The notes under the pieces are model-generated. The model was not told where the DNA came from. It did not search any database and saw only the letters and a list, made by a program, of their open reading frames with translations. DNA of 64,000 nt from assembly GCA_965218395.1 (NCBI GenBank), contig OZ244620.1, positions 1,669,268 through 1,733,267 on the forward strand, in the 5' to 3' direction. Positions 1 to 64,000 of this stretch are shown one piece after another. Source of the DNA: an uncultured Candidatus Binatia bacterium (GTDB lineage: Bacteria > Desulfobacterota > Binatia > Bin18). How positions within the stretch are numbered: position 1 is the stretch's first letter; each line of letters begins with the position of its first letter. The position numbers were made by a program, and so were the translations under genes.

Positions 1-91
1 GTAAGGCATCGAGTTCGGCCAACAAGGCGTGGCCGCGTGCGCCACCGAGCAAATGCCGGGTATCAAACCACAGGTTGCGAACGGATGACAT
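1..91 (-). CDS. N-terminal fragment of an unidentified gene running off the left edge (MSSVRNLWFDTRHLLGGARGHALLAELDAL...)
   Basis: Reverse-strand ATG near position 91 with an open frame to the window edge; no convincing RBS and no recognisable family. Confidence 0.3.
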   Translation of the reverse strand, partial: MSSVRNLWFDTRHLLGGARGHALLAELDAL

Positions 92-94
92 GGA

Positions 95-173
95 GGGGAG
101 ATAGAGAGGGGAGATAGAGATGAGGAGTGAGGGGTCAATCCCCAGCCCCCAATCCCTAACCCCCAATCCCTAA
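95..173. repeat. two adjacent 2-copy tandem repeats (GGGGAGATAGAGA x2, CCCCCAATCCCTAA x2) in the intergenic region downstream of ilvE
   Basis: Read directly from the sequence at 95-120 and 146-173. Confidence 0.5.
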
Positions 174-179
174 TTTTCC

Positions 180-1094
180 TTATACATAGGTCAGCCAATC
201 CTGATACTTTGGATTGCTGCCCTTGATGACGGCATCGAAGCGGGCTTTGAGTTCTCGTGTCACCGCTCCGGGCGTTTCCCCACGGATCACCCGGTCGTCG
301 AGCTCGCGAATCGGCGTCACCTCTGCGGCCGTGCCGGTAAAAAAGACCTCGTCGGCAAGATACACCTCGTCCCGGGTGATCCGGTCCTCTTCCAGCGGGA
401 CGTCCATATCGCGCAGCAGGCTGAGGGCGGTATCGCGGGTAATACCGGGCAGGAGCGAAGACGAGAGCGGCGGCGTTTTGATCTTGCCCCGCCGGACGAC
501 AAAGATATTTTCTCCCGGTCCTTCGGCCACGTAGCCGTCGGTATCGAGCAGCAGGGCCTCGTCATAGCCCAGCGCCCAGACCTCCTGACCGGCAAGAATG
601 GAATTCAGGTAGGCGCCGACGGCCTTGGCCTTGGTCATCAGGGTATTGACGTGAAAGCGCTGAAACGACGAAGTCTTGACCCGAATGCCCTTGAGCAGCC
701 CTTCTTCGCCCAGATAGGCCCCCCAGGCCCAGGCCGCAATGGAAACGCGAATCGGGTTGGTCCGGGCGTGCAGGCCACGGTCTCCCTCGCCGACAAAGAC
801 CAGCGGACGGATATAGCATTCCTTGAGGGCGTTGGCCCGCACCGTTTCCAGGCAGGCCCGCATCACTTCGTCTTGGGAAAAGGGGATGGTGAGGCCGAGG
901 ATGTGGGCCGAGTCGAACAGCCGCTCGATGTGTTCGGGTAAGCGGAAAACGCCGGACCGACCGTCTTCACCCGCATAGCAGCGAATGCCTTCAAATACGC
1001 CCACACCGTAGTGGAGCGTATGGGTGAGGACATGGACTTTTGCCTCGTCCCAGGGAACGAGTTCACCGTCCATCCAGATTTTGCCGTTTTCCAC
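180..1094 (-). CDS. ilvE: branched-chain amino acid aminotransferase (class IV); start probably the GTG giving VENGKIWMDGELVPW, the upstream extension being non-coding
   Basis: ORF 180..1226. Motifs KIWMDGELVPWDEAKVHVLTHTLHYG, EGPGENIFVV and GITRDT are typical of IlvE; canonical IlvE proteins begin just before the KIWMDG motif. Confidence 0.85.
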   Translation of the reverse strand: MENGKIWMDGELVPWDEAKVHVLTHTLHYGVGVFEGIRCYAGEDGRSGVFRLPEHIERLFDSAHILGLTIPFSQDEVMRACLETVRANALKECYIRPLVFVGEGDRGLHARTNPIRVSIAAWAWGAYLGEEGLLKGIRVKTSSFQRFHVNTLMTKAKAVGAYLNSILAGQEVWALGYDEALLLDTDGYVAEGPGENIFVVRRGKIKTPPLSSSLLPGITRDTALSLLRDMDVPLEEDRITRDEVYLADEVFFTGTAAEVTPIRELDDRVIRGETPGAVTRELKARFDAVIKGSNPKYQDWLTYV

Positions 1095-1244
1095 AGAAAC
1101 CTCCTTGCAAAAAGAGGTTTTTTGCAAATCAGAAGCCCTGGGGAAAGTCAACGGGTGGGGAGTGCTGGGAGAGAGGTCGGGTGTCTTGTCTATGTCTATG
1201 GGAAAGCCTATATCTGCACAATACATCCAATATGCGGAGGAAAA

Positions 1245-1499
1245 ATGCGTACCGTCTCCTTTACAGAAGCGCGCAATGGACTGAAAAAGATTTTAGATCA
1301 AGCGATTAACGATGCTGACTGTACGGTGATAACCCGTCGGGACAGTGAGGATGCCGTCGTCATGTCTTTAGACTACTACAACAGTCTTATGGAAACGGTT
1401 CATCTGCTCAAATCTCCAGCTAACGCTGTCCATCTCAGCAAATCTATTGAACAGTTCCGCACCGGCCAAACCAAGGAGAGAGAACTGTTGGATGAGTAG
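1245..1499 (+). CDS. yefM: YefM/Phd-family type II antitoxin (84 aa)
   Basis: MRTVSFTEARNGLKKILDQAINDADCTVITRRDSEDAVVMSLDYYNSLMETVHLL is a typical Phd/YefM fold. GGAGG RBS lies 5 nt upstream; in frame with track ORF 1011..1499; overlaps the downstream toxin by 8 nt. Confidence 0.85.
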   Translation: MRTVSFTEARNGLKKILDQAINDADCTVITRRDSEDAVVMSLDYYNSLMETVHLLKSPANAVHLSKSIEQFRTGQTKERELLDE

Positions 1500-1754
1500 G
1501 AATCTGGCTTGGACCGACGCCGCCTGGTCCGATTATGTGTATTGGCAGGGCCAAGATAAAAAGACAGTAAACGCATTAATACGTTGATAACGAGTGTGCT
1601 CCGAACTCCGTTTGAAGGGATTGGAAAGCCGGAGGCGCTAAAGGAAAATCTCTCCGGGTTCTGGTCTCGGAGAATCGACGCGACACATCGGCTCGTTTAC
1701 GCCGTGACCGATACCCATGTGACGATCATTGCCTGCCGGTATCACTACGGTTGA
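1492..1754 (+). pseudogene. yoeB: YoeB/Txe-family toxin interrupted by a -1 frame break near 1580-1587
   Basis: Frame 1 reads MSRNLAWTDAAWSDYVYWQGQDKKTVNALIR then stops. The -1 frame continues ITSVLRTPFEGIGKPEALKENLSGFWSRRIDATHRLVYAVTDTHVTIIACRYHYG, which matches the YoeB consensus (RTPFEG, GKPE, LSGFWSRRI, HRLVY). Either an authentic inactivating frameshift or a sequencing indel. Confidence 0.65.
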
Positions 1755-1776
1755 GTCGGGAATACGGAAGAACAAA

Positions 1777-1842
1777 GGGCCGAATCGCCTAAAAAGGCAG
1801 CTCGGTGGGCATGAACTCTTCCCGGTCAAGGACGAGAGCGGT
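1777..1842. repeat. 66-bp direct repeat, copy A; a duplicated moeA 3' end (encodes TALVLDREEFMPTELPF* on the minus strand); left boundary of the islet
   Basis: 62 of 66 nt identical to 5427-5492, which is the genuine moeA C-terminus plus stop. Confidence 0.8.
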
Positions 1843-2285
1843 TATTCTTCGTCCTGGAGCCTGTCTTTCTTCGTTTGATGGCGGTCGTAGAGAAAGGCTC
1901 CGACGAGTGATCCGACACCAGTGCCCCCGAAGATCGTCCCAGAGATTGGATTTCCAAGGGAGACCAGTATGCCACCTATGGCTAGGGCCACTAACCCAAT
2001 ACTGAGTCCGAACGTTTGCCCGCGTTTACGTAAATCGTGTTCTTGCTTAGCCGCTTCATGAGCGAGGGCGATCTGCTCACGATCTAGAGATATCTCATGG
2101 CGGGTCTGTTCTTCTAGGAGCGTGAGAAAGCGTTCGGCTGCTCCTGGGAGAATCTCCTCCCAACGCTGAATCTCTGCGGCTGGCGGCAGCGGACCAGCAT
2201 AACTCACCGCACGGGCACGCTGCTCAACCTGTCCCTCACTATCGGATTGCGCTTGGGGAGCGCTTGCCGGCAGTTGGTCAGCCAT
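1842..2285 (-). CDS. DUF2335-like membrane protein (phage/island associated)
   Basis: ORF 1842..2363; start inferred at MADQLPASAP. The EEQTRHEISLDREQIALAHEAAKQEHDLRKRGQTFGLSIGLVALAIGGILVSLG pattern, followed by two TM segments, matches DUF2335 architecture. Confidence 0.55.
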   Translation of the reverse strand: MADQLPASAPQAQSDSEGQVEQRARAVSYAGPLPPAAEIQRWEEILPGAAERFLTLLEEQTRHEISLDREQIALAHEAAKQEHDLRKRGQTFGLSIGLVALAIGGILVSLGNPISGTIFGGTGVGSLVGAFLYDRHQTKKDRLQDEE

Positions 2286-2586
2286 CTGTGCCTGTCGAGA
2301 TATCTGGCATTTTGCTACGAATCGCGGAAGCGTTTTTCGATAGCTTATAGACGGCCCGCGCAAGTGGAGATTGCGTATTCCGTCCGATGGTTACTCGGTA
2401 TGGTTGAGGGAAAATCTGGACAGTAGAACCGATACCGGCAATTACGGTGCGTAAGCGTCCAGTCTGTATTGGTCTGAAAGAGACAATTTTCCCACGAGGA
2501 TAGAGGAGCTTTCTCTGTCCTTTTGTCGTGATTCCACTCCAGGCGCGCTCTGCCTTGGCTGCGCTCTTGTCGTGTCTCCGTTCCAT
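2278..2586 (-). CDS. hypothetical basic 102-aa protein, 2 nt upstream of the DUF2335 gene in the same orientation
   Basis: Track ORF only; the tight spacing suggests translational coupling. No homology recognised. Confidence 0.3.
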   Translation of the reverse strand: MERRHDKSAAKAERAWSGITTKGQRKLLYPRGKIVSFRPIQTGRLRTVIAGIGSTVQIFPQPYRVTIGRNTQSPLARAVYKLSKNASAIRSKMPDISTGTDG

Positions 2587-2669
2587 GACTTTTGCTATAC
2601 GCTGACGAACTGTGCCTGATAACCTTTACGTACCTCAAAGTGTGAAGAAACGCAAAAGATGGCACTGTC

Positions 2670-3146
2670 CTAATTCGGCCGTTCTTTTTGAAAATAGGAC
2701 GTGAGGGGGAGTTTATTGTTGCTCACATGCATTCTCCTGAACCGCAACATTTTCTCGGTCTCCTTGGAGGTGAGCGTATAGTAGTTGTCAATTGCGCGCT
2801 GAAGCATGTCCTTCGCCTCCTCCGCTGCGTCAAACTCGACGCTCTTCGACTGATTGGGAGACCCATGTTTTACTCTATTCTTCGCATTATTTGCCCGTGT
2901 GGCGACCCACTTTTCGGTAGTAGCTTCACCCCGCAGCCGTTCGGAGACTGCACGGACCGCTTTCTTGATTGTATCCAAAGCAGTCTCCTGGCCGTTTTCC
3001 TTAAGCAGCTTTCCTAGTATTTCCTCCGCAGCACCCGCCAACGTGATAACGGAGTAGTAACTCTTCTCTGCTTCAAAGTATAAGCGCAGGGCGGTTTCCA
3101 ATTGTTCGAGTGCCATATCCTCTATCTGATGATCCAAGGTTTTCAT
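2670..3146 (-). CDS. hypothetical protein (158 aa from MKTLDHQIED)
   Basis: ORF 2670..3251. Internal ATG preceded by an AAAGAGGGA RBS; lower-GC segment. Confidence 0.5.
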   Translation of the reverse strand: MKTLDHQIEDMALEQLETALRLYFEAEKSYYSVITLAGAAEEILGKLLKENGQETALDTIKKAVRAVSERLRGEATTEKWVATRANNAKNRVKHGSPNQSKSVEFDAAEEAKDMLQRAIDNYYTLTSKETEKMLRFRRMHVSNNKLPLTSYFQKERPN

Positions 3147-3413
3147 TAGGCTGCTTTCCCTCTTTGGATGATGCGGAGACACGGCAAGCTTTTCATTTTC
3201 CACTGTCTGAAACCAATACGGTGCAGATTTTATTTTCTGGACCCACCACACAAGAAGACATTGAGAAGGTCAAGTCACACTTGGATCTCTCGAAAGACTC
3301 CTTTCCGCTGCGATCCCAATTGTTCCAACCTTCCCCTGGGTCCGACAAATCGGACGGAGAGTAAGAATACTCTCCGTCGCCCGATCACGGCCGCAGATGT
3401 AGCTGTGCTTCGG

Positions 3414-3980
3414 CTACTTTTCACGACAGGCAGGTTCATTCACCCGCAAGTACTGGTCAATGAAGTAGTCAAAAGTTCCTGATACCTTTTCATAGAGCCG
3501 TTCGGCGCGAGCCCAGCCGTCATATCTCCAGGTATCGATGGTGCCAGAAAGTTCCGTGAGCGGATCAACCACTTTCTTGTGAAACGTAAAAGAGAATGTG
3601 GCGAAGCTGTGGTCGCTGGATAGCGGTTTATCTCCTACCATAAATCCAAGTTTAGATTCGATTAACGGATCAATCTTGATAGTAAGCCTACCATGAAGCG
3701 ACTTTGATTCTCGGTAGATACGGGCGGCACGTAGCCGCCTTTGTAGAGTAGTGTCAATACTTTTGTGTGATGGGTAAGCGCTATATCGCGACGAGATAAG
3801 GCTATTATCTACTGGGGAGGCATACAGTACAAACAAATCGACGGGCTGGCAATTATTCCAGAGTGAAAAACGCTCGGTTTTTTTCATTGCGTCTGCCGCA
3901 GTTGCAGGTATATCCTCATTTGCTGCCCACGCCTCTGCCACACAGCATATCCATAGCAAGAGCGCAATAACGACGCCCAT
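3414..3980 (-). CDS. secreted hypothetical protein with signal peptide MGVVIALLLWICCVAEAWA
   Basis: AGGAGG RBS 6 nt upstream; hydrophobic N-terminus with an AXA cleavage motif; 9 nt downstream of the preceding gene. Confidence 0.6.
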   Translation of the reverse strand: MGVVIALLLWICCVAEAWAANEDIPATAADAMKKTERFSLWNNCQPVDLFVLYASPVDNSLISSRYSAYPSHKSIDTTLQRRLRAARIYRESKSLHGRLTIKIDPLIESKLGFMVGDKPLSSDHSFATFSFTFHKKVVDPLTELSGTIDTWRYDGWARAERLYEKVSGTFDYFIDQYLRVNEPACREK

Positions 3981-3989
3981 GACGTCCTC

Positions 3990-5147
3990 CTACCGCCGTT
4001 TCGCTTTTTCTAGACGTTTGGCCGCACGGGCAGCGGCGCGGGCTTCCCGCTCCCGCGCCTCGCGGTTGACCTCTCGTTGCCGCGATTGGGGCGCTGGTTT
4101 TACCCCCATTTCCCGTTCAAAGTGAGTCCGTTCTCGTGCCTCACGAGTGATTACTGGTTGCCTTCCAGCACGATCAATGTACACCCGATACGAAAAGCTT
4201 TGTAATTTCCTACTCTGCATCGCCACGTTCCGAATGGTGACCTGATAGGGCGTGTCATACTCCCAGCCGCGCACACGCCAGCTTAGGAAGTTCGGCACTC
4301 CATTCCAGTCGGTATCCATATAGATATTGCTGACTGGCAAGCGCGCGCCGTCCGCAATACGAGCCACGGTGACCGTGGCGAGTTGAAAATACGGGTGTCG
4401 ATTGTTCCCCCGTTTGGTTTTGTCTTCGATAACGCTGAAGCTCCACGGTGGATCATCCTCCATGAAGACGGCGGGATATGTCCTATACGGGAAGGCCACA
4501 TAATCGACCGTAATCAGCGGGGTGATAGTCGGTTCATGATCGAAGTCAAAGACTTTCTGCACCGTATAACCATACACTTGCCCATAGCTCACATGCGTGG
4601 CAAAGGGATTGAGCACCCAGCGGCGATGCCCAGCCGCAGCTACCTCACTCCTGTTATGCGCGTCGTGCGTCCATCCGATCATCTCTTCGACTGGGTCGTT
4701 GTCTCGACCACGTCCACCTCTTCTTGATCGTGAGAGGTTGCTGCTCTCACTGGCTTCTCTCCCTGCGGTGGTGTAACACCGTGCGCTGGAGGATGGGTGG
4801 TGCCCTGGATAGCCGTTCGCCGCCTGAATCAGTGCCGCCTCTTGAACACTCCGGTCGTAGAGGTAGCTGTATCGCACGGGAGCGAGACCATGCAGCGCCC
4901 GAATCCGGTTCATGCCTGCCAGCGCTCGATCCTTCGCCTTCTGGGTCAGCGTGCCCGGTCTGCACGCGTTGACGTTGGGACGAGACGTATACAGGAAGTG
5001 CTCGCCGGCATAGGTTTTGGTTGCAATATCTCGTCTGACCTCATGCCAAAATGGAGTCGCCCACACGGGGAGAGAAAAGACTGTGTTGGCGAATACCGAA
5101 CAGAGGAGGAGGGCGGTGAAACCACGCAGAGCGGACCATGAGCGCAT
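3990..5147 (-). CDS. secreted CAP/SCP (PR-1-like) domain protein with a basic C-terminal tail
   Basis: ORF 3990..5249; start chosen at MRSWSALRGFTALLLCSVFANTVFSLPVWA (signal peptide). GMNRIRALHGLAPV ... GHRRWVLNPFATHVSYGQVYGYTVQKVF resembles the CAP-domain GHYTQ/GHRxN...VQxF motifs. C-terminal REAREREARAAARAAKRLEKAKRR. Confidence 0.5.
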   Translation of the reverse strand: MRSWSALRGFTALLLCSVFANTVFSLPVWATPFWHEVRRDIATKTYAGEHFLYTSRPNVNACRPGTLTQKAKDRALAGMNRIRALHGLAPVRYSYLYDRSVQEAALIQAANGYPGHHPSSSARCYTTAGREASESSNLSRSRRGGRGRDNDPVEEMIGWTHDAHNRSEVAAAGHRRWVLNPFATHVSYGQVYGYTVQKVFDFDHEPTITPLITVDYVAFPYRTYPAVFMEDDPPWSFSVIEDKTKRGNNRHPYFQLATVTVARIADGARLPVSNIYMDTDWNGVPNFLSWRVRGWEYDTPYQVTIRNVAMQSRKLQSFSYRVYIDRAGRQPVITREARERTHFEREMGVKPAPQSRQREVNREAREREARAAARAAKRLEKAKRR

Positions 5148-5426
5148 GAGCAGTGTTGGACCACCTGCAGGGATGACGGCCCCGCAGGTGGCACATATTC
5201 GAGTAGCCATAGGGGAGTTTCCCGGTAGTGTCAAATCGAAAACAGCCACTCTTCAGAACATGGTGATCCCATCCGGCACCCAAAGATATCCGGCCCGGGA
5301 AGTGACTCCCAGGCCGTTTCTTCTTATATCTTTTGGCACCTCGCACGGCAAGCGTCAGACCTCCCAACCTAGGACACTATTTTCTGAAACTCGGACACTC
5401 ACTGTCAAATTAGGACAGGACCGGCA

Positions 5427-5492
5427 GGGCCGAGTCGCCTAAAAGGGCAGTTCGGCGGGCATGAACTCTTCCCGGTCAAGGACGAGAGCGGT
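5427..5492. repeat. 66-bp direct repeat, copy B (authentic moeA 3' end); right boundary of the islet
   Basis: Matches 1777-1842; overlaps the moeA stop codon at 5439-5441. Confidence 0.8.
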
Positions 5493-6677
5493 CGCGGTGG
5501 TACCCTTGCGGAGCAGCGCCACCTCGGGCGGGCCGATCACCAGGCTCTCTCCAAGAGAGAGCGAACTCAGGACGCCGGAGCTTTGGGTGCCGGTTGAATG
5601 CGCCACATAGCCGGAGCCGTTCCGGGTCAACTGACAGCGGACGAATTCCGTCAGGCCCTGGGCCTTGGGAATGTCCTCACCCAGAGTGACCTGGACGGTC
5701 GGAAAGAAGAGCTTGCGGTAGCCGGCCATGCGACGCAGCGCGGCCCAGGTGTAGAGATAAAAACACACCAGGGCGGAGACCGGATTGCCGGGCAGACCAA
5801 AATACGGGCGTCCGCGGAGCAGGCCAAACGTCAGCGGCTTGCCCGGCCTTTGGGCGACCCGCCAGAACAGACGCTCAATGCCAATGTCGTCCATGGCCGC
5901 TTTGACAAAATCAAAATCCCCAACCGACACCCCACCCGTGGATAACACGACATCGTGCCGTACGGCCTCTTCGAGCGCGGCGCGCGTTTCTTCCAGGCTG
6001 TCGCGGGCAATGGCCAGGGGAACGGGCTGACCGCCGGCCTCACGCACGGCCGCGGCCAGGGTGTAGGCGTTGGAGTTCACGATCTGACCCGGTTGCAGCG
6101 GGATATCGACCTCGGCCAGCTCATTGCCCGTACTCAAGATGGCCACCCTAGGCTGCTGATGCACCAGCACAAAGCTGCGCCCGACCGAGGCCAGCAGACC
6201 GATGTCCGCCGGACGCAGGACCCGGCCCGACTTGAGAATCGTCTGGCCGGGTTGGATGTCTTCCCCACTCGCGCGAATATTATTGCCTTTGGGACCGGCC
6301 TGACGAATGAGCACCTGGCCGGCTTGTTCCTGGGTGTCTTCGACCTTGATGACGCTATCGGCGCCCGGCGGCAGGACGGCGCCGGTCATAATTTTACTCG
6401 CCGTCTTGGGTTCGACCGTTCTGGTTGGCACGGCACCGGCTTGAATGACTTCCAGGACCGACAGCACAACGGGCCGGTCGGCCCGGGCGGACTGAATATC
6501 GTCGTGCCGAACCGCATAGCCGTCCATGGCCGAGTTGGTGAACGGCGGCACTTTGCGGACGGACTCGACCCCCTCGGCCAGGACGCGTCCGGTGGCTTCA
6601 AACAGACCGATACGCTCACCGGCCAGCGGAGAGACGGTCTCCAGAATCTGGGTCAGAGCCTCATGCACGGAGATCAT
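5439..6677 (-). CDS. moeA: molybdopterin molybdenumtransferase MoeA
   Basis: ORF 5439..6695; MoeA N and C domains (GGVSVGDFDFVK, GLPGNPVSALV). Start chosen at MISVHEAL because GGAGGG lies 7 nt upstream and the longer N-terminal extension reads through a palindromic repeat. Confidence 0.85.
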   Translation of the reverse strand: MISVHEALTQILETVSPLAGERIGLFEATGRVLAEGVESVRKVPPFTNSAMDGYAVRHDDIQSARADRPVVLSVLEVIQAGAVPTRTVEPKTASKIMTGAVLPPGADSVIKVEDTQEQAGQVLIRQAGPKGNNIRASGEDIQPGQTILKSGRVLRPADIGLLASVGRSFVLVHQQPRVAILSTGNELAEVDIPLQPGQIVNSNAYTLAAAVREAGGQPVPLAIARDSLEETRAALEEAVRHDVVLSTGGVSVGDFDFVKAAMDDIGIERLFWRVAQRPGKPLTFGLLRGRPYFGLPGNPVSALVCFYLYTWAALRRMAGYRKLFFPTVQVTLGEDIPKAQGLTEFVRCQLTRNGSGYVAHSTGTQSSGVLSSLSLGESLVIGPPEVALLRKGTTATALVLDREEFMPAELPF

Positions 6678-6693
6678 ACGCATACCCTCCGAC

Positions 6694-6747
6694 AAAGAGT
6701 AAACGTGTCCGGCATCTCATGTCTATTGGAGGACACGTTTACTCTTT
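6694..6747. repeat. family-1 palindromic element, copy a (arms AAAGAGTAAACGTGTCC / GGACACGTTTACTCTTT, 20-nt loop GGCATCTCATGTCTATTGGA), between the purE stop and the moeA start
   Basis: Perfect 17-bp inverted arms read from the sequence; four related copies elsewhere. Confidence 0.7.
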
Positions 6748-6765
6748 CAAGTCCGTTTGAGCGCC

Positions 6766-7272
6766 TTACAACGCACCTGCCTTGACACGCTCCTGTAAGC
6801 GCCGGTCTTTGTCGCGTGTCTTTTCAACCAGTTCGGCTTTGAAGGCCTGAAACCGTTCTAGCAGACCGGCGTTGCTGGTTGCCAGGATTTGAATAGCCAG
6901 CAGACCGGCGTTGCGGGCGCCATCGATGGCGACGGTCGCTACCGGCACGCCGGCCGGCATCTGGACAATCGACAGGAGTGAGTCCTGTCCGTTTAGGGCC
7001 GCGCTTTTGATCGGCACGCCAATAACCGGCAGGGGGGTATGGCCGGCAACCACCCCCGCCAGATGGGCAGCGCCCCCGGCTCCGGCAATGATGACCTTGA
7101 GGCCCCGTTCGTGCGCCTGACTCGCATAGTCGGTGGCATCGTGCGGTGTCCGGTGGGCGGACAGGACGCGGATTTCATACCCAACCTCAAACTCCTCACA
7201 GACTTTGGCCGCTTGTTTCATCGTCTCGAGGTCTGAATCGCTGCCCATAACAATGCCGATCTGGGGGGTCAT
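6766..7272 (-). CDS. purE: N5-carboxyaminoimidazole ribonucleotide mutase PurE
   Basis: [33 protein letters not shown] and VIGVPI motifs. Confidence 0.9.
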
Positions 7273-8687
7273 GCTTCCTCCTTTTCATTCCGGTCAACGA
7301 GCGCTTCCAATATATACTCCAGATGCACCCCGCGGGAGCCTTTGACCAGCATGAGCTGCGGCCCGTCGGCCTGCCGCACCAGCGCCCGGACACACGGCGC
7401 GGCCGTGGTTGCGTCGGGGAAGACGTGGGCCGGGAGCCCGGCCTGAACTGCTGCCTCGGCAAGCTGCGGGGCGTACCGGCCAACCGTCACCAGAGCGTCC
7501 GGGGCGGGTTTGAGCCCGGCGACATAGGCCCCGATCTCTCGGTGCCGCAACTCGCCGACTACTCCCAATTCGAGCATATCGCCCAAGACGAGAATCAATC
7601 GCTCGCCGGCCTGCCGAATCGTATTGGCGGTCCGCAGCGCGTGCTGCACGGAGGCTGGATTCGCGTTATAGCAGTCGTCCAGCCCGGTGAGTTGATAGGC
7701 CGGCAGGCTGAACGGGGCGAGACGACGGGGGGCGCCCTGGGCGGTCCGCAGCGTTGCGCAGGCCGTCTCCAGGTCCAAACCGTTCTCCAGCACCGCGGCC
7801 ATGGTCGCGAGGGCCGCGGGGACGCAATGGGAGCCGATGAGCGGCAGTTGCACCTGTCGGCGCTGTCCCAGGGCGTGCAGCTCAAAACGCGTCCCCGTCC
7901 GCGACACCTGAATCTGCGCGGCCCGTACCTGATTGGGCGGCTGTTCACCGAATGTGACAATCCGGCACCGGGCCTGGCGCTGGACGGCGGCCAGCAGCAC
8001 GGGGTCGTCGCCATTGATAATGACCAGCCCGTCGGGCGGCAGGGCGGCGAGCAACTCGGTTTCGGCGGCCAGCACCCCGGCCAGGTCGCCGAGCGTCTCG
8101 GTGTGTTCTTCGCTAATGGTGGTAATGACACCAATATGAGGCTGCGCAAAGCGGCCCAGCGCGGTGAGTTCTCCGGGGCCGCTCGTCCCCATTTCCAGGA
8201 CCAGGAAGTCGTCCTCCGGCGCGGCGCATAGCAGGGTCAGCGGCAGGCCGATGTGATTATTCAGATTGCCCTGGGTCGCCCGGGTGGGGCGTTGGGCGCT
8301 AAAGACCTGGGCCATCAACTCTTTGGTCGTTGTTTTGCCGTTGCTGCCGGCAATGCCGATCACTCGCGCGGCAAGCCGCCGGCGGTGCCAGGTGGCGAGG
8401 TCTTGGAGGGCGCTCAGCGGATCGGCGACGGCGATCCCGGTGGCGCCGTCGGGCGGCTCGACCGGGAAAGACGCCGAAAAAAGAAAGCCGGCCGCGCCAC
8501 TCTCCACCGCCGCCGGGATATAGTGGTGGCCATCGACCCGCTCGCCGGCCAGCGGAACGAACAACGCCTGGGGCGCGATGTGGCGCGAATCAATGCCGAC
8601 CGAGGTAAAGAGCGTCTCCGGGCGACCCCACTTCAGGGTTCCTCCGGTGGCGGTACAGACGTCGTGCGCGCGCAGTGCAACTCCCAC
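7269..8687 (-). CDS. murF: UDP-N-acetylmuramoyl-tripeptide--D-alanyl-D-alanine ligase MurF (GTG start)
   Basis: [14 protein letters not shown]-loop; [10 protein letters not shown]...[15 protein letters not shown]; 4-nt overlap with purE. Confidence 0.85.
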
Positions 8688-8802
8688 AATGGGCCAACTC
8701 TATCGAGGCGGCCCAGGCGTCGCAAGCGTACAGGTCCAGCGGTTTCTCCGGGATACGCCGTGCTCCGTTGCTCTCCAGGGCGCGGCGTGTCACCATGCGC
8801 GT

Positions 8803-10131
8803 ATGGGCCAGCGGGAAGAACAGGCCAGGACGATTGTGCAGACGCTGCGCCGGCATGGCCATACGGCCTATTTTGCGGGTGGCTGTGTGCGGGATCGACT
8901 GCTGGGCAGGCAGGCTCAAGACTTCGATATCGCCACGGATGCCCGAACCGCCGAGGTCCGGGATATATTTCCGCAGACCATCCCGGTCGGGGCGCAGTTT
9001 GGGGTTATCCTCGTTGTCCTGGAGGGCATTCCCTACGAGGTGGCGACCTTTCGGGCCGATGGCCCCTATCATGATGGCCGTCACCCGGTGGCGGTCTGCT
9101 TCAGCACGGCCCGAGAGGACGCGCTGAGACGCGATTTCACGATTAACGGCATGTTCTTCGATCCGCTGACGGATACGGTCATTGATTATGTGGACGGGCA
9201 GGCAGACCTGAACAACCGGATCATTCGGGCCATTGGGGAGCCGGCGGCACGCTTTCACGAAGATCGCATCCGCCTGCTGCGGGCCGTCCGCTTTGCCGCC
9301 CGGCTGGGCTTCGCCATCGAGCCCGAGACCTGGCGCGCCGTGGGTCAGCTCGCCCCGACGCTGACCGAGATGGCCTGGGAGCGGATTGGCGACGAGGTGG
9401 TGAAAATCCTGACCGCAGGGAGCGCCCGGGTGGGGATGACGCTGCTGGCGGAGTCGGGCCTGCTGGAGGCCGTGCTGCCCGAGGTCATGGCGCTGCGCGG
9501 GGTGGCACAGTCGCCCGATTTTCATCCCGAAGGCGATGTGTTTGTGCATACGCTCCTGGTGCTGCACCATCTCGACGCTCTGGAGCAGCCGAGCGAGAGC
9601 CTGGCCCTGGGTGCGCTGCTGCACGACATCGCCAAACCGCTGTGTCAGAGGCAAAAAGGCGAGCGGGTGACATTTTACGGCCACTGCGAACAGGGCGCGG
9701 AGATGGCGCTGGACATCTGTCAGCGTCTGAAACGCTCTCGCGTGACCTGGGAGCGGGTAGCCTTTCTGGTCAAAAACCATCTACGCCTGCTTGACGCGCC
9801 GCGCATGCGAGCGGCCACGCTCAAGCGCTTCCTGCGTCTGGAGGGTATTGAAGAACTCCTGGACCTGGCGCGTCTGGATGCCCTGGCCTCAAACGGCAAT
9901 CTTGAGGCGTATGCATTCTGCCGCCAAAAACTGCTCGCACTCGACCCCGAGGAGCTGCGCCCGCCCCGTCTGTTGAGCGGTCGGGATCTGATCCAACTCG
10001 GATTGCAACCGGGTCCGCAGTTCTCCACCATCCTCGGGGCGCTGGAGGAAGCCCAACTCGAAGGGCGGGTACGCACCCGACGGGCGGCGCTCGCTTGGGT
10101 GCAGCGCAACTGGATGCAGCCGTCTGAGTAA
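8803..10131 (+). CDS. cca: CCA tRNA nucleotidyltransferase / poly(A) polymerase-family enzyme with HD domain
   Basis: ORF 8578..10131; start inferred at MGQREEQARTIVQ. GGCVRDRLLGR...DFDIAT NTase motif, RRDFTINGMF, HD-domain HDIAKP; divergent from murF. Confidence 0.75.
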   Translation: MGQREEQARTIVQTLRRHGHTAYFAGGCVRDRLLGRQAQDFDIATDARTAEVRDIFPQTIPVGAQFGVILVVLEGIPYEVATFRADGPYHDGRHPVAVCFSTAREDALRRDFTINGMFFDPLTDTVIDYVDGQADLNNRIIRAIGEPAARFHEDRIRLLRAVRFAARLGFAIEPETWRAVGQLAPTLTEMAWERIGDEVVKILTAGSARVGMTLLAESGLLEAVLPEVMALRGVAQSPDFHPEGDVFVHTLLVLHHLDALEQPSESLALGALLHDIAKPLCQRQKGERVTFYGHCEQGAEMALDICQRLKRSRVTWERVAFLVKNHLRLLDAPRMRAATLKRFLRLEGIEELLDLARLDALASNGNLEAYAFCRQKLLALDPEELRPPRLLSGRDLIQLGLQPGPQFSTILGALEEAQLEGRVRTRRAALAWVQRNWMQPSE

Positions 10132-10339
10132 GTAGGTCGGATGAGCGGAGCGTAATCCGACAAGGACGGGCTGTCGGGTTACGCCTACGGCTAGAGCAGT
10201 TTTCAGATTGGCGTAGCGGGCGGGCGGCGCTCCAGAACCGGAGGGTGCATCCCATGCACCAGCTTCCTGGTGCGCAGGGCACACCCTACGCGCCCCCGTT
10301 GTCTGAGGGCCGGCTGGCTATACGGAATCGTGAATTGGT
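10132..10339. repeat. REP/BIME-like block of GC-rich hairpins (TCGGATTACGCTCCGCTAATCCGA, GGTGCATGGGATGCACC) between the convergent cca and phoR genes
   Basis: Its end segments recur in inverted orientation at ~21610-21766. Confidence 0.5.
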
Positions 10340-11851
10340 CTAGTCCGACGGGGGAGGCGGGAGCGGCAGGGCGACCCGGACCGTGGTACCGTGATTGACC
10401 TTGCTCTCTATGCGGAGTGCGCCGTTATGGGCCAGGACGATATGTTTGACAATGGCCAGCCCCAGGCCGGTTCCCCCCAGCTCGCGTGAACGGGCTTTAT
10501 CCACCCGGTAAAAACGCTGGGTCAGACGTGGGATATCGGCTTCCGGGATACCACAGCCGGTATCGGCTATGGCAATCTCCAGCCAGCCCTGGGCGCCGTT
10601 GCCGGCGGCAACGGGAGCGCTGACCTCATGTGCCCCACGAGTGTGATCCGCCGCAGCGGCGCGCCCCCACCAGGCCGCTGGCTCGCCGCTGTCGTCACGC
10701 GCCGGGTGCAGTTCCGCGGAGACCGTGACCCGACCCTGAGCGGCCGTATATTTGACCGCGTTGTCAATCAGGTTGATCAGGACCTGATGCAGGCGATCCC
10801 GATCGCCTCTCACGCTGGGCAGGGCGGGCGGGAGATGCTGAGAGAGCGTCACCTTCCCCCGCTGGGCTTTCTCCTGGATCATGTCAAACGCTTCCTGGAC
10901 GAGCTCGGGAATATGGAGTTCTTTGCGGTGGAGCTCGGCCTGCCCCAATTCCAGATTGGATAGGGTCAGCAGGTCGTCTATGAGGCGGCTGAGGCGTTCC
11001 GAGTGGCGGTCAATAATGGTGAGGAAGCGGGTCGCGTGCTCGGGGTCGTGGAGGGCACCCGTGAGCAGGGTTTCCGCATAGCCCTTGATCGCGGTGAGCG
11101 GGGTGCGAAGTTCGTGCGACACATTGGCCACAAAGTCCGCCCGGATGGATTCGAGCCGTTTGATCGGGGTCAAATCATGACAGCTCAGCACATATCCGCT
11201 GGCCGTCGGGCGGCTTCCCTGAGGCGCTCCGTATTCTCCGCTGTGGGGCAGGCGCAAGACGCTCACGGCAAGCTGTCGCGGCTCCCGGCCCTCAACCTCG
11301 ATTTCCTGGGTGACGCCCTCAGCCGCTTCGGCGGACAAAAGCTGGTGCAGCACAGGGTGGCGGGAAAAGTCTTGGAAGGGCCGGCCCTGCCAGTCTTCCG
11401 TGGGGTCCAGACCAAACAGATGCAACGCGGCCGGGTTATAACGCACGATGCTGCCGTGCGGATCAATCACGACAATGCCTTCAGCCATGCTGTGGAGCAG
11501 GGCTTCGAGTTCTTTCTTCTCGTCCTGGAGCTGTCGAAGGTGTCGGTCTTGCGTGGTGAGGAGGCGGGAGAGCTGGTACTCGATGGTGCCCAGTACGTCG
11601 TTTTTGCGGACAGGCAGCGCGGGCAGCAGGGCGCCGTCCGGGGTCAGAGAAAGAAAGGCACTGAGCGCGCTCAGACGCCGTCGCAACTGTATCCGCTGAC
11701 GCAGCGCAGAGCCCAGCGCGGCCAGGCCACACACCAGGGCGGCATACCAGACCCAGTGCGGGCGGGCGTCTGCCGGAAAGAGCAGAAGGAGCAGGGCCAG
11801 CAGGGCCAGGCCGACCGGAAACAGAACGGCGAGGGTAATATTATCTTTCAC
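10340..11851 (-). CDS. phoR: phosphate-regulon sensor histidine kinase (PhoR-like; TM + PAS + HisKA HELRTPLTAIKGY + HATPase)
   Basis: Domain motifs; immediately downstream of phoB in the pst-pho operon. Confidence 0.8.
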   Translation of the reverse strand: MKDNITLAVLFPVGLALLALLLLLFPADARPHWVWYAALVCGLAALGSALRQRIQLRRRLSALSAFLSLTPDGALLPALPVRKNDVLGTIEYQLSRLLTTQDRHLRQLQDEKKELEALLHSMAEGIVVIDPHGSIVRYNPAALHLFGLDPTEDWQGRPFQDFSRHPVLHQLLSAEAAEGVTQEIEVEGREPRQLAVSVLRLPHSGEYGAPQGSRPTASGYVLSCHDLTPIKRLESIRADFVANVSHELRTPLTAIKGYAETLLTGALHDPEHATRFLTIIDRHSERLSRLIDDLLTLSNLELGQAELHRKELHIPELVQEAFDMIQEKAQRGKVTLSQHLPPALPSVRGDRDRLHQVLINLIDNAVKYTAAQGRVTVSAELHPARDDSGEPAAWWGRAAAADHTRGAHEVSAPVAAGNGAQGWLEIAIADTGCGIPEADIPRLTQRFYRVDKARSRELGGTGLGLAIVKHIVLAHNGALRIESKVNHGTTVRVALPLPPPPSD

Positions 11852-11883
11852 ACGAAGGTGCTGCGTTGCGTCCGGGAGCGCGG

Positions 11884-12597
11884 CTAGACCTCAAGCGCTT
11901 CCGGGTTAAATTTATACCCCACCCCCCGCACGGTCAGGAGCAGACTCGGGTTGGCATCATCCTGCTCAATGCGCTTGCGCAGGCGGCGGATATGGACATC
12001 GATCGTGCGGGGCTCGATATAGACATTATGCCCCCACACCAGATCCAGGATTTGGGTCCGGCTGAAGACGCGGTTGGGAGACTGGACGAAGAATTTGAGC
12101 AGTTCAAACTCGCGCAAACCAAGGTCGAGCGGATGGCCGTCGAGCTTCACTTCGTAGGTATCGTAGTCGATCTCCAGACGACCACGGACATACATCTGGT
12201 GCGGCTGGTCCGCCGGCGGACCATAGGTCCGTCGCAGGACGGCTTTGACCCGAGCGACGAGTTCGCGCGGGCTGAAGGGTTTGGTGATGTAGTCGTCCGC
12301 CCCCATTTCGAGGCCCAGGACCTTATCCACCTCGGAGGCGCGCGCCGTCAGCATCAGGATCGGGACGGTGGCCAGCTTGTCCTGGGCGCGTAAAGTGCGA
12401 CACACCTCAAGGCCGGACAGGCCGGGCAGCATAAGGTCGAGAATAATCAGCGCCGGCCGTTCGGCAGCAGCGAGATGCAGACTCACCTCGCCGTCACCCG
12501 CTTCGAGGACGGTAAAACCCTCGGTTTCCAGATGATACCGCACCAGGTCGCGGATGTCTTTTTCATCCTCGATGATCAGGACTTTCCGCTTGGACAA
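11884..12597 (-). CDS. phoB: phosphate-regulon response regulator (PhoB/OmpR family); probable TTG start giving (M)SKRKVLIIEDE
   Basis: ORF 11884..12684; receiver plus winged-helix domains. The 29-aa N-terminal extension in the track ORF is a translation of the palindromic repeat. Confidence 0.75.
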   Translation of the reverse strand: MSKRKVLIIEDEKDIRDLVRYHLETEGFTVLEAGDGEVSLHLAAAERPALIILDLMLPGLSGLEVCRTLRAQDKLATVPILMLTARASEVDKVLGLEMGADDYITKPFSPRELVARVKAVLRRTYGPPADQPHQMYVRGRLEIDYDTYEVKLDGHPLDLGLREFELLKFFVQSPNRVFSRTQILDLVWGHNVYIEPRTIDVHIRRLRKRIEQDDANPSLLLTVRGVGYKFNPEALEV

Positions 12598-12650
12598 AGA
12601 GGAAGCGTGTCCAGCATCTGCATGTCTATTGGAGGACACGTTTCCTCTTC
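12596..12650. repeat. family-1 palindromic element, copy b (AAAGAGGAAGCGTGTCC ... GGACACGTTTCCTCTTC) between phoU and phoB
   Basis: One G:T mismatch in the arms; loop AGCATCTGCATGTCTATTGGA as in copies a and e. Confidence 0.65.
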
Positions 12651-12697
12651 CGGCCGTCTCCGCCGGCTGCTGGTATAGCGCCATAGCCCCCTCGGTT

Positions 12698-13453
12698 TTA
12701 GACTGACTCGGGTAAGGGCGAGAGGTGGCGGATGCTCTTGCCCTTGGCCAGATAGATCACCATCTCGGCGATATTGGTGGCGTGGTCGGCCACCCGCTCC
12801 AGGTATTTGGCGATAAACAATATCCGCATGGCGCGGGGGGCGTATTCGGGTTCCTGCCGCATCTGAGACAGCATGGTGTTGAAGACCTGAGCGGTTAAAT
12901 CATCGATCCGGTCATCGCGCTGACACACACTCAGGGCCAGGTCGGGTGCCTCGGATACAAAATCGCTGAGTTTATCTCCGAGGGTCATGCGCGTATTGGG
13001 GGCGGCGGTGACATCGGAGGAAGACTGCAAGAAGGCGTCAAGACTGTCGCGCAGCATGGCCCGGGCGCCCTCGGCCATTTCGGGCAGTTCCGGCCGCGGG
13101 GCGAGGGGCGCCTCCTGATTGAGCTCGATCGCCCGCTCACAGATATTCTCGGCAATATCGCCGATGCGCTCAAGATCGGTTGAAATCCGCAGGCTGGTGG
13201 TAATAAAGCGCAGGTCGCGCGCGGCCGGCTGATGCAGGGCAAGGAGGCGGATGCAGGCCTCATCAATGGCGACATCAAGATAGTTGACCATATGGTCGCG
13301 CTCTATGATCTCCTGGGCGGTGTGCGAGTCGCGCGCGACGAACGCGGTGAAAGCGTCCCCGATCTGCTTTTCAACCAGCCCGCCCATTTCCAACACCTTG
13401 GCCCGCAGTTGCTGGAGTTCTTCTTCGTATTGTCTATCCGTATGGAGTGGCAT
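12698..13453 (-). CDS. phoU: phosphate signalling complex protein PhoU
   Basis: Two PhoU repeats (ERIGD ... ERVADHATNIAE). Confidence 0.9.
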   Translation of the reverse strand: MPLHTDRQYEEELQQLRAKVLEMGGLVEKQIGDAFTAFVARDSHTAQEIIERDHMVNYLDVAIDEACIRLLALHQPAARDLRFITTSLRISTDLERIGDIAENICERAIELNQEAPLAPRPELPEMAEGARAMLRDSLDAFLQSSSDVTAAPNTRMTLGDKLSDFVSEAPDLALSVCQRDDRIDDLTAQVFNTMLSQMRQEPEYAPRAMRILFIAKYLERVADHATNIAEMVIYLAKGKSIRHLSPLPESV

Positions 13454-13475
13454 ACTCCCTCCGCTGCTTGCCGAT

Positions 13476-14333
13476 CTAGCCGAATCGGCCGGTAATATAA
13501 TCTTCCGTGGCCTGCTTTTCCGGGGTCGTAAATAATTTTTCGGTCTGCCCGAACTCTATCAACTCGCCCAAATACATAAAAGCCGTGAAATCTGAGACCC
13601 GCGCGGCCTGCTGCATATTGTGGGTGACGATGACTATCGTATACTGCTTTTTCAGCTCATGAATGAGTTCCTCGATTTTTGTCGTGGCAATCGGGTCCAG
13701 AGCCGAGCAGGGCTCATCCATCAGGACGACTTCGGGTTCAACCGCAATGGTCCGGGCAATGCACAGGCGTTGGTGCTGCCCACCGGATAAACCCAGCGCA
13801 TTGTCGTGCAGCCGATCCTTGGCTTCTTCCCACAGGGCGGCAGCGCGCAGGCTCTGCTCGACAATATCATCCAACTGCGCCTTGTTGTGTATCCCGAGCA
13901 CGCGCGGCCCGTAGGCGACATTTTCATAGATGGTCTTGGGAAAGGGATTCGGCTTTTGGAACACCATGCCGACCCGTTTGCGCAGCGCGGTGACGTCAAG
14001 CGTTTGATCCAGAATCTGGAGGCCGCCCACGACGATACTGCCGCTGGTCGTACAGCCGTCGATCAGGTCGTTCAGGCGATTCAGGCAGCGCAGCAGGGTG
14101 GACTTGCCACAGCCCGACGGACCGATGAAGGCCGTCACCTGGCCTTTTGCAATATCCATATTGATATGCTTGAGGGTCTGGGTCGTGCCGTCGTAGCTGA
14201 GACAGACGTCCCGGATTTCGACTTCCACGGTGTCACGCGTGCCGAGCGCCGTGGGGTCATGACCGTTACCCGAACCCGGCCGCGGCGGCAGGGTAACGGC
14301 GTGGCCGACCGGCGATCTTTCCTGGCTTTCCAT
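13476..14333 (-). CDS. pstB: phosphate ABC transporter ATP-binding protein PstB
   Basis: ORF 13476..14396; start at MESQERSPV with an [19 protein letters not shown] Walker A, LSGGQQQRL signature. Confidence 0.85.
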
Positions 14334-14346
14334 ACGAACACTCCCT

Positions 14347-15975
14347 TTAGAAGGCTTCAAAGCGCAAGCGGCTGCGTAAGCGATTCCGAATCGCAATCGC
14401 AGCCAGGTTCAAGGTAATGACGATCACAATCAGCAGCAGGGTCGTCATAAAGACCATGGGCTTGGCCGCCTCGACGTTCGGCGACTGGAAACCCACATCG
14501 TAAATATGAAACCCCAGATGCATGAATTTCCGTTCCAGATGAAAGAACGGCCAGTGGCCGTCAACGGGTAAGGTCGGGGCAAGTTTGACCACGCCGGTGA
14601 TCATCAGCGGGGCGACTTCCCCGGCGCCGCGGGCCATGGCCAGAATAGTCCCGGTCAGGATGCCCGGCAACGCGCCGGGAATAACGATTTTCCGCAGGGT
14701 CTCCCACTTGGTCGCGCCCAGGGCCAAGGAGCCCTCGCGCCACTCTGTGGGGATGGAGGACAACGACTCTTCGGTGGCGACAATCACCACCGGGACGGTC
14801 AGCAGGGCCAGGGTCAACGACGCCCACAGAATCCCGCCGGTGCCGTAGGTCGGGGTGGGCAGGGAATCCTGGTAGAAGAGTTGGTCCAGCGACCCGCCAA
14901 TGACATACACAAAAAACCCGAGGCCAAAGACGCCAAACACAATCGAGGGCACCCCGGCAAGATTGTTGACCGCAATCCGGACGGCGCGGACGAGGGGCCC
15001 CTGCTTGGCATACTCGCGTAGATACAGGGCGGCGACCACGCCAAAAGGGACCACCATAATGCTCATGATGATGACCATCATGACCGTCCCGAAAATGGCG
15101 GGGAATACGCCGCCTTCGGTGTTTGCCTCGCGCGGGTCTTCCCAAAAGAATTCCCAGAAGCGCGTCACATACAGGCCGAAGCGTTCCAACCAACTCATAT
15201 TATTGGGCAGAAAGCCGCGCACCACACCGGCGATGGCCAGCTCTTTGTGCTTGCCGTTAATGTCCTGCACAGTAATGTGATAGCGCGAGTTTTCCTGGTA
15301 TAGGGCTGCGAGCTCCTGGGCCTTTTCCTCATAGACCTGTTGCCAGGCTGCTATTTCCGCCTCAAGGCCGGCAATTTTTTCGGCGGCCCGGGTCGGATCG
15401 GTTTCCCGGCGTTGCGTCCGCTTGACCTCAATGCGCAGTTGTTCGAGGTCGTAGTTAATCTCCCCAATATCTTTCTTTTCGATGGTGTGGATATCATCCA
15501 GCGTGGCGTGCGTCCGGGCGTGGAGTGCGAGGAATTTTGGCCAGGCCCGGTCAAAGCCCTCGGCCACGATTTCGCCATCCTGCCGCACCGTGGTGAGAAA
15601 GCCAAAAAACGGGCCCCATTCATACCGTTCCAAATATATCACCTGCTCGGGAAACGAATGCCCGGTCATCAGGCTGTCATCCACCCAGCGAAAATCGGAG
15701 CCGTACAGATCGCGGTTGGCGACCTGGAACTGCGTCCGGTAGTATTCCCGGTCGTCTCCAGCCTGTCGCGGAATAGCCTCCTGGGCACGGACCGCCCCCA
15801 GGAGCTTGTGTCCGCCCTGAAGGTCAACCGCCTTGAGTTGATCGGGCCAGAAGAACCCGAGCGCATTGGCTCCAACGATCCAAATGAGGGCGGCGATCAT
15901 GAGCAGGCTGAAGGCCAGGGTTCCCCCCGTCATCCAGATGAACGGGTCGCCGCTGCGTAGAAAACCTTTGAACAT
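14347..15975 (-). CDS. pstA: phosphate ABC transporter permease PstA, long form with N-terminal periplasmic extension
   Basis: ORF 14347..16059; start chosen at MFKGFLRSG (AGGGGGTGG RBS). C-terminal permease core with the [11 protein letters not shown]-like loop. Confidence 0.75.
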
Positions 15976-16018
15976 GCCACCCCCTGAGGTGTGCGGCGCT
16001 GCGGATGCCGAAGAAGTA

Positions 16019-18355
16019 TTAGATGCGGCCATAGCGGTCTCGTAAGCGTTGGCGGACAACTTCCGCCGTAGTATTGACCAAAAACGTTAAAATAAAGAGG
16101 AGCAGGGCGGCCAGGAAAAGGATGCGGTAGAGCGTCCCGCCGTGGGGCGCTTCCGGGATTTCCACCGCGATATTGGCCGATAAGGCACGGAAGCCCGTAA
16201 AAGGATCAAAGTCCATGACGGGCGTATTGCCGGTGGCCATCAGGACAATCATGGTTTCTCCGACCGCCCGGCCAAAGCCGATCATAATCGCCGAGAACAC
16301 CCCCGGGCTGGCCGTCGGCAGCACGACCCGCAGGGCGGTTTGCCAGCGCGTCGCCCCCAGCGCCAACGAGCCCGAAATAAGATGCTGGGGCACGTTGGAA
16401 AAGGCGTCTTCACAGATGGTGTAGATAATGGGGATGACGGCAAAGCCCATGGCAAAACCTACAATCAGGGAGTTGCGGGGGTCGTAGCGCACCCCGGTGG
16501 TGTCGTACAGCCACTGGGGGAAATCGCCGGCGAAAAAGACGGCCTCAAGCGGGTTGTCGAGCAGGATACAGACGTAGATGGCCAGCATAAGCAGCGGGAC
16601 CAGAAAAAAGAGTTCCACGCCCGGCTTCAGGCTGCTGCGGAATCCCAGCGGCAGCAGGCGCCAGGCGAATGAGGCGCCCAGGGTCACCAGGGGCAGCGCA
16701 ATGAACAGCAGCAACAGGGCGGGCACCATGTCGGCCACCAGGGGCGCCAGCCACAGACCGGCGAAAAAGCCAAGGACAACGCTGGGCAGGGCGGCCATCA
16801 CCTCAACCGAGGGCTTGACCGCATTGCGCAGGCGCGGGTGCATGAACTGGGAGGTATACAGCGCGCCGCACAGGCTGAGGGGAATGGCTAACAGCAGGGC
16901 GTAAAATGTTCCTTTTAAGGTTCCGTAGGCCAGCGGGGAGAGGCTGAATTTCGGCTCAAAATCATCCGTTCCACTGCTGGATTGCCAGGTATAGTCCGGG
17001 GCGTCATAGCCCTCGTACCACACCTTCCCGAACAGGGCGGAAAGGGTGATCTCCGGATGGGGATTATCAACGCTCCAGTTATACAGTTGGCCGTGTTGAT
17101 TGAGGGCCAGGATGCCATTGGTACGTGGGGCATAGACGAGCTGCGTAATCGGGCTGCCGGTGTCGCGGCTCAGCATGGTGGCTTCGGTGGTGGCGTACTG
17201 GATGCGCACCGTGCCGGCGGTATCGCCGGTGACGAAGCCTTTATTACGTGGAGAGGGGGAGATGGTCGTGATGGGTGCTGCATGGGACTGCATCACGTGA
17301 ATTTCACGAAAGGGGAGTTCGGCCGGATTGTCCTGGTCGCGCACCTGGAACCAGACGCTCACTCCCCCGGCGTCATCCCCCATGACCAGAGAGCGGTCAC
17401 CAATCAACCAGGCCATGGCCCGGACGGGGGCGCGCTTTTGACCCTGCGCTCGCAGGCGCGGCATGACCTGGGGCGCAGCGGCGTTGCGGATATCCCAATG
17501 GATCACTTCGCCGGTTTCTAAGGCGGCAAAGACGTTCCGCTGTTCCGCATCCAAGGTCAACGCCGTCGCGTCCGCATCCAGCCCGGCTGAGAGCTCTGCC
17601 CGGTGTTCCGAGACTTGGGGCTCACCCAAGAACGATTCTTCGGTTGTGCGCGACAGGAAGAGGAGGGTGCGGGGGCCGAACAGGGCGGCCAGGGTCATCT
17701 TGTCCTCGTCTTCGCTGGTACGCTGATACGCCACAGCACGAATAGCACGGCCCTGCGGGTCGAGGACAATCGTCTCGTCCTCCGTGACCTGAGGCATGCT
17801 GATGCGGGTCTTACCCTCAAACGAGACCGGGAAGGAGATCGTCAGGGGAATAACGACACCGTCGGCGGTTCCGAGCGCGGCGGTGTGGGTCAGGTTGCGA
17901 TAGTGGACCGCCGTTATTTGTCGTCCCTGCAGGGCTTGGATCTCATAGCGCTGCAGGAGTCGGTTGTCGGCGAGGGAGAGAAAATCAACCGTTCCCGCCT
18001 GGGTAATGGTGTAGGCGATCTCTCGATATTCATCGATGCCCAGAGCGAGGACGTCCGCATGGGGTCCATTGCCTGCCAGGTCGGCCAGCGGAGTCGGCGG
18101 GGTCTCAAGCTCCGCGGTGGGCGCGTTCCAGAGAGGTAAGGTCTCGGCCACGATCACAAAAAGTATCGCGGCGATGCTCAGAATAACGGCAAAGCCACCC
18201 GCGGTGATCAGGATGGTCGCGGCCTTATCAACCAGCTTTTTCCGTCGGAGCCGGCTTTTATCCTCGGTCGCCGAGAGACGGATGCCGACCGGATGGGCTC
18301 CGTTGGCGGTCGGCAGCGACGCGGGTTTGGATGGGTGTTCCTGCATCTCCGGCAT
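16019..18355 (-). CDS. pstC: phosphate ABC transporter permease PstC, long form (~780 aa) with a large periplasmic domain
   Basis: ORF 16019..18388; start probably MPEMQEHP. C-terminal permease with ALGATRWQT motif. Confidence 0.75.
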   Translation of the reverse strand: MPEMQEHPSKPASLPTANGAHPVGIRLSATEDKSRLRRKKLVDKAATILITAGGFAVILSIAAILFVIVAETLPLWNAPTAELETPPTPLADLAGNGPHADVLALGIDEYREIAYTITQAGTVDFLSLADNRLLQRYEIQALQGRQITAVHYRNLTHTAALGTADGVVIPLTISFPVSFEGKTRISMPQVTEDETIVLDPQGRAIRAVAYQRTSEDEDKMTLAALFGPRTLLFLSRTTEESFLGEPQVSEHRAELSAGLDADATALTLDAEQRNVFAALETGEVIHWDIRNAAAPQVMPRLRAQGQKRAPVRAMAWLIGDRSLVMGDDAGGVSVWFQVRDQDNPAELPFREIHVMQSHAAPITTISPSPRNKGFVTGDTAGTVRIQYATTEATMLSRDTGSPITQLVYAPRTNGILALNQHGQLYNWSVDNPHPEITLSALFGKVWYEGYDAPDYTWQSSSGTDDFEPKFSLSPLAYGTLKGTFYALLLAIPLSLCGALYTSQFMHPRLRNAVKPSVEVMAALPSVVLGFFAGLWLAPLVADMVPALLLLFIALPLVTLGASFAWRLLPLGFRSSLKPGVELFFLVPLLMLAIYVCILLDNPLEAVFFAGDFPQWLYDTTGVRYDPRNSLIVGFAMGFAVIPIIYTICEDAFSNVPQHLISGSLALGATRWQTALRVVLPTASPGVFSAIMIGFGRAVGETMIVLMATGNTPVMDFDPFTGFRALSANIAVEIPEAPHGGTLYRILFLAALLLFILTFLVNTTAEVVRQRLRDRYGRI

Positions 18356-18424
18356 AATAGACCTAATGCGATTCTGCGGACAGGGCAAGCGGCGAAAAAG
18401 AGGAAACGTGCGTGGGAAGAGCGC

Positions 18425-19393
18425 CTATTCCATCGCGGCCCGGTCTTCATTCACCAACTGGGCGGACATTGGATAGTAGCCGTCCTTGACCACGATCTCT
18501 TGGCCTTCCTTGCTCAGGACAAACTTGAGAAATTCCTTGGTCAGGGGATCGATCGTCTTGTTCGGCTCCTTGTTCACATAGACATACAGGAAACGGGCCA
18601 GGGGATATTGCCCGCCGGCCACGTTGTCGTACGTAGGCTCGACATAGTCGCTGCCCTCTTTGACCAGGGGGATGGGGTGCACGCCCGAGGTCGTGTAGCC
18701 AATCCCGCTATAGCCGGCGCCGTTGCGATCCTCACTCACGCCCTGGACCACAGAGGCCGAGCCCGGCTGCTCTTTCACCGTATCCTTGTAGTCGCCCTTG
18801 CACAGCGCTTTCTTCTTGAAGAAGCCGTAGGTGCCGGAGGCGGAATTACGACCGTACAGGCTGATCGGCGCCGAGGTCCAGGCGTCCGTCAGACCCAGGT
18901 CGCCCCAGACGGTGGCATCCGCGATGGCGCCGCATTTGCGGTTCCTCGAGAACAGGGCATCGACCTGCTGAAGGTTGAGACCCTTGATCGGATTGTCCTT
19001 GTTGACAAAGACGGCCAATGAGTCGAGCGAGGTCCGAATCGGGGTCGGCTTATAGCCGAACTTCTTCTCGAAGGCGTCCAGCTCTTTGCTCTTCATGGCA
19101 CGCGACATGGGGCCAAGTTGGGCCGTGGCTTCAATCAGGGCCGGGGGAGCCGTGCTTGAGCCCTTGCCCTCGATCTGGACGTTCACGTTGGGGTAGACTT
19201 TTTTAAACCCTTCGGCCCACAGGGTCATCAGGTTGTTGAACGTGTCCGAACCGATGCTGTTCAGATTGCCCGAGATGCCGCTGACCTTTTCGTAGCTTGG
19301 CAGCTCGGCGTCAACTTCAATCGTCTGGGCGCTTGCCAGCGCAGCGCTCAGGCTCAGGGCTCCACACATGGCCAGTATTTTCCGTATTTTCAT
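18425..19393 (-). CDS. pstS: phosphate-binding periplasmic protein PstS
   Basis: Signal peptide MKIRKILAMCGALSLSAALASAQ; SGNLNSIGSDT ... GYSGIGY motifs; GAGGAGAG RBS. Confidence 0.85.
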   Translation of the reverse strand: MKIRKILAMCGALSLSAALASAQTIEVDAELPSYEKVSGISGNLNSIGSDTFNNLMTLWAEGFKKVYPNVNVQIEGKGSSTAPPALIEATAQLGPMSRAMKSKELDAFEKKFGYKPTPIRTSLDSLAVFVNKDNPIKGLNLQQVDALFSRNRKCGAIADATVWGDLGLTDAWTSAPISLYGRNSASGTYGFFKKKALCKGDYKDTVKEQPGSASVVQGVSEDRNGAGYSGIGYTTSGVHPIPLVKEGSDYVEPTYDNVAGGQYPLARFLYVYVNKEPNKTIDPLTKEFLKFVLSKEGQEIVVKDGYYPMSAQLVNEDRAAME

Positions 19394-19414
19394 ACTCTCT
19401 CCTCTCTAGAGCAA

Positions 19415-19605
19415 ATCACGATGCTATGTAGCGCGTCTCTCTCCTCCTTGAGGAGGGCGGGCTTCCAGCCCGCATGGCGGCCAGGATGGCCGCCCTCCCA
19501 GGCGGGGAGCCCCCCCCATCCCCTCCCTGGCCGCTTGGTGCCAGCCATTGTCTTTCCCGACGAGCGCGGACGGGCACGGCTACAACAACTTATCGTGAAA
19601 CGCTC
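19415..19605. repeat. ~190-bp inverted repeat, left copy (IR-L), between the pstS start and the oprP stop
   Basis: ~95% identical to the reverse complement of 21293-21496; contains the internal near-palindrome GGCGGCCAGGATGGCCGCC. Confidence 0.75.
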
Positions 19606-19611
19606 TAGGGT

Positions 19612-21027
19612 TTAGAAATCGACCTGGAAACGCGCCTGGACGATGTCGGCATCGCCGCAGTGGTCGCCCATGTCGCCTTTGTAGTAGCAGTCGTCATCGT
19701 CCAACATGGCCCGCACATAGTTGAGCATGAAGCGCAGGTTGGGGTTGAGATACCAGTTGACGCCGAGGGTGAAGTTGCTCAGCTCGCCGCCGTTCATGTC
19801 CTCGTCGTTCAGGTCCAGCATGGAGTAGCGGCCCGCGAATTCCAGCGCGCCCCAGCCACCCTTGCCGTCGAAGTTGTTCTTGGGCTTGACGCGGTCGAAG
19901 GCGCCGCTGGAGGTCTTGTAGGGCCGGTGCTCACCGGTCAGGAAGAAGCTGCCGAAGATGTAGTAGCCGTTGTACCGGATGTCGTCGCCCGTGGGTCGGT
20001 CAATGAGCGCGCTCATCCACTCGAACTGTAACGAGGCCGGGCCGTAGACCAGCGCTACTTCGGGGTTGAAGTAGTCCACGTCCTCGACGTGAAACTTCGG
20101 GGTTGCCACGAACCGCGGGCCTAAATGGGCCTCAGGCCGCTGCCGCCACCGAATCGTGTTGCCCCGGTCGTGGAAGGCGTGCCGATAGGACAGCCCGAGG
20201 TGCAGGAGCTGCCGGCCCTTTTCCTGATACCAGGGCAGGACGGTCAGCCGGGTCGTGGCGTTGTAGATGCCACTGTTGCCGAAGGTCGTGCTGGTGTCCG
20301 CCGGGTTGCCTTCCCGGAAAAAGCCGAACGCCGCGGTGGCGCGCTTGTCCATAAAGGCCCGGTTCAGGCGCACGCCCAGGTTACGGCCGCTGGAGAACAC
20401 GTTGGGCAGCGAACGCTCCATAAAGGTGATGTATTTATCGCTGGTCAGCTCTTCGAGCGAGAACGGCTCCTTAAAGTGACCAACCGTGAAGTTCCCGGCC
20501 AGCGGGAGCTTCTTCAGTTGAATATAGGCATCCTTGAACGGGTCGGAGCTGGCGAAGTCGTACTGAAACTTGTACTTGATGTTGCCGTAGACGCTGCCTT
20601 CCATGAAAAACCGCGCCCGCCGGAACTCCGTACCGTCGCCGATCCGACCGAACTGCCGGCGCAGTTTTTTGTCCGTGCTGTAGACGGCCCAGTCGTTCAT
20701 GATCCGACCGCCGATTTTGAGCTTGAATTCGCCGTCGGCCGAGTCGAGCCGCAGCCCGTTCTTCCAGTAGGCGGCCAGAAAGTTCTTCTTGCCAACGCTT
20801 TTCTCCAAGCCTTCGACCTTTTGCGTCAGGCCCGAGGCGGCTTCGGCCTGCTCATCCTCGGCTTGGGCTTTAATCATCAGGTCGCGGTATTGCTGCTCGC
20901 TGATCTGCCCATTGGCTTTGAGGATATCCAGGATTTCCGCGGCCACATTCTTGGCCTGGGTAGGTCGTGCCAAAAGCAGCCCGGCCGCAACAAGGCCGGC
21001 GCAGAACGCTATTCCCAATCGTTTCAT
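19612..21027 (-). CDS. oprP: phosphate-selective porin O/P family outer-membrane protein
   Basis: Signal peptide; beta-barrel-like alternating pattern; C-terminal ARFQVDF with terminal Phe; family-typical length and motifs; GGAGGAGG RBS; placement at the head of the pst operon. Confidence 0.7.
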   Translation of the reverse strand: MKRLGIAFCAGLVAAGLLLARPTQAKNVAAEILDILKANGQISEQQYRDLMIKAQAEDEQAEAASGLTQKVEGLEKSVGKKNFLAAYWKNGLRLDSADGEFKLKIGGRIMNDWAVYSTDKKLRRQFGRIGDGTEFRRARFFMEGSVYGNIKYKFQYDFASSDPFKDAYIQLKKLPLAGNFTVGHFKEPFSLEELTSDKYITFMERSLPNVFSSGRNLGVRLNRAFMDKRATAAFGFFREGNPADTSTTFGNSGIYNATTRLTVLPWYQEKGRQLLHLGLSYRHAFHDRGNTIRWRQRPEAHLGPRFVATPKFHVEDVDYFNPEVALVYGPASLQFEWMSALIDRPTGDDIRYNGYYIFGSFFLTGEHRPYKTSSGAFDRVKPKNNFDGKGGWGALEFAGRYSMLDLNDEDMNGGELSNFTLGVNWYLNPNLRFMLNYVRAMLDDDDCYYKGDMGDHCGDADIVQARFQVDF

Positions 21028-21137
21028 GGAGTGTGTCTCCTCCTCCAGTAATGAACTCTTGCTCTGACTTTCCTCCAGTATTCAGGTTGACGCATGTAAG
21101 CCGTTTCCGCAGATCACCCCCTCTCGTGCGGGCCAGA

Positions 21138-21178
21138 GGTGAACAGGGTAAGTGCGCGCTGTTACAAGAGAGTGACAG
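21138..21178 (-). promoter_or_regulatory. candidate Pho box (CTGTCAC-tctc-TTGTAAC ... CCTGTTCAC direct repeats) upstream of oprP
   Basis: Loose match to the CTGTCAT-N4-CTGTCAT PhoB-box periodicity, ~110-150 nt upstream of the oprP ATG. Not tested. Confidence 0.3.
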
Positions 21179-21292
21179 GGCCGTTATGAATGTGTGAAAA
21201 TTCAGGAGCGGAACATATTGAATATAAATAAGAATATCGGTCGGAAGAGCGGTCCGAAGGGGAGGAATCTGGTCACCCGAACGCCGAGGCTG

Positions 21293-21496
21293 GAGCGTTT
21301 CACGATAAGTTGTAGCCGTGCCGGTCCGCGCTCGTCGGGAAAGACAAGGGCTGGCCCCAAGCGGCCAGGGAGGGGATGGGGGGGCTCCCCGCCTGGGAGG
21401 GCTCCCCGCCTGGGAGGGCGGCCATCCTGGCCGCCATGCGGGCTGGAAGCCCGCACTCCTCAAGGAGGAGAGAGACGCGCTACACAGCATCGTGAT
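21293..21496. repeat. ~200-bp inverted repeat, right copy (IR-R); carries an extra 19-bp tandem unit (CTCCCCGCCTGGGAGGG)
   Basis: Reverse complement aligns with 19415-19605. Confidence 0.75.
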
Positions 21497-22054
21497 TGGC
21501 GCGAGAGCAAATTACGGTTCTGTGTAGCCGCCCGTCATTCCTGCGGAAGCAGGAATCCAGCCCCCGCCCCCTCCGCCCGCTGGATGCCGGATCAAGTCCG
21601 GCATGACGAGAGCGCGCCAGGAAGCTGGTGCATGGGATGCACCCTACGGTTCTGGAGCGCCGGGCACCACATGAGCGCAGTGTTCAGCCTTGTAGGTCGG
21701 GTTAGCCACAGGCGTAACCCGACATCCCGGACTTGTCGGATTACGCTCCGCTAATCCGACCTACTGACTCCCAGAGGGAGAGGGATTCTTTTCTTTCCCT
21801 CTCCCCTGGAGGGAGAGGGTGGCCGAAGGCCGGGTGAGGGGGCAACGGACCCTCGTAGGGGGCTAATGACACAATATGCATCACACGTCCAAGGAGGGGA
21901 GTTTTTCCTATCCCCTCCTTGGAGGCCCGTCCCGAGCCTGTCGAAGGGGGTGGCCCTGAGCTTGTCGAAGCCTGACCTGAGCCTAGTCGAAGGAGGCCGG
22001 GGTGGGGTTCCTGTCGCATCACACGTCTTGGAGGGGGCGACGCACACGTCGCCC
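21497..22054. repeat. non-coding block packed with hairpins/palindromes (e.g. CAAGGAGGGGA...TCCCCTCCTTG; three TGTCGAAG units; GGAGGGGGCGACG...CGTCGCCCCTACTCC); shares inverted segments with 10132-10339
   Basis: Read from the sequence; no credible ORF. Confidence 0.5.
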
Positions 22055-23095
22055 CTACTCCGCGTCCGTAATCACAAAATTCTGCCAGCTCTGTTGCCAC
22101 ACCAGCGTCACCGTCTCGCCTGCCATCGGGAAGTCTGCCACCACACATTCCCCCTCGGCCCCCCGCAGAAACTCTTCCTCCGCCCCTTCCCCCACCGTCG
22201 TCACCCGCACCACCGCCCGGCCTAACTCTACGTCATCCACGTAGGCCACCACCGTATGCTCCCCCGCGCCCAGCCGGTTCCAGTTAAAGAGCAGTCCAAA
22301 GCCGTTGTCCGTATCCCCACACAGCGGCGTCCCGTCCGGCTGCACCGCCGTGTCCAGCCGCGCCGTCCCATACCCGGCCTCGTACCGCTCCGTCTCACCC
22401 CTCTCTGTCTCTATCTCAATCTCTACCTTATCCGCCTCACACACCCAGCCTGAAATCACCCCGATGCCGCTCTGAAAGGAATTGTGCCCTGGGTTCTCCA
22501 GATAGCCGGGGCTAAAGGTGACGACTATTTCATAGTCCCCGGTCGCCCCACCCTGGCCCGCCACGGCCACCACCACATCACCGGCGTCCACGAGCGCCCC
22601 AAGTCGGGCGTCCGGCTGCTGGCCTGTGGGACCGGTCGCTAAGACCGCCTCGTTCTGCCACAGCGTGCCCTGGAATTGCCCTCCACCGGTCGTGTCCACA
22701 AAGACGAGGCCCCGCCCTGGAGCAGTGAGCGTAAAATAGTCCACGTCGGCAGCCGGACAGATGGCCCCGACCGTCTCGGTGGCCAAGGCAATGCCGGTAG
22801 CCTGCGCAGCGGTGTTGCCATGCAGGTCCGCCGCGCAGGCGGGACCGCCACCACCGCCACTGGGTGGGCCGCCGCCACTGGGTGGGCCGCCGCCACTGGG
22901 CGAGGCCGCCCGGGTGATGGTCAAGGTGTAGGTTTGCTCGTCGTCTCCGACCGTCACGGTCAGGCTGAGCGTATTGGGCCCGACCGCCAGGTCCATCTGA
23001 TGCCCATCGGTGCCGGTGTCCGCATCATCGGCCGGGTCAAAGGCCACCTCGGCGTTGGCGGACATCGGGGTCGCGGTCACGGTGATCTGATCCAC
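22055..23095 (-). CDS. C-terminal part of the adhesin-like surface protein: cadherin-like beta-sandwich domain (ITVTATPMSANAEVAFDP...NTLSLTVTVGDDEQTYTLTITR), GGGPPSGGGPPSGGGGGP linker, unknown C-terminal domain
   Basis: Track ORF. The domain actually begins upstream of the annotated M, in the +1 frame across the stop of the preceding ORF (LRTLELSD*/FTLAPDTDTYELTVPH), so the two ORFs probably form one gene. Confidence 0.6.
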   Translation of the reverse strand: MDQITVTATPMSANAEVAFDPADDADTGTDGHQMDLAVGPNTLSLTVTVGDDEQTYTLTITRAASPSGGGPPSGGGPPSGGGGGPACAADLHGNTAAQATGIALATETVGAICPAADVDYFTLTAPGRGLVFVDTTGGGQFQGTLWQNEAVLATGPTGQQPDARLGALVDAGDVVVAVAGQGGATGDYEIVVTFSPGYLENPGHNSFQSGIGVISGWVCEADKVEIEIETERGETERYEAGYGTARLDTAVQPDGTPLCGDTDNGFGLLFNWNRLGAGEHTVVAYVDDVELGRAVVRVTTVGEGAEEEFLRGAEGECVVADFPMAGETVTLVWQQSWQNFVITDAE

Positions 23096-23147
23096 CGCGT
23101 GAGGGACGGTCAGCTCATAGGTGTCGGTGTCGGGAGCGAGGGTGAAG

Positions 23148-25139
23148 TCAATCGCTCAGTTCCAGGGTGCGGAGTCTCGTATCTGCGGTCTTACCCTTAC
23201 CACACGTCACCCCGGCCCGCTCGTGTGCCCCGCAATTATGCTCCCCTATATCGGCATGAGGGCACTCCAGCAGGGTGGCTTCGTTCCCCTCGCAGTTCAC
23301 GTCGTCCAGCCAGTACCAACTGTCCTCTGAATCATCGGGCCCAAACGACAGCTTTATGAGCGCCGCGACGGTCTCCCGCTCCACCTCCGTATATCCCAAC
23401 TCGCGACACACAACTCTGGCACCCCTGTAGGTCCAGGAGTCATCACAGACACTCCGCCATTCATCATTATAAGCAATCTCGACGATGCCGGTCACCTCCG
23501 TCATGCCATCAGGCATGAGTGCCTCCCCCGTCTCTCGGTCCACAAGCCGCACCGTGCCATCATTGGCGTCCGCCGGGTCCACGTCGTCCGGCGGGTCCGG
23601 GGGGGGCGGCGTGATGATCTCCGCATTCGTGCTGACCGCGTCCGAGGCGTCCGACCAGTCGCTGTCCGTCTCGCCGTTCTTGGCCCGCACCTGCACCTGG
23701 TAGGACGTGTCCGCCGTCAGCCCGGTGATGGTCGTCGCGACCGCCTCGCCGGTGTGTGCGAAGGCGGTCCACGAGGAGTCCGTGCTCACCTTGTACTGCA
23801 CGTCGTAGCCGGTGATCTCCGGGCCGCCGTTCAGGTCCGGCTCCGTCCAGGTCGCGGTCAGGGTCGTCGACGAGCCCATGACCGCCGCCAGCGTCGGCTT
23901 GGCCGGCTTGGCCGATTTCTCGGTGTCGTCCGTGACGTCGATCGTCACCGCGATCGTGGCGCTGGCCGTGCCGTCCGACGCCTTCACCGTCACCGAGTAG
24001 GAATTCTTCGTCGCCTCATAGTTGTAGTCCACGCCCGTGATCGTCGTGATCTGCCGGGTCGAGGCGTCGAAGGCGAACGAGGCCGCGTCCGTCCCCTCCA
24101 TGGAGTAGGTCAGCGTGTCGCCGCTGTCGGCGTCCGTGGCTTCGGGAATGACCGCGCCGACGTTCGTGCCCGCCGGGCTGTTCTCCTCCACCTCGCGCGT
24201 CGCCGTCGCGGGGTCGAACACCGGGGCGTTGTTGCCCGTCCGCGAGCCGTCCACCTTGTGGCCGGACTGCACGCCGAGCGCGGCATGCGTGAGCCCCGCC
24301 GGCTCGCTGGTGGCCACGATCGTGATCGTGCCGGTCTGGTGACTGCCCACCAGGGTCTGGCCCTGGTGCCCGATCCAGATGCCGTCGTTATCCTCGTCGC
24401 TCGACACCACGGTGTAGCCGAACACCAGCGCGGCGGAGCCCGCGCCCGACTCGTACGCCGCATCGACCTGCCGCCCTACGCCCAGGTTGCCGAGCGAGAA
24501 CCTGAAAGCCGGGCTCGTGCCAATGTTCACCCCCGAGCTGAACGTCACCGTGAAGCGGATCGTCTCGCCCGCCCCGTAGGTGTCGGTCTCCAGCCCCGGC
24601 GTCGAGCTCACCGCCACCGAGACGATCGAACGCGAGCCGTCCACCTTGTGGTCGGCGTCCGTGCCGAGCCCGGCATGGGTGAGGTCCACCGCCGTGCTCG
24701 GCGTGGCCACGCTCGTGATCGCGCCCTCCTGGGTAAGACCCATGCGGTCACCCACCAGGGTCCGGTCCTGGTCCCCGATCCAGATGCCGTTGTCGTCCTC
24801 GTCGCTCGCCCCCACGGTGTAGGAGAACACCAGCCTCGTCGTCCCCGAGCCGAACAGCAGCGGCGCGCGCGTGTCGTCGCCGCCCACGGACAGCACGAAG
24901 GTCGTGGCGTCCGTGGCGTTCACCGCCGCGCTGAAGGTCACCGTGACCTCGATCCTCTCGCCCGCCCCGTAGGTGTCGGTCTCCAGCACCGGGTTCGACG
25001 TGATCGCCACAGTGGTGACCGTCTGCGCCTGGGCCGTGGCGGGCAGGGCGAGGGCGGCGAGCACCGCGAGCCAAGCCGCGACGCGCTGCCCTCTCCGGCC
25101 AAGCGCGTCCAACACCCCGGCCCCCAGCACGCCCCTCAT
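23148..25139 (-). CDS. N-terminal part of the adhesin-like protein: signal peptide, two ~105-aa Ig-like repeats, a cadherin repeat (NAPVF...DADSGDTLTYS...DYNYE), an FN3 domain, and a C-terminal SRCR (scavenger receptor cysteine-rich) domain
   Basis: ORF 23148..25343; start at MRGVLGAGV...AWLAVLAALALPATAQA. SRCR signature VRLVD...GIVEIAYNDEWRSVCDDSWTYRGARVVCRELGY...SWYWLDDVNCEGNEATLLECPHADIGEHNCGAHERAGVTC at ~23200-23580. Confidence 0.65.
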   Translation of the reverse strand: MRGVLGAGVLDALGRRGQRVAAWLAVLAALALPATAQAQTVTTVAITSNPVLETDTYGAGERIEVTVTFSAAVNATDATTFVLSVGGDDTRAPLLFGSGTTRLVFSYTVGASDEDDNGIWIGDQDRTLVGDRMGLTQEGAITSVATPSTAVDLTHAGLGTDADHKVDGSRSIVSVAVSSTPGLETDTYGAGETIRFTVTFSSGVNIGTSPAFRFSLGNLGVGRQVDAAYESGAGSAALVFGYTVVSSDEDNDGIWIGHQGQTLVGSHQTGTITIVATSEPAGLTHAALGVQSGHKVDGSRTGNNAPVFDPATATREVEENSPAGTNVGAVIPEATDADSGDTLTYSMEGTDAASFAFDASTRQITTITGVDYNYEATKNSYSVTVKASDGTASATIAVTIDVTDDTEKSAKPAKPTLAAVMGSSTTLTATWTEPDLNGGPEITGYDVQYKVSTDSSWTAFAHTGEAVATTITGLTADTSYQVQVRAKNGETDSDWSDASDAVSTNAEIITPPPPDPPDDVDPADANDGTVRLVDRETGEALMPDGMTEVTGIVEIAYNDEWRSVCDDSWTYRGARVVCRELGYTEVERETVAALIKLSFGPDDSEDSWYWLDDVNCEGNEATLLECPHADIGEHNCGAHERAGVTCGKGKTADTRLRTLELSD

Positions 25140-25359
25140 CGAACCGCCCCCCGCACGGGCACGAGCCGACGGGCGGAACCGGGGGGCGAAACCGGGTCGC
25201 AGCGGCCTCGGACGGGGCTGACTGTACGGGGGAACTGTGCTATGCGGAGAGGTTCGTTCGGGGAGCAGCAGGGATGTCATAACGGCATACCCGTCCTTTC
25301 CGTGTGATGCACGACCGCCTTGTAAAAGGTTCCCGTACAACATCTCGCCGCGTTTGACC

Positions 25360-25722
25360 CTAGGGCGTGTTCACACTTCTGAGGGCTTCGATGATGAGCG
25401 CGAAGTGGATGAAGAAGGCGAACACCACATCCAATTTGTCGAACCGGGAAAAGATACGGCGGAAGCCCTTGAGGCGGCGAAAGAGCCGTTCTACTTCATT
25501 GCGTTTCTTATATTTCTCGCGGTCGTACGGCCACGGCGCGGTACGATTGCTCTTGGGAGGCACGACCGGCGTGGCCCCTAAATCACGCACACACTGACGT
25601 GTCTCCTCCCCCTCATAGGCACGATCCATCACGACGTAGTCGGCCCACAGGGCCGTTTCACTCAGCAATTTCCGTCCCTCAGGCGCAGCGCCAGCTTGGC
25701 CCGGCGACAGCGAAAACCTCAC
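25360..25722 (-). CDS. IS5-family transposase OrfB (DDE C-terminal part)
   Basis: VMDRAYEGEETRQCVRDLGATPVVPPKSNR...YKKRNEVERLFRRLKGFRRIFSRFDKLD. Confidence 0.8.
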   Translation of the reverse strand: MRFSLSPGQAGAAPEGRKLLSETALWADYVVMDRAYEGEETRQCVRDLGATPVVPPKSNRTAPWPYDREKYKKRNEVERLFRRLKGFRRIFSRFDKLDVVFAFFIHFALIIEALRSVNTP

Positions 25723-26126
25723 GGCGGTGCAAGCATCCGCGGCAACCAGATGAATCTTGGTCGTCCAGCCGCCGCGAGACTTCCCGAGGGCTTGCGGCCC
25801 GTTTTTTTTCGCGCCCCCGTCCCGTCCGGATGAACTTTGATCACCGTACTATCCAGCGAGACCACTTCGACCCGCACGCGGATGATCTGCTGCTGCTGTA
25901 ACGCGGCAAAGACCCGGTCCAGGACCCCGTTCTTCGCCCAACGATTCAGGCGCGTATAGAGCGTATGCCAATTCCCAAAGTGCTCCGGTAAGCCCCGCCA
26001 CTTACACCCCTGCTCCACAATGTACAGAAGCGCGGCCAGCACTGGCCGATTGTCTCCCTTCACATTCCCGCGCTGCCGCGGAAGCAGATCCTTGAGGTGC
26101 TCGTACTGCTGTTGGGTAAGCTCCAT
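25719..26126 (-). CDS. IS5-family transposase OrfA (N-terminal helix-turn-helix part); -1 ribosomal frameshift site A8 at ~25802-25809 joins it to OrfB
   Basis: MELTQQQYEHLKDLLP...LYIVEQGCKWRGLPEHFGNWHTLYTRLNRWAKNGVLDRVFAAL. Shifting -1 at the A-run continues into KSRGGWTTKIHLVAADA, matching family consensus. Confidence 0.8.
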   Translation of the reverse strand: MELTQQQYEHLKDLLPRQRGNVKGDNRPVLAALLYIVEQGCKWRGLPEHFGNWHTLYTRLNRWAKNGVLDRVFAALQQQQIIRVRVEVVSLDSTVIKVHPDGTGARKKTGRKPSGSLAAAGRPRFIWLPRMLAPP

Positions 26127-26231
26127 TGAGAAAGTATAACAAATATAGTGTGAACACGCCCTAGTCACAGTCAAGGGAGGTCCCATGAACAAAGCGCCTC
26201 CAACTCAAGCAGAAAAACGGCCAATCGATAG

Positions 26232-26338
26232 CAGTCTCAGTCCTTGAGCTCTCCGACTCGACCGTCACGCTGGATGCCAACCACCCTCTGGCGGGCAAGG
26301 ACCTGACGTTTGACCTTCAACTCGTCGAGATCACCTGA
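26232..26338 (+). pseudogene. remnant of an FKBP-type peptidyl-prolyl isomerase C-terminus (AVSVLELSDSTVTLDANHPLAGKDLTFDLQLVEIT*)
   Basis: The LDANHPLAGK...LTFD...VEI motif matches the SlyD/FkpA C-termini; no N-terminal part is present; directly abuts the IS. Confidence 0.4.
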
Positions 26339-26489
26339 CCCCCCTCCGGACGTATTCCGCCGCCCAGTCCGAGTCGGCCTGCGGATGGATTATTCAAACG
26401 GAAATACGACCCGGCAGCGATGACCGGCCGGGAGCGTCCCGCCTTGATTGGGCAGCGTCAGACGCACCCCGAACGAACCACTGGCCGAG

Positions 26490-26810
26490 TCACGCCTGTC
26501 TCAAGCGACTGCCGACAAATATGGGCTCTGGCACGAGCCGTGATGCCAAGGGGTCCGCGACCGAGCGGGGGCTGCCTTCAGGCCACCTCCCCTCGCGCGC
26601 ACAGGATAGGTGGCGGGTGTTTTCCGGTCTCAACTCGATTGTGTCGTCTCCAATGTAGAGACGCTTCACGGTTGCCTCCTCGCCCAGCAGCGCTACGACG
26701 ATGTCCCCGCTCTCCGCCAGCTGCCGCCGCCGAACCACGACGAGGTCCCGGTCGTGGATGCCGCACGAAGACGGAACGGTCGCCAGGAGCCGTTGGAGTC
26801 CGCTCGACAT
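26490..26810 (-). pseudogene. degenerate peptidase-S24 (LexA/UmuD C-terminal domain)-like fragment
   Basis: GIHDRDLVVVRRRQLAESGDIVVALLGEEATVKRLYIGDDTIELRPEN fits the S24 fold (Lys in TVKRL), but the GDSM Ser motif is absent and there is no DNA-binding domain. Confidence 0.35.
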
Positions 26811-27188
26811 CGTACGGGGGCGATGCCGCCGGCACCCACAACGGGCTCCGCTCTCACGGCCACGGCCGCTGTCTGGTGATCGGCCGGACCCCTGTGGTCC
26901 GACCTGCTCGCTGACCGCGCGGGCCCTGGCGCTGCCGGTCACGCCCTACGACCCGGAGGTCAATTACCGCCGGGTGCGCGGCAAGTGGTGGGGCATGGGG
27001 ATAGAATGAGGAGCCCTCACAGGGGAGATGATGGGCCATGCCCACGCCAGAAAGGGGCCGGGGAGCGACTGGGAGGAAAGAGAACTGGCTTATGAAGGTT
27101 CATGAAGGTATGACATATAGTCAATAATCCTTTCTTTATTGATTATGGTAAGGCAAACCAATATATTGAAAGGTATTAGGAGCACAGT

Positions 27189-27422
27189 ATGATTGAATCC
27201 TCCGTCACGAAGAAGGGGCAAACGACACTGCCCAAGCCCGTTCGGGAGTCACTTGGCCTGCAAGCCGGGGACCGGGTGCGCTACGTCATTTCCGACGGCG
27301 AGGTGCGCATTTTGCCCGTGCGTCCCATCAGTCGGCTGTTCGGCGCGCTCCAGCATAACGGTCCCGCCGTCACGTTGGAGAAAATGGAGCAGGCCGTAGC
27401 CGACGGGGCATGCGAGGGATGA
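27189..27422 (+). CDS. vapB: AbrB/SpoVT-MazE-type antitoxin (VapB-like)
   Basis: MIESSVTKKGQTTLPKPVRESLGLQAGDRVRYVISDGEVRILP swapped-hairpin motif; AGGAG RBS; overlaps the downstream PIN gene by 13 nt. Confidence 0.75.
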   Translation: MIESSVTKKGQTTLPKPVRESLGLQAGDRVRYVISDGEVRILPVRPISRLFGALQHNGPAVTLEKMEQAVADGACEG

Positions 27423-27811
27423 TCGCACTCGACACCAACGTCCTCGTGCGCTATCTGGTCCGCGACGATGTGCAGCAGGCAGACGCCGCCCGCGCACTCC
27501 TGGAGTCGCTTACGGCCGAACGTCCCGGCTACGTATGCCGTGAGGTGACGGTCGAACTCGCCTGGGTGCTGGAACGGGCCTATGGCTTTTCCCGTGACCG
27601 GATTGCGACGATATTGGAAGAACTCGTGGCAACCGAGGGGCTCGTGGTTGAGGAGGCCAACGATGTAGCCCGTGCGGCGTTCCGGTATCGAGCGGGTGGC
27701 GCTGGATTTTCCGACCTGATGATCCTGGCGGCGGCCGAACGGTCCGGAGCCCAGCCGCTGTACACCTTCGATCAGAAGGCCGCACGGCTTGAGGGTGTGT
27801 CGCTGCTGTAG
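27410..27811 (+). CDS. vapC: PIN-domain toxin VapC
   Basis: MIALDTNVLVRYLVRDD ... conserved acidic residues of the PIN fold; partnered with vapB. Confidence 0.8.
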   Translation: MRGMIALDTNVLVRYLVRDDVQQADAARALLESLTAERPGYVCREVTVELAWVLERAYGFSRDRIATILEELVATEGLVVEEANDVARAAFRYRAGGAGFSDLMILAAAERSGAQPLYTFDQKAARLEGVSLL

Positions 27812-27944
27812 CGTCCAGGCTAGACCGGTTCTCGATAGTCTCTCGCCGTGCAGGGGGCTCCTGTCATGCCGGACGTGATCCGGCATCCAGAGGGCGGAGG
27901 GGTCGGGAGCCTGCTGCTCGCGAGAGCGAGTCCGAGCCCAATCA

Positions 27945-28628
27945 TCAGATATCCTGTTCGAGGATTTGGCCGTTATCCCTCAGCCAGCTTCGCGCCTTTT
28001 CCATCCTTGGCGCGTGCGTCCGAACGACATTCCAGAATCGGGGGGTATGATTTGCTTCGAGCAGATGGGCGAGTTCATGCACAATGACGTAATCGATCAC
28101 GAACATCGGCGCTTTGATCAGCCGCCAGTTCAGGTTCACGTTGTTCTTGACAGTGCATGAACCCCAGCGGAAACGATTGTCCACGATCTTCGCGCCGGCA
28201 AACTCCACCCCGAGCATAGCCGCAAGGGATTTTACCTTTGGAAGAATCCTCTCTCTCGCTCGGTTGACGTACCAGTTGCGAAGCACACTTCTTCGTTCGC
28301 CCGCCAGGGAAGCCGGGATCAAGAAACGCTGCCCGAAGCGTATCTCCGTCGAGTCGGTCGGGATGACTTCGACTTGGTACTCGCGGCCAAGGTAGAGCGC
28401 GGATTCGCCGTTTACCAGCTCCTTGCCGGGCGGATGGGGCCGCTCTGCGTACTTCTGGGTATGCTTCGTCTTCTCATAAATCCACTGACGTTTTGACTCG
28501 ACAGCTTCCCGAATCGTCTCTTCAGGGGTGGACTCGGGGGCATGAACGACCACGCTACGGTCCCGCTCGACGGTGATCGTCAGCTTCTTACGTTTCGGTG
28601 AGCGTTTGATTGTGTAGGCCGTGTCCAT
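27945..28628 (-). CDS. M48-family (YgjP-like/DUF45) zinc metallopeptidase associated with Type I RM
   Basis: HELAHL zincin motif; 2 nt downstream of hsdR. Confidence 0.8.
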   Translation of the reverse strand: MDTAYTIKRSPKRKKLTITVERDRSVVVHAPESTPEETIREAVESKRQWIYEKTKHTQKYAERPHPPGKELVNGESALYLGREYQVEVIPTDSTEIRFGQRFLIPASLAGERRSVLRNWYVNRARERILPKVKSLAAMLGVEFAGAKIVDNRFRWGSCTVKNNVNLNWRLIKAPMFVIDYVIVHELAHLLEANHTPRFWNVVRTHAPRMEKARSWLRDNGQILEQDI

Positions 28629-28630
28629 GC

Positions 28631-31600
28631 TTACTCCGCGTAGAGAATGATGTCATGGTTCTTTTCCGCGATCTCCATCACACGGCTGATTATTTGGGCA
28701 TGCTTGTTCACAAGGTTCGGGAGCGCTACGAACGACGGCTGGAGAAGCGTCTTCTGAATCTCGGCTCTTAGTTTGTTGCGCGCTGGAATACTTTCCCAAA
28801 ATCCGACCAGCTTCAACTCTCGCTCGACCACCAGTGAGACCCCCTGCGTCAGCGCGACCAAGTGGCTGATTTTGTCGTCCTCGCTCAAGCCGTAACGCGG
28901 ACTCGTTTCCGCTACCCTCAATTCGTCAGCGTCCTTGACCATGTCCGCACCAAACAGCTCGCGTCGAAACATGCGAAAGAACGGCATCTGCCTTTTCCTG
29001 TGGAGGCCATAGGTTGGTTCCTTGCTGGAATTGATGATCCTTGTTCGTAGCTTCTCCAGCTCTTCGTAAATCCTTTTCCAGTTATCCTGGAACTCTTGCA
29101 ATATCTGCGCGAGTGCTTCCGCGAAGGACGCTTGCAAGTCCGGGTCGTCACCCAACTCAACGTCGAGGTGGTGGCGGATAGCGTGTTCTACTTCTGCCGC
29201 TTTTGTCTTTGTGCGGCTGCGCTGATCGACGTTCTTTTGGAAGTCCTCGTCCAGAATGGAAATCGGTTTGACCTTCTGGGCTATGCTCTTTGACTCCAGA
29301 TATTTGTCTGTGATGGCGCGTAGCTTCGGCGGGATGCCCTTCATGCTGAGGCGTTCATCCCGGAAGTGCTTGCCGGCGAGGATGTTGATTTCAGAAAGAG
29401 CATTGTAATCGTCCATAAACTCCAATGCCTGCCGCGCGGGGAAAACGAGGTTCAGGCACTTGGTCAACTTCTTGAACGCCTGCATGTAGTCAAAGCGCAG
29501 GTCCTCGTCGTAGAGCACATCAAAAAAAGCGTCATGGTCCGTCAGGTCTGTCAGGCCATGCTGCTCAAGCAAGGCTATAATCGCAGCATGGCTGTCCTTG
29601 AGGTTGCGCAGTTCTTCTTCGGGAAAGCTGAGGGTGTCAATGACTTCCTTTTGTTCTCGCTCGTCATAAACGTCGATGGCTTTCTTGAGATGATGCCCAA
29701 CGCCGACGTAATCAACCACGAAGCCTTTGTCCTTCGTGTCGCCTCCAACCCGATTCACCCGAGCAATGGCCTGCAATAGGTTGTGGTCGGTGATGACTCT
29801 ATCCAAATACATGACCTGCTCCACCGGAGCGTCGAAACCCGTGATGAGCATATTGTTGACGACGAGGATGCCCATGTCTCCGCTCACGCCTTCGTCTTCA
29901 CCCCCGAACACCATTTTGAAGCTCTTGATACTGCGTCCGTGCTTGGTCTGGTCAGCGTACTCCTTTAAGTGCGGCAGATCGTTGTGTCCGCCGGAGATCA
30001 CGACATCGGTTTGCAGCTTCTTTAGCTGTTCTAGGTCGAGGCCGGGCGGGTTTGGTTTTTCCAACTCGGCAACGGCTGCACCCAGGGCAGTGTCGAGGTG
30101 CTTCTTGTAACGGATCGCCGCCTCGCGCGATGTAGCCACCACCTGGGCCTTGTAGCCGTTCGGAAATACATGGGTCAGGTAGTGCCTGACCATATCCTTG
30201 GCCTTGGCTTGAATCGTGGGTTCTGCCTCCAGGTAGGCGTCTCGGGAGCCGTAGCCAAGGATTTGAAGTCTTTGCTGGAGGTCGTAGTCGCTGAATACAT
30301 CCGCAAACGCCGCATCCATGCCTCCCTGGTCGGGTATTTCTGCGTTGTGGGTGCGGCCTTCGTAGACGATCTCCAGGGTAACGCCATCGTCTATGGACTG
30401 CCGCATGGTGTACTTGTCGATGTAGTCGCCAAAGACGCGCTCGGTCTTGTCAATCGGCGTGCCGGTGTAGCCGATCTTTGCGGCGTTCGGGATGCCCCTA
30501 TCGAGATTCGCTCCGAGCATCTTGTATTGGGAGCGATGGGCCTCGTCCGTCATAACCAGGATATGTGGGCTGGCATTAAGCTGTGGGAAGGTTTCGGTCA
30601 GGTCCGGGTCGCGGAATTTGTGGATCATGGCCATGACCAGGTCCGAGGTGTCGGCCCGAAGCAGTTCCTTCAGCTCGCGGATGCTGTTGGCCGTCTTCAC
30701 GGGAAACCCGATGCTTTGGCTGGTCTCGCTCAACTGGTCTTCGAGCTGTGTCCGGTCGGTGACGAAGACCACTTTCCAGCGTGCCAATTGTGCGTGTCGG
30801 TACATTTCACGCACCATGAACATCATGGTCAGCGATTTGCCCGAGCCCTGGGTGTGCCAGATGATGCCGCTCCGTTCGCGCGGGTTCCCGCCCTCCAGCA
30901 ATCGCTTGACCGCGAGTTTGACCGCCCGGAACTGCTGATAGCGCCCCACAATCTTGATGGTCTGGCCTCTGTCGTTGGTCGAAAACAGGGTGAACGTCCG
31001 CATGAGATCAAGCAGGTTATCCTTATCCATCATCCCGGCGACCAAGCGCTGCTGGTCGTTCGGGCTGCCAGCGCCATGATCGAGGTCATTGACCGTTCGC
31101 GGATAGGGGTCGGCCCAGCGGTAAAAATACTTTTCACTCCGCGTGGTGATCGTCCCGAACTTGGCCTCCTGGCGACAGGTGGCGACCACAAACTGATTGA
31201 AATAAAAGAGCGGTGGGCTTCCTTCGCCTGTGACACCACGTTGCTCGCCGTAGCGCAGCATCTGGTCAATGGCCTCGGGGATGGCGTCCTTCACCTTGGG
31301 CGACTTGCATTCAATCAGGACCACGGGCAGGCCATTCACGAACAACACAACGTCCGGGATGATGTGGTGCTCGGTGCCCAGGATGCGGACCTTGAATTGG
31401 CACACGGCAATAAAGTGGTTTTTGTCGCGGTTCTTGAAGTCGATAAAGTGCACAGTCGGGCTCTTCTCGCCCGTCTGTCGGTTCTCACTGACGCTGGTGT
31501 TCTCCAGAAGCAGATGAAGGATGTGCTTGTTGTTCTCGATCAATCCGGTGCCGGGGAAATTCGTGATGAGTTGCCTGACGACTTCTTCGACCTGGTCGTC

Positions 31601-31813
31601 TGCCAGCCACGGATTGATGACTGTGAGCTGTTCTCGCAGTACCGGCAGCATGACGACTTCGGTAAAGTTCTCTCGAAACGTATCAGCGGGCTTCTGCTGC
31701 TTGTCGGTCAGGTCGATGATCTCCCAGCCCAGACCGTGCAACTGCTCAAGGAGGGGTATCTCGACGTGGTTACGTTCGTCCATGCGAAGGGACTGCGCCC
31801 TCATAGTCATCAC
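28631..31813 (-). CDS. hsdR: Type I restriction enzyme R subunit HsdR
   Basis: 1,060 aa; helicase motifs (GSGKSLTM, DEAH box VMTDEAHRSQ), characteristic N-terminal nuclease and C-terminal domains. Confidence 0.9.
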   Translation of the reverse strand: MMTMRAQSLRMDERNHVEIPLLEQLHGLGWEIIDLTDKQQKPADTFRENFTEVVMLPVLREQLTVINPWLADDQVEEVVRQLITNFPGTGLIENNKHILHLLLENTSVSENRQTGEKSPTVHFIDFKNRDKNHFIAVCQFKVRILGTEHHIIPDVVLFVNGLPVVLIECKSPKVKDAIPEAIDQMLRYGEQRGVTGEGSPPLFYFNQFVVATCRQEAKFGTITTRSEKYFYRWADPYPRTVNDLDHGAGSPNDQQRLVAGMMDKDNLLDLMRTFTLFSTNDRGQTIKIVGRYQQFRAVKLAVKRLLEGGNPRERSGIIWHTQGSGKSLTMMFMVREMYRHAQLARWKVVFVTDRTQLEDQLSETSQSIGFPVKTANSIRELKELLRADTSDLVMAMIHKFRDPDLTETFPQLNASPHILVMTDEAHRSQYKMLGANLDRGIPNAAKIGYTGTPIDKTERVFGDYIDKYTMRQSIDDGVTLEIVYEGRTHNAEIPDQGGMDAAFADVFSDYDLQQRLQILGYGSRDAYLEAEPTIQAKAKDMVRHYLTHVFPNGYKAQVVATSREAAIRYKKHLDTALGAAVAELEKPNPPGLDLEQLKKLQTDVVISGGHNDLPHLKEYADQTKHGRSIKSFKMVFGGEDEGVSGDMGILVVNNMLITGFDAPVEQVMYLDRVITDHNLLQAIARVNRVGGDTKDKGFVVDYVGVGHHLKKAIDVYDEREQKEVIDTLSFPEEELRNLKDSHAAIIALLEQHGLTDLTDHDAFFDVLYDEDLRFDYMQAFKKLTKCLNLVFPARQALEFMDDYNALSEINILAGKHFRDERLSMKGIPPKLRAITDKYLESKSIAQKVKPISILDEDFQKNVDQRSRTKTKAAEVEHAIRHHLDVELGDDPDLQASFAEALAQILQEFQDNWKRIYEELEKLRTRIINSSKEPTYGLHRKRQMPFFRMFRRELFGADMVKDADELRVAETSPRYGLSEDDKISHLVALTQGVSLVVERELKLVGFWESIPARNKLRAEIQKTLLQPSFVALPNLVNKHAQIISRVMEIAEKNHDIILYAE

Positions 31814-31885
31814 TCCCGTAGCACCAGCGCAAATTCCGATTCTGTGTAGCTGTCCGTCATTGCTACCCCTCGCTTCAGTGAAGAA

Positions 31886-32212
31886 TCAAGGAGCTTCCTT
31901 GTCCAGAGCGGCAATGCCGGTTAGCACAATGGGGGGACGGTCGGGGAATTCCGCCACCAGACTTAATTTTCCGCCCATTGCTTGAACGTAGCTTCGGAGC
32001 GTGGATATCAGTAGATCGCTCCGCTTTTCGATACGCGATACGTTTTCCTGGTTGATCCCGAGTTCCTTGGCTACGCGTACCTGCGTCTGTCTCCGCGCCT
32101 TGCGCAGGTCTTGGAGCGACATCTCTTCGGCAATCAACGTGTTGGCCCGTTCCTCCACTTTCTTCCGGCGTGCAGTGGGGAGATTGTCCATTCTCTCTGC
32201 GAGAGTCGTCAT
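31886..32212 (-). CDS. XRE-family HTH antitoxin (HigA-like) embedded in the RM operon
   Basis: KELGINQENVSRIE HTH; 4-nt overlap with the upstream toxin gene. Confidence 0.7.
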   Translation of the reverse strand: MTTLAERMDNLPTARRKKVEERANTLIAEEMSLQDLRKARRQTQVRVAKELGINQENVSRIEKRSDLLISTLRSYVQAMGGKLSLVAEFPDRPPIVLTGIAALDKEAP

Positions 32213-32577
32213 CGTGACCTCCTTTCGTCTTTCAGCCGGTTGAGATGCGTATCGAACCGTTCGTCCGCCTTCTTGATCATCTGTCTGTAAAAATGTCTTT
32301 CGCTGACACCGGATTTGTCGCCAGCAACGAGCAGGATGGCCTGCCGCTTTGGGTCAAAGGCAAAAGCAACTCGCCACACGCCGTTATCGGCCTGAAAGCG
32401 AAGCTCCTTCATGTTGGCGTGGCGAGATCCATTCAGAGTGTCCACCCGCGGGCGGCCCAGAGAAGGGCCGAATGTCTCAAGAAGCTTCGCCTGCGCAAGT
32501 AGCTCATCCTGCACTGCGGTGGGCAGGGCATCGAACTCCAGGTCAAAGGCCGGATCGAAGCCGACTTCCCAGTTCAT
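32209..32577 (-). CDS. RelE/ParE-superfamily toxin (HigB/Gp49-like) embedded between hsdS and hsdR
   Basis: ELRFQADNGVWRVAFAFDPKRQAILLVAGDKSG...FYRQMIKKADERFDTHL matches HigB/Gp49-type toxins; toxin-first gene order typical of higBA. Confidence 0.7.
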   Translation of the reverse strand: MNWEVGFDPAFDLEFDALPTAVQDELLAQAKLLETFGPSLGRPRVDTLNGSRHANMKELRFQADNGVWRVAFAFDPKRQAILLVAGDKSGVSERHFYRQMIKKADERFDTHLNRLKDERRSR

Positions 32578-32615
32578 TATCTAAGTATGATCCTAGATAA
32601 AATATGCTGTCAAGG
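32578..32615 (-). promoter_or_regulatory. putative sigma70 promoter (TTGACA-17-TCATAC) overlapped by a perfect 7-bp inverted repeat TTATCTA...TAGATAA (candidate operator) upstream of the toxin gene
   Basis: Read on the minus strand in the 105-nt hsdS-higB gap. Confidence 0.4.
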
Positions 32616-32682
32616 TCATATAGGAGACCCGGTTCCGCCCGTAGTACCCGACCGGGATGTGTCTTTACTCGCGTCTTGGTAC

Positions 32683-33933
32683 TCATATGCCGCCCTCTAC
32701 GTCAGTCAGTAACGGAGTAACAGACACCTTGCCGGTGAGGAGGTCTTGCATGAGGGCCGTTTTGAGAGAGCGAAGTTTTGTTAATGAGCCTACCTGATAT
32801 TCGTATTCATTTCTTAATAAATTTATTTGCATAATCACCTTTGACTGCTCGGCAGGCGGTGGATAAGGGACCAAATAACTACGAATATCTCCGAGGGAAA
32901 GATTTGCTCTAGCTGTCTCAACTTGCTCTCCAAGTAGTCGTTCAATGTTTTTGGATAATTGGAGATATTCGCATAGCCACAATGGTTTCACTTCATTACT
33001 TAAACGAACTGAACAAACAGCTTGATTTATGTTCGCATCACGGTCCAAGTCATAAACTGCTGATCGTGCAATTGATGCCCCAACGAGATTAACTAGAATA
33101 TCACCATACCTCAGTGCGGAGCGTTTAAGTTTTTTGTGAAAGGTATCGGAAATAAACTTTTCCGACTTTGTAATATCTAAAAAACCGACTCTCACATTTT
33201 CACTAGTAATAAATAGTATGCCTTCCTCGTGATACTTAAATCCTTGCCATGTGGGAGACTCTCCTTTAGTAACTTGAGCGGCTAGATTGCCAATCGTCTT
33301 TACCTCCCACTCCACCGGAATGCGCCCAAGTGGCGAGTCCTTGAATTCGTGTGTATCTTCGGAGCGAAGGTTTCCGTCTTTGTCGATGCCGCGCGTGAGC
33401 AGGTCTTGCATCAGGCCGGTCTTGATGCGCTGCTGCTTGGCGATTAACGCTTCGGTCTGGTCAATGGATTGATCGACTGTCGAGAGTATTTCGGCGATTT
33501 TGGTTTGTTGGGGTTTCTGATAATTGAAAAGCGAAAGATCGCCAAAGATTTCTTTGTCAACGTGCGGAATACCAGAGCCAGCCGTTTGGCCCTTGAGATA
33601 GTCTTCCCAACCTTTTAGAGCGTAATGGAAATAGCCAGTATCATAATCGGAGTTATGGCGGACCCTCATCATTGTTGACGCAAGCATCCCATCACGCGCC
33701 CTAAGAATTTCACCAGCATTTGAACCGTCCCAGAGAATAATCGTTTCCCCATCCATAACCCGTATAGCATCCGAACTTGGGCGGGCGTACTCAGGTTCCG
33801 CCTTCCCTCGTAGGAAGTCAGGCGTCAGATATCGTTCTGCTCCAAGCCCATTGTAAGAAGTCTGTAGCGGCGGTTTCCCTTTTTCTAGCGTACATACGTC
33901 CCGAAGAGGGCGAGACTGAGTAGTTGGGCTCAT
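32683..33933 (-). CDS. hsdS: Type I RM specificity subunit HsdS (two target-recognition domains)
   Basis: Two TRD halves with conserved inter-domain repeats; 4-nt overlap with hsdM. Confidence 0.85.
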
Positions 33934-36614
33934 TTGGAATACCCAAGACCTTTCAAGAATCCGTCCAGGCGATCTACTGTGGCCAACCGCGACCGTTCCA
34001 TGTCCTGGCTACTCACCGCGTACTTGCCCCACAGATTCTCAACACCCGAAACCAAGTCGCGCATTTCCGCATTAAGATAGCGTTCGAGTTCGGCGCTGGC
34101 GATGTCGTAGAGCTTCTTGAGGATAAGGTGCTTGGCTTCGTCATTGGTTAGCTGGCCGTTGATTGCTTCCAGTATCACGTCGGTCTTGGCAATGCGCTCC
34201 TCAAGTGTGGCCTTGTCCTTGTTCAGGACATTGATCTTCTTCTTGTCGGTCTTGTCGAGGGGGTCCAGCTTGGCAAGCTGGCTTTCGACCTGCTGGATGA
34301 GTTCCCGGCTTTCGGCTTTGAACCCTTCGCCGCCAAGCCGTTTGAGTTGGATTTTGAGTTCCAATTCGGTGGTCTTATTCTTCGACAAGGCTCTGCTGAC
34401 CCTGATTTGATTCTCAATCTTCTTGATGGCGGCATCCTGTGCCTTGAGGTCATCACGCTCTCGATGGGCGGATGCGCCCGCACTATCCTTGAGGTCATCT
34501 ATGAGGGCTTTCAGAGCCTTCTTGATGACTGTGGCCGTTATCTTTTCATCTTCGTTGGGTTCGTAGGCAGCCACCTCTTGCGCGGTTTCCACGGCCTCGG
34601 CCAGCTCGGTTTGGAGTTCATTGATACGGGTCTCCAATTCCTCAATGGCGTCCGCGTCGCTCTGGAAAAACGCGGCGATCAGATATTCGTCCGGGATGAG
34701 GGTGTGATGCCAGCCGGTTGAGACAATGGTTTTCAGGTCGTAGCGATTTTGCTGCCACCAGTTGACAAACACACCGGCGCTCTTGAATTCGTCCAGCACT
34801 CCCAAGGGAACGAGCTTGTCCTTGAGCGTGGTCAAAAGCTCACGCCGGACTTCCGGCATTTTCCGACCGCCGTGATTGGCGCGTTCAAGCTCGGCGAAGT
34901 CGTCACGGGCTACGCCCCACCATTCCTTGAGGGCATTTCGGTGGGTATCCAACGTATGCCCGACCGATTGGTCCACTTCGATGATGCCTTTTATGTCGGC
35001 CTTGCTTGCAATCGACTCTTTGAATGTCAGGTATCCCGGTCGGTCCGGCTGGAATAGCGTTTCGCATTGAAGGCCAAACTTGTTGAAATTGTCGCTTTGT
35101 GCCGAAACCTCACTTTCAGGGATGCCGCCGATAAGATGGGCTTGTACGTCTTCCGGTTCCGGCTCGGGCGTGTTGTCCACATAGCGTCGGATGTTCAGGT
35201 TGTAGTCGTGTTTGTCGGCAATCTCTGACTTGTCCACAAGTCGGCTATATTTCGGAATCTCGCGTTTGGTGGAAAACACGAAGTCGATTTTCTCCACGTC
35301 TTCCGGGCGCAGTTTGTTTTGATTTTTTCCCTCCGCATATTCACGGTCCGCATTGATGAACAAAATCTTGCCGCGTAAGGCATCGGGTTTGTTCTTGTTG
35401 CAGACCAGCACACAGGCCGGAATACCGGTCCCATAAAAAAGACCCTGCGGCAAACTGATGATCGCCTCGATAACATCGTCGTTTATCAACCGCTCCCGAA
35501 TCAGCTTCTCCTTACCGCCACGAAAAAGTACGCCGTGAGGCATGATCGTGGCCATGTGGCCGTCGCTCTTGAGGCTCGCCAGCATGTGCTGGACGAACAT
35601 CAGGTCGGCTTTCTTGCCGGTTTCCGGGCACCACTCTTGGAAGCGGTTGGTGAATTTCATACTGGCGCGACTGTAGTTCTGTGAAAATGGAGGATTGGCC
35701 AACACCCGGTCGAACCTGCGTATCTGCCCGTTTTGCAGGATCAGCGGGTCTTCCAAGGTGTCCCCGTTCTCGATGGTGAAGCGCGCAATGTTATGGAGGA
35801 TCATGTTCATGTTGCAGATCGACCACGTGGTGCCGTTGGGGTCCTGGCCGTAGAGGGCCAGATTGTTGGCGTTCTCGCCCTGCTCCTCAACGTACTGGTG
35901 GGCCTGGATGAGAAAGCCACCGGAACCGACGGCTGGATCGTAAATCTCGTTCCCTGCCGTTGGCTTGGTCAACTGGACCAGCAGGCGCACGACTTCCGCA
36001 GGGGTATAGAACTCGCCTCCTTTCTTGCCCGCGCTGTCCGCGAAATACTTGATCAGGTACTCGTAGGCTGCGCCGAGCAGGTCGGGGAACTCGAAATTTT
36101 CGTTGACCAGGACGAAGCCCGGCTGGTTGAAATGATCGAGCAACTCCTTCCACTTCTGATTCTCTATTTTCGTCTTGCCCTTGGCGGCGTTGAAGTCGAT
36201 GTTGTTCTTCAGCACCCCGGCCAGCGAGTCGTTCGCGTCCTCGACCGCAGCAAGGGCTTTGTTCAGCATGTTGCCGATATCGTCTTTGAGGTCCTTGAGC
36301 GCAGGAACCAAGTCACCATTCTCATCCGCCCATGTCTCGTGCCAGCGGGCACGAACGGGGACGAAGAACGTCTCGCCGAAGGCGGTCTTGTCCTCAACGA
36401 GTTGCGCCAGGAGATCAGGCTGGTCCTTGAGATGGGCGTATTCCGCTCGTACCTGTTCGCGCTTGCGGTCGAACTCGTCAGACAGCCGTTTCAGGAACAG
36501 CATGCCGAAGATGAACTCCTTGAACTCGGAGGCGTCCATCTTGCCGCGCAGAATGTCGGCGGCTCTGAACAGAAAGGATTCGAGTTGGGCTAAGGTAATT
36601 TTTTCAGTCGTCAT
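33930..36614 (-). CDS. hsdM: Type I RM methyltransferase HsdM, long form (894 aa) with a ~400-aa coiled-coil C-terminal extension
   Basis: HsdM N-terminal domain plus N6-MTase (VLANPPF motif IV, GSGGFL motif I); C-terminal half rich in heptad-like repeats. Confidence 0.9.
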
Positions 36615-36622
36615 GTGGGGGC

Positions 36623-36937
36623 TCAGGCGGCTTCATACACCACTCTGCCTTCCCGCAGGGCGGGCTTGATGATGAGCGCGTGGCTATCCTTGAATCGCTC
36701 TACATCCTCGGGGGAGACGACGATGGCATCAACCGCAGCACCGACCCCGTGCAGCTTTCGATAGATCCGAGCCATGAGATCGAGTGCATCCGCCCCTTCC
36801 TTGATGATGAGCAGGTCCACGTCGCTATTGGGACCCATGTCGCCCCGAGCGGCAGACCCGAAGAGAATGATCTTCTCCGGCTGGGCTGTTTCCACAACGC
36901 GCCGGATGATGTCGTCCAATGTCTGTCTGTCGAGCAT
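36623..36937 (-). CDS. minimal nucleotidyltransferase (MNT/Pol-beta superfamily), first gene of the RM operon; no HEPN partner found
   Basis: [10 protein letters not shown]...DVDLL NTase signature. Confidence 0.7.
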
Positions 36938-37087
36938 TCTTCAGCAGCTCTCTCTGACTGGCCTCTCTTCAAGAGAACCAAAAGAATAGCACTAAAGTAT
37001 ATGAAAATCGTAGTCTTCGCTTAACGAATCGGACCTCAAGAAGCACGGAGGTGCACAAGTCTTTGCTAACAGGTTAGATACGACAAG

Positions 37088-37115
37088 ACCCCGAGGGGGT
37101 TGGCCCTCGGGGTCT
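37088..37115 (-). terminator. stem-loop GACCCCGAGGG-ggttgg-CCCTCGGGGTC downstream of tRNA-Asn
   Basis: Perfect 11-bp stem; weak T-tract. Confidence 0.45.
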
Positions 37116-37153
37116 CACGTTCGCTGGCGAGTTGCCGGATTTGGCGGTCGAGT

Positions 37154-37229
37154 TGGCTCCTCGGGTTGGACTCGAACCAACAACCCATCGGTTAACAGCC
37201 GATTGCTCTGCCGATTGAGCTACCGAGGA
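37154..37229 (-). tRNA. tRNA-Asn (anticodon GTT), CCA encoded
   Basis: Hand-folded cloverleaf: acceptor TCCTCGG/CCGAGGA, anticodon loop CTGTTAA, T-arm GTTGG-TTCGAGT-CCAAC. Confidence 0.85.
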
Positions 37230-37232
37230 TCA

Positions 37233-37287
37233 AAAGAGTAAGCGTGTCCTCCAATACGCATACAGATGCCGGGCACGTTTACTCTTT
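37233..37287. repeat. family-1 palindromic element, copy c (loop in opposite orientation), between the recR stop and the tRNA-Asn 5' end
   Basis: AAAGAGTAAGCGTGTCC ... GGGCACGTTTACTCTTT. Confidence 0.65.
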
Positions 37288-37338
37288 AAGAGCCAGAGCG
37301 CAGTTTTAGCAAAGGCAAAAACAAGAGTAAAGGTAGGA

Positions 37339-37938
37339 TTACATCTCCCGCCGGCCCTCAATCGCCCGGCCGAGGGTGACCGCGTCGGTGTATTCCACAT
37401 CCCCGCCCATCGGAATGCCGTGGGCAATCCGACTCACCTGGACGCCCAGCGGCTTAATGACCTTGGCCAGATACAAGGCGGTCGCCTCTCCTTCGACATT
37501 GGGGTTGGTCGCAATAATGACCTCTTGCACCGCACCCGAGCGCAGGCGGTCCAGGAGCGGGGCAATCTTGAGTTCGTCCGGCCCAATACCGTCAAGCGGG
37601 GCTAAAACGCCGTGCAGGACATGATAGCGGCCGGTATATTCGTGCGAGCGTTCGACGGCCATCAGGTCCGCCGGTTCTTCGACGATGCAGATCGACTCGG
37701 CACTCCGCTGCGGATCGCGACAAATGGCACACCGCTCGCCCTCAGCCAGCCCAAAGCATTCCTGGCACAGGGTGGTCTCGGTCTTCACCACCCAGATGGC
37801 CTCGGCCAGGCCTTCGGCATAGTCTCGCCCCGCGCTCAGGATGAACATGGCCAGGCGAGTCGCGGTTTTCTCTCCTATCCCCGGCAGTCTCCCCAACTCT
37901 TGGACCAGGCGAGCCAGGGCGGGGGTCAGCATCGTCAT
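37339..37938 (-). CDS. recR: recombination protein RecR
   Basis: HhH motif LPGIGEKTA, C4 zinc finger CQEC...CAIC, Toprim domain. Confidence 0.9.
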   Translation of the reverse strand: MTMLTPALARLVQELGRLPGIGEKTATRLAMFILSAGRDYAEGLAEAIWVVKTETTLCQECFGLAEGERCAICRDPQRSAESICIVEEPADLMAVERSHEYTGRYHVLHGVLAPLDGIGPDELKIAPLLDRLRSGAVQEVIIATNPNVEGEATALYLAKVIKPLGVQVSRIAHGIPMGGDVEYTDAVTLGRAIEGRREM

Positions 37939-37960
37939 ACATCCCTCGTCATCACTGGGC

Positions 37961-38278
37961 TCACGCGGTCAGCCCAGGAATCTTGAGCCCGCCGGTGACT
38001 TTTCCCATTTCAGTGGCCATCATGTTCTGGGCTTGCCGAATGCCCTCGTTCACCGCGGCGGTAATGAGGTCTTGCAGCATTTCGACATCGTCGGCTGAGA
38101 CCACGGCCGGATCAATCCGTAGCGCAACGAGCTCCAACTTGCCGTTCACCGTCGCCCTGACCATACTGCCCCCGGCCGAGGCTTCGACCGTCTTTTTCCC
38201 GGCCTCTTCCTGAATCTGAGCCAGTTTGGCCTGCAACTGCTGGGCCTGCTTCATCATATCTCCCATATTGGGTGCCAT
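37961..38278 (-). CDS. ybaB: nucleoid-associated protein YbaB/EbfC
   Basis: ORF 37961..38431. Start at MAPNMGDMMKQAQQLQAKL with GGAGG 7 nt upstream; the longer extension reads through repeat copy d. Confidence 0.85.
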   Translation of the reverse strand: MAPNMGDMMKQAQQLQAKLAQIQEEAGKKTVEASAGGSMVRATVNGKLELVALRIDPAVVSADDVEMLQDLITAAVNEGIRQAQNMMATEMGKVTGGLKIPGLTA

Positions 38279-38310
38279 GCTGTGTCCTCCACTCTGCGTC
38301 TGTGTGACGG

Positions 38311-38364
38311 AAAGAGTAAACATGTCCTCCAAAAACATACAGATGCTGGACACGTTTACTCTTT
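38311..38364. repeat. family-1 palindromic element, copy d, between dnaX and ybaB
   Basis: AAAGAGTAAACATGTCC ... GGACACGTTTACTCTTT. Confidence 0.65.
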
Positions 38365-38381
38365 GGCGCAGTCTGCCGTGT

Positions 38382-40166
38382 CTAGGTTCCGCTTGCTCTC
38401 GACGTCCGCTTTGTCTGGATTTCTCCGCCAAGAATGTCCAGCGCGGTTCTGACGAGAGGGTCTACCGAGCCTGCCGAGTCCTGGGTGCTCTTGGGCGGCC
38501 GGCCTTCCTCCCCTGCTGGTGAGCCGGGCTGTTGTGTGGCCGGCCCGGGTCTGTCCTTTTGCACCTCAACGCTGAGCCTGCGTCCGAAAAACTGTTCGGC
38601 AGACTCCTCCAAAACGGTCCGATTCTCTTGGCGCAACAACTCTTTCAGATAGGGGTCCTTGTCCACGCCAATCTGTAAAGCGGTTGGGGTCAGGTCGAGC
38701 AAATAGCCCGCCTTCAGGGCAAAAAAGAGCGATATTTTCCTGCTCCGCACCGTCGCCAGAAAGCCGTCCCACTGCTCGCCCTGTTCCAGGTGTTCTACGG
38801 TACCGCTCGTAACAGGCGCCGACACAGGCACGGCGGCAGGATCGGGGGGGGGAGCGGGCTGAGCTGCCTCCTCGGCTTGTGGCACTGTGGTTGGGGGCGT
38901 ACTCAGGTCGGTAGAGTCCTTTGAGTCCTTTGAGTCCTTGAGACCCGAAGGCCCAATAGACCCAGCTGAGGCGGCAGGTCGAAAGCGCTGCTGTCTTGTC
39001 GGGGCCGGGCGGCTACCGCTGCCGAATTGGTGTTGCAACTCTTCCAGTGTGGCCAGGGCTTCCTGAATCGGGAGCACCGGCGGCTGACTGGCCAGCTTGA
39101 CCAGCGCCATCTCAATGACGAGCTGGGTATAGGCCGACTTCCGCACGGCTTCTTCCGTCTCCAACAGCGAGGCAAAGAAGCGCTGGAGATCTTCTCGTGA
39201 GCGCAGGGCGGCCTGTTTGCGGACGATCTCAACCTCGTGATCGGGCAGATCGGCCAGAATAGACACGTCAGCACTTACTTTGGCAACCACGAGATCGTGG
39301 AAGTGGGTGAGCAGATCGTGACACAGCCGACGCGGGTCATAGCCGTATTGGTACAGATCCCCGGTCAGCCGGAGCACCTGAGCCGGGTCTTCGGCCAGGA
39401 TCGCCTCAACCACCCGAAACAGGGCCTGGCGGTCGGCCACGCCCAGGGCGTCTCTGACCGCCGTCTCATCGACCCGGCCGTTGCTCCACGCCACCACCTG
39501 GTCGAGGAGCGATTCGGCATCGCGCAGGCTCCCGTCGGCCTCCCGCGCCAGCAGGGCCAGCCCGGCCTCATCGCACTCAAAGCCTTCGGCCTGGGTGAGG
39601 TGCCGGAGTTGCTGTATGAGGTCGCGCAGGGGGATGCGCTTGAAGTCGTAGCGCTGACAGCGCGACAGAATCGTCTGCAAAATTTTATGCGATTCCGTGG
39701 TCGCAAAAATGAATTTGACATGCGCCGGCGGCTCTTCCAGGGTTTTCAGCAGGGCGTTGAAGGCGGCATTTGAGAGCATGTGGACTTCGTCGATAATGAC
39801 CACCCGAAAACGGCCCGTGGCCGGTCGATACTGCACCCCTTCGGTCAAATCTCGCACATTGTCCACGCCGGTATGCGAGGCGCCGTCGATTTCCAGGACG
39901 TCGATGGCGCTGCCGTTGGTGATCTCCTCGCACTGGCTACAGGCGTTACACGGGTCCGGCGTCGGCCCCTGTTCACAATTCAGGGCTTTGGCCAAGAGCC
40001 GGGCGGTGGTCGTTTTGCCCACCCCGCGCGGCCCGGTAAACAGGAAGGCGTGCGCCACGCGCTCGCTGCGGATGGCATTCCGCAAGGTGCGCGTGACATG
40101 TTCCTGCCCAATGACGTCGTCGAACGTCTGAGGGCGCCACTTCCGGGCAAGAACGAGATAGCTCAT
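38382..40166 (-). CDS. dnaX: DNA polymerase III subunits gamma/tau
   Basis: GPRGVGKTTTAR Walker A, zinc module CNACSQCEEI, SRC motif; the proline-rich C-terminal linker carries an in-frame repeat insert (GLKDSKDSKDSTD). Confidence 0.9.
   Translation of the reverse strand: MSYLVLARKWRPQTFDDVIGQEHVTRTLRNAIRSERVAHAFLFTGPRGVGKTTTARLLAKALNCEQGPTPDPCNACSQCEEITNGSAIDVLEIDGASHTGVDNVRDLTEGVQYRPATGRFRVVIIDEVHMLSNAAFNALLKTLEEPPAHVKFIFATTESHKILQTILSRCQRYDFKRIPLRDLIQQLRHLTQAEGFECDEAGLALLAREADGSLRDAESLLDQVVAWSNGRVDETAVRDALGVADRQALFRVVEAILAEDPAQVLRLTGDLYQYGYDPRRLCHDLLTHFHDLVVAKVSADVSILADLPDHEVEIVRKQAALRSREDLQRFFASLLETEEAVRKSAYTQLVIEMALVKLASQPPVLPIQEALATLEELQHQFGSGSRPAPTRQQRFRPAASAGSIGPSGLKDSKDSKDSTDLSTPPTTVPQAEEAAQPAPPPDPAAVPVSAPVTSGTVEHLEQGEQWDGFLATVRSRKISLFFALKAGYLLDLTPTALQIGVDKDPYLKELLRQENRTVLEESAEQFFGRRLSVEVQKDRPGPATQQPGSPAGEEGRPPKSTQDSAGSVDPLVRTALDILGGEIQTKRTSRASGT
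38908..38963. repeat. family-2 dispersed repeat copy (TCGGTAGAGTC CTTTGAGTC CTTTGAGTC ... CCCAATAGACCC) inside the dnaX linker coding region
   Basis: Shares the TCGGTAGAGTC, GAGTCCTTTG and CCCAATAGACC blocks with copies at 45028-45136 and 48951-49039. Confidence 0.5.
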
Positions 40167-40234
40167 ACCATAGCCGACGGTTTGGGGTTGTCCGGTGTGC
40201 TACGCCGGGGTGTCACTCTCCCCACGCGGTGTCA

Positions 40235-40282
40235 AGAGTAAACGTGTCAACATCTGCATGTTTGAGGACACGTTTACTCTTT
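40235..40282. repeat. family-1 palindromic element, copy e, in the dnaX 5' leader
   Basis: AAGAGTAAACGTGTC ... GGACACGTTTACTCTTT, loop AACATCTGCATGTTTGA. Confidence 0.65.
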
Positions 40283-40297
40283 GAGGATGAGCCGGGC

Positions 40298-40416
40298 GTC
40301 AGTGGTGATAGCTAGGCTACCCTGCGGCACAGGGAGAATTCCGGTACCGCTGCTTCCTTCCGGACCTGACGGATTTCCCGGCTTCCCTTGCGCAGGACCT
40401 AGCTATCACCACTGAC
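40298..40416 (-). ncRNA. ffs: signal recognition particle RNA (4.5S/ffs type)
   Basis: Minus strand contains GUCAGGUCCGGAAGGAAGCAGC and UGUGCCG...GGGUAGCC (domain IV motifs), closed by a 19-bp terminal helix GUCAGUGGUGAUAGCUAGG/CCUAGCUAUCACCACUGAC. Confidence 0.75.
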
Positions 40417-40502
40417 GGAGAGGGAGGGATTCGAACCCTCGGTACCGTGAGGTACACACGATTTCCAGTCGTGCCCGATCGGCCTGACTCTGGCACCTCT
40501 CC
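40416..40502 (-). tRNA. tRNA-Ser (anticodon GGA), class II with long variable arm; CCA not encoded
   Basis: Acceptor GGAGAGG/CCTCTCC, anticodon loop CTGGAAA, variable stem GTACC...GGTAC, T-arm GAGGG-TTCGAAT-CCCTC. Confidence 0.8.
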
Positions 40503-40796
40503 CATACATAGGCCCATCCTCCAGGGCCGCGCGTGTGCAAGAGGTTTACCACCTCCCCAGTCCTCCTGCAAGGAAGGGACGAGGCAACACCGTGCGGTCT
40601 GACGGACCGAGCCCAGCGGCCCGAAAAAGCGAACCTCAAGCAGGGGCCGCAGCTCCGTGTCGGGCGTCCGGGGAGCTGGTGCTTGGGGTTGTTGACACCG
40701 TGCCGGGCCTCTGTATCTTGTGCCGAGGGCACTGGGCAGACGACAACACCATAATACGCTGCCCAGCGTGGCTGTCGGAGTTGACACGAGCGAGCT

Positions 40797-41150
40797 ATGG
40801 ATCAATACGTTCCCGTCCTGATTGCGCTGATCCTGGGTGGGGTTGTGGCCCTGGTCATGACCTTTGCGAGCACGCTGCTCGGCGTCAAAACCCACTCGGC
40901 GGTCAAGGACGAACCGTTCGAGTGCGGCAATCCACCCAGCGGTTCTGCGTGGGGTCGCTTTTCCGTCAAATTCTATCTCGCCGCCATCCTCTTCATTGTC
41001 TTTGATGTCGAAGTGGTCTTCCTCTATCCCTGGGCGGTCGTCTTCCGCCAGTTGGGCCTGTTCGGCTTCATGGCCATGTTACTCTTCGTGCTCGTGCTGG
41101 TTGTGGGTTTGGTCTATGAGGTGAAAAAGGGGGGGCTGGAATCGACCTGA
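40797..41150 (+). CDS. nuoA: NADH-quinone oxidoreductase subunit A
   Basis: Three-TM NuoA pattern ending ...VYEVKKGGLE. Confidence 0.9.
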   Translation: MDQYVPVLIALILGGVVALVMTFASTLLGVKTHSAVKDEPFECGNPPSGSAWGRFSVKFYLAAILFIVFDVEVVFLYPWAVVFRQLGLFGFMAMLLFVLVLVVGLVYEVKKGGLEST

Positions 41151-41167
41151 CCAGCCCGTAGGCAGAC

Positions 41168-41677
41168 ATGGCTGAAGCAGACATTCTCTCCCATATCGAG
41201 ACGGCCTTGCCCGGCACGATACAAGAGCGGCACTCCTCGCACGGGAACGATACGATTGTCATCGACCGGGCAGACCTGTCGACTGTTTTGAGCCAGCTCA
41301 AGGCGCAGCCGGATTTTGCCTTCAACCTGTTGCTCGATATCACCGGGGTCGATTTTTTCGGGAAAGAGCCGCGCTTCGAGGTCGTCTACCACCTCCACTC
41401 ACTGACACATAACCATCGCCTGCGGGTCAAAGTCCGACTCACGGAGGAGAGTGCCCAGTTGCCCTCGGCGGCGTCGGTCTGGAAGTCGGCAGACTGGCTG
41501 GAGCGCGAGGTCTGGGACATGTTCGGGATTAGGTTTACCGATCATCCGGATCTGCGTCGGATTCTGATGTACGAAGAATTCCGCGGCCATCCGCTCCGCA
41601 AAGACTATCCGGTCAACAAACGTCAACCCCTGGTCGAAGAACGCGACCCCATTACCAATCCATGGCATAAAGGGTAA
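41168..41677 (+). CDS. nuoC: NADH-quinone oxidoreductase subunit C (30 kDa); follows nuoA directly with no nuoB between
   Basis: ERE(V/A)WDMFGI motif; 17-nt gap after nuoA. Confidence 0.85.
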   Translation: MAEADILSHIETALPGTIQERHSSHGNDTIVIDRADLSTVLSQLKAQPDFAFNLLLDITGVDFFGKEPRFEVVYHLHSLTHNHRLRVKVRLTEESAQLPSAASVWKSADWLEREVWDMFGIRFTDHPDLRRILMYEEFRGHPLRKDYPVNKRQPLVEERDPITNPWHKG

Positions 41678-41683
41678 CAACCT

Positions 41684-42910
41684 ATGGCGGAAGCCGCGGC
41701 CGACCTGCTTCGTGCGCAAAAAGACGTTGCTGAACACGACCCCACCTCTGAAATCATGGAATTGCAGATGGGTCCGTCCCATCCGGCAACCCACGGTACA
41801 ATCAAATTCAACCTCACCCTGGACGGGGAAAAAATCCTCAACTGCGAGGTCGAGATCGGCTATCTGCACCGCGGCTTTGAGAAGATGTGTGAGCAGCGCA
41901 CCTGGAATCACTGCATCCCCTACACCGACCGCCTGAATTACGCCTCGCCGCTCATCAATAACGTGGCCTTTGCCTTAACCGCCGAACAACTGCTCGACGT
42001 TGAGGTCCCGGAACGCTGCCAGTATATCCGGGTCATCATGAGCGAGATCTCCCGGATTACCGACCATTTGACGTGTCTGGGCATGGCCGCGGCTGAAGCC
42101 GGCGCGATTTCCGTGGGCTTCTATCTGATGGAAGCGCGTGAGACCCTGTACGACCTGGTCACGGCCGTGACCGGCGCCCGCCTGACGGTCAGCTATGCCC
42201 GGGTCGGTGGTGTCACGCACGATCTGCCGCAGGACTTTGACGAGCGCGTGCGGACTGCATTCACTGACATACGTCACCTCCTGGGTGACTGTGACAAGCT
42301 GCTGTCCAAGAATCGTATATTCATTGACCGTATGTCCGGGGTTGGCATCATGTCTCCGGAAGACGCGATTTCGTACAGCCTCACCGGTCCGCTACTGCGC
42401 GCAACCGGCGTCCCCTACGATGTGCGCAAGGCGCAGCCCTACTCGGGCTACGAGCGTTTTGAGTTTGACATCCCGACCGGGACCCAGGGCGACAATTACG
42501 ACCGCTTTTCCGTGCGCTTTGAGGAAATTAAACAGAGCATGCGGATTATCGACCAGGCCCTGAACGGCATTCCGAGCGGCCCGATTCGGATTGACGACCC
42601 GCAGATTAGCCTGCCTGAAAAAAAGCAGGTATACGGCAATATCGAGGGTCTGATGAACCATTTCAAGCTGGTCATTGAGGGGGTTAAAATTCCACCCGGC
42701 GAGGCGTTTCTGAGTGTGGAAGGTGCCAACGGCGAACTCAGCTTTTATCTCGTCAGTGACGGCAGCGGTCGTCCCTATCGCGTCCGGGTTCGTCCGCCCT
42801 GTTTTTTCGGCATGGCGGCGCTGGGCGATATGTTACGCGGCTGTCTGATCTCCGACATTATTACGACTTTTGGTATGGTCAATATGATAGGCGGGGAGTG
42901 TGACCGCTAA
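41684..42910 (+). CDS. nuoD: NADH-quinone oxidoreductase subunit D (49 kDa)
   Basis: GPSHPATHG start motif, RVIMSEISRITDHL, C-terminal ...GGECDR. Confidence 0.9.
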   Translation: MAEAAADLLRAQKDVAEHDPTSEIMELQMGPSHPATHGTIKFNLTLDGEKILNCEVEIGYLHRGFEKMCEQRTWNHCIPYTDRLNYASPLINNVAFALTAEQLLDVEVPERCQYIRVIMSEISRITDHLTCLGMAAAEAGAISVGFYLMEARETLYDLVTAVTGARLTVSYARVGGVTHDLPQDFDERVRTAFTDIRHLLGDCDKLLSKNRIFIDRMSGVGIMSPEDAISYSLTGPLLRATGVPYDVRKAQPYSGYERFEFDIPTGTQGDNYDRFSVRFEEIKQSMRIIDQALNGIPSGPIRIDDPQISLPEKKQVYGNIEGLMNHFKLVIEGVKIPPGEAFLSVEGANGELSFYLVSDGSGRPYRVRVRPPCFFGMAALGDMLRGCLISDIITTFGMVNMIGGECDR

Positions 42911-42950
42911 GGGACGGTGGGAGCCGTCCCGATAGTGCTGAGAGCAGAGT

Positions 42951-43433
42951 ATGGCTGTCCAATTTTCGGAGGAAACGCACAAACGGTTCGAGGAAGTGCT
43001 GACCCGCTATCCAACCAAGCGGGCCGCCATCCTGCCCACCCTGTGGCTGGCGCAGACCGAGTTCGGCTATCTGAGCCCCGCGGCGATGGAGCATGTGGCC
43101 GGTCTGCTCGACCTGTCGCCGGCCTATGTGCAGGGTGTCGCGACCTTTTACACCATGTTCTACAAGGAGCCGATGGGGCAGTGTCACGTACAGGTCTGCA
43201 CCAACCTGTCCTGCACCCTGGTTGGCGCCGAAAAAATTGTCCGCTGCCTGGAAGACCGGCTCGGCGTCAAAGTCGGGCAGACCACCGGCGATAAGGTGTT
43301 TTCACTGAGCGAGGTCGAATGTCTGGGTTCGTGCGGCACCGCTCCGGTTGTCCAGGTCAACGACGACTATCACGAGCAGCAGACCCCGGAGAGCATGCTC
43401 GGCCTGATCGATGAGTTGGCAAAACAGGCCTGA
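42951..43433 (+). CDS. nuoE: NADH-quinone oxidoreductase subunit E (24 kDa, 2Fe-2S)
   Basis: Thioredoxin-like ferredoxin cysteines CHVQVC...C...CLGSCGTAP. Confidence 0.85.
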   Translation: MAVQFSEETHKRFEEVLTRYPTKRAAILPTLWLAQTEFGYLSPAAMEHVAGLLDLSPAYVQGVATFYTMFYKEPMGQCHVQVCTNLSCTLVGAEKIVRCLEDRLGVKVGQTTGDKVFSLSEVECLGSCGTAPVVQVNDDYHEQQTPESMLGLIDELAKQA

Positions 43434-43441
43434 AACAACCT

Positions 43442-44533
43442 ATGATAGATTTTCTCATCACGTTTAGCCTGACCCTGCTGATGGTGCTGATGGTGCTGAA
43501 TCTCGGCGGGCTGCTGGGGTGGGTAGAGCGCAAAGGCAGCGCGGTTCTGCAAGATCGGATTGGGGCCAATCGAGCCGCCGTGTTTGGAAAACTCCCCTTT
43601 AATCTTGGCATCGTGAACACCTTGGTTGCCGACCCGGTCAAGTTTTTCACCAAAGAAGATTTTATTCCTCCGGGGGCTGACAAGCTGCTGCATACGCTCG
43701 CCCCGGCTATTGGTCTGGTCCCGCTCTTAGCCACCTTTATTGTGATTCCGTTTGGTGACGTGCTCATTGTTGGCGGACGGGAAATCAGGCTCCAGGCCGC
43801 CAATCTGAATATCGGCATTCTGTACGTCCTGGCGATGGTCTCGCTCAGCGTGTACGGCGTTGTCCTGGGCGGCTGGGCCTCCAATAACCGCTGGGCGCTG
43901 CTGGGCGGGATTCGGGGCTGTGCCCAGATGATCTCGTACGAGATTCCCTTGGGGCTGGCGCTCATCGGCGTGGTCCTGGCCTTCGGCTCGCTGGACCTGC
44001 AAGAGATTACGCGCGCCCAGGGTGCGCTGCTTGGCGGCTGGATCCCAGCCTGGGGCATTGTGTATCAGCCCGTTGCTTTTCTGGTCTTCCTGGCCGCCGG
44101 GATGGCCGAGAGTAAACGGGTTCCGTTTGATATGCCCGAGGCCGAGTCCGAGTTGATATCCGGCTATTTCACCGAGTATTCCGGCTCCAAGCATCTCATG
44201 TTCATGCTGAGTGACTTTGTTGAGGTCATTATCGTCGCCGGGCTGATTACCACGCTCTTCTTTGGCGGTTGGCAGGTCCCGTTTCTGCTGCGCGACGGGT
44301 TTCATTTTCCGTGGGGCGGGACACTCGCACTGCCCTCACTCCTGGTGACTTTACTTCAGGTTGGGGCGTTTACGCTGAAGGTGCTCTTCTTCTGTTGGTT
44401 CCAGATCATGATTCGCTGGACCCTGCCCCGCTTCCGCTATGACCAGCTCATCGGCCTGGGCTGGAAAATTCTCCTGCCGCTGGCGCTGGCCAACGTCATG
44501 CTGACCGCGCTGGCTATTCTCCTGTTCGAGTAG
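43442..44533 (+). CDS. nuoH: NADH-quinone oxidoreductase subunit H; follows nuoE directly (no nuoF or nuoG)
   Basis: NuoH/ND1 TM pattern (GWASNNRWALLGGIRG, QMISYEIPLGLAL). Confidence 0.9.
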   Translation: MIDFLITFSLTLLMVLMVLNLGGLLGWVERKGSAVLQDRIGANRAAVFGKLPFNLGIVNTLVADPVKFFTKEDFIPPGADKLLHTLAPAIGLVPLLATFIVIPFGDVLIVGGREIRLQAANLNIGILYVLAMVSLSVYGVVLGGWASNNRWALLGGIRGCAQMISYEIPLGLALIGVVLAFGSLDLQEITRAQGALLGGWIPAWGIVYQPVAFLVFLAAGMAESKRVPFDMPEAESELISGYFTEYSGSKHLMFMLSDFVEVIIVAGLITTLFFGGWQVPFLLRDGFHFPWGGTLALPSLLVTLLQVGAFTLKVLFFCWFQIMIRWTLPRFRYDQLIGLGWKILLPLALANVMLTALAILLFE

Positions 44534-44538
44534 ACGCT

Positions 44539-45027
44539 ATGGATTTCGTGACCTTCTTTGCCTTGGCTATTCCGTTGGTCGTGATCGCGCTCATGGTCAT
44601 CGCCCATCCCAGCCCGGTCTATAGCGCCCTGTTTCTGGTCCTGACGCTTTTTCTGTTGGCGGTCTATTTTCTGTTTCTGGACGCCCATATGGTCGCCGCG
44701 CTCCAGATCATCGTGTACGCCGGGGCGATCATGGTCCTGTTTTTATTTGTGATTATGCTGCTCAATTTGCAGACCGACCCCCAGCCGACACCGCGCCGCG
44801 GCCTGGGCCGAGCGGCCATTATTGGCGGCGTCATCCTGGTTGCGGAACTGGGTCTGCTGCTGCAACGCTCCTCGTCCGAGCAAGCCGAGCGCAGCCTGCC
44901 CGAGAATTTCGGGACGGTCGAAGCCTTGGGGAGTCAGCTCTTCACCACGTATCTGCTGCCCTTTGAAATCACCGGCCTGCTGCTGTTGGTGGCGGTTGTG
45001 GGGGCAGTGGTCTTAGCCAAACGATAG
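44539..45027 (+). CDS. nuoJ: NADH-quinone oxidoreductase subunit J; follows nuoH directly (no nuoI)
   Basis: ND6-like TM protein. Confidence 0.85.
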   Translation: MDFVTFFALAIPLVVIALMVIAHPSPVYSALFLVLTLFLLAVYFLFLDAHMVAALQIIVYAGAIMVLFLFVIMLLNLQTDPQPTPRRGLGRAAIIGGVILVAELGLLLQRSSSEQAERSLPENFGTVEALGSQLFTTYLLPFEITGLLLLVAVVGAVVLAKR

Positions 45028-45136
45028 AAAGAGTAGATGTATGCGTCTGTTGAGTCCTTTGCGTCTGTTGAGTCCTTTGCGTCCGACCCAACAGACTCAA
45101 CACACCCAACAAACCCCATAGACCCAATACTCTTTG
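45028..45136. repeat. compound repeat E1 between nuoJ and nuoK: family-1-like termini (GAAAGAGTA ... TACTCTTTG) enclosing family-2 units (GCGTCTGTTGAGTCCTTT x2, CCCAACAGACTCAA, CCCATAGACCCAAT); its 3' end supplies the GAGGG RBS of nuoK
   Basis: Read from the sequence. Confidence 0.6.
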
Positions 45137-45146
45137 AGGGCGACAG

Positions 45147-45449
45147 ATGGTCCCAATCAGCTATCATCTCATTCTGAGCGGCATCCTGTTCACCATCGGT
45201 GTGACGGGCGTTCTCCTGCGCCGCAATATCATTATTATTTTCATGGCGATTGAACTCATGCTCAACGCCGTCAACCTGTCTTTTGTGGCCCTGGCGCGGC
45301 ATTTCGGCAATATGGACGGACAGATCATCGTGTTCTTTGTCATGTCGGTTGCGGCGGCGGAGGTCGCGGTTGGGTTGGCCATCATCCTGCTCGTTTTCCG
45401 CGGCCGGGAGACGGTCAATGCCGACGAACTCAACCTGATGCGGTGGTAA
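45147..45449 (+). CDS. nuoK: NADH-quinone oxidoreductase subunit K
   Basis: 100-aa three-TM ND4L-like protein. Confidence 0.9.
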
Positions 45450-45564
45450 AGCGTATGACACAATTACCGAGTTGTAGGGGCAGGCCCCTGTGCCTGTCCT
45501 CATTCGACATCACGGGCAACCACAGGGGGTTGCCCCTACATCGACCGGGAGTGGTGCTGTAGAG

Positions 45565-47475
45565 ATGGAACATCCGCACGTGGCTGAAGTCGCCGTCCAG
45601 ACGGTCTCGTATCTCCGCTATATCGTTCTCTTTCCCCTGCTCGGGGTGGTGTTCAACCTCTTCTTGGGGCCGCGCTACGGCCGACGGGTCGTGAACTGGG
45701 TGTCGCCGGGCATGGTCTTCCTGGCGTTCTGCTTTGCGTTTGCGGCCTTTGTCCAACTGCCGGACGGCGGCGCCCTGGTCGATAGTGTCTACCCCTGGAT
45801 TTACTCGGGCGCCCTACAGGTTGATATGGTGCTCCGGGTTGACCCCCTGTCCGGCACAATGATCATGGTCATCACCGGCGTCGGCTTTCTCATCCATGTC
45901 TATTCCGTCGGCTATATGGCCCACGACGACGATGTGGTGCGCTACTTTGCCTATCTCAACCTCTTCACCACCGCCATGCTGCTGCTGGTGCTGGGCGATA
46001 ATATCCTGCTGCTGTTCGTGGGCTGGGAAGGCGTTGGCCTGTGCTCCTATTTACTCATTGGCTTTTGGTATACGGACGATGAAAAAGCCAGTGCCGGGAA
46101 AAAGGCGTTTATCGTCAATCGGGTCGGTGATGCCGGTTTTCTGCTGGGCCTGTTTCTGTTGTTCTGGAGTCTGGGCGCCCACGGTATCTGGACGCTGTCG
46201 TTCAGCGAAATCGAAGCCCACGCCTCCGTGTTGCCCGTGCCGACGGTCACGCTTATCTGTCTGCTCTTCTTTGTGGGCGCGGCCGGCAAGTCGGCCCAAA
46301 TTCCGCTCTATGTCTGGCTGCCGGATGCCATGGCCGGTCCCACCCCGGTGAGCGCCCTCATTCATGCCGCGACTATGGTGACGGCCGGCATCTATCTGAT
46401 TGCGCGTATGCATTTCCTGTATTCCCTGTCCCACACCGCCTTAGCCGTTGTGGCCGTGGTCGGCGCCGTTACTGCCCTGTTTGCCGCCACGATTGCCCTG
46501 GTGCAGACCGATATCAAAAAGGTCCTGGCCTACTCAACGGTCAGTCAGTTGGGCTATATGTTTCTGGGGCTGGGGGTGGGCGCGTATGCGGCGGGCGTGT
46601 TTCATGTCATGACCCACGCTTTCTTCAAGGCCCTCCTTTTTCTCGGTGCCGGCAGCGTCATCCACGGCATGAGCGAAGAGCAGGACATCCGCAAGATGGG
46701 CGGGCTGAAAAGTAAGATGCCGACCACCTACGGCACGTTTGCCGTCGGCTGTCTGGCCATTGCCGGCTTTCCCTTGCTGTCCGGTTTTTTCAGCAAGGAC
46801 CTCATCCTGGAACACGCCTTTGGGAGTCCGCACGGCTCTCCCCTGCTGTGGCTGATGGGCACCCTGGGGGCGGGCCTGACCGCCTTCTATATGTTTCGCT
46901 TATTCTTTGTCACGTTCTGGGGCGAAAATCGTTCTGACCCCGAGGTCGCCCGGCATATTCATGAATCGCCCCAAGTCATGACCATACCCCTGGTGGTGCT
47001 CGCCATCCTGTCTTTGATCGGCGGCTATTTTACCCTGCCCGAACTGCTCAGCCCGCTGTACGGCCATGCCCATCCGCAGGTGTCGCCCCTGGTGAAATAT
47101 CTGCCCACCCTGCTTGGGTTGGGTGGGATTGGGCTGGCGTATCGGCTGTATGTGCACGACCCCCCTTTTGTCCCTGGTAGAGGAGGGGCCGACCGCCTCA
47201 GCCGGCAGTTCTCCGGCCTGCACCGGTTGTTGCTGAATAAATATTATGTTGACGAGTTCTACGAAGCGGCGATTGTCCGGCCTCTGCTGGCCGCCTCGGA
47301 CTGGCTGTGGAAGGTGTGGGATACGCTCGTTATTGATGGCCTGGTCAACGGCACGGCGCAGATGATGCAGGCCAACGGCTCGGTCCTGCGCCTGTGGCAA
47401 ACCGGCAATGTCCAGACCTACGCCCTGTCGTTCTGTTGCGGCGCGATCGTGATTCTGGGGTATTATCTGTGGTAA
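45565..47475 (+). CDS. nuoL: NADH-quinone oxidoreductase subunit L
   Basis: ORF 45490..47475; start at MEHPHVAEVAVQ. Antiporter-like TM core plus a long C-terminal amphipathic region. Confidence 0.85.
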   Translation: MEHPHVAEVAVQTVSYLRYIVLFPLLGVVFNLFLGPRYGRRVVNWVSPGMVFLAFCFAFAAFVQLPDGGALVDSVYPWIYSGALQVDMVLRVDPLSGTMIMVITGVGFLIHVYSVGYMAHDDDVVRYFAYLNLFTTAMLLLVLGDNILLLFVGWEGVGLCSYLLIGFWYTDDEKASAGKKAFIVNRVGDAGFLLGLFLLFWSLGAHGIWTLSFSEIEAHASVLPVPTVTLICLLFFVGAAGKSAQIPLYVWLPDAMAGPTPVSALIHAATMVTAGIYLIARMHFLYSLSHTALAVVAVVGAVTALFAATIALVQTDIKKVLAYSTVSQLGYMFLGLGVGAYAAGVFHVMTHAFFKALLFLGAGSVIHGMSEEQDIRKMGGLKSKMPTTYGTFAVGCLAIAGFPLLSGFFSKDLILEHAFGSPHGSPLLWLMGTLGAGLTAFYMFRLFFVTFWGENRSDPEVARHIHESPQVMTIPLVVLAILSLIGGYFTLPELLSPLYGHAHPQVSPLVKYLPTLLGLGGIGLAYRLYVHDPPFVPGRGGADRLSRQFSGLHRLLLNKYYVDEFYEAAIVRPLLAASDWLWKVWDTLVIDGLVNGTAQMMQANGSVLRLWQTGNVQTYALSFCCGAIVILGYYLW

Positions 47476-49055
47476 GCCTGATCGTTTTCCTTCCGCTGCT
47501 GACGGCGTTCTTCCTGTTGAGCCTCAACAAGAATGCGGTGGAGTTGGTCCGGCGAACCGCCTTTGGTGCTTCGCTGCTGACCTTCTTCATCTCGCTCGGC
47601 CTGTTCACCGGCTTTGATAGTGAGACCGCCGCGTTTCAATTCGTGGAGCGCTATGCCTGGATCAGCGAATTCGGGATCGAATACTATGTTGGCGTCGATG
47701 GTATCAGCCTGTTCCTCGTCCTGCTGACGACGTTTCTTTCGCCGCTGGTGATTCTGTCCACCTGGAGCAGTGTCGAACATCGGGTCAGAGAGTATCTGTT
47801 TTTCTTTCTCATTCTGGAAACCGGCATGATCGGGACCTTTGTCGCGGTTGATGTCTTTCTCTTCTATGTCTTCTGGGAAGTCATGCTGATTCCCATGTAC
47901 TTCCTGATTGGCGTCTGGGGTGGCGAACGGCGTATTTATGCCGCGCTCAAATTCCTGCTCTATACCATGGTCGGCAGCCTCCTGATGCTGGTGGCCATCC
48001 TGTATCTGGCCTATCTGCATAATACCCAGCACGGCACGCTCAGTTTCGACCTGCTGCGCCTGTATACGCTTGAGATTCCGGTCAGCGCCCAGATGTGGTT
48101 GTTCGCCGCGTTTGCCCTGTCCTTTGCTATCAAGGTTCCGCTCTTCCCCTTTCACACCTGGCTGCCGGACGCGCACGTCGAAGCCCCAACCGGCGGCTCT
48201 GTCATTCTGGCCGGCGTGCTGCTCAAAATGGGCACCTACGGCTTTCTGCGTTTTGCCCTGCCCCTCTTCCCCGATGCCGCCCAGGCCGCAGTGCCGCTAA
48301 TCATGGCGCTCTCGGTGGTTGGTATCGTGTATGGGGCGCTGGTGGCCCTGGTGCAGCCGGATATGAAAAAGCTGGTGGCCTACTCGTCCGTCAGCCACCT
48401 CGGCTTTGTCATGCTGGGGCTGTTTGCGTTCAACATACAGGGGGTCGAAGGCGCGCTGTATCAGATGCTCGGCCACGGCCTGTCAACCGGCGCCCTCTTC
48501 CTGTTGGTCGGCGTGGTGTATGAGCGCCGCCATACGCGGCTCATCAGTGAGTACGGCGGCTTATGGAAACAACTGCCGCTCTTTGCCTCGGTCTTTCTGA
48601 TTACCATGCTGTCTTCGATCGGCCTGCCGGGCCTGAACGGATTTGTCGGGGAGTTCCTCATCCTCTTGGGGACCTTTCAGGCGAACGCGCTCGTAGGTGC
48701 GATAGCGGTTTCCGGCGTTGTGCTGGGTGCGGTGTATATGCTGCGGCTGTATCAGCGGGTTGTTTTCGGACCGCTGACCCGGCCGGAGAACGCCAAGCTG
48801 ACCGACCTGTCCCGCCGCGAGCTGGCCATATTCGTTCCGTTGATCGCCCTGATGGTGCTGATGGGTCTCTACCCCAAGCCCTTCCTCAGCCGTATGGAGA
48901 AGTCGGTAGAAGCCACCCTGGCTCGGATTCACAAAACTGCCGATAATAAGTCGGTAGAGTCTGTTGAGTCGATAGAGTCTGTCCTGAGCCGTGTCGAAGG
49001 GTCCAAGAGGCCCAACAGACTCAAAGACCCAATAGACCTAAAAGGAGCGGGTTGA
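47469..49055 (+). CDS. nuoM: NADH-quinone oxidoreductase subunit M, with a repeat-encoded C-terminal tail (KSVESVESIESVLSRVEGSKRPNRLKDPIDLKGAG)
   Basis: ORF 47394..49055; probable GTG start overlapping the nuoL stop (GTGGTAA). Antiporter-like core; the last ~35 aa are read from repeat E2. Confidence 0.8.
   Translation: MVSLIVFLPLLTAFFLLSLNKNAVELVRRTAFGASLLTFFISLGLFTGFDSETAAFQFVERYAWISEFGIEYYVGVDGISLFLVLLTTFLSPLVILSTWSSVEHRVREYLFFFLILETGMIGTFVAVDVFLFYVFWEVMLIPMYFLIGVWGGERRIYAALKFLLYTMVGSLLMLVAILYLAYLHNTQHGTLSFDLLRLYTLEIPVSAQMWLFAAFALSFAIKVPLFPFHTWLPDAHVEAPTGGSVILAGVLLKMGTYGFLRFALPLFPDAAQAAVPLIMALSVVGIVYGALVALVQPDMKKLVAYSSVSHLGFVMLGLFAFNIQGVEGALYQMLGHGLSTGALFLLVGVVYERRHTRLISEYGGLWKQLPLFASVFLITMLSSIGLPGLNGFVGEFLILLGTFQANALVGAIAVSGVVLGAVYMLRLYQRVVFGPLTRPENAKLTDLSRRELAIFVPLIALMVLMGLYPKPFLSRMEKSVEATLARIHKTADNKSVESVESIESVLSRVEGSKRPNRLKDPIDLKGAG
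48951..49039. repeat. family-2 repeat E2 (TCGGTAGAGTCTGTTGAGTC GATAGAGTC ... CCCAACAGACTCAAAGACCCAATAGACC) forming the nuoM 3' end and the nuoN RBS region (AAAAGGAG)
   Basis: Shared blocks with 38908-38963 and 45028-45136. Confidence 0.55.
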
Positions 49056-50602
49056 GTATGGACATGACACTCCCCGCCGTTAATTGGCTCTCGGTCCTGC
49101 CGACCCTGCTCCTGTCCGCGACCGGCATGCTGGCCCTGTTCTGGGACATCTGGATCAAAGACGATGAGCGCTCTTTGCTCGGCTGGCTGAGCCTGACGGG
49201 TATTGTTGGCACGGCGCTGTGTTCCTGGTTGTTGTGGGGCCACAACGATGTGACGTCGTTCAGCGGCATGTTTGCCCTCGATACGTATGCCCTGTTCTTC
49301 AATCTCGTCTTTTGTCTGGTCGCGGGTCTGACGGTGTTGATGTCTTTGAGCTATCTCGAAACCGCCGAGATCCGGCACGGAGAGTATTACGCCCTCATTC
49401 TCTTTGCCACGGTCGGCATGACGGTCATGGCTGCCGCCACCGACCTCATTTTTATCTTTCTGGGTCTGGAAACCATGTCGATTGCCGTGTACGTCCTGGC
49501 CGGGATCTGGCGGCAACATCTCACCTCGCATGAAGCGGCGCTCAAATATTTTCTCCTCGGGGCGTTTGCGAGCGGATTCCTGCTGTATGGCATTGCCCTG
49601 ATTTATGGGGCGACGGGCAGCGTTCAGCTCGGACCCATTGCCGAACACGTCGGTGCCCAGGGCTCTTCGCCCTTACTGTTGATTGGCATGGGGCTCTTGA
49701 TCGTGGGTTTTGGGTTTAAGGTTGCCGCTGTCCCGTTCCACGTCTGGACCCCGGATGTGTATCAAGGCTCACCCACAACCGTCACCGCTTTTATGGCGGT
49801 GGGTGTCAAAGCCGCCGCCTTTGCCGCCTTTGCCCGGATATTCCTGCATACCCTGGGTGCGGTCCATGCGGATTGGCAGGGTATTCTGTGGGTCGTGGCC
49901 GCCCTGACCATGACGGTCGGGAATATCACCGCGCTTGTCCAGCATAACATCAAACGCATGCTGGCCTACTCAAGCATAGCCCATGCCGGCTATCTCCTGG
50001 TCGCCATGGTTGCCGGCGGGGACTTGGGCGGCGCGGCTCTGCTGTACTACCTGGTGGCCTATGGGCTGATGAATCTGGGCGCATTTGGGGTGATGGTCGC
50101 GGTTGGGCGCAGGGGTGAGCCGCATGAAGAGCTTGACGATTATGCCGGCCTGGGTTTTCGTTATCCGGCCCTGGGGATGGCCATGACCGTGTTCATGCTC
50201 TCTCTGACGGGGGTTCCGCCGCTGGTCGGGTTCACCGGCAAGTTTTATATTTTCAGCGCTGCGGTGCAGGCCGGCTATATCTGGCTGGCGGTGATCGGCG
50301 TGCTGAACAGCGCGGTATCAGCCTATTACTATATTCGCGTCGTCGTCAATATGTATATGCGTGAGGGCGAGGCCATAGTCGAATTACCCTCACTCCGTTC
50401 GGCATTAGGGCTGGCCATCCTGATAGCCGCAATCGGCACCGTGCTGATGGGCGTCTTCCCGTCCGCGTCATGTCCTTGGCCGGCGCGTCGTTTTTGTCGT
50501 TGGGATGAACCGAGGAGAGCCGCGGGCTGCTTTTTGCAGGTGGGCAACGCCTCTGGCCGTTTGCGCGTGGGCGGGGAAGTGGTATGCGAGCCAGTATGCT
50601 GA
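49052..50602 (+). CDS. nuoN: NADH-quinone oxidoreductase subunit N; the last ~45 aa may be out of frame (an alternative frame gives ...FPSRVMSLAGASFLSLG* ending at ~50516)
   Basis: ATGA overlap with nuoM; ND2-like core. The C-terminal tail as read (SASCPWPARRFCRWDEPRR...) is unlike NuoN and overlaps cobS by 19 nt. Confidence 0.8.
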   Translation: MSMDMTLPAVNWLSVLPTLLLSATGMLALFWDIWIKDDERSLLGWLSLTGIVGTALCSWLLWGHNDVTSFSGMFALDTYALFFNLVFCLVAGLTVLMSLSYLETAEIRHGEYYALILFATVGMTVMAAATDLIFIFLGLETMSIAVYVLAGIWRQHLTSHEAALKYFLLGAFASGFLLYGIALIYGATGSVQLGPIAEHVGAQGSSPLLLIGMGLLIVGFGFKVAAVPFHVWTPDVYQGSPTTVTAFMAVGVKAAAFAAFARIFLHTLGAVHADWQGILWVVAALTMTVGNITALVQHNIKRMLAYSSIAHAGYLLVAMVAGGDLGGAALLYYLVAYGLMNLGAFGVMVAVGRRGEPHEELDDYAGLGFRYPALGMAMTVFMLSLTGVPPLVGFTGKFYIFSAAVQAGYIWLAVIGVLNSAVSAYYYIRVVVNMYMREGEAIVELPSLRSALGLAILIAAIGTVLMGVFPSASCPWPARRFCRWDEPRRAAGCFLQVGNASGRLRVGGEVVCEPVC

Positions 50603-51345
50603 CCAACTTGCTGACGGCTTTACACTTTCTCACCCCGGTGCGGACGAAAAGAGAGCTGCCTTTTGACGCACCGGCCTGTCGGCGGTCCGCAATTTTTTTC
50701 CCGCTGATTGGGCTCCTCATCGGTGGGCTGGTCTGGGGGGCGGACTGCTTGCTCCGGCCCGTACTCCCAACGACACTGCTCAGTATTGTGCTGGTTGGGT
50801 TGCTGGCGGTCTTGAGTCGAGGGGTTCATCTTGATGGGGTGGTGAAGAGCGCCGACGCGCTGTTTGGCGGCTCGGGCTCGACCCGGAAAGGGTCGGGGCG
50901 TGGACCGTTTGGCGTCCTGGTCCTTGTTTTTATCCTGGCGTGCAAAGTCCGCGCCTTGGAACTGCTACTCGGCGGCTATCGAGACATCGCTCTCTTGCTC
51001 GGCCCTATGCTGGGGCGGTGGGCGTGCGTGGTGATGGCCTATAGCTCCCGTCCTGCTCGGGACGAGGGGCCGGGCACGACCTTTGTGCAGGGTGTCGAGT
51101 TCAACGAGTTTGCCCTCGCCAGCCTCATCGCTCTGGGGGTCTTGTTTACGCTGATTGAGATTGCCGGTATTGCGCTGGTTCTTCCCCTGGGCGGGCTCAT
51201 TATCGGCTTTACGCTGTTGTGCAATCGTCGCCTGGGCGGCGTCGCCGGAGACCACTGGGGGGCGGTGGCGGAACTCGTCGAGACCGCCGCGTTATGCCTC
51301 TTCGCCCTCCTCGCCGGAGGGGGGACGACCGCTACCCCGGTGTAG
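50584..51345 (+). CDS. cobS: adenosylcobinamide-GDP ribazoletransferase (cobalamin synthase) CobS
   Basis: Polytopic membrane protein with the HLDGVVKSADALFGG motif of the CobS family. Confidence 0.75.
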   Translation: MRASMLTNLLTALHFLTPVRTKRELPFDAPACRRSAIFFPLIGLLIGGLVWGADCLLRPVLPTTLLSIVLVGLLAVLSRGVHLDGVVKSADALFGGSGSTRKGSGRGPFGVLVLVFILACKVRALELLLGGYRDIALLLGPMLGRWACVVMAYSSRPARDEGPGTTFVQGVEFNEFALASLIALGVLFTLIEIAGIALVLPLGGLIIGFTLLCNRRLGGVAGDHWGAVAELVETAALCLFALLAGGGTTATPV

Positions 51346-51367
51346 ATAACCGGGGCGATAATGGGAG

Positions 51368-51397
51368 TGGGGCAAGCCTCAAGGCGAGGCTTGCCCC
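51368..51397. terminator. bidirectional stem-loop GGGGCAAGCCTC-aaggc-GAGGCTTGCCCC between convergent cobS and the downstream gene
   Basis: Perfect 12-bp GC-rich stem. Confidence 0.5.
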
Positions 51398-51424
51398 ATC
51401 CGCTGCTGTATTAGACGGGAGAGA

Positions 51425-51796
51425 TCAGATATCGGCGCGGACAGGAATCTCCGCGCTGAGAGCGACATCAACCAGGGCTTCGCCATGCCGCGCGTAGCTG
51501 AGCGTTTGCTCCTCTTTCCACGCCTTGAGCGCTTCCCGCATCCGGCCCGGATTGATGCCCAGCACGTCACAAATATTTTCAAAAGAGAAGAACCAGAGTC
51601 CATCGGTGGAAACAATCCACTCCTCGGCTTCCTGAAAGAGTCGCCGCTCGTGGGGTTTTTTTGCTAACAGATAGGTCTGGAAACAATGCACGGCATCCTC
51701 TAGCATAGCGAGCAGGAGTCGTTTTTCACCCTGTAAGGGTTTACGCCCGAGCAGGGTAAAGTACTGCTCCGGCAAGAGGGTGTCTGGTTCAAACAT
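51425..51796 (-). CDS. hypothetical protein (123 aa from MFEPDTLLPEQY)
   Basis: ORF 51425..51814; strong GGAGGAGAGG RBS before the internal ATG. Confidence 0.5.
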   Translation of the reverse strand: MFEPDTLLPEQYFTLLGRKPLQGEKRLLLAMLEDAVHCFQTYLLAKKPHERRLFQEAEEWIVSTDGLWFFSFENICDVLGINPGRMREALKAWKEEQTLSYARHGEALVDVALSAEIPVRADI

Positions 51797-51913
51797 AGAG
51801 CCTCTCCTCCACAAAAGATTGATCGATAATGGTGATTGCGTGTGAAGGTGGGAAAATAGCGAAAATTCATCTATAAGTAAAGTAAAAAAATCTTCTTTCC
51901 ATTATTAGCAACC

Positions 51914-52840
51914 ATGCATATTGAAACACTCAAGGTTTTTTGTGATCTGGCTGAGACCGGCAGTTTTTCGCTGGCCTCCTCCAAGAATTTTATTACCCAA
52001 TCTGCGGTCAGTCAGCAGATTCGCGGACTGGAGGAGCGCTACGGCCGAGAACTGGTTGAACGCTCGAAGGGCAATGTGCGCCTGACACAAGCCGGTCAGG
52101 TCTTGTATGAGGCCGGCAAGGAGATTGTACAGAAGTATCGTGAAATCGAAGACGGTATCCAGACCCTCTCCCGCTCGGTTGCGGGCACGGTGCGGGTTGC
52201 CACGGTGTATAGTGTCGGACTCTATGAGCTCTCTTCGCCACTCAAGCGCTACTTGCAGACTTTTCCCGATGTCAATATCCACCTGGAGTATACCCGCGTC
52301 AACAAAATCTACGAAGATATCAGTCGCGGCGATATCGATCTGGGTATTGTCGCCTACCCGAGTAAGCGACCCCAGATTCGACTCACCCCGTTCCGGGAGG
52401 ACCGACTGGTCCTGATTTGCGCTCCGCAACATCGCTTTGCCTCACTCCGGCGTCTCAATATCAAGAAGCTCGACGGCGAGAAATTTATCGGCTTTGAGCG
52501 CGATATTCCGACGCGCCGGGCGCTTGATCGTCTCTTCCGGCGGCATGGGGTCAAAGTCCAATACATGATGGAAATGGATAACGTTGAAACGATCAAACGC
52601 GCGGTCGAAATAGGGGCCGGGATCGCTATTGTGCCCGAGCCGTCCGTTTCTCTTGAGGTCAAGAATGAGACCCTCAAGGTCGTCCATTTTTCCGGCGAAG
52701 TCCTGATGCGCCCACTTGGCCTTATTTCCAAGCGGGGCCGTCGTTTTACCCAGGCGACCCAAAAGTTTATCGATTTCCTCAAAGATAAGCCTGCTCAGCC
52801 TCCAGAGTCTTCGGACCGGGTTCTCCAAGCCATTGTGTAG
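51914..52840 (+). CDS. LysR-family transcriptional regulator
   Basis: N-terminal HTH (FITQSAVSQQIRGLEERYG) plus LysR substrate-binding domain; divergent from an AT-rich promoter region. Confidence 0.85.
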   Translation: MHIETLKVFCDLAETGSFSLASSKNFITQSAVSQQIRGLEERYGRELVERSKGNVRLTQAGQVLYEAGKEIVQKYREIEDGIQTLSRSVAGTVRVATVYSVGLYELSSPLKRYLQTFPDVNIHLEYTRVNKIYEDISRGDIDLGIVAYPSKRPQIRLTPFREDRLVLICAPQHRFASLRRLNIKKLDGEKFIGFERDIPTRRALDRLFRRHGVKVQYMMEMDNVETIKRAVEIGAGIAIVPEPSVSLEVKNETLKVVHFSGEVLMRPLGLISKRGRRFTQATQKFIDFLKDKPAQPPESSDRVLQAIV

Positions 52841-52844
52841 GAGG

Positions 52845-52880
52845 CGGGGCGATGGGCGGGATGCCCTCCCCGTTTTTCTC
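52845..52880 (+). terminator. rho-independent-type terminator (GGGCGGGATGCCCTCCCC followed by GTTTTTCTC) after the LysR gene
   Basis: GC stem (one mismatch) followed by a T-tract. Confidence 0.45.
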
Positions 52881-52933
52881 TTGAGGTTGAGAGCTATTCC
52901 CGGAGATGTCCCGGACTCGGAGACGCGCGGGAA

Positions 52934-54715
52934 TCACGCTCCGGGTGACGCGACCCGGGCTGACGCCGCCTTCAGATATTCGGAGAACTCATAGATGCCA
53001 TACGCCTCCCGTCCCTGCCACACGGTTCGAGACAGCCCAAAGGTGACCGCCAGGGCCGGCCCGTCATGCGTATGGCGCACGATGGGAATAGCCGTCAGGG
53101 TTTCTCCCTGGCACTCAAGCGACACTGGGGCCGAGGGCGAGAAGGAGACGGAGAAGCGTGTGGGTCGGCCATGCTCAAAGGCGTATTCGAGCTGCCAGTC
53201 CGTGGGGTCCAGCGGCTGTGGGCTGCCGTGCTGATAGACAATGCCGGAAGACTGGGGTCCGTCAGGAGTTTCGGAGCGGGCCAGGAAAATCCCCAGGTCA
53301 GACCCAAAGGGTAATGACAGCAGGCGGCGCGGCAGGAGCCGGTCGGTTTCATCAGGTCTGAGCACGTCAACAAAGCCCCAGGCGTTGACCGTATACGCGC
53401 GGTCCGGAAAAGCCACGCGGCCCTGGAGTCGACACAGCTGAATAAGCGCCGGACGGCTGGCATTCAGCGCCGGAAACAACAGGTGCAGGTCCACCTCAGC
53501 CGGCTCTATCCAGGAAGCGGCCAGCCCGTCTTCGAGCCGGATAAATGCCTGGGGGTGGGCAAAGCGCATGAGCGTTCCCCTGTAGCTAATGGAAAGTCCC
53601 CTCGGCTGTCGCCGCCACCCGCACTGTCCGATCTGCACGTGGCCACGGTCCGGTCCACGTCTGTCTTCACCGGTAAAGAGCACCATCTCGGTCCCGCCCA
53701 GGGAGAGGAGCAGGCGTCCGGAATGGACGGACGCCTGAGGGTCAAATTCCACGCCGCCCATTACCCCTAAGCCGCTTCTCGGGTCGTGAAAGTGCAGGGC
53801 CAAGCGGGTAGGACTGCGCTCCCAGGTCTCAGGCAGCAAAGAGTCGTACGGCGTTGCGTCCTCTGTGGGTGGAGCCTCAAGAAAAGAACACGCAGAAAAG
53901 TCGCGCTCCCCCTTCTGGTCAGGTACGGCGCCATTCTGCAAAGAATTACCCAAGGTATGGCAAAAGACGCGGACAAAGCGCTCGCGCTCCGGTCCGGGCC
54001 AACGCAGGCCCACGCCAAGTTCCAACTGCGCGGCGTTAATCTTTCCCTGCACGGTCAGCGCGGCCAGCGTTCGTATCTGCGCAGAGTCGTCGTGCAGGAA
54101 GCGCGCGCTGAAGACCTGCATGAAATTATTTTTGGCCGCCGCGGCATAGCGTCGTCCAATCGCGACATCGATCTGCTGTTCCTGGGCGGCTGCACAAAAG
54201 GGGAGCACGACATCGGAAAAGAAGGATACACCCAGCGTGGGCTCTCCCTTGCCCGCTCGGATCAGTTTGCCCGCGCGTTGGCGCAGGCCAATGCCCACAT
54301 CGCACACGGGCTGGACCACGTTCCAGCCATGAATGAAAAAGACGCGCACCGCGGCATGCTGCGCCGTCAGCGCTGACAGGAGTTCGACCAGGGAGCGCAG
54401 AAACCAGGGCGCCTCGTGTTTGACCTGACTCACGCGGTTCAGGTCCAGCTCGTTGCGGTCATGCGAGCGGTTGATCAGCGCATAGCTGCGGGTGTGCTCG
54501 GCTAGGTCGTGGGTGAGCTCGGCCGTATACAGATCGTTGACCTTGATACTATCGGTGATCGGGGCGTTGGCTGGGCGGCGGCCCCCGTGCGGAGCGACGA
54601 GGACGATAGGAACCTGACCAGGGGTAAACGTCATCCAGGCGGGCAGGCTGGACTCAAATGAAAACGGCATGGCGTTACTATATCCGATCTGTGCGGAAGA
54701 CAGAACGTCTCCCAC
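52934..54715 (-). CDS. large hypothetical protein; N-terminal region resembles the N-formylglutamate amidohydrolase (FGase) fold (IVLVAPHGG)
   Basis: 593-aa ORF; weak motif similarity only. Confidence 0.5.
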   Translation of the reverse strand: MGDVLSSAQIGYSNAMPFSFESSLPAWMTFTPGQVPIVLVAPHGGRRPANAPITDSIKVNDLYTAELTHDLAEHTRSYALINRSHDRNELDLNRVSQVKHEAPWFLRSLVELLSALTAQHAAVRVFFIHGWNVVQPVCDVGIGLRQRAGKLIRAGKGEPTLGVSFFSDVVLPFCAAAQEQQIDVAIGRRYAAAAKNNFMQVFSARFLHDDSAQIRTLAALTVQGKINAAQLELGVGLRWPGPERERFVRVFCHTLGNSLQNGAVPDQKGERDFSACSFLEAPPTEDATPYDSLLPETWERSPTRLALHFHDPRSGLGVMGGVEFDPQASVHSGRLLLSLGGTEMVLFTGEDRRGPDRGHVQIGQCGWRRQPRGLSISYRGTLMRFAHPQAFIRLEDGLAASWIEPAEVDLHLLFPALNASRPALIQLCRLQGRVAFPDRAYTVNAWGFVDVLRPDETDRLLPRRLLSLPFGSDLGIFLARSETPDGPQSSGIVYQHGSPQPLDPTDWQLEYAFEHGRPTRFSVSFSPSAPVSLECQGETLTAIPIVRHTHDGPALAVTFGLSRTVWQGREAYGIYEFSEYLKAASARVASPGA

Positions 54716-54723
54716 GCGGGAGT

Positions 54724-55701
54724 CTAGCTGCTGACCTCGTCAAGCCGGCGTTCCAGGTCCTCGACGGCCATGCTGCCCGGTGTCTGGCCGGTAGAGGCCA
54801 TGTCGTTGACAAGGTGTTGCAGCAGGGCGTTGCAGGGGGTGGGAATCCCGTGGAGTCTGCCCAGCATGACGATCTCTCCGTTCAAAAAGTCAGCCTCGAC
54901 CGTGGGCAGACCGCGCATCAGACTTTGCCACGACGAACCGCCCGCCCGCGGGTGGCCCTCAATATCAACCAGCTTGATCTGAGATCGTACCCGCGTTTGT
55001 AATTCATCCTCGGGCACAAACTCGATGCCCGCCGCCTGGTAGCAGGCCAGGGCTTCGGCGCGTAGCGCCCGAATAATTTTGCGCGAGCGCGCCTCAAAAC
55101 CGCACGCCGCCTGAAAGGCGTTGCGCACATTACTCAGCAGCTTGGTGTATTTCCAGCGCATGATATTACGCTCAGGCGCGGCACTAAAGCCACAGGTGGT
55201 CAGCTCCTGCGTCACCTGGCTAATGAGCGGATCAACCCCGTCGGGATAGCGCCCGGCATCCAGCATCCCGCCAACGGGCTCGGCATGATTCAGCACCAGC
55301 CCCGGCTCCAGATAGGTGGCCGGCATCCAGACCACCATGCCGTAGACGCGCGCAAAGCGGCGGATGGCCAGGCGCTCATTGTCCACCCCGTTCTGCCCGC
55401 AGATGACGGCCAGGTCCCGACCCCCCGCGCGCTCAAGGTCGCGTAGCGCCATCTCCGTGTCCTGGGACTTCATCGTCAACAACACCACATCGTCCGGGCT
55501 CAGCGTGATCTCTTCGGGATGGCTGACCGCACGGATTGTGAGTGTGAGGGTTTCCGTGGGGGTCTTTAAGGTCAGGCCTGTGGATTGGATGGCGTGTAAG
55601 TGCGCACCCCGGCAGATCAGGATAACTTCATGCCCGTGCTGGAGCAGCCGCGCCCCAATGGCCCCGCCAATGCCACCGGCTCCGTAGATGATGTAGCGCA
55701 T
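54724..55701 (-). CDS. panE: 2-dehydropantoate 2-reductase (PanE/ApbA family)
   Basis: ORF 54724..55722; start MRYIIYGAGGIGGAIGARL (Rossmann); ApbA C-terminal domain. Confidence 0.8.
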   Translation of the reverse strand: MRYIIYGAGGIGGAIGARLLQHGHEVILICRGAHLHAIQSTGLTLKTPTETLTLTIRAVSHPEEITLSPDDVVLLTMKSQDTEMALRDLERAGGRDLAVICGQNGVDNERLAIRRFARVYGMVVWMPATYLEPGLVLNHAEPVGGMLDAGRYPDGVDPLISQVTQELTTCGFSAAPERNIMRWKYTKLLSNVRNAFQAACGFEARSRKIIRALRAEALACYQAAGIEFVPEDELQTRVRSQIKLVDIEGHPRAGGSSWQSLMRGLPTVEADFLNGEIVMLGRLHGIPTPCNALLQHLVNDMASTGQTPGSMAVEDLERRLDEVSS

Positions 55702-55870
55702 GGGAATCCCCCGTCCTTTCAATACCCTCAGGGTCGGATTCTAGCTCTCGCCGGTGCGTCTATACACCCCATTCGACCGGGCGAGCGGAATAACCCCTGA
55801 ACGGTTCGGCCGGATTGACATTGCCCAGCCAAGCGCAGGATAATCACCGCCACCAAGGAAGGGGGACAGC

Positions 55871-56980
55871 ATGGCACAGGATGCAACACCGAGCACGATT
55901 TTTTCGGCGGACTCGCACACCATAGAGCCCGCGGACCTTTGGGTCCAACGCGTGGACCGGGGCTTTCGAGACCGGGCACCGCGCGTCATCAAAGACTATC
56001 AGGACAAACCGGGCAGCTTTTTTGTGGCGGAAGGACTCACACCCTTTCCCGTGGGTGGTGGGTTTGCCGCGGGCAAGGACCCCAAAGACTTGGCGACCAA
56101 TCAGAACGTCGGCTACGAGCAGGCGCGTCCGAGCGGCTGGGACCCGGTCGAACGGCTCAAGGATCAGGATATCGACGGGGTCGAGGGAGAGGTGCTGTAT
56201 ACGACTCTCGGCATGTTCCTCTTCCACCTCAAAGACGCCGACCTGCAGTGGGAGTGTTTCCGCGCCTATAACGATTGGATAGCCGAATTTGTCAGTCACG
56301 CCCCCCGGCGGCTGGTTGGTTTGGGGCTGATTGCCATGCAGGATGTCGAGCAGGCCGTGGGCGAGTTGCGGCGCGTTGCCAACAAAGGCTTGCGCGGGAT
56401 CATGATCAACGCGGCCTCCCCCCGAGAGGTGCCCTACAGCGACACTTACTTTGATGCGTTCTGGGCGGCCGCTCAGGACCTGAACCTGCCGGTGAGCCTG
56501 CATATTCTGACCGGCAAGCAAAACATCCGGCTCAAAAAGGGCCGGGTAGCCTCAAACATGTCTATTATTCACGAAGTCCAAAACTCGCTGACCGACCTGA
56601 TTTATAATGGCGTGTGCGAACGCTTTCCCCGGCTGAGGCTGGTTTCCGCAGAAAACGATATTGGCTGGATTGCCCATTATTTGGGTCGTTTGGACATCTC
56701 GTCCGAAACGCTCAAGTACGTAGACCCCACCCCGAACAGCCTCCTGCCCAGCGAGTATTTCAGACGGCAGATCTATGCCACTTTTCAGGACGACCGGGCC
56801 GGGGTCATGACCTATGAGCTGAGCGGTGCGGACAATCTGATGTGGGCCTCGGATTTCCCCCACCGCGCCTCAACCTGGCCGCGCTCACGGGCGGTGATAG
56901 CGCAGAACTTCGCCGGCATTCCCGCCGAGGTCAAGCGCAAGATTACCTATGAGAATGCGCGGCGTTTATACGGATTGTAA
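55871..56980 (+). CDS. amidohydrolase-2 family (TIM-barrel metal-dependent hydrolase, ACMSD/LigI-like)
   Basis: DSHTIEP metal-binding His-x-His start, HILTG, WASDFPH motifs; AAGGAAGGGGG RBS. Confidence 0.8.
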   Translation: MAQDATPSTIFSADSHTIEPADLWVQRVDRGFRDRAPRVIKDYQDKPGSFFVAEGLTPFPVGGGFAAGKDPKDLATNQNVGYEQARPSGWDPVERLKDQDIDGVEGEVLYTTLGMFLFHLKDADLQWECFRAYNDWIAEFVSHAPRRLVGLGLIAMQDVEQAVGELRRVANKGLRGIMINAASPREVPYSDTYFDAFWAAAQDLNLPVSLHILTGKQNIRLKKGRVASNMSIIHEVQNSLTDLIYNGVCERFPRLRLVSAENDIGWIAHYLGRLDISSETLKYVDPTPNSLLPSEYFRRQIYATFQDDRAGVMTYELSGADNLMWASDFPHRASTWPRSRAVIAQNFAGIPAEVKRKITYENARRLYGL

Positions 56981-57024
56981 AACGGGAGGCAGACCGGCTG
57001 ACGCGTCGCGCGGCCGGTCCGTGT

Positions 57025-58239
57025 CTAGGTCAGGATATCCTTCTCTCGGAGCGCGGCGATCTCGTCCTGACTCAGGCCGACGATGTCGGTCAGCACGGCA
57101 TCCGTGTCCTGGCCCAGGCAGGGCGCCGGACGCCGTATCTCACACGGTGTGCGGGACATGCTCCAGGGGATACCCATATGCCGGCGGGTGCCCACCTCGG
57201 GGTGCTCCAGTTCCACGAAATAGTCCCGCGCACCAACGTGTGGGTTGTTGACCATGTCAAGCGCGTCAAGCGACGGATAGGCGGGAATGCCGGCGTTCTG
57301 TAGCGCCTGGGTGGCCTCGTCCGCCGTGCGCTCCTGGGTCCAGGCGGTGACGATCTCTTCCAGCGCCGCCTCGTTTTCTTTCCGCGCGGCCAGGCTGGTA
57401 AAACGCGCGTCCGCACTGAGCGCGGGTTGGCCCATGACCTCACACAAGCGCTGCCATTCCGCCTCGTCCCGGACCGACAGGCTGACCCAGCGGTCGTCAC
57501 CCTTGGAGCGAAACACGCCGTGGGGGGCCATGTGGGGATCGCGATTGCCCATGCGTTCGGGTTGGCTGCCGTTCATGCTGTAGTCCATGACGGCTTCGGG
57601 CAGTAACATGATTGCCGCCTCCCACTGGGAGAGGTCGATATACTGGCCCTGGCCGGTTTTTTCACGGTGGAGCAAGGCGCTCATGACGGCAAAGGCAGCA
57701 TGGATGCCGCCGTTGGGGTCGCCATAGGAAAAACCGGCCATCATGGGCGGACCGCCGACATAGCCGGTCAGGGCCGACAGGCCGCTCTGGGCGACCTGCG
57801 GCGGACCATAGGACACAAAGTCTTTTTCCGGCCCGCTGGTTCCGTAGCCGGGTAGAGAGACCATGATGATGTCGGGTTTGATACGGCGCAGAACGTCATA
57901 GCCCACCCCGAGTTTGTCCATCACGCCCGAGGCAAAATTATTCATCACGATGTCGCTCTTTGAGACTAGCGTCTTCGCAATATCGATGGCTTCCGGGGCT
58001 TTCAGGTCCAGGGTGAGGGAGCGTTTGCCCTGGTTGTACTGGTTAAAATAGCCCGCCCGGTTTACGCCCGATTCGTTGTCCGGCCAGGGCGGAATAAGGC
58101 GTGACGGACATAAGCGTTTGGCGCTTTCGATCCGAATGACGTCCGCGCCCAGGTGGGCCAGTTGCAGGGTGCCATAGGGGCCGGCCCAGGCCCAGCAAAA
58201 GTCAACAACGCGGATTCCATCCAACGGCGGTCGGCTCAT
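57025..58239 (-). CDS. CoA-transferase family III (CaiB/BaiF) protein
   Basis: ORF 57025..58272; start MSRPPLDGIRVVDF with AAGGAG RBS; conserved Asp in the GDP..GG region. Confidence 0.85.
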   Translation of the reverse strand: MSRPPLDGIRVVDFCWAWAGPYGTLQLAHLGADVIRIESAKRLCPSRLIPPWPDNESGVNRAGYFNQYNQGKRSLTLDLKAPEAIDIAKTLVSKSDIVMNNFASGVMDKLGVGYDVLRRIKPDIIMVSLPGYGTSGPEKDFVSYGPPQVAQSGLSALTGYVGGPPMMAGFSYGDPNGGIHAAFAVMSALLHREKTGQGQYIDLSQWEAAIMLLPEAVMDYSMNGSQPERMGNRDPHMAPHGVFRSKGDDRWVSLSVRDEAEWQRLCEVMGQPALSADARFTSLAARKENEAALEEIVTAWTQERTADEATQALQNAGIPAYPSLDALDMVNNPHVGARDYFVELEHPEVGTRRHMGIPWSMSRTPCEIRRPAPCLGQDTDAVLTDIVGLSQDEIAALREKDILT

Positions 58240-58261
58240 GATTTTCTCCTTTTGCTTTCCC

Positions 58262-59467
58262 CTAAACAGCACCGGCTTGCCGAAGCGCGGCCAGGTCCTG
58301 GGCGGTCATGCCGAGTTCGGTATAGACCTCGGCGTTATGCTGTCCCAAACACGGCGCCGGACGGCGCAGTTCCCACGGGGTTTCCGAGCAGATATGGGGT
58401 GCGCCGGGATAGGTCAGGCGGCCGGCTTCGGGATGGTCGAGCTGGACAAAAAAGCCGCGGGCGTTGAGATGCTCGGAGTTCAGCAAATAGCCCATGGTCG
58501 AGACCGGAGCAAAGGGAATCCGGCGCGCCTGCGCCTTGAGGTATAAGTCCTGTACGGTGAAATCCTTGACCCAGTCCTGAATGAGCAGTTTGAGCGCGTC
58601 CCAGCTCTCGCCTCGCTTGAGTCGATCTTCGAAAAGAGGCTCGGCGGCCCACTCCGGATTGTCCATCAGATCGACAAACGAGTGCCAGTGATGCTCCTCC
58701 ACACAGCAGATGAAAATCCAGCCGTCTTTGCACTCCAACAGATCCAGCGGTTGAATCGGTTTATGCCCGAGCCGCGTCACCGCCATACCGGCATAGGCGG
58801 CCATCATGGTGCCGAACTCCGAGATGCCCATCAGGCATTCCTGAACGGAGAACTCGACGTGCTGGCCCAGCCCGTTACGCAGGCCGGCAAACAGTGCGCC
58901 GAGCGACGCCACCGCGGCATGCACCCCAGCCGTAAAGCCGGACTGCTGGCCAAAGGCCTTGAGCGGCGGGAGATGATCGCTGCCCGGCCCCCCGCCGTTC
59001 AGAAAGCACAGCCCGCCGGCATTCCACAGGGTGAGGTCAGACGCCTCATACTCGGTGTGCGGCCCCCTGAGGCCAAAAGGCGTGATGGAGGTCATGACCA
59101 GGCTGGGATTGAGGGCTGCCAGGCGGTCGTAGTCCAGACCAAGGGTCGGCATATGCTTGGGGTGGACATTATGGATAAGCAGGTCCGCGTCCTTGACGAG
59201 ACGCTGAAAGACCTCTTGGCCCTGGGGCTGTTCCAGGTCGAGCGTGATCCCGCGTTTATTGGTGTTCAGGAAAAGGTAGAGTCCGCTCTTTTCCGCGTGG
59301 GGCTTGCCGCCCGGAAACGGGCCGCGCTGCCGGGCCGCGTCTCCCCCGTGCGGCGACTCAATCTTAATGACTTCTGCGCCCATGTCGGCCATGAGCTTAC
59401 TGGCATAGGCGGCCGAGACCATCTCTCCGCATTCGATGATCCGAAAACCTGATAAGGCACCCGGCAT
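58262..59467 (-). CDS. CoA-transferase family III (CaiB/BaiF) protein, tandem paralogue
   Basis: MPGALSGFRIIECGEMVSAAYASKLMADMGAEVIKIE; AAGGAGGG RBS. Confidence 0.85.
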   Translation of the reverse strand: MPGALSGFRIIECGEMVSAAYASKLMADMGAEVIKIESPHGGDAARQRGPFPGGKPHAEKSGLYLFLNTNKRGITLDLEQPQGQEVFQRLVKDADLLIHNVHPKHMPTLGLDYDRLAALNPSLVMTSITPFGLRGPHTEYEASDLTLWNAGGLCFLNGGGPGSDHLPPLKAFGQQSGFTAGVHAAVASLGALFAGLRNGLGQHVEFSVQECLMGISEFGTMMAAYAGMAVTRLGHKPIQPLDLLECKDGWIFICCVEEHHWHSFVDLMDNPEWAAEPLFEDRLKRGESWDALKLLIQDWVKDFTVQDLYLKAQARRIPFAPVSTMGYLLNSEHLNARGFFVQLDHPEAGRLTYPGAPHICSETPWELRRPAPCLGQHNAEVYTELGMTAQDLAALRQAGAV

Positions 59468-59586
59468 ACTCCCTCCTTACTTTGCCGGCCGGATAGCTCC
59501 GACACGGCAGAGTCAGACTCTAGTAGGCCGCTGGTGTCACGTCAAGCTTGACTCCAGCCCGTGCACGCAGTACTCGTGGTGCGGAC

Positions 59587-59862
59587 ATGGAGCTGATCGA
59601 CATTTATTTGCGGGTTGAGCGGGCCGATATTGCGCTTATCAAATGTGTCATCGAGTCCTACGAAGAACTCGGCATTGTGCGCACGATTGACAATACCAAG
59701 GCTATTATCGTGCTCCTGATCGTGCCGGACTTTATCGAGCACGCCTGGGCCGCGCTCGAATCCCTGCGTCAGCATATGGACTGGCACCAGGTCCCCCGTC
59801 CGACCGCGTATGATGACTGGTTGATGGAGAAGATGCATCCGGAGACGACGGGCGCAGCGTAA
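59587..59862 (+). CDS. small DUF4911-like protein
   Basis: ORF 59548..59862; start MELIDIYLRVERADIALIKCVIESYEELGIVRT. Assignment by recalled family pattern only. Confidence 0.45.
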   Translation: MELIDIYLRVERADIALIKCVIESYEELGIVRTIDNTKAIIVLLIVPDFIEHAWAALESLRQHMDWHQVPRPTAYDDWLMEKMHPETTGAA

Positions 59863-59910
59863 GGCGGGTCCTCGGCCCCACCAACTCCGTGTCTCCCTAC
59901 CCGATCGACT

Positions 59911-60156
59911 ATGGCCAAACGCTCCGAGTGGGTCACCGCAAGTGAAATCGGCACCTACGTCTATTGCGAGGAAGCCTGGCGGCTGACGCATGGACTCAAA
60001 ATCCCGCCGGGCAATATGCGAGCGCTCCGCCGGGGCACGGAAACACACGCCGCCTGGCAACGGGTCGAACGCCGGACCGCCCGGCTCATGCGCGCCGCCC
60101 TCATTGTGGCGGCCATCGCCCTGGCCTGCATCCTGCTGCGTGCATACCTATTGTGA
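59911..60156 (+). CDS. Cas4/DUF83-like PD-(D/E)xK nuclease, N-terminal piece (first Cys motif YVYCEEAWRL, GTETH)
   Basis: Ends in TGATG, overlapping the start of the next ORF; C-terminal hydrophobic stretch. Confidence 0.45.
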   Translation: MAKRSEWVTASEIGTYVYCEEAWRLTHGLKIPPGNMRALRRGTETHAAWQRVERRTARLMRAALIVAAIALACILLRAYLL

Positions 60157-60641
60157 TGGTCATCCTGACGCTGCTGCTCAGCCTGTCCGTCCTGCTCTTT
60201 GTCGTCGCCCTCATAGGCCGCCGCCGGGCCGGCTTTGGCTCCGGCAGGACCATCAGCCACGATGACGTGCGGCTGTCTTCCGAGCGCTATATGCTCCGCG
60301 GGCAACCGGATCGCATTGTCCAACGCGGTCGATATTTTATTCCGGAAGAAAAGAAGTCCGGACGACAGATGAACGAGAGCTATCAAGCCCAACTCGGGGT
60401 ATACCTGGTGCTGGTCGAAGAAGAGTACGGCGTCCGGCCCCCCTACGGCTTCATCATTTTGAGAGACGGCGAGCGGGTCAAGGTAAAAAACACGCGCCGG
60501 CTGCGTGCGCGGGTGATTGGTATTGCCGAACACATTCGAGGGCATCGGCAGCAACTCGACGCACCCCTCTCCCCACCCGCCACGCCAGCCAAGTGCCGAA
60601 ACTGTAGCCAGCGTCAGAATTGCGAGCAACGCTTGGTGTGA
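60156..60641 (+). CDS. Cas4/DUF83-like nuclease, C-terminal piece (GQPDRIV, IPEEKKSG, QLGVYLVLVEEEYG, C-terminal CRNCSQRQNC)
   Basis: ORF 59964..60641; internal M at 60156. D...ExK and QxxxY motifs plus a Cx2Cx5C cluster. Confidence 0.5.
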   Translation: MVILTLLLSLSVLLFVVALIGRRRAGFGSGRTISHDDVRLSSERYMLRGQPDRIVQRGRYFIPEEKKSGRQMNESYQAQLGVYLVLVEEEYGVRPPYGFIILRDGERVKVKNTRRLRARVIGIAEHIRGHRQQLDAPLSPPATPAKCRNCSQRQNCEQRLV

Positions 60642-60662
60642 GAGTAGCCTGAGGTTTCCCTC

Positions 60663-60992
60663 TTATACCGAGACCCGGTGGGTGTGAGTACGTGGCCGGG
60701 TCGTCACCGTGACCTCTACCTCCTGATCGAGCTTGTTCAAGATAGTCATCAGGCGATCCACCGTAAAACGAGTGAGCTTGGCGTTACGGACACGGGAGAA
60801 CTCGCTTGCCGCGACCCCGGTTAATTGTTGGGCTTTCCGAACAGACAGGCTCCGGTCATCCAGAATACCGATGATCTGAGCCGCTAGTATGCTCTTGAGC
60901 TGTAAAATATCGGCTTGCGGATCATCGAAGTCACGAAATACATTCCCACTACCGTGAACCAGTTCGAGTGCTTCCCCACGTGCTTTGCTCAT
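60663..60992 (-). CDS. HigA2-like XRE-HTH antitoxin (SGNVFRDFDDP... type)
   Basis: 4-nt overlap with the upstream toxin gene; paralogue at 61400-61753. Confidence 0.7.
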   Translation of the reverse strand: MSKARGEALELVHGSGNVFRDFDDPQADILQLKSILAAQIIGILDDRSLSVRKAQQLTGVAASEFSRVRNAKLTRFTVDRLMTILNKLDQEVEVTVTTRPRTHTHRVSV

Positions 60993-61336
60993 CGTAACAT
61001 CTCCTTCAGGCGTTTGAGCCGCGTTCGGATTACATCAATTTCGGCCTTCGGGGTCTTCAGGCCGGTCTTAGATTTTTTCTGAAAAGCATGGACAACCCAT
61101 ATCGCTTCCCCAATCTGGACGGCATAGACCACCCGGTAGGCATCTGAGCGGTATGCGAGTGCGACTTCGAACACGCCAGAGCCCAGACCTTTCACAGGCA
61201 TGGCCGTATCGGCTTTACGCCCTTCTGCTGCTAGAGTCAGAGCGATTTCAATTTCTCGTCTCGCTCCGAGTGGAAATTTTTCAAATTCCTTACGGGCGGC
61301 CTTGATCCAGGAGAGCCTACGGCTGTCTCTGACCAT
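60989..61336 (-). CDS. RelE/ParE-superfamily toxin (HigB/Gp49-like)
   Basis: GVFEVALAYRSDAYRVVYAVQIGEAIWVVHAFQKKSKTGLKTPKAEIDVIRTRLKRL. Confidence 0.7.
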   Translation of the reverse strand: MVRDSRRLSWIKAARKEFEKFPLGARREIEIALTLAAEGRKADTAMPVKGLGSGVFEVALAYRSDAYRVVYAVQIGEAIWVVHAFQKKSKTGLKTPKAEIDVIRTRLKRLKEMLR

Positions 61337-61399
61337 TTCTTAATGTTGGTAAATTTATCAACACCTGTCAACTCTGGCGTTGTGGAAGGCAGGCGGAAA

Positions 61400-61753
61400 A
61401 TGACACGAACAAAAAGCGCGACGAACTCCATTGCATATGAAGAGAGTAGCGGCAACGTCTTTGCGGACATTGGGCTACCCAACCCAGAGGAACATCTGGC
61501 CAAGGCGGAGCTTGCCTTTCAAATCTGCCAGATAATCCGGGCACGGAAGCTCACCCAGGTCAAAGCGGCCAAGCTGCTCGGTATCAAGCAGCCGAATGTT
61601 TCTGCCCTCATGAAAGGCCATTTGGATGGTTTCTCGGCGGAACGCTTGTTTCGCTTTCTCAATAAGCTGGATAAGTCTATTGAGATTGTTATCAAGGACA
61701 AGCCGCGTCGGGCCAAGCAGGCCGATGTACGTGTTGTCGTGGATGCCGTGTAG
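61400..61753 (+). CDS. HigA2-like antitoxin paralogue (SGNVFADIGLPNPEE...), no cognate toxin adjacent
   Basis: ORF 61343..61753; start MTRTKS. Alignable with the 60663..60992 product over ~85 aa. Confidence 0.6.
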   Translation: MTRTKSATNSIAYEESSGNVFADIGLPNPEEHLAKAELAFQICQIIRARKLTQVKAAKLLGIKQPNVSALMKGHLDGFSAERLFRFLNKLDKSIEIVIKDKPRRAKQADVRVVVDAV

Positions 61754-61762
61754 CGATTCCTC

Positions 61763-62071
61763 TTGGGTGGGCCTGCAATGCCAAACAACATGCGACCGAT
61801 TCACCCAGGTGAGCATCTCCGGGAGGAGCTTGAGGAGTTAGGACTTTCTGCGCGGGCTTTTGCGCAGGCCCTGCGTGTCCCAACGAATCGTATCACGGCT
61901 ATTTTAAATGCACGGCGCACAGTGACAGCCGATACGGCCTTACGGTTAGCTCGCTACTTTGGGACCTCGGCCGAATTTTGGCTCAATCTCCAAAGCGCCT
62001 ATGATCTCCGCCGCACCCGTCAAGCCGTCGGGAAACAAATCGAGCGGGATGTCGTTCCACACGCCGCCTGA
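61763..62071 (+). CDS. higA: HigA/VapI-type HTH antitoxin (XRE family)
   Basis: MRPIHPGEHLREELEELGLSARAFAQALRVPTNRITAILNARRTVTADTALRLARYFGTSAEFWLNLQSAYDL, a canonical HigA sequence. Confidence 0.7.
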   Translation: MGGPAMPNNMRPIHPGEHLREELEELGLSARAFAQALRVPTNRITAILNARRTVTADTALRLARYFGTSAEFWLNLQSAYDLRRTRQAVGKQIERDVVPHAA

Positions 62072-62121
62072 GCGACTAGGCATCTTATCTCGCCTGAAAA
62101 CACCGGCCTATCAAAAAGCTG

Positions 62122-62889
62122 TTACTCGTCCTCATTCTCCACCTCTGCCCCCTTATCCGCTCCTTCCTTTTTTCCAAACACATAGGCCACCCCGATACTG
62201 AGCACATACAGCAGGAGCAGCGGGACGGCGAGGAGCATTTGGGAGATCGCGTCGGGCGGAGTGAGGATGGCGGCCAGGATGAATACGCCGACCGCGGCAT
62301 AACGGAATGCACCAATGAGGGTCTGGTGGGTGATGAGTCCCACGCGTGCAAAGAAAAAGGCGAAGACGGGCAGTTCAAACGTGACCCCAAAGGCGAGCAG
62401 CGTTCTGGCCGTGAAGGTCAGATATTCGCTGATTTTTAGGGTGGCCTGTACCCCGATGCTGCGGAACTCTCCCAGGAAAAACGCATACGCAATCGGTAGG
62501 ACGACGGTATAACAAAAGCCGGCCCCCAGCACGAAAAAAAATGAACAGAATATGACAAACGGCCAGACGTAGCGGCGTTCCTGCGGGTATAAGCCTGGGG
62601 CAACGAACTGCCAGAGCTGGTAGAAAATAGCGGGACTGGCGCCAAAGAGCGCCGCAATAAAAGCCACCTTGATTTTTGTAAAGAATGCCTCGGTCGGGCT
62701 GGTGCCAATCAGAGCATGGGGATCGGTCGTTATGTGATGGAGGGGCTGAGCGAGAAAATCAAACAGCACATTGGCAAAGAAATAGGCCGGAAGAAAGACA
62801 ATGAAGATGGCAAGCAAAGACCGAATGAGGCGGTTGCGCAACTCATCCAGATGGCCGGTGAGCGGCATGGACCGGTCGTCATAGACCAT
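62122..62889 (-). CDS. tatC: Sec-independent protein translocase TatC
   Basis: Six-TM TatC with LTGHLDELRNRL start motif. Confidence 0.9.
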   Translation of the reverse strand: MVYDDRSMPLTGHLDELRNRLIRSLLAIFIVFLPAYFFANVLFDFLAQPLHHITTDPHALIGTSPTEAFFTKIKVAFIAALFGASPAIFYQLWQFVAPGLYPQERRYVWPFVIFCSFFFVLGAGFCYTVVLPIAYAFFLGEFRSIGVQATLKISEYLTFTARTLLAFGVTFELPVFAFFFARVGLITHQTLIGAFRYAAVGVFILAAILTPPDAISQMLLAVPLLLLYVLSIGVAYVFGKKEGADKGAEVENEDE

Positions 62890-62892
62890 GTC

Positions 62893-63195
62893 CTAGTTGT
62901 CCCCTCCAGTGCTCTCTTTTTTTTCTGTTGTCTCTGAAGACTGTGTCGAGGCGGAAGGGGGAGCAGGCGGCATGGCCGTGGGGTTCGTCCGCGCGTTGCG
63001 TTCGGCGGCGCGCACTTCTTCGTCCAGCATGATCTGGGCATTGTCGAGCTCTTCGGTGATGCCGCTCGTTGCCCGGCGCAATTCGGCAAAGGCTTTGCCC
63101 AAACCACGCGCCGCTTCGGGCAGGCGCTTGGGGCCGAGGACGATCAGCGCCACGACCATAATGACCACCAATTCCGGCATCCCGATTCCAAACAT
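62893..63195 (-). CDS. tatA: twin-arginine translocase TatA/E-family protein
   Basis: ORF 62893..63240; start MFGIGMPELVVIMVVALIVLGPKRLPE (TatA TM plus hinge/amphipathic helix). Confidence 0.8.
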   Translation of the reverse strand: MFGIGMPELVVIMVVALIVLGPKRLPEAARGLGKAFAELRRATSGITEELDNAQIMLDEEVRAAERNARTNPTAMPPAPPSASTQSSETTEKKESTGGDN

Positions 63196-63264
63196 ATTTG
63201 CCTCTCGGGCTACGGTAGTATAATCGAAAAACTGGCGCAAGTTATGGCCGGTAAGGAGCGATCA

Positions 63265-64000
63265 ATGCTACAGACAGGCATCGTGCTGGACGCACGCTAT
63301 CAAGACCACAACCCCGGTCCGGGTCATCCGGAACGGGCGGAGCGGATCGGCGCCTTACTCAGCCGTTTCGCGTCCTATGAACGCGACGGGTTGAAACGGT
63401 TTGACCCCAGACGGGCGACGCATGAAGAGATCGCCTTGGTCCACGACACCAGCCTGATTGGTCAGGTCGCCGCCTCTGCCGGTCTCGAAGCCGCGGCCTT
63501 TGACGCGGATACGCGCGTGTCCGCGCAGTCGTATGAGACGGCCCTGCTCGCCACCGGTGGTCTGTTGACCCTTCTGGATGCCGTCATGGAGCGCGAAGTG
63601 GACAACGGGTTCGCCTTGGTGCGACCGCCCGGTCATCATGCCGAACGCAACCGGGCGATGGGCTTTTGTCTCTTCAACAGCGTTGCGGTTGGGGCGCAGT
63701 ATCTGCGGGAACGGTTTGGGCTGAGCCGGATTCTGGTGATGGACTGGGACCTGCACCACGGTAATGGCACCCAGCACAGTTTCTACGACGACCCTGGCGT
63801 ACTGTATCTCTCGACCCATCAATATCCGTACTACCCCGGCACGGGGGCCGCTGAGGAAGCCGGCCAAGGCAGCGGCGCGGGCTATACCGTCAATCTGCCG
63901 CTCAGCGCCGGCTGGGGAGATGCCGCCATTGTGCCGCTCTTTGAAGAGGTGATTGATCCTATTTGCTGGCAGTTTCAGCCCGAGTTTGTGTTGATCTCGG
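63265..64000 (+). CDS. histone deacetylase-family protein (AcuC/AphA-like), 3'-truncated by the window edge
   Basis: AAGGAG RBS; HDAC motifs RPPGHHA, DWDLHHGNGTQ. Confidence 0.8.
   Translation, partial: MLQTGIVLDARYQDHNPGPGHPERAERIGALLSRFASYERDGLKRFDPRRATHEEIALVHDTSLIGQVAASAGLEAAAFDADTRVSAQSYETALLATGGLLTLLDAVMEREVDNGFALVRPPGHHAERNRAMGFCLFNSVAVGAQYLRERFGLSRILVMDWDLHHGNGTQHSFYDDPGVLYLSTHQYPYYPGTGAAEEAGQGSGAGYTVNLPLSAGWGDAAIVPLFEEVIDPICWQFQPEFVLIS

Follow-up and report, generated by a model that had tools for sequence, protein, structure and literature searches.

Palindromic repeats with two arms of nonamer units in dnaX and the nuo operon of a Binatia genome

The BOX elements of Streptococcus pneumoniae, which are intergenic and modular, have a subunit of ~45 nt and distinct boxA and boxC end modules, and the short tandem repeats (STRR) of cyanobacteria are heptamers in intergenic regions. 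Rickettsia palindromic elements (RPEs), reportedly described by Ogata et al. in 2000, are palindromic repeats said to lie in frame in many unrelated protein-coding genes. REPs are found downstream of ORFs and inside genes, notably replication and repair genes, can supply stop codons, and carry an unpaired terminal GTAG or CGTC tetranucleotide in >90% of members (PMC3733652). TAACTGA direct repeats occur in Beggiatoaceae (PMC4679880), and Borg tandem repeats create intrinsically disordered regions (PMC9879509).

Here we compare with these systems three repeat copies from a 64-kb window, i.e., the whole stretch of DNA that was analysed. The three segments are probably dispersed, small, non-autonomous palindromic repeats of a REP-, RPE- or MITE-like kind whose arms change by slippage.

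The three copies and their units

All three nonamer-unit copies have the same orientation and are confined to 10 kb of the window, the remaining ~50 kb having none (Table 1). Left-arm units resemble GAGTCYKTT, and the right-arm unit GACCCAAYA is its near-complement; the general formula is G-R-G-T-C plus four variable bases in the 5' arm and GAC-Y-C plus four bases in the 3' arm. In copy 1, the left arm is GTCGGTA followed by three units of GAGTCCTT(T), and the right arm is GACCCGAAG GCCCAATA GACCC. Copy 3 consists of a left arm AAGTCGGTA GAGTCTGTT GAGTCGATA GAGTCTGTC and a right arm GCCCAACA GACTCAAA GACCCAATA GACCTAAAA, with an additional central insert at ~48984-49009. A period of 9 nt or 18 nt is found in all three copies by Tandem Repeats Finder.

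Table 1. Positions of genes, repeat copies and Shine-Dalgarno-like motifs in the window
Feature	Position	Strand	Description
dnaX	38382..40166	-	DNA polymerase III tau/gamma, 594 aa
Copy 1	38907..38964	+	Nonamer hairpin within dnaX; ends set by DNA alignment against element-free alleles L125 and L126
nuoJ	44539..45027	+	Upstream neighbour of copy 2
Copy 2	45028..45135	+	Composite element in the nuoJ-nuoK spacer; nonamer hairpin interior
Copy 2 left arm	45042..45083	+	18-nt unit TGCGTCTGTTGAGTCCTT x 2.3 = two alternating nonamers (Tandem Repeats Finder)
Copy 2 right arm	45085..45127	+	GACCCAACA-type nonamers x 4.8 (Tandem Repeats Finder)
GAGGG Shine-Dalgarno-like motif of nuoK	45136..45140	+	6 nt before ATG, outside the element
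nuoK	45147..45449	+	Downstream neighbour of copy 2
nuoM	47460..49055	+	531 aa from a GTG agreeing with relatives' gene calls
Copy 3	48948..49043	+	Nonamer hairpin forming the 3' end of nuoM
AAGGAG Shine-Dalgarno-like motif	49042..49047	+	10 nt before the nuoN ATG (49058); overlaps the last copy 3 unit
nuoN	49058..50602	+	ATG agrees with relatives' 483-aa gene calls

GAGTCYKTTG occurs seven times in the window (0.45 expected) and CCCAAYAGAC four times (0.18 expected), counts that none of 100 shuffles reached. When each copy was used as an nhmmer query against the whole 64-kb window, it retrieved the other two copies with E-values of 1.3e-5 to 4e-4 and no further match up to E = 10. Thus, the similarity among the copies beats chance in a local-alignment significance test, and all three score better in the + orientation. 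The second repeat family proposed in the sequence-only reading is therefore genuine, with its sequences located where that reading had placed them and its motifs enriched over shuffles. Whether the units form hairpins had been raised there as a point to check, and they do: all three copies are long imperfect hairpins, more stable than shuffled sequence (z -2.7 to -5.9). No Rfam 15 covariance model matches the three sites, either at gathering thresholds or at E up to 5; no intrinsic terminator is predicted at the elements, and no T-run lies 3' of the three window copies.

Allelic variation in dnaX and the nuo operon

In DnaX the element corresponds to residues ~403-422, in the hypervariable Pro-rich linker after domain III, and copy 1 is read from the dnaX minus strand as GSIGPSGLKDSKDSKDSTD. 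The translations reported earlier, GLKDSKDSKDSTD for DnaX on the minus strand and KSVESVESIESVLSRVEGSKRPNRLKDPIDLKGAG for the C-terminus of NuoM, hold. In an alignment of 50 DnaX homologues, the element is present in 33 of the 37 relatives with at least 82% identity and missing in four close relatives (P0130, P0135, P0137 and P0157) and in all homologues of at most 79% identity. It follows the pattern (G/E)S(I/V)n-SSGL-(K/T)D(S/P)n, one arm having 0-7 units and the other 1-10, and the unit numbers of the two arms vary independently (e.g., 1 vs 10 in P0151). In the DNA, filled alleles carry the element between the conserved flanks CTCAGC and CTGAG, and empty alleles have Pro-rich coding sequence between the same flanks. 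The copy had been described as a 3n insertion in the tau linker; the segment is in frame and specific to the lineage, but it is not a clean insertion, since the element replaces other sequence. Because element-free alleles are scattered inside the element-bearing clade, recombination, repeated loss or repeated gain is required.

The conserved core of NuoM ends ...MEKSVEATLARI, and copy 3 encodes the residues past ...HKTADN. The NuoM of L001 is 95% identical over the alignable 92% and has an unrelated tail, and the tails in L003, L004 and L126 are element-derived with differing unit numbers, in agreement with the earlier assignment of the last ~35 residues of NuoM to the element. Alignment of orthologues thus indicates that the DnaX and NuoM segments are both lineage-specific and fast-changing. 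The proposal that copy 3 also provides the ribosome-binding site (RBS) of nuoN holds as well: the purine-rich AAAAGGAG is contiguous with the last unit, and it and related Shine-Dalgarno (SD)-like forms are restricted to alleles with the element (AAGGGG in L003 and L126, a weaker AAAAGG in L004), with no such motif before nuoN in L001, whose nuoM end is element-free.

Between nuoJ and nuoK there is indeed a repeat copy, but it is not the entire spacer that it had been taken for. It takes up 108 of the 119 nt from the nuoJ stop (45025-45027) to the nuoK ATG (45147) and combines nonamer units with family 1, the other family of repeats in the window: its outer ends are the family-1 termini AAAGAGTA (45028-45035) and TACTCTTT (45128-45135), and the adjoining TGTATGCGT also belongs to family 1. 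A nonamer hairpin in a family-1 shell suggests that repeat families converted or recombined with each other, not that the copy was inserted independently. Nor does copy 2 supply the nuoK RBS, as had been suggested; the GAGGG motif is flanking sequence that is kept in L126, where a family-1 element occupies the spacer instead. The nuoK-nuoL spacer contains an extra nonamer copy in L003 only, a third repeat type in the window and L126, and family 1 in L001, and in L004 it is short, without any such element. Between strains, then, a given spacer can have its whole element exchanged for a hairpin repeat of another family. At the four comparable sites (dnaX, nuoJ-nuoK, nuoK-nuoL and the nuoM 3' end) we found no target-site duplication and no clean empty site; at each, the element replaces other sequence, which is not the signature of simple cut-and-paste insertion.

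Occurrence elsewhere, reading frame and gene position

In scans of the collection that required GAGTC or its complement, the same two-arm architecture was found in other Binatia metagenome-assembled genomes (MAGs; L025, L035, L048 and L077) and in many Acidobacteriota, several genomes having two matches among the matches listed. About 30 further metagenome loci carry the two-arm nonamer element, and a phage tail operon (L188) has four copies in 11.5 kb. In-frame copies elsewhere lie in the HATPase_c domain of a histidine kinase, in a ClpB-like ATPase and in a TPR protein, and in an HlyD adaptor and a phage NlpC/P60 protein the C-terminal tail is made up of such a copy.

Both arms can be read through without a stop in one frame, GAG-TCN-NTN giving (E/G)-S-(V/I) and GAC-YCN-NNN giving D-(P/S)-X, and all in-frame copies, DnaX and NuoM included, share this frame, (E/G)S(V/I)n...D(P/S)Xn. 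A 9-nt unit is three codons, so that unit gain or loss never shifts the reading frame. In the +2 frame, TTGAGTC of the first units yields a TGA stop, and hence most copies stand directly after a stop and fill the spacer to the next RBS. With open frames of at least 100 codons considered, 16 of 41 independent hairpin-type elements begin -1 to +11 nt from the frame stop, and in seven of those 16 the TGA is made by T plus the GA of the first unit. Intergenic copies typically span the interval from the stop codon to the next RBS between co-directional genes, as seen in the nuo operon, at other Binatia and Acidobacteriota loci, and in the phage late operon.

Origin and relation to known repeat systems

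The stop-to-RBS placement could also be read as the mark of hairpins that are primarily functional RNA elements of polycistronic mRNAs, kept by selection, with the coding copies as by-products. Such stem-loops might act against 3' exonucleases, as processing sites or in tuning translational coupling, as REPs are thought to do (PMC3733652). Right-arm AAAGGAC-type units do give SD-like motifs beside downstream starts, and the nuo spacers hold some hairpin repeat whose family differs by strain, which would fit a generic need for a hairpin; the short, element-free nuoK-nuoL spacer of L004 speaks against it. We consider this explanation possible though unlikely, given that the GGGTC-unit strand folds more stably, via G.U pairs, in 12 of 14 copies, whereas the mRNA is the other, weaker strand with A.C mismatches at roughly 5-6 of 7 independent intergenic sites. 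Moreover, no compensatory changes are seen between orthologous copies, the two arms vary independently (as in P0151), and the elements have no Rfam match and no terminator-like tail. It is quite improbable that there has been no mobility at all, i.e., that local tandem expansion and fold-back duplication occurred at each site and the likeness reflects convergence, for example through selection for ESV/KDS-type disordered peptides. Unit numbers do change between close strains, probably by slippage, GAGTC tandem 9-mers are common in unrelated coding sequences (e.g., Streptomyces), and the NuoM core holds AAGTCGGTAGA (EKSVEA) 48 nt upstream of the first unit AAGTCGGTAGAG, which could seed a duplication. 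However, coding and non-coding copies have identical unit variants (left GTCGGTAGAGTC, right CCCAATAGACC) and match one another specifically in nhmmer, the two-arm layout is seen again at many unrelated loci of several genomes and one phage, and intergenic copies are beyond the reach of peptide-level selection.

The least probable origin is production or amplification of the arrays by a GAGTC-specific nicking enzyme and a strand-displacing polymerase, through nick-primed synthesis with fold-back. The unit GAGTC+N4 has the length of the recognition sequence plus the cut offset of BstNBI/BspD6I-type nickases, which cut GAGTC 4/6 (PMC3017599), so that a top-strand nick would fall exactly at the 9-nt unit boundary. 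A precedent exists in vitro, where nickases promote the ab initio formation of repeats, or of short palindromes in repeated form, with their own recognition site (PMC10520511), and the elements are found in phage DNA. About half of the units, however, are GGGTC, GCGTC or AAGTC rather than GAGTC; the apparent universality of the GAGTC core is partly circular given the scan requirement, and coding tolerance alone would also select a 9-nt period. Outside the elements, GAGTC is found somewhat less often than expected (ratio 0.76, rank 32 of 512 pentamers), a depletion that is unremarkable. We likewise hold it highly improbable that the elements are a cross-phylum, phage-carried, undescribed repeat class that is produced and disseminated in vivo through strand-displacement synthesis primed at nicks, with fold-back. 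If nick priming were true, the arrays would parallel, in nature, the 'ab initio' repeat synthesis that nickases stimulate, their 9-nt unit having persisted through coding neutrality.

As the dispersed palindromic repeat that we favour, the element is a selfish-looking, small DNA hairpin. Copies in the stop-free frame persist as hydrophilic, presumably disordered segments at tolerant sites such as a disordered linker (DnaX tau), a surface loop or a C-terminal tail (NuoM). Unit number and sequence shift quickly between close strains, and units may change by replication slippage and by template switching between the arms. Spread to new loci and to phage DNA would need a trans-acting activity or recombination. 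The effect on the host is probably neutral to mildly useful; the elements may serve as generic intercistronic hairpins, and some units are SD-like (AAAGGA).

Through such repeats, essential proteins acquire segments of variable length that are presumably disordered (the DnaX tau linker and NuoM tail), as do a histidine kinase and a ClpB-like ATPase. The repeats also remodel stop codons, C-termini and intercistronic regions of conserved operons between strains with ~95% identical NuoM cores. In the annotation of MAGs, they will inflate or distort gene calls and protein tails, and VNTR-like use as strain-typing markers could be possible. Their hosts are poorly studied soil and sediment lineages (Binatia and Acidobacteriota) and the phages of these.

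Among described systems, RPEs resemble the elements in forming in-frame hydrophilic peptide segments tolerated at surface or linker positions, as is the case here in DnaX, NuoM, the histidine kinase, the ClpB-like ATPase, the TPR protein, the HlyD adaptor and the phage NlpC/P60 protein. The resemblance is functional only: the two are presumably unrelated in sequence, host lineage and unit structure differ, and RPEs are not known to contain tandem subunits or to vary in unit number. Tolerance in coding sequence, which the sequence-only reading had called unusual, is said to be a property of RPEs as well. BOX elements share a variable number of internal tandem subunits and predicted stable stem-loops, but their subunit is not a coding-tolerant multiple of three, and they have no known sequence similarity to the elements. 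The STRR and TAACTGA families also place a few tandem repeats of very short units at many intergenic sites genome-wide; unlike the elements here, they are heptamers that do not preserve the frame, form direct arrays without a complementary second arm, and have not been reported as in-frame protein segments. Borg repeats are likewise fast-evolving tandem units in multiples of three that form disordered protein segments and also occur between genes, but they are perfect direct repeats of independent origin at each site, with no shared unit and no hairpin. As to MITEs, the alleles at dnaX, nuoJ-nuoK, nuoK-nuoL and the nuoM 3' end differ by sequence replacement with no duplication, and no candidate parent insertion sequence with the same ends was found at the loci examined.

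The elements also resemble REPs/REPINs (GTAG/CGTC; Di Nocera et al. 2013, PMC3733652), likewise short, dispersed, imperfect palindromes with several families per genome and G.T pairs in their stems, whose main location is immediately 3' of an ORF, with co-directional (in REPs also convergent) genes on either side, and which are sometimes a source of stop codons and sometimes within genes, including replication genes. Copies inside genes and copies that supply stop codons are documented for REPs (PMC3733652), and tolerance of such a repeat by coding DNA is not new in kind. All three window copies are palindromic stem-loops and the REP-like location pattern is seen, with three copies in the 64-kb window and at least two matches in several genomes among the matches listed. 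The three window copies have GTAG close to their 5' ends (GGTAGAGTC, GAGTAGATG), but as a conserved tag GTAG/CGTC is absent: the orthologues in L003 and L004 have GGTGGAGTC and TCTGTTGAGTC, respectively, and GTAG is missing from most other members. Ten window ORFs and the L188 ORFs were checked and include no transposase, RAYT or other mobilising candidate. Unlike REPs (20-40 nt), the elements are 55-110 nt long, and their arms are tandem 9-nt units of variable copy number. Two complementary arms of frame-preserving 9-nt units represent a distinct architecture among bacterial palindromic repeats; the same kind of element in other Binatia, Acidobacteriota and phage suggests a variant of the REP/RPE type, not a new kind of system.

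Architecture and statistical support of the nonamer hairpin family

Every copy of the nonamer repeat in the window forms an imperfect palindrome, in which tandem G-R-G-T-C-N4 units (e.g., GAGTCTGTT, GAGTCCTTT, GAGTCGATA and AAGTCGGTA) make up the 5' arm and an array of nearly complementary units, among them GACCCAACA, GACCCAATA and GACTCAAA, makes up the 3' arm. In relatives, the two arms adjoin directly (GAGTC-TT-GACCC); in copy 3 they flank an extra insert at 48984-49009. Tandem Repeats Finder detects a periodicity of 9 nt at 38914-38939 and 48949-48979, one of 18 nt at 45042-45083 that corresponds to two alternating nonamers, and a 9-nt GACCCAACA array at 45085-45127.

The positions of the three segments picked out in the sequence-only reading were confirmed in the window, as were the translations it quoted for the DnaX and NuoM segments. 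The window contains 7 occurrences of GAGTCYKTTG and 4 of CCCAAYAGAC, where 0.45 and 0.18, respectively, would be expected, and none of 100 shuffles reached either count. When each copy was compared with the whole window on both strands using nhmmer, the other two copies were the sole matches to E = 10 (E = 1.3e-5 to 4e-4). A synthetic consensus matches exactly the three copy sites, with the higher score in the + orientation at each. Thus, the similarity among the copies exceeds chance in local alignment, and they form one family. An assembly artefact was ruled out as their source because independent ENA, Logan and NCBI assemblies carry orthologous copies.

On either strand, each of the three copies folds into a hairpin that is better than those of dinucleotide shuffles (z = -2.7 to -5.9). 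GAGTC units dominate the 5' arm of one strand and GGGTC units that of the complementary strand; the arms consequently mispair as A.C on the first strand and as G.U on the second, and the second, GGGTC strand has the more stable fold in 12 of the 14 copies examined. Wobble pairs (G.U or G.T) are possible on the GGGTC strand only. The three window copies also have one absolute orientation in common, though dnaX and the nuo genes lie on opposite strands. No Rfam family matches at the three sites at gathering thresholds or permissive E-values, and a promoter/terminator scan gave no terminator-like tail or other meaningful signal at the elements.

Coordinates of repeats and neighboring features in the window, its relatives and the phage contig
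Feature	Source	Coordinates	Remarks
Nonamer hairpin, copy 1	window	38907-38964	dnaX (minus strand)
Nonamer hairpin, copy 2	window	45028-45135	nuoJ-nuoK spacer
Nonamer hairpin, copy 3	window	48948-49043	nuoM 3' end
Nonamer hairpins, Binatia-type	L188	1330-1409, 2386-2458, 3187-3275, 6958-7054	four in 11.5 kb
Family-1 repeats	window	6694-6747, 12596-12649, 37233-37287, 38311-38364, 40240-40282	last one partial
Family-1 repeats	L001	7607-7678, ~7987-8045	
Family-1 repeat	L126	~5102-5169	
Third hairpin repeat type	window	45475-45548	GTAGGGGCAGGCCCCTGTGCCTGTCC then CGGGCAACCACAGGGGGTTGCCC
SRP RNA, tRNA-Ser(GGA)	window	40307-40404, 40416-40502	between dnaX and nuo operon
tRNA-Asn	window	37154-37229	
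Inverted repeats	window	19404-19608 / 21290-21507	about 200 nt in all; three arm pairs (113, 76, 24 nt), 95-96% complementary
Related arms	window	10126-10275, 21612-21770	
Phosphate-selective porin O/P gene	window	19612-21027	flanked by the inverted repeats
Direct repeats	window	24241-25021	period about 390-405 nt, 79-82% identical
731-codon ORF	window	23148-25343	minus strand; contains the direct repeats
Integrase/AlpA island	L127	7252-9538	dnaX side facing tRNA-Ser and nuo operon in window
Type I restriction-modification cluster	L127	13300-21785	other side of dnaX, past recR

Replacement at dnaX and in the nuo operon

Comparison of NuoM and DnaX places the window in a Binatia-like lineage whose members are labeled Candidatus Binatia or 'Deltaproteobacteria' at source. 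We compared syntenic DNA from six relatives: L001 (3.9-Mb ENA contig; NuoM 95% identical over 92% of the query, tail unaligned), L003 and L004 (ENA scaffolds; NuoM 96% and 88%), and the ENA contigs L125 (1.9 kb; DnaX P0137, 87%), L126 (4.6 Mb; DnaX P0135, 87%) and L127 (4.4 Mb; DnaX P0121, 97%).

Among 50 aligned DnaX homologues, 37 are close relatives (≥82% identity), and 33 of these carry the whole hairpin in the linker, read as (G/E)S(I/V)n - SSGL - (K/T)D(S/P)n. Simple counting of motifs gives 0 to 7 units in one arm and 1 to 10 in the other; the encoded peptide is GSIGPSGLKDSKDSKDSTD in the window, has one KDS less in L001, and is SAGSIGSVESIGSVGSMGSVESVGSSDLKDSKNSKNSIDSKDSKNST in P0156. 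An ordinary Pro-rich linker without the element is found in P0130, P0135, P0137, P0157 and every homologue at ≤79% identity. In the DNA, the element is bounded by conserved flanks (...CTCAGC and CTGAGT...), and element-free alleles have about 75-90 nt of Pro-rich coding sequence between identical flanks; alignment of filled and element-free alleles gave no target-site duplication. The dnaX element is a replacement of sequence rather than a clean insertion. The segment is thus lineage-specific and in frame in the tau linker, as the sequence-only reading had it, but the alleles do not differ by a clean 3n insertion. Element-free alleles are scattered inside the element-bearing clade in a neighbor-joining tree of the conserved domains, which implies allelic recombination, repeated loss or repeated gain.

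We also considered and rejected a role for the dnaX hairpin in programmed frameshifting: there is no slippery heptamer upstream, and a nearby C9 run in the linker coding sequence (38845-38853; minus-strand C run, GCTCCCCCCCCCGAT on the sense strand) is not conserved. L001 has C8 and L127 an interrupted run at this position, so that conserved slippage here to yield a gamma product is improbable.

At the nuoM 3' end, the conserved core of the protein ends at ...MEKSVEATLAR(I/V), and the residues beyond are hypervariable across the clade. The window, L003, L004 and L126 carry nonamer hairpins here that differ in the number and sequence of their units; in L001, both the tail (KEAAPSTHAMADLTRSRPVLSESVTSE) and the nuoM-nuoN junction are unrelated to these. 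The proposal that the NuoM tail is lineage-specific is therefore upheld. A purine run, AAAAGGAG (AAGGGG in L003 and L126), lies 10 nt before the nuoN ATG and is contiguous with the last unit, GACCTAAAA. Since among the alleles compared it is confined to those bearing the element, the element, or a segment arriving with it, plausibly supplies the putative nuoN ribosome-binding site, in line with the earlier suggestion. The tails past MEKSVEATLAR in the NuoM homologues P0005-P0057 are hypervariable throughout (about 15-60 aa), and many resemble translations of other common palindromic repeats (LRQAQHERL, VLSLSKDE, GEGQGEG...LTPTLSR), so that, judging from these sequences, the nuoM 3' end seems to be a place where repeats in general can land. 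The 11-mer AAGTCGGTAGA is common to the EKSVE codons of the NuoM core (GAGAAGTCGGTAGAA, 48900-48910) and the element's first unit (48948-48959), 48 nt downstream; it is possibly a microhomology used in acquisition of the element, or a chance match.

Copy 2 spans 108 of the 119 bases of the nuoJ-nuoK spacer, close to the full occupancy claimed for it, but is a composite rather than a plain copy: the termini and loop of family 1, the window's other palindromic repeat, make up its outer ends (AAAGAGTA...TACTCTTT) and the TGTATGCGT that adjoins them. The family-1 consensus, AAAGAGTAAACGTGTCC-loop-GGACACGTTTACTCTTT, is a palindrome of ~55 nt with a 21-nt loop in either orientation. An ordinary family-1 element lies in this spacer in L126 and L001, and the L126 flanks are identical to those of the window (CGATAG, then AAAGAGTA...TACTCTTT, then GAGGGCGACAGATGG), indicating that the family-1 interior turned into a nonamer hairpin in the window and L003. 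The nonamer motif GTCTATTGG is already present within the family-1 loop, which suggests that the two families underwent recombination or conversion with each other, or that one is derived from the other. The element does not supply the nuoK ribosome-binding site, as had been claimed, since GAGGG (45136-45140) is flanking sequence common to L126 and lies outside the element.

The nuoK-nuoL spacer contains a nonamer hairpin in L003, a family-1 element in L001, and a third repeat type (GTAGGGGCAGGCCCCTGTGCC... plus GGGCAACC...GGTTGCCC) in the window and L126; none of the three was found in this spacer of L004. The nuo intercistronic spacers are thus hot spots in which hairpin repeats of unrelated types supplant each other among strains with ~95% identical NuoM cores. 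Given the third repeat here, the longest nuoL ORF (GTG 45490) is over-extended, and the start common to relatives is ATG 45566.

Elsewhere in the window, a porin gene and no transposase lies between the long inverted repeats at 19.4 and 21.4 kb, and the direct repeats near 24 kb probably reflect tandem protein domains. Synteny with L127 breaks at its integrase/AlpA island and its type I restriction-modification cluster.

Distribution, position and reading frame

Pattern scans of genome, viral and metagenome collections show presence and not abundance, the matches listed being mostly plain coding tandem repeats. With three consecutive GAGTC nonamers as the pattern, the genome scan identified two-arm hairpins of the same design in at least three further Binatia MAGs (L025 and L048 in one MAG, L035, L077), in many Acidobacteriota, notably Blastocatellia and Pyrinomonadaceae (e.g., L075, L079, L086, L101, L110, L119), and in one Spartobacteria MAG (L124); among the matches listed, several genomes appear twice. 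A right-arm pattern added at least ~30 members from metagenome contigs of 41-66% GC. The viral scan yielded L188 (IMGVR_UViG_3300010391_000153; 62.7% GC), which encodes a siphovirus-like tail module (tail tube, tape measure, tail protein L, NlpC/P60). Three of its four copies each take up a spacer between a stop codon and the following ribosome-binding site, and the fourth lies across an ATGA stop/start overlap, its left arm forming the NlpC/P60 C-terminus and its right arm the N-terminus of the next ORF. Copy density is far higher in this tail operon than in the chromosomal window, and phages may thus be carriers or vectors of the family.

We surveyed the positions of 41 hairpin-type elements, excluding the orthologous set. 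The element starts -1 to +11 nt from the stop of an open frame (≥100 codons) in 16 of the 41, and in 7 of these 16 the TGA is formed by the T before the first GAGTC and its GA. Most inspected loci are short spacers between co-directional genes. Inside real genes, in a small sample with ORF choice biased toward open frames, a single frame is always used, GAG-TCN-NTN giving (E/G)S(V/I) and GAC-YCN-NNN giving D(P/S)X. Besides DnaX and NuoM of the window, such copies occur in a PAS/HisKA/HATPase_c histidine kinase, where the HATPase_c domain is split (L256), a ClpB-like AAA+ protein and a TPR protein (L251), the C-terminus of an HlyD-type adaptor (L025), and the phage NlpC/P60 protein. Because the remaining frames run into TGA (GTC-TGT-TGA) or TAG (ACC-CAA-TAG), the common frame is best explained as survivorship. 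A profile of eight element-encoded peptides retrieved one match, P0241 (an 83-aa ORF, KSLESIESVESIE...KDSKDSKD), from a collection of 5.8 billion proteins, a size at which a short low-complexity query cannot reach significance.

Origin of the element and comparison with known systems

The best-supported interpretation is that the element is a dispersed palindromic repeat, non-autonomous and similar in behavior to REP or RPE elements, with arms that evolve by slippage in 9-nt steps. Independent local origin of each copy is contradicted by the unit variants that the copies have in common and by the recurrence of the element at many loci. The positions of the element are compatible with a primarily functional mRNA hairpin, but this explanation is weakened because the weaker-folding strand is usually the mRNA and compensatory changes are not seen. 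Much less probably, the arrays are synthesized by the action of a nickase: the unit equals GAGTC plus the 4-nt distance at which BstNBI/BspD6I cut (PMC3017599), and in vitro, nickases stimulate the production of repeats and palindromes that contain the enzymes' own sites (PMC10520511). However, half of the units are other than GAGTC, the GAGTC core was imposed by the scan patterns, and GAGTC depletion is unremarkable; as a sign of a restriction system, this avoidance is mild and uninformative (ratio 0.76, rank 32 of 512).

For a dispersed repeat of this kind, unit variation would arise through slippage together with template switching. The element may be selfish or neutral, with a possible generic role in providing intercistronic hairpins and donating SD-like motifs. 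Neither a target-site duplication nor a clean empty site was found at the sites compared between relatives, and the ten window ORFs and the ORFs of the L188 phage locus include no transposase, RAYT or candidate enzyme.

Several known repeats have features in common with the element, of which the literature found by searching on its unit strings and on palindromic repeats made of nonamers (nonanucleotides) contains no description. In-frame insertions of Rickettsia palindromic elements occur in a large number of genes, and BOX elements contain variable internal tandem modules. REPs lie downstream of ORFs, supply stop codons and are also present within genes, in particular those for replication and repair (PMC3733652), and Borg tandem repeats have units divisible by three and create disordered protein regions (PMC9879509). 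REPs are distinguished by a conserved terminal tag and MITEs by a target-site duplication; neither was found in the nonamer element. None of REP, Rickettsia palindromic elements, BOX and Borg repeats, as described, has two complementary arms of frame-preserving nonamers, the feature that characterizes the present element.
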